The notes below the pieces were generated by a model, which saw only the letters and a program-made list of their open reading frames with translations, did no database searches and was not told the origin of the DNA. 32,000 bases of DNA from Geobacter sulfurreducens PCA (GTDB lineage: Bacteria; Desulfobacterota; Desulfuromonadia; Geobacterales; Geobacteraceae). Both the position numbers and the translations under genes were made by a program. The stretch is from NCBI RefSeq assembly GCF_000007985.2, contig NC_002939.5, forward strand, positions 2,520,001-2,552,000, read 5' to 3'. This document shows positions 1 through 32,000 of the stretch, one piece after another. Every line of letters begins with the position of its first letter. Position 1 is the stretch's first letter.

Positions 1-9
1 ATTATCATA

Positions 10-390
10 ATGTTGTACAAGATTATCTGTATGCGTACCGTGAGTATTTTCCATACCTGCCTTGCGGCAGTTCTGGCGACTGTCATTTTCATCTTCTCCA
101 CCGTCGGGTTCGGCGTGGCATGCCAACTGGTCGTCCCCAAGGTGGTCGACTCGTCCCACCATTACCACACTGACCGGCTCTGCCCCGCCGACAGCGAACG
201 GAACGACGGCAGCTCGACTCCGGCATCCGAATGCCCCTTGGCCCACGGAGACCTGCCCCCCTGCTGCGCGGATGAGACGATCCTTCCGGCCTATTGTCCG
301 TCCTTCGCCCTGCTCGATGTTCACGACCCCCTGAGAGCACCGCCCCAGGTCTACCTTGACTGGTTTGTCCCGCCCCAGAATCAGACCTGA
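10..390 (+). CDS. Small Cys/His-rich exported or membrane-anchored protein of unknown function (PPQVY-x4-VPPQN family, copy 1)
   Basis: 126-aa ORF with a hydrophobic N-terminal segment (AAVLATVIFIFSTVGFGVA), 8 Cys and an HHYH cluster. The C-terminal pattern CC...YCPS...PPQVYLDWFVPPQN is shared with the ORF at 2677..3024. The start could also be Met8 (nt 31). The promoter lies off-window. Confidence 0.5.
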   Translation: MLYKIICMRTVSIFHTCLAAVLATVIFIFSTVGFGVACQLVVPKVVDSSHHYHTDRLCPADSERNDGSSTPASECPLAHGDLPPCCADETILPAYCPSFALLDVHDPLRAPPQVYLDWFVPPQNQT

Positions 391-393
391 AGC

Positions 394-499
394 GAATCAG
401 CCTTTGGTGCCGTAACGTTCAGACCGGCCATGGGTCCATCGGGCCTGGTCAGATCAAGGCGGCACCAGCCGCCGGTATGTCGCCGGCCGAAGCTGATTC
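394..499 (+). ncRNA. Candidate structured leader RNA (nested helices forming a three-way junction) upstream of the HAD-nhaA pair
   Basis: Hand-checked complementarity. GAATCAGC 394-401 pairs with GCTGATTC 492-499. TTGGTGCCG 404-412 pairs with CGGCACCAG 460-468 (one G-U). GACCGGCC 422-429 pairs with GGCCTGGTC 442-450 (one bulged T). GCCGG 471-475 pairs with CCGGC 483-487. It sits in a 230-nt untranslated gap before the SD/ATG at 621. Confidence 0.25.
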
Positions 500-620
500 A
501 CCGTTTCTCCCCGTCCCTGTCAACCGATAGTGCGCTCGGCCGTTCTTTATCATTAATTTCGGCCGCAACAGCATTCCGGGAAACCGTCCGCCGCGGTCCC
601 GGGACAACGGAGGTGCAACG

Positions 621-1409
621 ATGCTTACTACAGATTCCCTTAAACGTCTCTGGATTTTCTCTTTCGACCGGACGCTCACCGCTGCCGGGGCCTGCTACTC
701 AAAGGCACGCCTGCACCGGGTGACACGCCAGTTTCTGGAAGAACTCGCCGCGCTTCCCGGCCACCGGGTTGCCGTTCTGTCCAGCCGTCCCCTTGACGAT
801 CTCGTTTCCCGCGTGCCGATCGAGGGCATTTACCTCGGCGGCAGCTGCGGAACCGAATGGCACATACCCGGCGGTGAATCAATGACCCTTTCGGGCAAGC
901 CCAAGGACATGCTGATGGAAACCCGCGATGCCCTGTTGCCGACACTGCGGGAAGTCGCCGACCTGCCGGGCGTGGAACTGGAGGACCGGCGCTGGTCCGC
1001 GGCACTCCACACGCAGGAGGCAAACACCAAGGCACGCCAGACGCTCTTCGCCCGGCTCGCTGCCGTTCTTAAGGGGTGGAGAGTGGCCCTTTACCGGAAT
1101 ACCACCATGGTGGAGATCCAGTTTCTTCCCGAGATCACCATGGCATTCGGCGCTCAGGCACTGTGCCGGTTCCTGGGATATCGCGGAGACGTGGTCTGCG
1201 CCGGCAGTGACGAGAACGATGCCACGGCACTGCGCTGGGCCCTCAATCAGGGGGGAACGGCGCTCAGCCTCGGCAGGGACCCGCTCGTGCCGGGGGCGCG
1301 GCCGGTAGTGGACGTGAGGTCCCTGGCCCGTCACGTTCGCGACCTGGCGGGAATCGACGAGCACCATCGGACGAGAATGGCGGGGCGCAGGCTCTGCAAT
1401 GCCGCATAG
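621..1409 (+). CDS. HAD-superfamily IIB, trehalose-phosphatase (OtsB)-like protein with a degenerate motif I
   Basis: GGAGG lies 7 nt upstream of the ATG. OtsB-like blocks are present: VAVLSSRPL, YLGGSCGTEW (compare GSHG) and GSDENDATAL (motif IV). Motif I reads FSFDRTL instead of (L)DFDGTL. Confidence 0.65.
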   Translation: MLTTDSLKRLWIFSFDRTLTAAGACYSKARLHRVTRQFLEELAALPGHRVAVLSSRPLDDLVSRVPIEGIYLGGSCGTEWHIPGGESMTLSGKPKDMLMETRDALLPTLREVADLPGVELEDRRWSAALHTQEANTKARQTLFARLAAVLKGWRVALYRNTTMVEIQFLPEITMAFGAQALCRFLGYRGDVVCAGSDENDATALRWALNQGGTALSLGRDPLVPGARPVVDVRSLARHVRDLAGIDEHHRTRMAGRRLCNAA

Positions 1410-1441
1410 CAGTCGTGCATGGCTGACTGAAAGGATAGGAT

Positions 1442-2590
1442 TTGAGAAAAAGGATCAACCTGCTGCGTGAATTTTCGGTGCCTCTGATCGCCGGTGTCGT
1501 GGTGGCCCTGCTCTGGGCCAACCTCGACCCGGCCGGCTACCACTCTTTCATAGAACAGCCCTTCTTCGGTGGGATGAGCTTCCACTTCGTGGTGAATGAG
1601 CTGTTCATGGTCCTTTTTTTCGGAATAGCGGCAGTTGAAATAACTCAAAGCTGCCTGCCGGGCGGCGATCTGAATCCGTTGAGAAAGGCGGTCAATCCGC
1701 TTCTGGCGACTCTTGGAGGGGTCGTCGGCCCGGTGCTCGTCTACCTGGGACTCAACGCCATCATCGGTGGTCCGGAACTGACGCGCGGCTGGGGTATCCC
1801 CACCGCCACCGATATCGCGCTGGCATGGCTGGTAGCCCGGCTCGTCTTCGGAGCCGGGCATCCCGCGGTATCGTTTCTGCTTCTGCTGGCGGTAGCGGAC
1901 GATGCCATAGGACTTGCCATCATTGCCGTATTCTATCCCGACCCGAACCACCCGACCGAGCCGATCTGGCTTTTCCTGACGGTCGCCGGCATGGTTGTCG
2001 CCTATATCCTCAGGAGCCTGAAATCAAGAAGCTACTGGCCCTATGTAGTCGTGGGAGGCGGACTTGCATGGACCGGCCTGTTCAAGGCCCACTTGCACCC
2101 AGCCCTCGCCCTCGTCTTCATCATTCCCTTCCTGCCGCATCCAAGCCGGGAAACGGCTCACCTGTTCGAGGCCGATCCGCGCGACACCTCGACCCTGGCC
2201 CGGTTCGAGCATGATTGGAAGATCGTCGTCGACTTCGGTCTCTTCATGTTCGGCCTTGCCAATGCGGGAGTCGGTTTTTCGTCCGTGGGGGCGGCAACCT
2301 GGCTCGTGCTGGCATCGCTCGTAATCGGCAAGACGCTCGGCATCTTTGCCATGGGATACGTTGGCAGGGCCCTCGGATTCCCCCTGCCGCAGCAGGTCGG
2401 CGCCAAGGAACTGGCCATGACGGGGCTGGTGGCGGGCATCGGCCTGACCGTGGCCCTGTTTGTGGCCGGTGTGGCATTTGTTGAACCGGACATCCAGGGG
2501 TCGGCCAAAATGGGGGCCCTTTTGTCGGGAGGTGTCTCCATTGTGGCGATCATGCTCGGAAGAGCGCTGAACGTGAGACGAATCCCCTGA
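1442..2590 (+). CDS. nhaA: Na+/H+ antiporter NhaA
   Basis: 382-aa polytopic membrane ORF with the NhaA signature blocks VNELFMVLFFGIAAVEI and GWGIPTATDIALAWLV. TTG start 32 nt after the HAD stop, so the two genes are likely co-transcribed. Confidence 0.9.
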   Translation: MRKRINLLREFSVPLIAGVVVALLWANLDPAGYHSFIEQPFFGGMSFHFVVNELFMVLFFGIAAVEITQSCLPGGDLNPLRKAVNPLLATLGGVVGPVLVYLGLNAIIGGPELTRGWGIPTATDIALAWLVARLVFGAGHPAVSFLLLLAVADDAIGLAIIAVFYPDPNHPTEPIWLFLTVAGMVVAYILRSLKSRSYWPYVVVGGGLAWTGLFKAHLHPALALVFIIPFLPHPSRETAHLFEADPRDTSTLARFEHDWKIVVDFGLFMFGLANAGVGFSSVGAATWLVLASLVIGKTLGIFAMGYVGRALGFPLPQQVGAKELAMTGLVAGIGLTVALFVAGVAFVEPDIQGSAKMGALLSGGVSIVAIMLGRALNVRRIP

Positions 2591-2610
2591 GCTGCCCGGC
2601 TAATTGCATC

Positions 2611-2638
2611 TTGACAAATGTACTGCCCTGTTTAAGAT
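2611..2638 (+). promoter_or_regulatory. Putative sigma70-type promoter (TTGACA-16 nt-TAAGAT) for the ORF at 2677
   Basis: TTGACA at 2611-2616, a 16-nt spacer and TAAGAT at 2633-2638, about 40 nt upstream of the ATG at 2677. Confidence 0.35.
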
Positions 2639-2676
2639 GCGAATGACACACGATCATCCGCGAAAGACACCGATCC

Positions 2677-3024
2677 ATGTACCGTCACGGTTGCCTGAAA
2701 CGAGCCAAGGCGCTCCTGCTGCTTATCGTCGCACTCCATGTGACGGGTTACTCGCTCATGCTCAGGGATCAGGCCTTTGCCCCCCTCCAGGAGCAGATTA
2801 CCTTCTGCTGCAGCGCCAACATCGAGGCGGACGACGCCCAGACGGATATTGACGACTTCAAGCCGCCGAAGCATTCGTTTATCGACTACACCACCTACTT
2901 CTGCCCCAGCCGGCTCGTTCCCATCTACCAGCCCAGTGAATCCCGCCTTGTGTTCGCTGAACCGTTCCGGCTGCCACCACAGGTGTATCCGGAAATTTCC
3001 GTCCCTCCCCAGAACGTCGCCTGA
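2677..3024 (+). CDS. Small Cys-containing exported protein of unknown function (PPQVY-x4-VPPQN family, copy 2)
   Basis: 115-aa ORF with a signal-like N-terminus (KRAKALLLLIVALHV). The C-terminal pattern CC...FCPS...PPQVYPEISVPPQN has the same spacing as the ORF at 10..390. No strong SD is visible. Confidence 0.5.
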   Translation: MYRHGCLKRAKALLLLIVALHVTGYSLMLRDQAFAPLQEQITFCCSANIEADDAQTDIDDFKPPKHSFIDYTTYFCPSRLVPIYQPSESRLVFAEPFRLPPQVYPEISVPPQNVA

Positions 3025-3195
3025 CGCATCGCCGCTACCAGAGTAACTGCAGCAACGCATAATCGTTCCCAGCGCAGTGCACGTGACAGGGGAGGTTTGC
3101 CATTGTCCGTCCGTGCCTTCGCATGCGTGCGCCCGGCATGTCTTCGTCGGCCGCAATCGCACAATTACATGCCCATGACACTCAAGGAGAATCCA

Positions 3196-3759
3196 ATGAA
3201 ATACGTGCATGCCACGCTTCTCGTCGCCTTCAGCATCGCCTGTGCCGCTGGTTGCGCCAAAAAAGAACTCGTCGTTCCGGAACCGGCGGTCGTCTCCGCA
3301 CCGGCTCAGCTCCCAGCCACGGAAACTGTCGCGCCGCCGGCAACGACTATTGACGCACACGAATCCATCGCCGCAACGGACATTGCCGAGGATCGCATCA
3401 CCCCGGCCGGTAATGCTACCCAAGCGAGTCCCCTGAAAATCGTCTACTTCGACTTTGACGCCTGGGTCCTCAATGGTGAGGCCCGCGAAATCCTGGCCGG
3501 CAATGCCGAGTGGCTCCGGAAGAACCCCGGGGTGGCGGTCATCCTCGAAGGGCATACCGACGAACGGGGGTCCGATGCCTACAACCTCGCCCTGGGGGAG
3601 CAGCGGGCCAAATCGGCAATGAAGTACCTGCAGACGCTCGGGATCGATGCCGGTCGCATGACCGTGGTGAGCTATGGAGAAGAGAAGCCCGCTGTCGAGG
3701 GCCACGATGAGTCAGCCTGGGCCGGAAATCGGCGCGTCGAGTTCATCCCCAAACGCTGA
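3196..3759 (+). CDS. OmpA-family peptidoglycan-associated lipoprotein (Pal-like)
   Basis: AAGGAGA SD lies upstream of the ATG at 3196. Lipoprotein signal MKYVHATLLVAFSIACAAGC. C-terminal OmpA-like domain (FDFDAWVL..., GHTDERGSDAYNLALGEQRA, NRRVEF). The 3097 start in the ORF track is an upstream extension. Confidence 0.85.
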   Translation: MKYVHATLLVAFSIACAAGCAKKELVVPEPAVVSAPAQLPATETVAPPATTIDAHESIAATDIAEDRITPAGNATQASPLKIVYFDFDAWVLNGEAREILAGNAEWLRKNPGVAVILEGHTDERGSDAYNLALGEQRAKSAMKYLQTLGIDAGRMTVVSYGEEKPAVEGHDESAWAGNRRVEFIPKR

Positions 3760-3784
3760 TCAGCCTATTCATAAGGAGCTAGCT

Positions 3785-4336
3785 ATGGAAAAAGTCGAAA
3801 CATCGAGCGCACCCGGCACTCTCGCCGACCGCTCGCCGCTGGTGGGAATCCTGACCGGGAGCCCCAATGATCTGCCCACGGTGGTGAAGGTGCGCGACAC
3901 CCTGACCGAGCTCGGCATCCCGAGCGAGATCGTGGTGGCTTCGGCCCACCGGACCCCCGACAAGGTCCTCGCCTACCTGGACCGGGCCCATAAGGAAGGG
4001 GTGCAGGTACTGATCGGCTGCGCCGGCGTGGCCGCTCACCTGGCGGGTGTAATCGCCGGGCACACGAGATTGCCGGTCATCGGTTTGCCGCTCGGCAACG
4101 GCCCCTTGTCAGGGATGGACAGCCTCCTCTCGACCGTGCAGATGCCCCCGGGCGTGCCGGTTGCCACGGTGGCCATCGACGGGAGCCGCAATGCGGCCAT
4201 GCTGGCGGCCCGCATTCTGGCCCTCAAGTACCCGGAGATTGACAAGGCCCTGGAAGAGGCGGCTCGGAAGGAGCGGGAGCGCTACGACCTGACCGCCGAT
4301 GAGGCCCTGGCAAAACTCACCTCGTGCGTCAAGTAA
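3785..4336 (+). CDS. purE: N5-carboxyaminoimidazole ribonucleotide mutase (class I PurE)
   Basis: [20 protein letters not shown] (class I type), [17 protein letters not shown] and LPVIGLP blocks. AAGGAG SD lies before the ATG at 3785. Confidence 0.9.
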
Positions 4337-4389
4337 TGAAGGAGAGAACGCGCGGCGCCCTTTCCCGGGCGCCGCGCCATGGAGGCACT

Positions 4390-5025
4390 ATGAAGGACAT
4401 CGAACGCTTCATCGCAGGATTCCGCCGGTTCAGAGAGGATTATTTCGGTTCGGAATACTCACCCTTCGAACACCTTAAGCAGGGGCAAAGCCCCAAGACC
4501 ATGATCATCGGCTGTTCCGATTCCCGGGTCGATCCGGCCATCCTGACCGACTGTGCGCCTGGCGACATCTTCACCGTTCGCAACGTGGCCAACCTGGTCC
4601 CCCCCTTCGAGGAAAACGGCGGGCTTCACGGGGTAAGTGCGGCATTGGAATTCGCGGTCTGCCACCTGGGGGTCGAGCATATCATCGTACTTGGGCACTC
4701 CCAGTGCGGCGGCATTAACGCCCTCATGAAAGGAACCTGCGGCTGCAAGGGGGGAGGGTTTATCTCCCGCTGGATGTCAATCGCCACGCCCGCCCGCGAA
4801 CGGGTCCTGGCGGAGCTGCCGGAAAAGGATACGGCCCTCCAGCAGCGGGCCGCCGAGCAGGCCGCCATCCTCCTCTCTCTGGAAAATCTCCACTCCTTCC
4901 CTTGGATCGACGAGCGGGTGGTACGGGGGGAACTCACTCTGCATGGGTGGTATTTCGATATCTCAGCTGGTGAACTGCTCGAATATCGATCCGAAACCGG
5001 ATTATTCGAAAAAGTCTCTAAATAA
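4390..5025 (+). CDS. Beta-class carbonic anhydrase
   Basis: CSDSRVDP and GHSQCGG zinc-ligand motifs. GGAGG SD lies before the ATG at 4390 (MKDIERF...). The 4324 start is an upstream extension that overlaps purE. Confidence 0.9.
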   Translation: MKDIERFIAGFRRFREDYFGSEYSPFEHLKQGQSPKTMIIGCSDSRVDPAILTDCAPGDIFTVRNVANLVPPFEENGGLHGVSAALEFAVCHLGVEHIIVLGHSQCGGINALMKGTCGCKGGGFISRWMSIATPARERVLAELPEKDTALQQRAAEQAAILLSLENLHSFPWIDERVVRGELTLHGWYFDISAGELLEYRSETGLFEKVSK

Positions 5026-5142
5026 CAGAGCATTTCTGGGAACTGATTTTCTCCGTGATCGTCGGTGAATACCGGCGAACCAGCCGGGTAGCCGCTGCCA
5101 GATATTAGCCACCACTCATCAGACCAAGAGGAAGCGAACGGA

Positions 5143-6483
5143 ATGAATATAGAAAAAGGGTTCGACAAGATCGTCAAGACCCTGCGTGTCATGATTACCG
5201 ATCAGCCCGGCTACCTGGGGCGCCTGACCACTGCCATCGGCTCCGAAGGGGGCAACATCGGCGACATACGCCTCATCAGTTCGGGGCTTACCCACAACAT
5301 TCGGGAGATTACCGTCTATGTGGACAACGACCAGCATCTGGAAATGATCCTCAAAGCCGTTGCCGCGGTTGAAGGGGTCATTGTCGAAGAGGTGATCGAC
5401 CGGGTGCAGCAGGTTCACGAAGGGGGCAAGATTGCCGTCAGGAGCAGGGTTGAGATTAAGACCATCGGCGATGTGCGGAAAATCTACACCCCGGGGGTGG
5501 CCTCCATCTGCCGCCAGATCCAGCAGAAGCCCCGGCTCGCCGACACCTATACCGCCATCGGCAACACCGTGGCCATCGTCACCAACGGCACCGCCATCCT
5601 CGGCCTGGGGGACATCGGCCCAGTGGCCGGCATGCCGGTCATGGAGGGGAAGGCGGTGCTCTTCGACCACCTCGTGGGGATTTCCGGCGTCCCAATCCTG
5701 CTAAGAAGCAAAAACGTGGACCATATCGTGGACACTATCTGGCATCTGGCTCCCACATTCGGGGCCATCAAGCTGGAGGACATCGCGGCACCGGACTGCT
5801 TCGAGATCGAGCGGCGGCTCGTGGAGATGCTGGACATTCCTGTCATGCACGATGACCAGCACGGCACGGCAGTGGTGGTGCTGGCGTCACTGCTGAACGC
5901 AACCCGTTTCACCGGCACCAGGCTGCAGAATGCCACGATCGGAATCATCGGCCTGGGGGCGGCCGGCACCGGCATCGCCAAGCTGCTCATGGCCTACGGG
6001 GTGAAAAAAGTGGTCGGCACCGATCTCAATCCCGGCGCCATGGAGATGCTGCAGACTCTGGGAGGAGAACCGACTAATCTGGCAGGGGTCATGGAGCGCG
6101 CCCAGGTGGTAATCGCCACCACCGGCTGCCCCGGGCTCATCAAACCCGACATGGTGAAACAGGGGCAGGTGATTCTGGCCCTCTCCAATCCGGATGCCGA
6201 GATTAAACCGCAGGATGCCATGACGGCCGGGGCATCCTTTGCCGCCGACGGCAAGAGCATCAACAACGCCCTCGCTTTCCCCGGCATCTTCCGGGGAGCC
6301 CTCGACGCCCGTGCCAGCAGAATCAACAACCGGATGCTCATTGCCGCGGCCAAGGCCATCGCCTCACACGCCGAAGAGGGTGAGCTGGTGCCGGGCATCC
6401 TCAACCGGAACGTCCACCTGGCCGTAGCTGAAGCGGTGGCAAGGGCGGCAGCAGAGACAGGAGTCATCAAACCCCGCAATTAG
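5143..6483 (+). CDS. NAD(P)-dependent malic enzyme with an N-terminal ACT domain
   Basis: ACT-like N-terminus (LRVMITDQPGYLGRLTTAIGSEGGNIGDI), then malic-enzyme blocks (VAIVTNGTAILGLGDIGP, MPVMEGKAVLF, FGAIKLEDI, HDDQHGTA, GLGAAGTGIA). Confidence 0.9.
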   Translation: MNIEKGFDKIVKTLRVMITDQPGYLGRLTTAIGSEGGNIGDIRLISSGLTHNIREITVYVDNDQHLEMILKAVAAVEGVIVEEVIDRVQQVHEGGKIAVRSRVEIKTIGDVRKIYTPGVASICRQIQQKPRLADTYTAIGNTVAIVTNGTAILGLGDIGPVAGMPVMEGKAVLFDHLVGISGVPILLRSKNVDHIVDTIWHLAPTFGAIKLEDIAAPDCFEIERRLVEMLDIPVMHDDQHGTAVVVLASLLNATRFTGTRLQNATIGIIGLGAAGTGIAKLLMAYGVKKVVGTDLNPGAMEMLQTLGGEPTNLAGVMERAQVVIATTGCPGLIKPDMVKQGQVILALSNPDAEIKPQDAMTAGASFAADGKSINNALAFPGIFRGALDARASRINNRMLIAAAKAIASHAEEGELVPGILNRNVHLAVAEAVARAAAETGVIKPRN

Positions 6484-6521
6484 TACCACCGACCACCTTC
6501 GCAGTCCTCCCCACTCCCAAC

Positions 6522-6545
6522 AGACCCGCCGACTTCGGCGGGTCT
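6522..6545 (+). terminator. GC-rich stem-loop after the malic enzyme gene (possible terminator, no U-tract)
   Basis: AGACCCGCCG-ACTT-CGGCGGGTCT is a perfect 10-bp stem. It is followed by CACATTC, not a T-run. Confidence 0.4.
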
Positions 6546-6583
6546 CACATTCAACCTTCATCCGAGCTGCTTGCCGACCGAGT

Positions 6584-6664
6584 GATTATGCCTGCGTGCC
6601 GGCTAGTTTCGCAGTCAATCCAGGCTCTGGTCCCTCCTTCGATACCGGAGACACAGGCATAATC
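6584..6664. repeat. 11-bp perfect inverted repeat separated by 59 nt
   Basis: GATTATGCCTG at 6584-6594 and CAGGCATAATC at 6654-6664. It lies immediately upstream of the AT-rich island. Confidence 0.4.
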
Positions 6665-6695
6665 CAGCAATATATGTGGTATTTATAATTAATGC

Positions 6696-6724
6696 TTGCT
6701 ATGTGGATATTAGATGGAATAATA
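6696..6724 (+). promoter_or_regulatory. Putative sigma70-type promoter (TTGCTA-17 nt-ATAATA) inside the AT-rich island, for the sulfur operon
   Basis: TTGCTA at 6696-6701, a 17-nt spacer and ATAATA at 6719-6724. AAGGAGG SD at about 6753 and GTG start at 6768. Confidence 0.25.
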
Positions 6725-6767
6725 ACTCATAAATATTTGCATATATTCTTCCAAGGAGGGTTATCAC

Positions 6768-8186
6768 GTGTTTATCCAGCAATTCTTCGTATCCGGCCTG
6801 GCACACAGCTCTTATTTGCTCGGCGGAACATCAACCTGCGCGATTGTCGATCCCCGGCGCGATATTGAGATATACCTGGATGCGGCAGCGTCCATGGGAA
6901 TGAAAATCACCCACATTCTCCAGACCCATCTCCATGCCGATTTTGTTTCGGGACATCTTGACCTGGCCGAGGCTACCGGCGCCGTCATAGTGGCTCCCAG
7001 GTCCGCAGATTGTCAGTTCAGCCACCTGGACGTGGCAGAGGGGGACAGCTTCCGGATCGATGACCTGGAAATCCGGGTCCTGGAAACCCCCGGCCACACA
7101 CCCGAGCATATTACCTACGTGGTCGTGGATCATGGCCGGGGCCCGGAACCGGCCGTAATTTTCTGTGGCGACACTCTTTTCGTGGGGGATGTGGGACGCC
7201 CCGACCTTTTTCCGGGCATGGCCCTGGAGTTGGCCGCAAAACTATATGGTTCTCTCCATGAAAAGCTCATGGCGCTCCCCCCCTTCTGCGAGGTCTATCC
7301 GGCCCACGGCGCGGGTTCCCTCTGCGGCAGGGCCATGGGGGCCAAGCGAACCAGCACCGTGGGGTACGAGAAGCTTTACAACGGCGCGCTCGCCATTGGC
7401 GACCGGCAGCGGTTCATAACCTCACTCACTACGGACATGCCGGCCGCTCCGGACCATTTCTCCCGCTGCAGCGACATCAACCGCCGGGGACCGGCACTGG
7501 TTCGGACCCTCCCGGTCCCCGCCCCGCTGCCCCCGCAACGTTTCCGTGAGGCTATGGCCGAGAGCGACACCGTGGTTCTCGATGTTCGGGGATACGCCGC
7601 CTTCGGAGGGCAGCACGTGCCTGGTTCCTACCACATCGACCTGGGCGGAAACTTCGCCACCTTTGCCGGGTGGGTCCTCCCTCCCGACCGGAAAATTCTC
7701 CTCGTGGCTGAACAGGCCCATGAGGCATCGGAAGCGGCAGTTGCGCTTCACCGGGTGGGGCTCGATCAGGTTATCGGCTACCTGGAGGGGGGGATGTTCG
7801 AATGGGCCAAGGCAGGCTTTGGCACGGATCACGTCCCTCAACTTTCGGCACCCGAGCTGAACCAGCGCATCTCCTGCGGCGACGGGCTGGTGCTGGTGGA
7901 TGTGCGCTCCGTCGGTGAATTCGGGGCTGCCCACGTGGAAGGGGCGATCCACATTCCGGCTCCCCAGCTCCGTACCCGCCATACCGAGCTTGACCCCGAC
8001 CGGGACATCGCGCTGGTGTGCAGCACGGGCCACCGGTCGAGCCTGGCGGCCAGCATCCTCAAGCGCAACGGCTTCAGCCGGGTCTGGAACGTGGCCGGCG
8101 GCATGACCGGCTTCAATGCCGCAGGGTTCGCACCGGAATGCCCCCTCTGCGTGGTGCCCCACGGTCCGCGCTTCATGGGACGGTGA
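6768..8186 (+). CDS. MBL-fold (persulfide-dioxygenase/glyoxalase-II-like) protein fused to two rhodanese domains
   Basis: MBL motif THLHADFVSGH (H-x-H-x-D-F variant) and ETPGHTPEH. The first C-terminal rhodanese-like domain has no catalytic Cys. The second has an active-site loop, CSTGHRSS. GTG start with a strong SD. Confidence 0.85.
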   Translation: MFIQQFFVSGLAHSSYLLGGTSTCAIVDPRRDIEIYLDAAASMGMKITHILQTHLHADFVSGHLDLAEATGAVIVAPRSADCQFSHLDVAEGDSFRIDDLEIRVLETPGHTPEHITYVVVDHGRGPEPAVIFCGDTLFVGDVGRPDLFPGMALELAAKLYGSLHEKLMALPPFCEVYPAHGAGSLCGRAMGAKRTSTVGYEKLYNGALAIGDRQRFITSLTTDMPAAPDHFSRCSDINRRGPALVRTLPVPAPLPPQRFREAMAESDTVVLDVRGYAAFGGQHVPGSYHIDLGGNFATFAGWVLPPDRKILLVAEQAHEASEAAVALHRVGLDQVIGYLEGGMFEWAKAGFGTDHVPQLSAPELNQRISCGDGLVLVDVRSVGEFGAAHVEGAIHIPAPQLRTRHTELDPDRDIALVCSTGHRSSLAASILKRNGFSRVWNVAGGMTGFNAAGFAPECPLCVVPHGPRFMGR

Positions 8187-8200
8187 CGGGGGTAAAAACC

Positions 8201-8722
8201 ATGATCTCATTTCTGACCATGACCGAATGGTCCCCCTATGCTGTGGGGATCGGCATCGGCCTCCTCTCCTGCTTCGCCTTCGTCCTGTCGGACAAGCCCA
8301 TCGGCTGTTCCACCGCCTTTGCCCGGACCAGCGGCATGCTGGAGCAACTGGTCCGGGGGCAGAAGGTGCGCGAGATGCCCTACTATCGACAGTTCGTCCC
8401 GGAAATCGACTGGGAGTGGATGCTGGTGGCAGGGATCGTTCTGGGAGCCTTCACCTCTTCGTGGCTGTCAGGGGAGTTCCGCCTCCAGTGGGTACCGTCC
8501 CTCTGGGCCGCCACCTTCGGACCAGAACATCTACCCCGCCTGGTTACCGCCTTTGCCGGCGGCATCATCATGGGATTCGGCGCACGCTGGGCCGGTGGTT
8601 GCACCAGCGGCCACGGCATCAGCGGCACCCTGCAACTGGCGGTGAGCGGCTGGCTGGCAGTGGCGGCCTTTTTCGCCTCCGGAGCCGCAACCGCCTTCGT
8701 CAAGTACGCTCTGGGAGGTTAG
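8201..8722 (+). CDS. YeeE/YedE-family sulfur-compound (thiosulfate-type) transporter, half-size subunit 1
   Basis: Polytopic membrane ORF with the IGCSTAF and GGCTSGHGISG conserved-Cys motifs. The ATG lies 14 nt after the upstream stop. Confidence 0.85.
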   Translation: MISFLTMTEWSPYAVGIGIGLLSCFAFVLSDKPIGCSTAFARTSGMLEQLVRGQKVREMPYYRQFVPEIDWEWMLVAGIVLGAFTSSWLSGEFRLQWVPSLWAATFGPEHLPRLVTAFAGGIIMGFGARWAGGCTSGHGISGTLQLAVSGWLAVAAFFASGAATAFVKYALGG

Positions 8723-8725
8723 GCC

Positions 8726-9283
8726 ATGTTTTCCGCCCTTCACGCCAACAAACCGGCCCAGCTTATCTTGGGACTCGTAATCGGCTTTTTGTTCGGATTC
8801 CTTCTTCAGAAGGGCAATGTCACCGAGTACGATGTGATTGTGGGGCAGCTGCTGTTCCGAAACTTCACCGTCATCAAGATCATGGTGACCGCCATGTTGA
8901 CGGGGATGATCGGCGTTCACCTGCTCCGCAGCCTCGGCTTTGCCCAGCTCCACCCCAAGCCCGGCTCACTGGGGATGACGCTGGTGGGAGGTCTCATCTT
9001 CGGCGTCGGCTTCGCCGTCCTGGGCTACTGCCCCGGCACCATCGCCGCGGCTGTGGCACAGGGAAAGATGGACGCCTTCGTGGGCGGGATGTCGGGGATC
9101 ATCATCGGTGCAGGACTCTACGCTCACTCCTTTCCCTACCTGTCCAGAACCATTCTTCCCAAGGGCGATTTCGGCACCCTCACCTTCCCGGAACTGTTGC
9201 GGGTGACCCCTTGGGTGGTTATCCTGCCCCTGTCGGCGTTGCTGATCGGTTTACTGGTCTGGCTGGAGCGGGCCGGTCTGTGA
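8726..9283 (+). CDS. YeeE/YedE-family sulfur-compound transporter, half-size subunit 2
   Basis: Polytopic membrane ORF with the LGYCPGT motif. It starts 3 nt after the upstream stop. Confidence 0.85.
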   Translation: MFSALHANKPAQLILGLVIGFLFGFLLQKGNVTEYDVIVGQLLFRNFTVIKIMVTAMLTGMIGVHLLRSLGFAQLHPKPGSLGMTLVGGLIFGVGFAVLGYCPGTIAAAVAQGKMDAFVGGMSGIIIGAGLYAHSFPYLSRTILPKGDFGTLTFPELLRVTPWVVILPLSALLIGLLVWLERAGL

Positions 9284-9287
9284 CTCC

Positions 9288-11060
9288 ATGAGGTTGACGC
9301 CCTCCTCTTTGCTGCCCGAATGGCTCCGCTCCTATCGTCCGGCCGATCTACTCCCGGATCTGGCGGCAGGCGCAGTGGTTGCGGTGATACTGGCCCCCCA
9401 GGGAATGGCCTATGCGCTGCTTGCAGGGCTTCCCCCCATCATGGGGCTTTATGCTGCTACGGTGCCGCTGCTGGCCTATGCCCTGGCCGGGTCGTCGCGC
9501 CACCTGTCCGTGGGACCCGTTGCCATCGTATCGCTGCTTGTGCACGTAGCCTGCAGCAAGGTTGCCCACGCGGGTTCAGCGAGCTATGTGTCCGCAGCCC
9601 TGCAACTTGCCCTACTGACAGGTGTGCTGCAACTGCTTTTGGGAACCGTCCGGGCCGGTTTCATGGTCAACTTCCTCTCCCGGGCCGCCATCGGAGGGTT
9701 CACCTCGGCGGCGGCGCTTCTCATCAGCCTGAGCCAGTTTAAGAACCTGCTTGGAATATCCGGCGACGGCGGCGAGTCCGCTCTGGAGCTGGCCGCCGGC
9801 GTGGTCCGGAACATTGGGACGCTCCACCTCCTGACCAGCGTAATGGGGCTGGCGGCCATCTGCATGCTGCTTCTCCTGCAACGGTTCGCGCCCCGCTTTC
9901 CCGCTCCGCTGGCGGCAATCGTCCTCGGCATTCCGCTGACGGCCCTTTTGCACCTGGATCAGGCAGGGGTCAGGACTGTCGGTGATCTTCCCCATGGGCT
10001 TCCCCCCCTTTCCCTGCCGCCATTCGCCGCGGATCAAATACTTACGCTCCTGCCGGCCGCCGTGACCATCGCCCTGATCGGCTATCTGGAATCATTTGCC
10101 GTTGCCGGTCTCATTGCCGACCGGGAAAAATACCCGATCTACCCGAACCGTGAACTGGTCGGACTCGGCATTGCCAATGTGGCTGCGGCATTTTTTTCAG
10201 GCTATCCGGTCACCGGCGGCTTTTCCCGCACCGCGGTCAACCATCGGGCCGGTGCCAGAACAGGCCTGGCCGGCATGATTACGGCAACTCTCATCGGCAT
10301 CATACTGCTTCACTTCACTCACCTCTTCCACTACCTTCCAAAAACGATCCTGGCTGCAATCGTCATTGTGGCCGTTGCCGGCCTGGTGGAGGCAGCCGAA
10401 GCCCGCTACCTTTTTCGGGTGAAGCCCAGCGACGGCTACACGTTTGTTCTGACGTTCCTGGTTACGCTCGGTTTCGGCGTGGAGGCAGGCATCGTAGCGG
10501 GCGTCATCTTCTCGCTGCTGGTTTTCATATGGCGGAGTGCCCATCCCCACATCGCCGAACTGGGGTGGCTTGAAGAGGAAGGGGTCTTCCGTAACATCCG
10601 CCGCTACCCTCATGCCGTTGTGCCTCGCGGCATGCTGCTCGTGCGGGTCGACGCTTCCCTCTACTTCGCCAACATGGCGTTTGTAGGGGACTGGCTGCGG
10701 GCTACCCTAGCAGAGCGGGCGGATGTGCGCCAAATCATATTCGATCTCTCGGGGGTCAACGATATGGATGCGGTAGCGTTGGCGGCACTGGAGGTGATCA
10801 TCGAAGGCCACGGGGAAAGGGGAATTGTCGTGGCATTCGCCGGCATGAAGGGGCCGGTCCGGGATCTGGCCCAACGGGCCGGCTGGCAGGAACGATATGG
10901 GAACCTGATCAGCTTTCTTTCACTGAACCAAGCGGTCCGACAGATGTCGACGGAAGATATGATCCTGGCTGGACTCCACAGCAAGGAGAGAGAGTCGGAG
11001 ACATGCAGCGTGCCCGCTACGCGTCCCACCGGCTCGACCAATCATGGTGATCCCGCCTGA
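9288..11060 (+). CDS. SulP-family anion permease with a C-terminal STAS domain
   Basis: 590 aa. SulP N-terminal blocks (DLLPDLAAGAVVAVILAPQGMAYALLAGLPP, GLYA, GP.AIVSLL), the FFSGYPVTGGFSRTAVN block and a STAS-like tail (LLVRVDASLYFANM...DLSGVNDMD). Confidence 0.9.
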   Translation: MRLTPSSLLPEWLRSYRPADLLPDLAAGAVVAVILAPQGMAYALLAGLPPIMGLYAATVPLLAYALAGSSRHLSVGPVAIVSLLVHVACSKVAHAGSASYVSAALQLALLTGVLQLLLGTVRAGFMVNFLSRAAIGGFTSAAALLISLSQFKNLLGISGDGGESALELAAGVVRNIGTLHLLTSVMGLAAICMLLLLQRFAPRFPAPLAAIVLGIPLTALLHLDQAGVRTVGDLPHGLPPLSLPPFAADQILTLLPAAVTIALIGYLESFAVAGLIADREKYPIYPNRELVGLGIANVAAAFFSGYPVTGGFSRTAVNHRAGARTGLAGMITATLIGIILLHFTHLFHYLPKTILAAIVIVAVAGLVEAAEARYLFRVKPSDGYTFVLTFLVTLGFGVEAGIVAGVIFSLLVFIWRSAHPHIAELGWLEEEGVFRNIRRYPHAVVPRGMLLVRVDASLYFANMAFVGDWLRATLAERADVRQIIFDLSGVNDMDAVALAALEVIIEGHGERGIVVAFAGMKGPVRDLAQRAGWQERYGNLISFLSLNQAVRQMSTEDMILAGLHSKERESETCSVPATRPTGSTNHGDPA

Positions 11061-11947
11061 ACCACGCGGTCCCGTCCTGACCTTTTAGCCCGATACAAGG
11101 CATCATCGGCGGCAGCCAGCAGTTCGTCCAGACCGGCGGTGCCGTCGCACGCGGCAACACCGATGCTTACGGTAACTGACACCGGCTTAGCCCTGGAGGT
11201 GAATTTTGTCGAAGCTATGGCCGCCCGGAGCCGCTCATAGAGATGATTGCAATCATCTCCCGTGCCCGGAGCTACCACGAGGAATTCTTCTCCGCCCAGC
11301 CGACCCAGCAGGTCATAGTCCCTGAGCAGCCCCCCCAGCACTCCGACGCAGCCGCACAGCACCTCGTCTCCGGTCTGATGACCGTAACGGTCGTTTACCC
11401 GCTTGAAGTGATCGATATCCAGGATGCCGATGCTCAAACTTCCCCCATCCCGCTTGACCCGGGACAGCTCTTTTTCCAGGTGGTCAATAATCGCGCGCCG
11501 GTTCATGACGCCGGTCAATGGATCGTGGGTGGCCTGGTGATTCAGGGCCTCCTGGGTCTCCTGCAGTCTCGAATGCAGCTCGACGGTGCGGCGGCCCACC
11601 TGGATCCGGGCGCGCAGTTCTCCGAGACTGAACGGTTTGCCCACGTAATCGTCGGCGCCGGCATCGAGCCCGCGGATTACGTCGTCAGTACCGTTTTTGG
11701 CCGTGAGCAGGAGAATGTAGGGCAGATGTTCAGCTGACCGGGCACGGACCTGCCGGATCACCTCCACCCCGTCCATGACGGGCATAACCCAATCCAGTAC
11801 GGCCAGCTTGGGGGCATCGCTTTTTTGCAGTTCTTCCCAGGCCTGCGCTCCATCAATCGCCTCCACCACGTCGTAGCCCCACCGTTTCATCAGTCCGGTC
11901 AGCATAGTGCGCGAGGTTACATCATCATCGGCGATGAGAATTCGCAT
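11042..11947 (-). CDS. Response regulator with REC and GGDEF (diguanylate cyclase) domains
   Basis: REC domain (RILIADDD..., LAVLDWVMPVMDG), then a GGDEF domain with an intact GGEEF motif. I prefer the ATG at 11947 because AAGGAG lies 8 nt upstream. The ORF track starts at the GTG at 11956, which overlaps the kinase stop. Confidence 0.88.
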   Translation of the reverse strand: MRILIADDDVTSRTMLTGLMKRWGYDVVEAIDGAQAWEELQKSDAPKLAVLDWVMPVMDGVEVIRQVRARSAEHLPYILLLTAKNGTDDVIRGLDAGADDYVGKPFSLGELRARIQVGRRTVELHSRLQETQEALNHQATHDPLTGVMNRRAIIDHLEKELSRVKRDGGSLSIGILDIDHFKRVNDRYGHQTGDEVLCGCVGVLGGLLRDYDLLGRLGGEEFLVVAPGTGDDCNHLYERLRAAIASTKFTSRAKPVSVTVSIGVAACDGTAGLDELLAAADDALYRAKRSGRDRVVQAGSP

Positions 11948-11952
11948 AGGCG

Positions 11953-14900
11953 TCACTCCTTGACGTAGTCTTGTCTCATGATTTCACATAATCGGCCGAA
12001 TTCGATTTCCAGCATGTTCATGCAGCAGGCGACACCGCCCATGCCTCCCGCAACCGCCGCATACTCCAAGGCTGCCGCGGCCGCCCGCAGCCGCTCTCCC
12101 CCGACACTGGCGGCCCCCCCCTTGATGGTATGGGCCCAGTGGGCAACGGTTGCCGGCTCACCGTCAGCCACTGCCGCCCTGAGCCGTTCGATCAGGTCAG
12201 GCATATCAGCCAGGAATGCCGCAACGACCTCCGTCACCAGAGATTCGTCTCCCATGAGCCGTGCCTCCAGGCCCGGACGGTCAAAGACGGGCGTTCCATC
12301 CGGCACAGCCGGCACCGCGTTCGCGCGCTCCCCGTCACCGTCGTTTGAAATCCGGCAGCGGCGAGGGAGCCACTTGACCAACATCTCGGCCAGAGCGTCA
12401 GGGAAGATCGGTTTGGCGAGATAGTCATTCATGCCCGCGTCCAGGCACTTGCGCCGGTCTCCCTTCATCGCATGGGCAGTGAGGGCAATGACGGGAATCT
12501 CGTGGTTGAGGACCGGCGACCGGACATCGCGGATGTGCCTGGTTGCCTCGAACCCGTCCATGACAGGCATCTGAACATCCATCAGAACCAGATCGTAGGG
12601 AGTCGTCGCCAGCAGGTCCAATGCCTCTGCGCCGTTGGCCGCGGCATCGCCCCGCAGGCCGAGCCGTTTTATGATCCCAAGAGCCACCTGTCGGTTGGTG
12701 GCGTTGTCTTCGACCAGCAGGATACGGACATCGTCGTGCCCCAGATCGCTCAGCAGCTGCAGCGGACCGTCACCGCCGTCCGGCTCCGGAGAGGAGTCCC
12801 GGAGGTTCTGTGTGCCGAAGGAAGCAGTAAACCAGAATTCGGAGCCCACGCCGGGCCGGCTGGTGACCCCGATCTCTCCGCCCATCATCTGCACCAGCCG
12901 TTTGCAGATGGCCAAGCCGAGACCAGTGCCGCCGTATTTACGCGTAATCGAAGCATCCGCCTGGGTGAACTTCTCAAACAGAAGCTCCGTTTTTTCGGGC
13001 GGAATGCCGATGCCGGTATCACGCACGGCAAAACGGAGCTTGACCGAGTCGCCCGTTTTAGTCAGGGAGCCGACCTCCACGGAGATTTCGCCCTGGTGAG
13101 TGAATTTGAGCGCATTCCCCGCGAGGTTGACCAGGACCTGTTTCAATCGGACCGGATCGCCCATCAGGAACCGGGGCACCTCGGGCCGGAGCAGGCAGGT
13201 GAACGTCAACCCCTTTTCATTCGCCTTGAACGCCAGAGATTCCGCCAGGTCATCAAGCAAGGTGCGCAGGTCGAAACCGATGGTTTCCATCTCCAGCCTG
13301 CCGGCCTCGATCTTGGAGAAGTCGAGAATATCGTCAATGACCTGCAACAACGATGCGGCGCTGGTCCTGACTATTTCGGCATATCTCCGCTGTTCGTCGG
13401 CGAGCCCCGTTTCCAGCAGCAGGCCGGTCATGCCGATCACGCCGTTCATGGGAGTGCGGATCTCATGGCTCATGTTGGCGAGGAATTCCGACTTTGCCCT
13501 GTTGGCGGATTCGGCCTGTTCCTTGGCGAGAAGGAGCTCTTCCTCCGCACGTTTGCGCTCGGTAACGTCGTGAACGATGGAGTGCAGATACTCCCTTCCC
13601 TTCACCTCGATCCTGCTGCTGAACACCTCAACATCTCGGACGGAGTCGTCCGCCCGGCGGTGACGGAAAAAGAAGTGGATCCGCTCCATATTTTTGGTAT
13701 TTTCCAGCTCGCTCACCAGCTCCTCGGGCGAAAGCATGTTGATGTCCCGGATATTCATGGCCCTGAGCTGCTCACGGGACCAGCCGTAAAAGCTCACCGC
13801 CGCGTTATTGGCGTCGACGATGGCGCCACTGACGGGATCAATGATCAGCTTGACGGCCGCATGGTGCTCGAACAGATTCCTGAAGAGTGCCTCACTTTGG
13901 CGCAAGGCCTCCTCAGCCCGCCTACGCTCGGTGATGTCCCGCACCGACACGACCCTGACGGACTTGTCCCCGTGCTGCAGATTGTAGCCCTCGATCTCAA
14001 CATCAAAGACCGTTCCGTCCTTTTTCACCCCACGCACCTGGTAGGGCTCAGAATGTGCCCTGCTCATCTTATCGATCATGGAACCGATATCATCAGGATG
14101 GAACAGCAGGGATATCACGTTGATTCCCTCCAACTCCTCCCGCGGGTAGCCGAACAGTTTTGCAAACCTGGCGTTCATATCCTGAACAATGCCCCTGTCG
14201 TGGATAACGATCCCTTCCAGAGCTACCTCCGACAGGAGCCGGTTACGCTCTTCGCTTTCGGCAAGCCGTGCCTGCTGCAAGAGAAGAGAGCGGTCGTCGC
14301 GGGTGATCCGGCGCGCCGCCAGGATGATGCCCCCGAGCCCTGCCGCCCAGAACGTCAGATGACCTGCGCCTGTGGCGGCCATCTTGTTCCGGGCAAGGGC
14401 CGAATAGGGCGCAAGGGGAACTGAAACACTGATGCCGCCGCGAACGTCGCCCACTGAATAGCTCGGGCCGGGATGGCACCTGAGGCAGGACTGCTCCACC
14501 ATCAGCGGCCTCATCAGGCGAAGATGGGGGACACCGTCCATGAGTTCAACCGAGGAGTATTCCTGCTGTCCCCGCTCGAAGGATTCCAATGCCCGGGTTT
14601 CCCAGTTGTCAGGCGCATTGGCCTGCCGAATGGGTCTGAGGCTCGTGATGTGGCCCCGGATGCCCGAGCTTTCGAAATTGAGCTCGTGGACCTGTCGTGT
14701 CATGTAGGCGGGATTGATGAGGGTGAGCCGTTTCCCCGTGGTGGTTTCCACATCCCGGTCCTTCAGGCCGGCAAGCCACGGGTTGGGCTGGGCACGCTCC
14801 GTGACGGGCACATATACTCCGCCGTGACCGGCATTCCAGCGCCGGTACACGATATCCTTCTCGAACTGGGCCCTGGCGTCCACCTTCGCCGCCTCGTGCA

Positions 14901-15030
14901 TCGCATCCCGCTCCTGAATAAAACTCCAGGCCATCGAAAAGCCCACGGCAAGGGTCCACGCGACACCCGTAACCACTGCATAGCGTTTTGGCTTTGAAGA
15001 CTGTCTCAACTCAGTACCTGCACCGTTCAC
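11953..15030 (-). CDS. Hybrid sensor histidine kinase: Tll0287/DUF3365-like CXXCH haem-c sensor, TM, 2 PAS, HisKA, HATPase, REC, HPt
   Basis: N-terminal TM helix, then a periplasmic domain with CLRCH (nt 14473-14487). A second TM follows, then two PAS-like repeats, the H-box [18 protein letters not shown]-boxes, REC (ILLVEDN...[11 protein letters not shown]) and HPt ([12 protein letters not shown]). GTG start with a GGAGA SD. Confidence 0.9.
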
Positions 15031-15099
15031 AACTTATCTCCGCTAAGCTGTTTGCCGCCGCGCCCGCCAACGGCAACAGAAAATGACTCACTCCAACGG

Positions 15100-15549
15100 T
15101 TACAGCCGCTCAGGCTCAGATGACGTATCCCCTTCCCTCTCCGAACCGCCCGACCTTCGCCGTATCAGGTAATAGCCGATGCTCAGCGCCAGAATTATTG
15201 CCGCTATCCCCAAAAGGACCTGGCCCGAAAGGTCCTTCACATCGAGAATGATGACCTTTCGGGCAATTGCAATGATTGCAACCGCCATCACGATCCTTGC
15301 GTGGTCGGTTGATTGGGCCAGATAGGTTTTCGCGATGGTTTCCAGCAACTCAATTCCGATCAGAACCAGCATGAACAGACCGAAAATCTCCAGCAATTCA
15401 TCAATTTCCAGGAGAAGAAACGGCGGCGAAACGATATCCTTCACGATGATCCAGGCCAGCTCAAGCGTTGCAAGAAACAGAACCAGTGCCATCATGACTA
15501 CCAGTGAGAAAATAATCATTTTTTCAAATTTTTTGATCTGCGTGATCAT
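15100..15549 (-). CDS. PsiE-family (phosphate-starvation-inducible E-like) membrane protein
   Basis: 149 aa with four hydrophobic helices. PsiE-like blocks LLEIFGLFMLVLIGIELLETI and VAIIAIARKVIILD. SD GAGGGGGA. Confidence 0.6.
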   Translation of the reverse strand: MITQIKKFEKMIIFSLVVMMALVLFLATLELAWIIVKDIVSPPFLLLEIDELLEIFGLFMLVLIGIELLETIAKTYLAQSTDHARIVMAVAIIAIARKVIILDVKDLSGQVLLGIAAIILALSIGYYLIRRRSGGSEREGDTSSEPERL

Positions 15550-15594
15550 GAATCCCCCTCAGCACGGCAATTGCTCAACTCAAATCCACAATCA

Positions 15595-16470
15595 TTATGA
15601 TGGGTTGCCCATCCCGTCATTAAATATGCGAATATCGCGCCGGGGAAATGGTATTTCAATGCCGTTTTCTGTGAACGCCTTGTAAATGCCGTAATTGAGG
15701 GCGCTCGTAAGAAGTCCGCGCCGATGGATGAGAGTAGTGCTCCAGGCCCTCAACTCGAAGTTGAGTCCGCTGTCCCCGAATTCCATGAGACGCACGGCAG
15801 GTGGCGGCTTTTCCAGCACGTCGGCATTGTCGGCAGCCACCTCCAGGAGTAGCCGCTCCACCAGATGAACATCGCTGCCGTAGGCAACGCTCACGGGAAT
15901 CCGGAACCGGACCTTCCGCTCGTTGTGGCTCCAGTTCACCACATTCTCGGTGATGAACTTGGAATTGGGCACAATGATGGTGATGTTGTCGTTAGTCACC
16001 ACGGTCGTGCTCCTGCCGCCGATATGAACCACATCCCCCTCAACGGTGCCCACCACGATCCGGTCCCCCACCTTGATCGGACGCTCGAAGAGGATGATGA
16101 TGCCGCTGACGAAGTTATTGACGATGTTCTGGAGGCCGAAACCGACGCCGATGCCGACGGCGCCGGCCAGAACGTTGAGTGCGGTAAGGTCGATGCCGGC
16201 GGTCTGGAGGATGACGATGAAACCGATGGCTATGATGGTGTAGCGAATAATGGAGCCGGTGGCCTGGCGGGCGCCCAGCTCCATCCTGGTCCGGGTGAGG
16301 AACTGCTCAACGATCCAGGTCCGCAGCTTGCCCGAGAGGTAGAAGAGAAGCGCCACCAGCACCACCAGTTGAATGATGGCCCAGAGGGTCACGGGGGCGC
16401 CGCCGAGCTTCAGAATGGGAATTTCAAGGTATTGCCTGACTGTTCCAATCAGTTCCATCAAGGTTTCCAT
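15595..16470 (-). CDS. Small-conductance mechanosensitive channel (MscS family)
   Basis: Three TM helices, then the MscS signature GFGLQNIVNNFVSGIIILFERPIKVGDRI and a beta-domain. Confidence 0.9.
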   Translation of the reverse strand: METLMELIGTVRQYLEIPILKLGGAPVTLWAIIQLVVLVALLFYLSGKLRTWIVEQFLTRTRMELGARQATGSIIRYTIIAIGFIVILQTAGIDLTALNVLAGAVGIGVGFGLQNIVNNFVSGIIILFERPIKVGDRIVVGTVEGDVVHIGGRSTTVVTNDNITIIVPNSKFITENVVNWSHNERKVRFRIPVSVAYGSDVHLVERLLLEVAADNADVLEKPPPAVRLMEFGDSGLNFELRAWSTTLIHRRGLLTSALNYGIYKAFTENGIEIPFPRRDIRIFNDGMGNPS

Positions 16471-16485
16471 GGGCAGCTCTCCCCG

Positions 16486-18252
16486 TCAAAAAGGCCAGAA
16501 GCGCGGAATGAATATCGTCGCCAGAACCCAAAAAAGAATATTGAGTGGCGTTCCCACTCGCAGAAAATCAGCATACCTGAACTGGCCTGGCCCATAGATC
16601 AGGGTGTTGGTCTGGTAGCCGACCGGGGTCATGAAACTGGCTGAAGCGGCAAAGGTGATGGCCATGAGGAAGGGGCGGGAATCAACCCCGTATGCCTCGG
16701 CTGAAGCGATGGCGATGGGAGCCAGCATGGCTGCCGTCGCATTATTGGACATCATCTCGGTCAGCAGCGACGTCGCGAGGTAGAAGGCCGAGACCAGGGC
16801 CACGGGCCCCCATGTCCCCACCGTCTCAACCAGGTAGCCCGCCAGGAGACGTGCTGCGCCGCTCTTTTCCAGGGCAGTCCCCAGGGTGAGAACTCCGGCA
16901 AGGAGAAAGATCACCTGCCAGTTGATGGCGCTGTAGGCCTCCTCGCGGGTCAGACAACGGGTCAGAACCATCAGGATGCAACCAACGATGGCTCCGGCCA
17001 CGATGGGAACCAGCCCCGTTGCCGCGGCAGCCACCACTGCAGCCACGATGGCAACAGCAGTGACCATCCTGCTTTTGCGGAAGACGGGGAGCTCAACCTG
17101 GGAGACCAGAACAAAGGTCTTGTCCTCCCGGAGATGGTCCAGGTGGTGCTGCTCCACCTCGAAGAGAAGAACGTCGCCCGCCCGCAGCTGCATCATTTCC
17201 AGGTCTTCCCTCATGAGCCGCCCCCTGTGGCGGACCGCAAGCGCCGTAAGGCCGTACCGGGAACGGAACCGTGCCTGTTTGAGACTTCGGCCGTCCAGGG
17301 TGGACCCCGGTGCCACCACCGCCTCCACCAGGACCGCCTCCTCTCCCGGCGCACGGCCCGAATCCTGTCGCAGGGCGATGCCGCGCCGCTCCTTGAGTTT
17401 CCTGAAATTCTCCAGATCGCAGCGGACCTTCAGATGATCGCCGGCCTGGAGCACGATCCGGTCGCCGGGCTCATCGAGGAGGGTCCCGTCCCTGAATACC
17501 TCCACGCTCCGGATCGAAATATCTTGCAGCAGCGGCGAATCGGCCAGCACCGATCCCACGGAGCGGGCCTCCGGCTCCAGCACGATCTCGGTCAGGTAAT
17601 CGCTGATGCCGAAGAGCCTTCGCAGGTCCTCCTCCCCCTTGCGCTCGGGAATGAGCCTCACGCCCACCAGCAGCATGTAGACACTCCCCGCTGCGAAAAA
17701 AATGAGACCAAGACCGCTCATCTCGAACATGCCGAAAGGTTCGAGGCCATGCCGGCCGGCAATGGAGGATACGAGAATATTGGTGGAGGTACCGATGAGG
17801 GTGCAAACCCCGCCGAACATGGAGGCAAAGGAGAGGGGCATGAGGAGCCTGCCGGCCGATACCCCCGTATCCCGAGCCACTCCCAGGGCAATGGGAAGAA
17901 AGATGGCCACTGCAGCCGTGTTGTTGATAAAGGCGGAGAGTACCCCCACCGCCAGCATCATAACTACCAGGACCAGCCAGAAACTCAACGCTCCCAGCCG
18001 GGCCAGGGTGATTCCCAGCAGGTTCACCGCGCCGGTCCTGAAAAGCCCCGCCGAAAGTATGAACATTGCCCCAACGGTGACTGTGGCCGGGTTGCTGAAA
18101 CCTCCGATGGCTTCTTCCGGGGCAATGATACCGGAAAGAAGGAGCGTTGCCATGAGAATGAGGGCGACGATGTCAACCGGAATCCGCTCCGTGGCAAAGA
18201 GGATTACCGCAGAGAGGACCAGGCCCAGCACGAGCAGAATCTCAATGGTCAC
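16486..18252 (-). CDS. SLC13/DASS-type (ArsB/NhaD superfamily) permease with two central TrkA-C domains
   Basis: 588 aa. Two polytopic membrane halves flank a soluble insert with TrkA-C-like repeats ([19 protein letters not shown]..., [17 protein letters not shown]...). The GTG start overlaps the upstream stop (GTGA). Confidence 0.85.
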
Positions 18253-19337
18253 TTACACACTCCAGAAAAGGACAGGGCCTTTTGTCGGTTCCCGCACAAG
18301 ACACCGGCTGAGTTCTTCCTGAGAAGATAGTGGGATACGAACCATTCATTGCCTTCGCTGTACCCGAAGAGCTCAGAGCAGGCCATGAAAAATACCCGCC
18401 AGCGCTGGAACCAGACCGGAGCGTCGCCTTCGTAAACATCCCAGAAAATCTCCAGAATCTTCCGGCGCTCGGTATCCATCCGTTCAAGCCAGCCGTCACA
18501 GGTCCGCTGGTAATGACGGCCGCCCACTCGCCAGTGATCCTCAACCGCCAGGTGGTCATTGAAATAGAAGAGGAGATGGTCAGACGGCATGATGCCGCCG
18601 GTGAAGAAGTATCGGCCCATCCAGTCGTCTTCCCCATCGGTCTGGAACAGGTATGCCAGGGTTCGGTGGCAAAAAATGTGAACGAAAAGCCGCCCGTCGT
18701 CCTTCAGCCAGCCTGCGATGCGGCGCAGAAGCTCGGCGTAATTGCGCATGTGTTCGAACATCTCCACCGATACGACCCGGTCGAAGGTCTTCTCAATGGT
18801 GAAGTCGTTCATGTCGGCAGTGATGACCCTCACATTACCGAAGCCCCGCCCTCGACAGGCCCCTTGGATGAACTGCCGCTGGGGCGCAGAGTTGGAAACC
18901 GCCGTGATGCGGGCATCAGGATAGTGCTCGGCCATCCAGAGGGTCAGGGAACCCCACCCGCACCCAAGTTCAAGGATATCCATCCCATCGGCCAGACCGG
19001 CCCTTTGACAGGTGAGCCGCAACATTGCTTCCTCGGCGGTGGCTAAGTCATCGACGCCGGGGGGATAGAGGCAACAGCTGTACTTGCGGCGAGGCCCCAG
19101 AACGAGGGAGAAAAAGTCGGGAGGCAGCTCGTAGTGCTGCTTATTTGCGGCGCCCGTTTCCATTGCCAAGGGACTGTGGCTCAGTTGTTCGAAAAACTCA
19201 CGTTGGCGCGCTCGATCCGCCTCTGTGTCGCCGCAGCTCTCTTCCTGCAACCGCTTCATCAGAAGCCGCCGGATGCCGCTACGGATGACGGCGTCGGGAA
19301 GCATCCCGTGCTCCATGAGTGACACCATTCTGTTCAT
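18249..19337 (-). CDS. Cyclopropane-fatty-acyl-phospholipid-synthase (CMAS) family SAM-dependent methyltransferase
   Basis: [24 protein letters not shown] (CMAS hallmark block), SAM motif [12 protein letters not shown], and [13 protein letters not shown] overlap with the DUF1499 gene. Confidence 0.85.
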
Positions 19338-19789
19338 GGTGCTGACCCCGCCGGGGAAAAGGCACGGCGGATATCCTCCATCCTGCCGCGGTTTTTACCC
19401 AAGTCTGAATAGCCCAGACGCGAGGCCGAACGGACGTGGATGACCCGCCGCCCCCGATCCAGGAGGAACTCTCCGTCATCCACGAAGAAGGTGGTGCGCA
19501 ACTCCACCCGCAGGTATTCCCCCGTCTGTTCGATGATGGTCGTGTCGCCCCGTGCTTCCAGGACCAGCATCAGGTGCGCGAAGGCCGCATCGGGATCCCC
19601 CGTGAACGCCAGGGGGGCGATCCGGTGCCGATCGTCGGACTCCTGGCTGGATACGCAGTTGGGGGATGAGGGGCAGGGGGACAGCCTCCCATCCCTCACC
19701 CCCAGGCTGGCGGGACGCTCACCGGCGCAGGCAGGCAAGAGCCCCGCCAGTATTCCTGCCAACATCGCCCTCACTGTCAGAAATTTCAT
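19334..19789 (-). CDS. DUF1499-family protein with signal peptide (possible lipoprotein)
   Basis: Signal MKFLTVRAMLAGILAGLLPAC, the DUF1499 hallmark SPCPSSPNCVSSQ, and the C-terminal RSASRLGYSDLGKNR block. Confidence 0.75.
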   Translation of the reverse strand: MKFLTVRAMLAGILAGLLPACAGERPASLGVRDGRLSPCPSSPNCVSSQESDDRHRIAPLAFTGDPDAAFAHLMLVLEARGDTTIIEQTGEYLRVELRTTFFVDDGEFLLDRGRRVIHVRSASRLGYSDLGKNRGRMEDIRRAFSPAGSAP

Positions 19790-19911
19790 TGATCATCCCC
19801 ATCGCGTGTTCATTCATGGGCCTCAGCGTGGCCGGCACCGTGGCCCCGGCTGCCACATCCATGGTCATATCCACCGGGCCGCTATTCTGGCACGGCATCC
19901 CAGCTTACCCT

Positions 19912-19928
19912 GATGGAACAATTCCATC
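19912..19928. promoter_or_regulatory. Perfect 7-3-7 palindrome GATGGAA-CAA-TTCCATC in the divergent intergenic region (candidate operator)
   Basis: Read directly from the sequence. It lies between the divergent starts at 19789 (-) and 20042 (+), about 60 nt upstream of the putative -35 at 19990. Confidence 0.3.
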
Positions 19929-19989
19929 TCCAGAACTATAGCAGACCGTCGGCGCTCCGCACGGCCACGGCAACTTTCCGCGTCCTCGC

Positions 19990-20017
19990 TTGCGTATACA
20001 CCGGCGACTGCTAGAAT
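19990..20017 (+). promoter_or_regulatory. Putative sigma70-type promoter (TTGCGT-16 nt-TAGAAT) for the twelve-gene operon
   Basis: TTGCGT at 19990-19995, a 16-nt spacer and TAGAAT at 20012-20017. AGGAG SD at 20031 and ATG at 20042. Confidence 0.3.
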
Positions 20018-20041
20018 CCAGAGTGATCACAGGAGCCGCCC

Positions 20042-20608
20042 ATGAAAGCACCCATCGTTATCCTCTGCCTTCTCTGCTTCGCCCTGACACCGCCAGCCGC
20101 TTCCCACGGCCGGAGCGTCCAGGGGGTGACCTTTCTCGAACGGATTCAGGCTGGTGATGCTACCCTCACCCTCCACAATGCCGCCTTGCTTCGCTACCTC
20201 AAGGTCATCAAGGCTTACGTGGCGGCCCTCTATCTTCCGGAAGGGGTTCCTCCCCAGCGGGTGCTGACCGATGTACCGAAGCGGTTGGAGCTCAGCTACC
20301 TGGTGTCAATCAAGGGAAGCGATTTCGGTAAGGGGGCCGAACCGGTTCTCAGGCGCAACCTTGCCGCCGAGGAGCTGGCGCGGTTGCGCAGCCGCATTGA
20401 CCGCATCAACGCCGCCTACCGGGACGTGAAGCCCGGTGACCGGTACGCCCTCACCTACCTCCCTGGCCGGGGGACGGAGCTCACCCTGAACGGCACGCCG
20501 CTCATCACCATCGAAGGGGCCGATTTCGCGGCAGCCTACTTCGGCATCTGGCTGGGCCGAAGGCCCATCGACGACACGCTGAAGAATGATCTCCTGGGGA
20601 GCGGCTGA
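20042..20608 (+). CDS. Secreted chalcone-isomerase-like (Chalcone_3-type) family protein
   Basis: Signal peptide MKAPIVILCLLCFALTPPAAS. Family-typical blocks VIKAYVAALYLPEG and FGIWLGRRPIDDTLKNDLLG. Confidence 0.75.
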   Translation: MKAPIVILCLLCFALTPPAASHGRSVQGVTFLERIQAGDATLTLHNAALLRYLKVIKAYVAALYLPEGVPPQRVLTDVPKRLELSYLVSIKGSDFGKGAEPVLRRNLAAEELARLRSRIDRINAAYRDVKPGDRYALTYLPGRGTELTLNGTPLITIEGADFAAAYFGIWLGRRPIDDTLKNDLLGSG

Positions 20609-20609
20609 G

Positions 20610-20957
20610 ATGAAGGCCCTCCTGACCACCATATGCCTTATTGTGCTGGCCGTCATGCTCTTCGTGACCGTCACCGCCTCCATCCACGAGGACGTGGTCA
20701 CCGCCGCCCGCCTCCTCTTACCGGATCCCTGGTTCCGCGCAACCCTGGCCGATGCCTACTTCGGATTTCTCTTTTTCTGGCTCTGGGTGGCTTGGCGGGA
20801 GCGAAGCGCGGGGCGGGCGGGGCTCTGGTTCATCCTTATCATGACCCTGGGAAATTTCGCCATGGCCGGCTATCTGCTCTGGCACCTGCGCCGATGGGAA
20901 CCGGCGGACGGTATCGGGAAGCTCCTCATGGGAGAGAGGCATGGAAACGGCCGTTGA
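20610..20957 (+). CDS. Small multi-pass membrane protein (tentatively DUF1475-like)
   Basis: 115 aa with three to four hydrophobic helices. The ATG at 20610 lies 1 nt after the upstream stop. The family assignment is from memory of the usual neighbourhood only. Confidence 0.55.
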   Translation: MKALLTTICLIVLAVMLFVTVTASIHEDVVTAARLLLPDPWFRATLADAYFGFLFFWLWVAWRERSAGRAGLWFILIMTLGNFAMAGYLLWHLRRWEPADGIGKLLMGERHGNGR

Positions 20958-21339
20958 GGTGCGGGCCCCGGCTGCGGCCGCCTGGGAACTGCTTACCGAT
21001 ACTCGGCGCTGGAGCGAGTGGGGGCCATCGGTCTCCGGGGTTGAGTGCCCGGAGCGCTTCATCGGCCCCGGCACGATCGGATGGGTACGGACGGTCGTCG
21101 GCCTGCGGCTCCCCTTCCGGATCACCGAGTTCGAGCCGGGGCGCCGCTGGTGCTGGTCGGTTGCCGGCATCCCCGCCACTGGCCACCGGGTGGAGCCACT
21201 GGGGCAGGAGCGGTGCCGAGTGGTCTTCGAGGTCCCGATGCCGGCTGCCCCCTACCTGGCAGTCTGCCGGGTGGCGGCCCTGAGAATTCGCTCCATCCTG
21301 GAGGGTGGAGGGGGGAAGGAAGGAGGGGCAGCATTGTGA
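20941..21339 (+). CDS. SRPBCC (START/polyketide-cyclase-like) ligand-binding protein
   Basis: 132 aa with a typical SRPBCC N-terminus, VEVRAPAAAAWELLTDTRRWSEWGP. It overlaps the upstream gene by 17 nt. Confidence 0.7.
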   Translation: METAVEVRAPAAAAWELLTDTRRWSEWGPSVSGVECPERFIGPGTIGWVRTVVGLRLPFRITEFEPGRRWCWSVAGIPATGHRVEPLGQERCRVVFEVPMPAAPYLAVCRVAALRIRSILEGGGGKEGGAAL

Positions 21340-22106
21340 CGGCGATTCTCCTGACTACCGCCGGATTCGTGCTCGCCTCTATGACCGGCTGGTTCGTTGC
21401 TTCCCGGCTGAAGGGGCGCAACGACATCGCCGACGTGGCTTGGGGGCTCGGGTTCATCCTGGCGGCGGCGGTCTCCCTCGTGGCCGGCGGCCACTACGCC
21501 CCCCGGGGCCTCCTGGTCTCCCTCCTGGTGCTGGTCTGGGGGGTGCGGCTCGCCCTTCACATCCACACCCGCAACCGGGGCAAGGGGGAGGATCCCCGTT
21601 ACCGGCAGTGGCGGGAGGAGTGGGGGCGCTGGTTCGTGCTCCGCTCGTTCCTCCAGGTATTCATGCTCCAGGGGGTGCTCCTGGTACTGGTGGCGGTGCC
21701 GGTGATCTTCGTCAACGGAGCGCCGCCGACACCGCTCGGATGGCTGGACAGCCTGGGCTTTTTCATCTGGCTCACCGGGTTCTTGTTCGAGGCGGTGGGG
21801 GACCGGCAACTGCTGCACTTCATCCGCAATCCGGAAAACAAGGGGCAGCTCATGACCGGCGGACTCTGGCGCTACACCCGCCACCCCAACTACTTCGGCG
21901 AGGTGACCCTCTGGTGGGGGATATGGCTCATAGCCCTTGCGGTTCCCGGCGGGTGGTGGACCGTCATCGGCCCCCTGGCCATCACGGTGCTGATCCTCAA
22001 GGTTTCAGGCATCCCGATGCTGGAAAAACACTACGAGGGACGACCCGACTTCGAGGAGTACAAACGCCGCACGAGCGCCTTCTTCCCCCTGCCGCCCCGG
22101 GGGTGA
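21336..22106 (+). CDS. DUF1295 / steroid-5-alpha-reductase-like membrane protein
   Basis: The GTG at 21336 overlaps the SRPBCC stop (GTGA), and AAGGAGG lies upstream. Hallmark blocks NDIADVAWGLGF, GEDPRY, GLWRYTRHPNYFGE and SGIPMLE. The 21045 start in the ORF track is an out-of-context extension. Confidence 0.85.
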   Translation: MTAILLTTAGFVLASMTGWFVASRLKGRNDIADVAWGLGFILAAAVSLVAGGHYAPRGLLVSLLVLVWGVRLALHIHTRNRGKGEDPRYRQWREEWGRWFVLRSFLQVFMLQGVLLVLVAVPVIFVNGAPPTPLGWLDSLGFFIWLTGFLFEAVGDRQLLHFIRNPENKGQLMTGGLWRYTRHPNYFGEVTLWWGIWLIALAVPGGWWTVIGPLAITVLILKVSGIPMLEKHYEGRPDFEEYKRRTSAFFPLPPRG

Positions 22107-22135
22107 TAAATGTTCCACCGAGAGGAGAAAGCTCC

Positions 22136-22507
22136 ATGAACCTTTACGAACTGTTCCAGCAACCGGGCCTGGGGGTCATGGCCACCGCCGCCCCTGACGG
22201 CAGCGTCAACACCGCCGTCTATGCCCGCCCCCACCTCATCGACGAAACCACCCTGGTCTGGGGGATGACCGACGGCCGCACCGTCCGCAACATCGCCCGG
22301 AATCCCCACGCCTCTTTTCTGTTCAAGGCGGGGACGCCGGGTTTCAGTGGGGTGCGGCTGGCCCTGGAACTGATCAGGACCGAAGAAGAGGGTGAGATGC
22401 TGGCCCACATCAAGGAGAACGCCGAAACCCTCGTCGGTCCGGGGACCGGCAATGCGGTCACCCATGCCGCCTGGTTCAGGGTGGTGGAAGTCAGACCATT
22501 GATATAA
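22136..22507 (+). CDS. Pyridoxamine-5'-phosphate-oxidase-like (split-barrel flavin-binding) family protein
   Basis: 123 aa. GAGGAGA SD lies before the ATG at 22136. PNPOx-like blocks are present (GVMATAAPDGSVNTAVY, RTVRNIARNPHASF). Confidence 0.7.
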   Translation: MNLYELFQQPGLGVMATAAPDGSVNTAVYARPHLIDETTLVWGMTDGRTVRNIARNPHASFLFKAGTPGFSGVRLALELIRTEEEGEMLAHIKENAETLVGPGTGNAVTHAAWFRVVEVRPLI

Positions 22508-22528
22508 ATAAAAATCGGAGGTACGTAC

Positions 22529-25297
<2,769 letters not shown>

Positions 25298-25309
25298 GGG
25301 GAGGACTTC

Positions 25310-25867
25310 ATGAAAACCCTGTTCATACTGGCAGTCGCCACGCTTCTTGCGGCCGGATTCGCCTGTCGCGCCGCCATGGCCGCATCGGCATCCCCCCCGC
25401 TCCTGACGGTTGAATATGTCGATCTGAACCGCTACGTGGGCACATGGTACGAGATCGCCCGCTACCCCAACAGCTTCCAGAAGGGGTGCCTGGGGAGCAA
25501 CGCCCACTACGCGCTGCGGCAGGACGGCGATATCGACGTGGTGAACAGCTGCCGCGATGTGGAGGATGGGGACATCCGCCGGGCAAAGGGGCGGGCGTGG
25601 GTGGTTGACAAAGCCTCCAACGCACGGCTCAAGGTCTCCTTTTTCTGGCCCTTCCGGGGGGACTACTGGATCATCGAATTGGGAAAGGATTATGAATACG
25701 CCGTGGTGGGCACCCCGAACCGTAAATACCTGTGGGTTCTCAGCCGCACGCCGGTTATGGACGACGACGTGTATGCTGCCATTATGGAACGGGTTCGGCG
25801 ACAGGGGTTCGATCCCGAACGAGTCATCCGCGAAACCAACACCACGCGAAAGAATGGTGCATCATGA
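25310..25867 (+). CDS. blc: Bacterial lipocalin (Blc-like)
   Basis: Signal peptide, then the lipocalin hallmark VDLNRYVGTWYEIARYPNSFQKGC, and YWIIELGKDYEYAVVGTPNRKYLWVLSR. Confidence 0.9.
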   Translation: MKTLFILAVATLLAAGFACRAAMAASASPPLLTVEYVDLNRYVGTWYEIARYPNSFQKGCLGSNAHYALRQDGDIDVVNSCRDVEDGDIRRAKGRAWVVDKASNARLKVSFFWPFRGDYWIIELGKDYEYAVVGTPNRKYLWVLSRTPVMDDDVYAAIMERVRRQGFDPERVIRETNTTRKNGAS

Positions 25868-27108
25868 ACATCGCCATTATCGGTGGCGGCATTGCGGGGC
25901 TGGCAACGGCGCATCTGCTCTGCGACGATCATCGGGTGACCCTCTTCGAGGCCAACGACTACCTGGGGGGGCACACCAACACGGTGGACGTCTCCCTGGA
26001 CGGCACCACCCTTGCCGTGGACACCGGCTTCATCGTCTTCAACGAACGGACCTATCCCAACTTCATCAGGCTCCTGGAACGGCTCAACGTCGCGTCCCGA
26101 CCGAGCGTCATGAGCTTTTCGGTCACCAGTGAACGGAATGGACTGGAGTACTGTGCCACAAACCTGGACACGCTCTTCGCCCAGCGCCGCAACTTCCTGA
26201 ACCGTCCTTTCTGGCGGATGCTGCGGGAGATTGTCCGCTTCAATCGGGAAGCACGGGAGCTCTACGACTCCCACGAAATGACCCTGACCCTGGGGGATTA
26301 CTTGAAAAACCGCGGATACTCGGTCACCTTCGTGGAGAACTTTCTGGTTCCCATGGGGGCGGCCATCTGGTCGGCAGACCCCAAGCGTTTTGCAATGTTT
26401 CCCGCCGCGGCCTTTGTCCGATTTTTCACCAATCACGGCATCCTGAACGTGGTCGACCAGCCCCGCTGGCGCGTCGTTGCCGGAGGCTCCCGGGAATATG
26501 TGGCACCGCTGGCCCGCCCGTTTCGGGACCGGGTCCGGCTCTCCACGCCTGTGGACCGGGTACGCCGCTTTCCTGACCGGGTGGCGGTGACGACCCGGGG
26601 AGGAGAGACCGAGTACTTTGACCAGGTGGTCCTGGCCTGCCACAGCGACCAGGCGCTGGCCATGCTGACTGACCCCTCCGATGCGGAGCGGGAACTCCTT
26701 TCCGCCATCCCGTACCAGGAAAACGATACGGTGCTCCACACCGACAGCCGTTTGCTCCCTGGCCTTCCCAAGGCCCGGGCCAGCTGGAACTGCCGCATCC
26801 CCCGGCATGAGCGGGACGGGGTCTTTGTTACCTACTGGATGAACAGATTGCAGTCCCTGGCAACATCGACGGACTTCTGCGTCACCCTCAACGGGACAGA
26901 GGCCATTGCTCCGGAGCGGATCATCCGCCGGATCACCTACCACCACCCGGTCTATTCTCCGGCCGCTTTCGAGGCCCAGAAACGCCGCGACGAGATCAGC
27001 GGAACCAACCGCACCTGGTATTGCGGCGCGTACTGGGGGTACGGCTTCCACGAGGATGGGCTCAACAGCGCCCTGGCAGTCTGCCGCCGATTCGGGAGGG
27101 GCCTCTGA
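25864..27108 (+). CDS. NAD/FAD-binding amine-oxidase-like oxidoreductase (UfaD-like class)
   Basis: ATGA overlap with blc. Rossmann motif IAIIGGGIAGLATAHLL...LFEANDYLGGHTNTV. C-terminal YCGAYWGYGFHEDG block. Confidence 0.85.
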   Translation: MNIAIIGGGIAGLATAHLLCDDHRVTLFEANDYLGGHTNTVDVSLDGTTLAVDTGFIVFNERTYPNFIRLLERLNVASRPSVMSFSVTSERNGLEYCATNLDTLFAQRRNFLNRPFWRMLREIVRFNREARELYDSHEMTLTLGDYLKNRGYSVTFVENFLVPMGAAIWSADPKRFAMFPAAAFVRFFTNHGILNVVDQPRWRVVAGGSREYVAPLARPFRDRVRLSTPVDRVRRFPDRVAVTTRGGETEYFDQVVLACHSDQALAMLTDPSDAERELLSAIPYQENDTVLHTDSRLLPGLPKARASWNCRIPRHERDGVFVTYWMNRLQSLATSTDFCVTLNGTEAIAPERIIRRITYHHPVYSPAAFEAQKRRDEISGTNRTWYCGAYWGYGFHEDGLNSALAVCRRFGRGL

Positions 27109-27959
27109 TGGGCACGACTGAGATGGGGGCCTGTCCGCCGTGGGATACGGCCTGCCTCAAGGCGCTGGAGATGGCCCCGGCTGCCCGGAGCGCACTCTAC
27201 GACGGCACGGTGAAACATCGAAGAACTACCCCGGTTGTCAACGAGTTCCGCTACAGCCTCTTCATGGTCTACCTGGATCTGGCGGAACTGGAGCTGGTCT
27301 TCGCCAACCGCCTGTTCTGGTCCGTGGAAGGCCACACCTGGGCCAGCTTCCGGCGCGCCGACCACCTGCGCCGGGAAGGCCCCCTTGACACGGCGGTACG
27401 TGACCTGGCCGAGGAGCAGCTCGGTTTCCGCCCCCCCGGCCCCATCGGCCTTCTGACCCATCTGCGCTACCTGGGATACTGCTTCAACCCCATCAGCATC
27501 TACTACTGCTTCGCCGCCGACGGCCAGCGGCTCGACGCCATAGTCGCCGAAGTCCACAACACCCCCTGGGGTGAGGAATACGTGCGGGCACTGGATACCC
27601 GAAGCGCCAAGCGGGAGGGGGAATGGTACCTGTTCGAGCTGGAAAAGGAGTTCCACGTCTCACCCTTCATGCCCATGGATATCCGCTACACCTGGCGCTT
27701 CACCGCTCCCGGCGAAACCCTGGCGGTTGAAATGGAGAACGAGCGGCAGGGAGAAATCGTCTTCTCGGCACGGCTTGACCTTGAACGGCGCCCCCTGACG
27801 GGGAAGAACCTGGCACGGTCCCTGGCACGCTGGCCCTGGATGACGGCGCGGGTCATAACCGCCATTTACTGGCAGGCCCTGCGCATCAGGCGAAAGGGGG
27901 TTCCGTTCTGCCCCCATCCGGAAAAACTCACCATCACGAAAGGGGCCTACCACCCATGA
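27108..27959 (+). CDS. DUF1365-family protein
   Basis: TGATG overlap with the upstream gene. Hallmark LYDGTVKHRRTTPVVNEFRYSLFMVYLDLAELE, then HLRYLGYCFNPISIYYC. Confidence 0.8.
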   Translation: MGTTEMGACPPWDTACLKALEMAPAARSALYDGTVKHRRTTPVVNEFRYSLFMVYLDLAELELVFANRLFWSVEGHTWASFRRADHLRREGPLDTAVRDLAEEQLGFRPPGPIGLLTHLRYLGYCFNPISIYYCFAADGQRLDAIVAEVHNTPWGEEYVRALDTRSAKREGEWYLFELEKEFHVSPFMPMDIRYTWRFTAPGETLAVEMENERQGEIVFSARLDLERRPLTGKNLARSLARWPWMTARVITAIYWQALRIRRKGVPFCPHPEKLTITKGAYHP

Positions 27960-29221
27960 GGACTACCGAGCAGACCTGCAGTGGCTATCCCGACGCCGTA
28001 ATCCGGCCGGCCGGCCCCATGGAGCGCCTGGCCCGGTCCCTGTTGCAGAAAAGCCTTGGAGCCATCTCCAGCGGCCACCTGACCCTGCTGGACAGCGGCC
28101 AGCGCATGGAATTCGGCGATTCCCGGTCCGACCTCTCGGCCCTGGTGCGGGTCCACACCCCTTCCTTTTACCGCCGGACCGCCATCGGAGGAACCATCGG
28201 CGCCGCCGAGTCGTACATGGACGGCGAATGGGACTGTGATGACCTGCCGGCCCTGGTGCGGATCATGGTGCGCAACCAGGATGCCCAGGAGCGCCTGGAA
28301 GGAGCGACGGCGAGGCTGATCGCCCCGTTCCGGCGGCTCCTCCACCGGCTGAACGACAACACGCGCCGGGGGAGCCGGCGCAACATCGCCGCCCACTACG
28401 ACCTGGGAAACGACTTCTACCGACTCTTTCTGGATCCCACCATGGCCTACTCCTGCGGCATCTTCGAGCGGAACGACAGCACCATGGAGGAGGCCTCCGT
28501 CGCCAAGTTTGACCGGATCTGCCGCGCGCTCCACCTTCGCCCGGACATGGAGCTTCTTGAAATCGGCACCGGCTGGGGAGGCTTTGCCATCCATGCGGCC
28601 GAGCACTACGGCTGCCGGGTGACGACCACCACCATCTCGCGCCGGCAGTTCTCCCTGGCGGCCGAACGGATCCGGGAGGCCGGCCTGGACGATCGCATCA
28701 CCCTGCTCCAGCGGGACTACCGGGACCTGACCGGAGAGTTCGACCGGCTCGTCTCCATCGAGATGATCGAGGCGGTGGGGCACCGCCACCTCCCCGCCTT
28801 CTTTGCAGTCTGTTGCCGGCGGCTCAAGGCCGACGGCATGGGACTCATCCAGGCCATCACTGTCCCCGACCGGATCTATGACCGCTACCTCAAAACCCCG
28901 GACTTCATCAACCGCTACATTTTCCCCGGTGGGTGCTGTCCGTCGCCGGGGGCCATGGCCCGGGCCGTGGCAGCGGCCACCGACCTGCGCCTGGTCCACC
29001 GGGAGGACCTGACTCCCCACTATGTCCGAACCCTCCAGGAGTGGCGCAGGACCTTCCACAAGCGGCTCGACGCCGTACGGGCCCTGGGCTGCGACGACCG
29101 GTTCATCCGCATGTGGGACTATTATCTCGCCTACTGCGAAGGGGGATTCGCGGAGCGGTTCACCGGCGTGGAACAGGTGGTCTACGCCCGGCCCGGCTGC
29201 ATGGTGGAACCGGGGGTATAG
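27956..29221 (+). CDS. Cyclopropane-fatty-acyl-phospholipid-synthase family protein (UfaO/Cfa-like class)
   Basis: ATGA overlap. NIAAHYDLGNDFYRLFLDPTMAYSCGIF, SAM motif LLEIGTGWGGFA, VSIEMIEAVG and IFPGGCCPS blocks. Confidence 0.9.
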   Translation: MRTTEQTCSGYPDAVIRPAGPMERLARSLLQKSLGAISSGHLTLLDSGQRMEFGDSRSDLSALVRVHTPSFYRRTAIGGTIGAAESYMDGEWDCDDLPALVRIMVRNQDAQERLEGATARLIAPFRRLLHRLNDNTRRGSRRNIAAHYDLGNDFYRLFLDPTMAYSCGIFERNDSTMEEASVAKFDRICRALHLRPDMELLEIGTGWGGFAIHAAEHYGCRVTTTTISRRQFSLAAERIREAGLDDRITLLQRDYRDLTGEFDRLVSIEMIEAVGHRHLPAFFAVCCRRLKADGMGLIQAITVPDRIYDRYLKTPDFINRYIFPGGCCPSPGAMARAVAAATDLRLVHREDLTPHYVRTLQEWRRTFHKRLDAVRALGCDDRFIRMWDYYLAYCEGGFAERFTGVEQVVYARPGCMVEPGV

Positions 29222-29737
29222 GTGGGAAGAAACCTTCTCAATGTGGCCCTCTTCCAGGGGGCCTGGTTCGCGGCGGTGCTGGGGGCAGCCGGGGGGCGGC
29301 ACTGGCTCGGGCCGGCGGCGGTGGCCCTGGTGGTCGCCATCCACCTGGCCCTGACCGATAATCGGCCGGGAGAGACGAAACTCATTCTGACCGCGGGAGT
29401 CCTCGGGTTTTTCTTCGATACCGCCCTCGTTGCCGGCGGGGTCTTTCTACCCTTGGCTTATCTCCTTCCCCGCCCCTTCAGCCCCCTGTGGATGGTGGCA
29501 CTTTGGTTCAACTTCGCCACCACCCTGAACGTCTCCCTGGCATGGCTGCGGAGCAGGTACCTCCTGGCCGCCCTGTTCGGGGCAGTGGGAGGCCCCCTGG
29601 CCTACTACAGCGGTGCCCGGCTCGGGGCCACCGAGGCGCTGCCGACCACCGGGGCCATGCTGATCCTGGCTGCCGGCTGGGGAGTCATGACTCCGCTGCT
29701 GGTCGGGGCGGCAAACTATTTCCGGAGGCAGCCATGA
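29222..29737 (+). CDS. DUF2878-like multi-pass membrane protein
   Basis: The GTG lies immediately after the upstream TAG. 171 aa with 4-5 hydrophobic helices and N-terminal NVALFQGAWFAAVLG. The family call rests on the motif and the usual neighbourhood. Confidence 0.65.
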   Translation: MGRNLLNVALFQGAWFAAVLGAAGGRHWLGPAAVALVVAIHLALTDNRPGETKLILTAGVLGFFFDTALVAGGVFLPLAYLLPRPFSPLWMVALWFNFATTLNVSLAWLRSRYLLAALFGAVGGPLAYYSGARLGATEALPTTGAMLILAAGWGVMTPLLVGAANYFRRQP

Positions 29738-30150
29738 CTCACGGTCTCCTTGTCTTTCTCGCGCTCCTCCCCTTCTTCCTCCTGCTGGACTACCTCTGGC
29801 TCGGCCGCCTCATGCGGGGGTTCTACCTGCGGGAACTGGGGGACCTGGCCCGGAGTGAAGGAGACGCCATCAAACCGCGCCTCCTGGCTGCGGCCGGGGT
29901 CTACCTGGCCCTGCCGGGAGGGATCGTCCTCTTCGCCCTCCCCCGGGTTGACCCGGCCCGTCCGCTGGTCTCGGCCCTCGGCTGGGGATTTCTTTACGGT
30001 CTCGTGGTCTACGGCGTCTATGATCTCACCAACCGCGCCACCCTCAGCGAGTGGCCCCTCAGGATGGCGACCGTCGACATCTGCTGGGGCGGCTTACTCT
30101 GCGCCGTCAGCACCCTGATCGCAGCACTCCTTGACCCCCTTCTCCCCTGA
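29734..30150 (+). CDS. DUF2177-like membrane protein
   Basis: ATGA overlap. 138 aa with four helices, and LLLDYLWLG...YGVYDLTN blocks. Confidence 0.65.
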   Translation: MTHGLLVFLALLPFFLLLDYLWLGRLMRGFYLRELGDLARSEGDAIKPRLLAAAGVYLALPGGIVLFALPRVDPARPLVSALGWGFLYGLVVYGVYDLTNRATLSEWPLRMATVDICWGGLLCAVSTLIAALLDPLLP

Positions 30151-30201
30151 GATGGAATCGTTCCCTTCAGAGCCACGGCTTTGACCTGTAAGCCATAAGC
30201 C

Positions 30202-30230
30202 TTGAGGTCATTACCCCGATGAACTATAGT
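30202..30230 (+). promoter_or_regulatory. Putative sigma70-type promoter (TTGAGG-17 nt-TATAGT)
   Basis: TTGAGG at 30202-30207, a 17-nt spacer and TATAGT at 30225-30230. GAGGAG SD lies before the ATG at 30266. Confidence 0.25.
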
Positions 30231-30265
30231 CAGCAAACCAACATAGGCAATTCAGAGGAGCACCC

Positions 30266-31003
30266 ATGCCGGAAAACCTGATTATTCCATCCGTAGACTT
30301 GAGAATCGGCGCCCTGGAGGAGTACAACCGGCGCCAGAAGGAAAAGGCCCACCATAGGCAGAAGGGCCCGAAACCGCGCCCCTGCATAACGTTGTCGAGG
30401 GAATTCGGCTGCGAAGGGTACCCCGTTGCGGAGAGCCTCCTGAAGCTCATGCCGGAGCAGACCGGCGACCAGTGGGTGCTGGTAGACAAGGATGTGCTGG
30501 ATGAGGTGGCACGGCGCCACCATGTTTCGAGGGAAATTCTGGAGGCCCTGGGGACCAAGAACCGTATCCTCTCCCAGGTTCTGGCCACCTTCTCCGAGCG
30601 CTGGAAGACCGACCACGAATACTTCGAGCTCCTCTGCAGCCACATCGTCTCCCTGGCGGAGCAGGGCAACGTCATCATCGTCGGCCTGGGGGGAGCCATC
30701 ATCACCCACCACCGGGAACACTGCTATGACTTCCGGATCTTCGGCTCCCGAGAGTTCAAGATCGGCTCAATCTGCCAAAGGATGAACCTCCCCCCCGACA
30801 AGGCGGCGGATCTGATCGAAAAGCAGCAGGCCCAGATCGACAATTTCACCCGGGAGTTTCTCTTCGAGGATGAAGCAAACCCCGCCATCTACGACCTTCT
30901 GTTCAACAACGACCGGATGTGCCCGGAAACCATGGCCCGGACCATTGCCGACTACGTCGCGGGCCGCATTGCCGCCGGAACGGCGGATAAACGACACGTC
31001 TGA
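30266..31003 (+). CDS. Cytidylate-kinase-like (Cytidylate_kin2-type) family protein
   Basis: 245 aa with CITLSREFGCEG (degenerate P-loop-like block typical of this family) and NVIIVGLGG. Confidence 0.7.
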   Translation: MPENLIIPSVDLRIGALEEYNRRQKEKAHHRQKGPKPRPCITLSREFGCEGYPVAESLLKLMPEQTGDQWVLVDKDVLDEVARRHHVSREILEALGTKNRILSQVLATFSERWKTDHEYFELLCSHIVSLAEQGNVIIVGLGGAIITHHREHCYDFRIFGSREFKIGSICQRMNLPPDKAADLIEKQQAQIDNFTREFLFEDEANPAIYDLLFNNDRMCPETMARTIADYVAGRIAAGTADKRHV

Positions 31004-31022
31004 ACAGGCTTACTCAATTGTA

Positions 31023-31091
31023 AACAGGTGACGGCCGCCGCGCCACATCGCTCCGCGTTCCGCTTCGTCGGCGTGGTGGCCGTCACCTGTT
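31023..31091. terminator. Long hairpin between convergent genes (likely bidirectional terminator)
   Basis: AACAGGTGACGGCC at 31023-31036 is perfectly complementary to GGCCGTCACCTGTT at 31078-31091. There is partial inner pairing. The hairpin lies between the stops at 31003 (+) and 31113 (-). Confidence 0.5.
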
Positions 31092-31112
31092 CAGGTCATT
31101 CTCCCGCCGACT

Positions 31113-32000
31113 TCACCGGGCCAGCTGCTTCAATACCTGCTGCAGCTTCCGCAACTCCTCGCCGTAGCCGGCCCAGTCCCCCTGCCGCTGCAGGTTGGTG
31201 GCCCGCTCGAAGATGCTCATGGCTTCCCGGGCCAAATCGCCCGTTGAGGCCTTCCCGTCCTCAGGGGCTGCCGCAACGCCGGCAACCGGTGCCCGTTTCC
31301 CGCCGAAGATCCGCTGCAGGGCCAGTTCCAGGCTCTCCTCCATGACCACTTCATCACCGTAGGCAACGATGACCCGCCTCAGTTCAGGCAGCCCCGCCTT
31401 GTCCGCGGCGGCCAGGAACAGGGGCTGCACGTAGAGCAGCGACTGTTCGATGGGGATCACCAGCATGCTCCCCCGGATGACCTGGGAGCCGCGCTGGCTC
31501 CAGAGGGTCAGTTGCTGGGAAATGTGCGAGTCCTGATTGATCCGCGCGTCGATCTGCTTCGGCCCGTAGATCAGGCGGTCCCGGGGGAAGGTGTAGGCCA
31601 GGAGCTTGCCGTAGTTCTCGCCGTCGCAGCGGGCCGTGAGCCAAGCGGCCAGGTTGTCCCGCTTGGAGGGGGTGAAGGGGAGGAGCAGGATGTACTCCTC
31701 CCTGGCTTCTCCCGGCAGCTTCATGACCGTGTAGTAGGGCTCCATGGGCGCTTCGCCCAGTACGGGGATCTCCCAGAGGTTCTCCCGGTTGTAGAAGACC
31801 TTGGGATCGGTCATGTGGTAGGTGGCGAACATGGCCGCCTGGACCTGGAGGAACTGGTGGGGGTAGCGGATGTGCCCCCGCAGGTCGGCCGACATGGCGG
31901 ACAGTGGCTTGAAGAGTCCCGGGAAGATCCGGGCGTAGACCTTGATCATGACGTCGTCCGGATCGCTGATATAGAAGTCCAGGGTGCCGTCGTAGGCGTC
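31113..32000 (-). CDS. UPF0182-family large membrane protein, C-terminal part (gene continues beyond the window)
   Basis: The frame stays open to nt 32000 (DAYDGTLDFYISDPDDVMIKVY...). UPF0182-like blocks: HIRYPHQFLQVQAAMFATYHMTDPKVFYNRE, LPFTPSKRDNLAAWL, LTLWSQRGSQVIRGSMLVIPIE and LYVQPLFL. Confidence 0.8.
   Translation of the reverse strand, partial: DAYDGTLDFYISDPDDVMIKVYARIFPGLFKPLSAMSADLRGHIRYPHQFLQVQAAMFATYHMTDPKVFYNRENLWEIPVLGEAPMEPYYTVMKLPGEAREEYILLLPFTPSKRDNLAAWLTARCDGENYGKLLAYTFPRDRLIYGPKQIDARINQDSHISQQLTLWSQRGSQVIRGSMLVIPIEQSLLYVQPLFLAAADKAGLPELRRVIVAYGDEVVMEESLELALQRIFGGKRAPVAGVAAAPEDGKASTGDLAREAMSIFERATNLQRQGDWAGYGEELRKLQQVLKQLAR

Follow-up and report, generated by a model that had tools for sequence, protein, structure and literature searches.

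A probable furan-fatty-acid locus with lipid-handling accessory genes in Geobacter sulfurreducens

A twelve-gene cluster of Geobacter sulfurreducens and the divergent unit beside it probably represent the furan fatty acid (FuFA) pathway of this organism, wrapped in conserved lipid-handling accessory genes. The locus is a member of a known, widespread bacterial system and not a new one; its enzymology has been established in other organisms and is extended to Geobacter by analogy. A literature search pairing Geobacter with FuFAs or with the locus tags of the cluster found no paper that makes or mentions this link.

Locus organization

In the window (the whole 32,000-nt stretch analysed), ORF listing and translation reproduced the twelve tightly joined plus-strand genes at 20042-30150 described in the original prediction, and Pfam confirmed each of its domain calls, in the 5' to 3' order Chalcone_3, DUF1475 (partial), Polyketide_cyc2, DUF1295, PNPOx_N, P-type ATPase, Lipocalin_2, Amino_oxidase, DUF1365, CMAS, DUF2878, and DUF2177; the host, taken to be an anaerobe-type deltaproteobacterium, is indeed G. 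sulfurreducens. Gaps, all on the plus strand, measure 1 nt (20608/20610), 21 nt (22507 to 22529), 12 nt (25297 to 25310), and at most 29 nt (22106 to 22136), while other junctions overlap by 17 nt (20941/20957), by GTGA (21336), or by ATGA (25864, 27956, and 29734), read TGATG (27108), or place GTG directly after TAG (29221/29222). Public gene calls on this DNA match, except that DUF2878 is given a length of 164 or 171 aa and the ATPase one of 891, 916, or 922 aa, depending on the start chosen. This spacing suggests that the twelve genes form one transcript, and a scan inside the operon found no convincing internal terminator or promoter. The arrangement exceeds chance, because syntenic copies recur in dozens of other genomes.

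Core genes and their conservation

The core consists of a UfaD-type FAD-dependent fatty-acyl desaturase of amine-oxidase fold (25864..27108, +; Pfam Amino_oxidase, 91 bits, plus NAD_binding_8), a putative UfaO-type, O2-dependent furan-ring-forming DUF1365 protein (27108..27959, +; PF07103, 268 bits, full length), and a UfaM-type SAM-dependent fatty-acyl methylase of the CMAS family (27956..29221, +; 421 aa; Pfam CMAS, 283 bits). Lemke et al. (2020) identified UfaO as the DUF1365 protein RSP1090/RPA2570, not a CFA-synthase-like protein, UfaD as the FAD enzyme RSP1091/RPA2571, and UfaM as the CMAS-family enzyme RSP2144/RPA2569, with RPA2569-2571 necessary and sufficient for FuFA synthesis (PMC7380195). 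The predicted kinship with the Rhodobacter furan-fatty-acid system is thus supported by family content and core gene order, but its assignment of roles has to be revised: UfaO had been described as CFA-synthase-like and DUF1365 as lacking a role, whereas UfaO is a DUF1365 protein (RSP1090; PMC7380195), so that DUF1365 does carry one, and the refutation test offered with the prediction placed UfaO at 27956-29221, which is really the UfaM-type gene, the UfaO-type gene being 27108-27959.

We surveyed 47 related loci with at least 5 kb of flanking sequence (15 close and 32 distant), in a sample anchored on ufaO. The FAD-DUF1365-CMAS order, which here equals that of the experimentally proven R. palustris genes RPA2571-2569 and puts the 421-aa methylase in the position of ufaM (RPA2569), was found in 46 of the 47, and a ufaD-type gene lies immediately 5' of DUF1365 in all of them. 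A Salinivibrio plasmid also has this order, and the P. syringae gene that best matches R. sphaeroides UfaM is the cfa gene beside the DUF1365 gene. From family membership, gene order, and statements in the literature, we infer orthology of the Geobacter core to the characterised proteins (UniProt Q3IYV7, Q3IYV8, Q3J4I7, and Q6NBA4).

A sequence search for solved structures returned no relative of the DUF1365 protein; its AF2 model is beta for the most part, with helices at the C-terminus, and weakly resembles fatty-acid- and heme-binding beta-barrels. Translation could begin 63 nt downstream of 27108, as the protein exceeds most of its homologues by about 24 aa, whereas a GGGAGG Shine-Dalgarno sequence and the presence of the N-terminal extension in the nearest relatives favour 27108.

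Accessory genes and the divergent unit

The operon begins with a chalcone-isomerase (CHI)-like protein (20042..20608, +; Chalcone_3, PF16036, 144 bits), which has one N-terminal hydrophobic segment (signal), is probably an exported lipid or fatty-acid binder, and occurs in 10 of the 15 close loci. It is followed by a small membrane protein with a partial DUF1475 match (20610..20957, +; PF07343, 32 bits; at least two hydrophobic segments; 8/15) and by a soluble SRPBCC/polyketide-cyclase-like protein with a hydrophobic-ligand-binding fold (20941..21339, +; PF10604, 49 bits; 3/15). Of all accessory genes, the one for the DUF1295 integral membrane protein (21336..22106, +; PF06966, 265 bits; lower-scoring matches to Steroid_dh, PEMT, and ICMT) is conserved best, being present in 14 of the 15 close and 23 of the 32 distant loci. 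Foldseek comparison of the AF2 model of this protein (pLDDT 84) points to sterol reductase (4quv, E 1e-3) and SRD5A (7c83, TM 0.62), with ICMT (5v7p) reaching a TM of only 0.33, and the protein is predicted to share the fold of NADPH-dependent membrane C=C reductases. Upstream of the core lies a Blc-type bacterial lipocalin (25310..25867, +; PF08212, 169 bits) with a signal peptide (an N-terminal hydrophobic segment) and a possible lipobox (GFAC), which scores 149 bits against NF007786 (Blc), under the model cut-off. The operon ends with the membrane proteins DUF2878 (29222..29737, +; PF11086, 154 bits) and DUF2177 (29734..30150, +; PF09945, 125 bits), each found in 14 of the 15 close loci.

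Two further genes stand between DUF1295 and the lipocalin. One encodes a small PNPOx-like split-barrel flavin-binding protein (22136..22507, +; PF01243, 34 bits), and the other, by its Pfam domains, a P2A-type (Ca2+-pump-like) P-type ATPase (22529..25297, +), whose nearest solved structures are Listeria LMCA1 and human SPCA1 (E 1e-147) and which scores 624 bits against the PMR1-type model TIGR01522, under its cut-off of 798. Whether this insert is conserved, a question raised with the original prediction, has a divided answer: no surveyed locus other than those of this species and its closest relative has the ATPase inside the operon, whereas the PNPOx-like gene recurs just 5' of ufaD in several Geobacterales loci and adjoins the ATPase in two loci besides the window. 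The ATPase is probably a lineage-specific passenger. An ion pump and a small flavoprotein are inserted as predicted, but the supposed expansion is for the most part not peculiar to this genome: DUF1295, DUF2878, DUF2177, the CHI-like gene, and the lipocalin widely escort the core, and only the in-operon ATPase is lineage-specific.

The predicted limits of 20042-30150 proved too narrow, as a divergent DUF1499 gene and a second CMAS-family methylase gene (18249-19789, -) co-occur with the cluster in many genomes. The DUF1499 protein (19334..19789, -; PF07386, 118 bits), first in this unit, carries an N-terminal hydrophobic segment with a lipoprotein-like signal (LPAC); its gene is present in 9 of the 15 close loci and adjoins the second methylase wherever the latter occurs there (5 loci). 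The second methylase (18249..19337, -; 362 aa; Pfam CMAS, 144 bits) belongs to the coclaurine-N-methyltransferase (CNMT)-like branch, its nearest solved structure being plant CNMT (6gkv, 258 bits over the full length, versus 118 bits for E. coli Cfa). FufM is known as the second methylase of FuFA synthesis, a furan dimethylase that methylates the furan ring, and Arabidopsis At4g33110, annotated as CNMT-like, has a reported 37.9% identity to it; because the 362-aa enzyme groups with CNMT-like enzymes and At4g33110 resembles FufM, we regard it as a candidate FufM-type furan ring methylase. FufM-like methylases occur in 23 of the 32 distant loci and, with DUF1295, are the commonest companions across phyla in the 47 loci, whereas Geobacterales loci often have DUF2878, DUF2177, and the CHI-like gene. 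A CitMHS/DASS-type anion transporter with TrkA_C domains (16486..18252, -; Pfam and NCBIfam) overlaps the methylase gene by 4 nt, but none of the 47 related loci has such a transporter beside the cluster.

Several accessory genes have been described before as companions under singlet-oxygen or light regulation. The V. cholerae DUF2878 homologue VC1123 belongs to the regulon of the MerR-type PhrR; DUF2177 is a signature neighbour of heliorhodopsins, which DUF1295 also adjoins, in a gene set without DUF1365; and singlet oxygen induces CFA1, CFA2/CPLD27 ('coclaurine N-methyltransferase'), DUF1365, DUF2177, and DUF1295 in Chlamydomonas. R. sphaeroides can make FuFAs without the CFA-like, lipoprotein, and SDR genes of its operon (PMC7380195); therefore, accessory genes need not be biosynthetic.

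Regulatory sequences

Transcription of the twelve-gene unit seems to be driven by a conserved sigma-70-like promoter with an extended -10 element, as read from the sequence and not as a mapped start site (19990..20017, +; TTGCGT, a 16-nt spacer, and TGc-TAGAAT), followed by an AGGAG Shine-Dalgarno sequence (20031-20035, +). In six Geobacterales loci, TTGC(G/A)-N16-TG(C/T)TA is the sole conserved block by the start codon. The promoter is absent from the consensus-scan list because its -35 element matches at only three of six positions. A conserved AACTATAGCAGAC block (19934..19946), reading TGCTATAGT on the minus strand, may be the extended -10 element of the divergent DUF1499/methylase unit, or else a site bound by a regulator; ACTATA-CA-A is unchanged across six related loci. 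Blocks of the AACTATAGCAGAC type are no more frequent in the window than expected by chance. Directly past the operon, at 30222-30235, we noted AACTATAGTCAGC, which resembles AACTATAGCAGAC.

A gene and domain search of the whole window found no ECF sigma/ChrR pair, photolyase, or MerR/LitR regulator, all of which relatives have, in agreement with the earlier statement that neither an ECF sigma/anti-sigma pair nor a photolyase is present here; the TGATCC-N16-CGTA promoter is likewise absent upstream of the operon. In relatives, by contrast with the apparent sigma-70-like promoter of G. sulfurreducens, a sigma-E/ChrR pair or a LitR/PhrR regulator adjoins the cluster. On a Shinella plasmid, a FufM-like methylase gene stands in a single close-packed same-strand run together with an ECF sigma gene, chrR, and DUF1295; related loci contain genes for MerR-B12 regulators, UvdE, SOUL, and glutathione peroxidase, and Pseudomonas ufaM clusters are induced by light via LitR.

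Alternative explanations

It is unlikely that the pathway halts before ring closure in an anoxic host, leaving methylated mono- or di-unsaturated acyl chains, or that it serves mainly as a membrane O2-consuming sink in which furan lipids are not the functional end point. UfaO requires O2, groups considered anaerobic (Geobacterales, Desulfobacterales, Syntrophobacterales, and Thermodesulfovibrionia) widely carry the cluster, and intermediates accumulate in R. sphaeroides mutants (PMC7380195); however, ufaO lies beside ufaD in all loci of our ufaO-anchored sample, and two reports (PMC6964889 and PMC10582990) describe G. sulfurreducens as tolerating and respiring O2. We also think it improbable that the cluster, or a module of DUF1295 and the CNMT-like methylase, yields no furan but saturated fatty acids with a mid-chain methyl branch (10-methyl-16:0 type), with methylation preceding a membrane C=C reduction as in the two-step tuberculostearic acid route. 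The predicted reductase fold of DUF1295 fits such a route, and this gene adjoins the second methylase in 18 of the 32 distant loci. The genomes concerned belong to Desulfobacterales, Planctomycetota, Nitrospirota, and similar groups, in which mid-chain methyl-branched lipids occur, and 10Me16:0 is cited as a Desulfobacter marker. Yet the module almost always lies beside ufaD-ufaO, and the known tuberculostearate reductase belongs to a family other than DUF1295. Only one characterised enzyme, FufM, is linked to this methylase branch in the literature, and it methylates a furan ring; our literature search gave no evidence of 10Me16:0 in Geobacter.

An ordinary cyclopropane-fatty-acid locus, in which one or both CMAS-family enzymes form cyclopropane rings like E. 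coli Cfa and the FAD and DUF1365 proteins are unrelated, is very unlikely. [quoted passage not shown] Moreover, Gln replaces the bicarbonate-site His266 of E. coli Cfa in all 72 DUF1365-linked orthologues of the 421-aa enzyme, the 362-aa enzyme is much nearer to CNMT-like enzymes, and the invariant FAD-DUF1365-methylase synteny is that of the proven FuFA operon. Hardly credible is a small polyketide-like tailoring cluster that acts on a secreted metabolite with the ATPase in export: among proteins of solved structure, the FAD enzyme is closest to the lankacidin cyclase LkcE (E 3e-47), and the Pfam names Polyketide_cyc2 and Chalcone_3 point the same way, whereas the window and related loci contain no PKS, NRPS, or other scaffold-forming gene, the ATPase is of the cation pump type and not conserved with the cluster, and the proven lipid pathway accounts for the same families.

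Proposed furan-fatty-acid pathway

In the FuFA pathway that we propose, the 421-aa CMAS-family enzyme would use SAM to convert a cis-monounsaturated phospholipid acyl chain into a methyl-branched trans-olefin, which the FAD enzyme (25864-27108) would convert into a conjugated diene. Geobacter membranes are dominated by 16:1, whereas the Rhodobacter FuFA substrate is 18:1, and the product, if any, may therefore differ. The DUF1365 protein (27108-27959) would close the furan ring with O2; by atom balance, diene + O2 gives furan + H2O, so that ring closure would proceed without an external reductant. The CNMT-like methylase (18249-19337) would probably add a second ring methyl, as FufM does. DUF1295, with its predicted membrane reductase fold, DUF2878, DUF2177, and the DUF1475-like protein would act as membrane partners, and the putative hydrophobic-ligand binders, namely the exported CHI-like protein, lipocalin, and DUF1499 and the cytosolic SRPBCC protein, probably handle modified or oxidised lipids. 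Residing in the membrane, the furan fatty acid would scavenge radicals and singlet oxygen; since the pathway takes O2 as a substrate, it would operate once this aerotolerant 'anaerobe' is exposed to oxygen.

Probable core genes for furan fatty acids

Three adjacent + strand genes, at 25864-27108, 27108-27959, and 27956-29221, encode proteins of the Amino_oxidase, DUF1365, and CMAS families, which is the order of RPA2571-2569 in R. palustris. In R. sphaeroides, UfaD is the FAD enzyme RSP1091, UfaO is RSP1090, and UfaM is the CMAS-family methylase RSP2144 (PMC7380195). The R. palustris genes RPA2571 (ufaD), RPA2570 (ufaO), and RPA2569 (ufaM) are adjacent, and they are necessary and sufficient for formation of the monomethyl furan fatty acid (FuFA), with the dimethyl form being made by a second methylase, FufM (RPA0924) (PMC7380195). 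The original prediction took UfaO to be a CFA-synthase-like enzyme, which is contradicted by the published assignment of UfaO to RSP1090, a DUF1365 protein (PMC7380195). In the window, it is the product of 27108-27959 that matched PF07103 (DUF1365), over its full length (268 bits, E 1e-79). The placement of 25864-27108 as a UfaD-type gene was borne out by its Amino_oxidase and NAD_binding_8 domains, its GGGIAG motif, and its position directly upstream of ufaO; its stop codon overlaps the ufaO start, and the two genes were adjacent in all 47 related loci counted in our survey. The gene at 27956-29221, which had been proposed as UfaO, overlaps the ufaO gene through ATGA and encodes a CMAS protein (283 bits; 421 aa); together with the gene order shared with RPA2571-2569, this makes it UfaM-type.

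Once UfaO is reassigned to DUF1365, the earlier reading of a lipid-modification operon is essentially right, and the locus is a further member of the known furan-fatty-acid/photo-oxidative-stress lipid cluster. What distinguishes it is the tight fusion of twelve genes, an adjoining methylase that is probably FufM-like, a lineage-specific Ca2+-pump-type ATPase, the lack of an adjacent stress regulator, and the mostly anoxic, lightless life of its host. Our literature search found no report of FuFA in Geobacter and no published expression or lipid data in Geobacter for the cluster genes (presumably GSU2318-2329); two papers on the oxygen response and a set of supplements likewise contained no mention of them. 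FuFAs were reportedly described from Dehalococcoides by White et al. in 2005.

The AF2 model of the DUF1365 protein (pLDDT 77) is mainly beta, with helices at the C-terminus. No solved relative was found by sequence, and the matches of a structure search, barrels of the nitrobindin, FABP, and lipocalin types, were weak (TM 0.3-0.5). This similarity is compatible with an acyl-chain-binding cavity in the modeled protein; a mechanism drawn from the structure matches was set aside, these being beta-barrel lipid or heme binders at TM 0.3-0.5 only. On atom balance, diene plus O2 would yield furan plus H2O, so ring closure should require no external reductant, in agreement with the report that the ring-forming step proceeds with no reductant added (PMC7380195). 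A role for the PNPOx-like flavoprotein of the operon as the "missing reductant" of UfaO was set aside, because the ring-closing step already balances its redox on paper and because the gene occurs in only 7 of the 47 loci.

Architecture and annotation of the 12-gene unit

An ORF listing of the window reproduced exactly the twelve + strand ORFs predicted at 20042-30150 and their junctions, and Pfam confirmed each of the domain names that had been given to them. Start and stop codons overlap by 4 nt at four junctions (21336, 25864, 27956, and 29734), by 17 nt at 20941, and by 1 nt at 27108; two genes abut at 29221/29222, a 1-nt gap lies at 20609, and gaps of 29, 21, and 12 nt flank the PNPOx-like gene and the ATPase gene. 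Public gene calls on identical DNA agreed with ours except for alternative starts, and exact protein matches assign the window to Geobacter sulfurreducens (PCA lineage), on a chromosome of 3.78 Mb. A simple scan detected no internal promoter or terminator above shuffled expectation, making transcription of the unit as a single message plausible.

The first PCA annotation did not include the ufaO homologue (27108-27959); its accession, AFP20467, came later, and one of its UniRef names is "Chromosome partitioning protein ParA". For a DUF1365 protein this label is a misannotation.

A divergent unit with a second methylase

The predicted span of 20042-30150 holds its twelve genes but leaves out a divergent unit on the - strand (16486-19789). 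This unit comprises genes for a DUF1499 protein (19334-19789), a 362-aa CMAS-family methylase (18249-19337), and a CitMHS/TrkA_C anion transporter (16486-18252), which are joined by 4-nt overlaps and share a 252-bp intergenic region with the 12-gene unit. A CitMHS/TrkA_C transporter gene beside the cluster was found in none of the 47 related loci.

The 362-aa and 421-aa methylases are 33% identical across 192 aa. Among solved structures, the best relatives of the 362-aa protein were plant coclaurine N-methyltransferases (CNMTs; 258 bits, full length), with E. coli Cfa at 118 bits. In Arabidopsis, the annotation of At4g33110 (LIME1/AtFUFM1) is that of a putative coclaurine N-methyltransferase, with a reported identity to FufM of 37.9%, and the singlet-oxygen-induced CFA2 of Chlamydomonas also carries the label CPLD27 "coclaurine N-methyltransferase". 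Through this indirect chain of CNMT-like enzymes, the 362-aa methylase is probably FufM-like. To locate the R. palustris fufM locus, an 18-mer reconstructed from published deletion primers was scanned over metagenome contigs; the four contigs that matched carried no cluster gene or other primer site, and the matches were therefore ascribed to chance. The primer-deduced RPA0923 C-terminus and RPA0924 N-terminus showed no useful resemblance to the DUF1295-methylase pair of Shinella.

Other genes were noted around the cluster. Upstream of it, four - strand genes (11042-16470) encode a 1025-aa hybrid histidine kinase (Tll0287-like, PAS, HisKA, HATPase, REC, and Hpt domains), whose gene is overlapped by that of a REC-GGDEF response regulator, as well as PsiE and an MscS-type channel; no link between these genes and the cluster was found. 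Farther out, the region is bracketed by two genes of the trehalose-phosphatase family: one lies at the window start (621-1409) and is adjoined by a Na+/H+ antiporter gene, and the other lies beyond the window end (17457-20467 of L001/L002), beside a Glyco_transf_20 (OtsA-like) gene and adjoined by Mrp-type antiporter genes.

Comparison with cyclopropane synthase

Among solved structures, the 421-aa methylase resembles E. coli Cfa (PDB 6BQC). The likeness extends to the fold, the SAM motif, and E239/I268/Y317 (E. coli Cfa numbering); however, the Cfa equivalog model scored 284 bits for the 421-aa and 157 bits for the 362-aa methylase, against a cut-off of 400. When 72 DUF1365-linked orthologues of the 421-aa protein were aligned with E. 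coli Cfa, all 72 had Gln at the bicarbonate-site position His266 and Glu at Gly236, with E239, I268, and Y317 kept; the Salinivibrio orthologue has the same residue pattern. The 362-aa methylase retains His266 and has Phe at position 268, so that the complete Cfa bicarbonate site (C139, E239, H266, I268, Y317) is found in neither methylase. An E. coli Cfa-type cyclopropane synthase is unlikely on these grounds: both scores are below the cut-off, H266 is replaced by Gln in the 421-aa protein, and the 362-aa protein is nearer to CNMT.

We take His266 of E. coli Cfa to be a bicarbonate ligand required for ring closure. Its replacement by Gln would fit release of a methyl-olefin instead of a cyclopropane. 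Like Cfa, the 421-aa enzyme would act on phospholipid acyl chains, with a methyl-olefin as its expected product in place of a cyclopropane. The His266-to-Gln change may serve as a one-residue signature that tells UfaM-type methylases from true cyclopropane synthases.

Comparative neighborhoods

One genome per species was scanned, giving 80 loci that encode DUF1365 relatives. Sixteen window proteins were mapped onto these loci by tblastn, and the count was limited to loci flanked by 5 kb or more on each side. The counted set of 47 comprised 15 close loci (mostly Geobacterales/Desulfuromonadales) and 32 distant ones (Planctomycetota, Acidobacteriota, Gammaproteobacteria, Desulfobacterales, Nitrospirota, and others). 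ufaD was present in 15/15 close and 32/32 distant loci, the 421-aa methylase in 15/15 and 31/32, DUF1295 in 14/15 and 23/32, and DUF2878 and DUF2177 each in 14/15 and 8/32. The 362-aa methylase was found in 5/15 close and 23/32 distant loci, beside DUF1295 in 18 of the latter. Counts for the remaining proteins, which like all those of the survey are lower bounds where a protein is small and fast-evolving, were 10/15 and 3/32 for the CHI-like protein, 9/15 and 3/32 for DUF1499, 8/15 and 5/32 for the DUF1475-like protein, 6/15 and 3/32 for the lipocalin, 5/15 and 2/32 for PNPOx, 3/15 and 1/32 for SRPBCC, and 2/15 and 0/32 for the ATPase. Beside DUF1365, ufaD (47/47) and the 421-aa methylase (46/47) were almost invariant; of the ATPase/PNPOx insert, for which a neighborhood comparison had been suggested, the ATPase was found in 2/47 loci and PNPOx in 7/47.

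In 21 loci from non-Geobacter phyla (L032-L061 and others), a membrane fatty-acid desaturase gene (FA_desaturase) lies directly upstream of ufaD and might be the source of unsaturated substrate; no such gene is present in the window. Regulators of the MerR plus B12-binding (LitR/CarH) type occurred in nine related loci, UvdE in nine, SOUL in eight, glutathione peroxidase in six, and DUF523/DUF1722 in four. On plasmid pShin-02 of Shinella sp. HZN7 (locus L088, 2883-9819), genes for an ECF sigma factor, ChrR, DUF1295, and a FufM-like methylase (51% identical to the window 362-aa protein) overlap or nearly abut on the same strand; DUF2177, DUF2147, and DUF1365 come next, a UfaD-type gene is divergent, and the 421-aa-type methylase is absent over 9 kb around them. 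On a plasmid of Salinivibrio, the genes present are MerR, phrB, SDR, FAD, DUF1365, CMAS, and DUF2878.

Published work involves the same families. Light induces the Pseudomonas ufaM clusters through LitR, the V. cholerae DUF2878 belongs to the PhrR regulon, the signature neighbors of heliorhodopsin include DUF2177 and DUF1295, and singlet oxygen induces CFA1, CFA2, DUF1365, DUF2177, and DUF1295 in Chlamydomonas. Taken with the recurrent neighbors, these reports indicate that the accessory genes are old, cross-kingdom companions of the FuFA enzymes and were not invented in this genome. The survey ranks DUF1295 and the FufM-like methylase first among them, followed by DUF2878 and DUF2177.

Regulation

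As originally predicted, no ECF sigma/anti-sigma pair or photolyase was visible: the 32-kb window lacks an rpoE-chrR pair, a MerR-family regulator, and a photolyase. The sigma-E motif TGATCC-N16-CGTA matched at chance level in the window (29 matches vs 22.6 +/- 4.8) and not at all in 19790-20041. Membership in the RpoE-ChrR singlet-oxygen core regulon was accordingly rejected, there being no sigma/anti-sigma gene and no promoter motif upstream, as was placement by adjacency in a LitR/PhrR light regulon, there being neither a MerR gene nor a photolyase in the window.

When upstream sequences from six Geobacterales loci were aligned, two blocks proved to be conserved. One, TTGC(G/A)-N16-TG(C/T)TA, occurs in the window as TTGCGT-16-TGcTAGAAT (19990-20017), and its conservation points to a putative extended -10 promoter, which our promoter scan overlooked because its -35 is weak. 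The other, ACTATAGCAGA at 19934-19946, reads TGCTATAGT on the - strand, where by its conservation it is a candidate -10 of the divergent unit.

The 12-gene unit is bordered on each side by a near-palindromic AACTATAG(C/T) motif. Its upstream copy (19934-19946) is conserved in six related loci, and its downstream copy (30222-30235) falls on promoter-like hexamers of each strand, ahead of a cytidylate-kinase-like gene; the motif might represent paired -10 elements or the binding site of a regulator. Imperfect inverted repeats overlap the -35 and spacer of the putative promoter (window 19986-20007). Their sequences vary by species, being TCGCTTGCGTATAC/GTATACACCGGCGA in the window, GCGTACCCG...CGGGTACGC in the related locus L026, and TTGCGG...CCGCAA in L028, and they are a possible operator.

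Accessory proteins

A hydrophobicity scan predicted that the CHI-like protein, the lipocalin, and DUF1499 are probably exported, that the DUF1475-like protein, DUF1295, DUF2878, and DUF2177 are integral membrane proteins, and that both methylases, UfaD, UfaO, SRPBCC, and PNPOx are soluble.

Only two loci have the ATPase within the operon, that of the window species and that of L003, its nearest relative (80% identity). Pfam identified N- and C-terminal cation-ATPase domains and an E1-E2 core, and the closest relatives were the Ca2+ pumps LMCA1 and SPCA1 (E 1e-147). By family the protein is classed as a P2A (SERCA/PMR1/LMCA1-type), Ca2+-pump-like ATPase, with a TIGR01522 score of 624 bits that is below the equivalog cut-off of 798. 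A lipid flippase was considered and rejected in favor of this P2A assignment, the flippase model scoring 75 bits. We read the ATPase as a passenger in the operon.

The AF2 model of DUF1295 (21336-22106; pLDDT 84) matched the sterol reductase 4quv and the SRD5A structures 7c83 and 7bw1 at TM 0.50-0.62, vs 0.33 for ICMT, and sequence matches to the steroid 5-alpha-reductase/sterol reductase superfamily were weak. Since the modeled fold is nearer to NADPH-dependent membrane C=C reductases than to ICMT, a reductase role is likelier for DUF1295 than a methylase role. Among the better structural matches of the same model was chain G of the Ycf2-FtsHi motor complex from Arabidopsis chloroplasts (8xku_G, TM 0.55), which suggests that this complex holds a DUF1295-like membrane subunit.

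Comparison with known systems

By family and gene order, the triad matches RPA2571-RPA2570-RPA2569 of R. palustris CGA009 (PMC7380195), which also has a second, divergent CMAS-family methylase (RPA0924, fufM). That gene is encoded apart from the triad, whereas in the window the second methylase adjoins the cluster and is divergently transcribed, and the window unit fuses nine more genes in tight coupling. R. palustris is a phototroph, whereas the window host is an aerotolerant metal reducer. In Rhodobacter (Cereibacter) sphaeroides (RSP1091-1087), ufaD and ufaO are likewise adjacent and followed by a CFA-like gene, and the operon includes a gene for a lipoprotein of about 186 aa (RSP1088) that may be the counterpart of the window lipocalin. 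However, the in-operon CFA-like gene is dispensable there and UfaM (RSP2144) is encoded elsewhere, and the operon belongs to the sigma-E/ChrR singlet-oxygen core regulon, whereas the window has no rpoE-chrR, TGATCC-N16-CGTA promoter, photolyase, or SDR gene.

The light-induced phrB-SDR-FAD-DUF1365-ufaM clusters of Pseudomonas and Vibrionaceae, which are under the MerR-family regulators LitR/PhrR (PMC9758184, PMC12971978; Salinivibrio plasmid locus L089), have the FAD-DUF1365-CMAS(Gln266)-DUF2878 string in common with the window. Their MerR, photolyase, DUF523/DUF1722, NTF2, and SDR genes are all absent from the window, which has upstream extras of its own (CHI-like, DUF1475-like, SRPBCC, DUF1295, PNPOx, and ATPase). 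In eukaryotes, five or six of the protein families occur together, although their genes are dispersed in the nucleus: the SAK1-dependent singlet-oxygen genes CFA1, CFA2/CPLD27, DUF1365, DUF2177, and DUF1295 are co-regulated in Chlamydomonas, and AtUFAMD1, AtUFAO1, and LIME1/AtFUFM1 co-localize in Arabidopsis as lipid-droplet proteins, with UfaM and UfaD fused in the plant. Nothing here is a new kind of system.

Possible repair cycle and biological meaning

We also considered, as an improbable proposal, that spent furan lipids are repaired in a cycle run by the accessory genes, in which DUF1295 reduces the oxidized lipids for re-cyclization. A FuFA hit by singlet oxygen or a peroxyl radical would become a reactive ene-dione (dioxoene) acyl chain, which DUF1295 would reduce to a saturated 1,4-diketone, spending NADPH; the SRPBCC "polyketide cyclase" or the CHI-like binder would then re-close the diketone to a furan by a Paal-Knorr-type dehydration. 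The steroid-5-alpha-reductase fold modeled for DUF1295 is one whose members reduce the C=C of enones. If such a cycle were true, the membrane would contain a scavenger of reactive oxygen that works catalytically and can be regenerated, and this would account for DUF1295 accompanying the ufa genes in organisms ranging from Geobacter to green algae.

The analysis predicts an O2-consuming pathway to antioxidant furan lipids in G. sulfurreducens, a heavily studied electroactive "anaerobe" that is now regarded as aerotolerant, as well as in many Desulfobacterales, Syntrophobacterales, and Geobacterales. If true, this would be a membrane-level oxygen defense that has so far gone unconsidered in these organisms.
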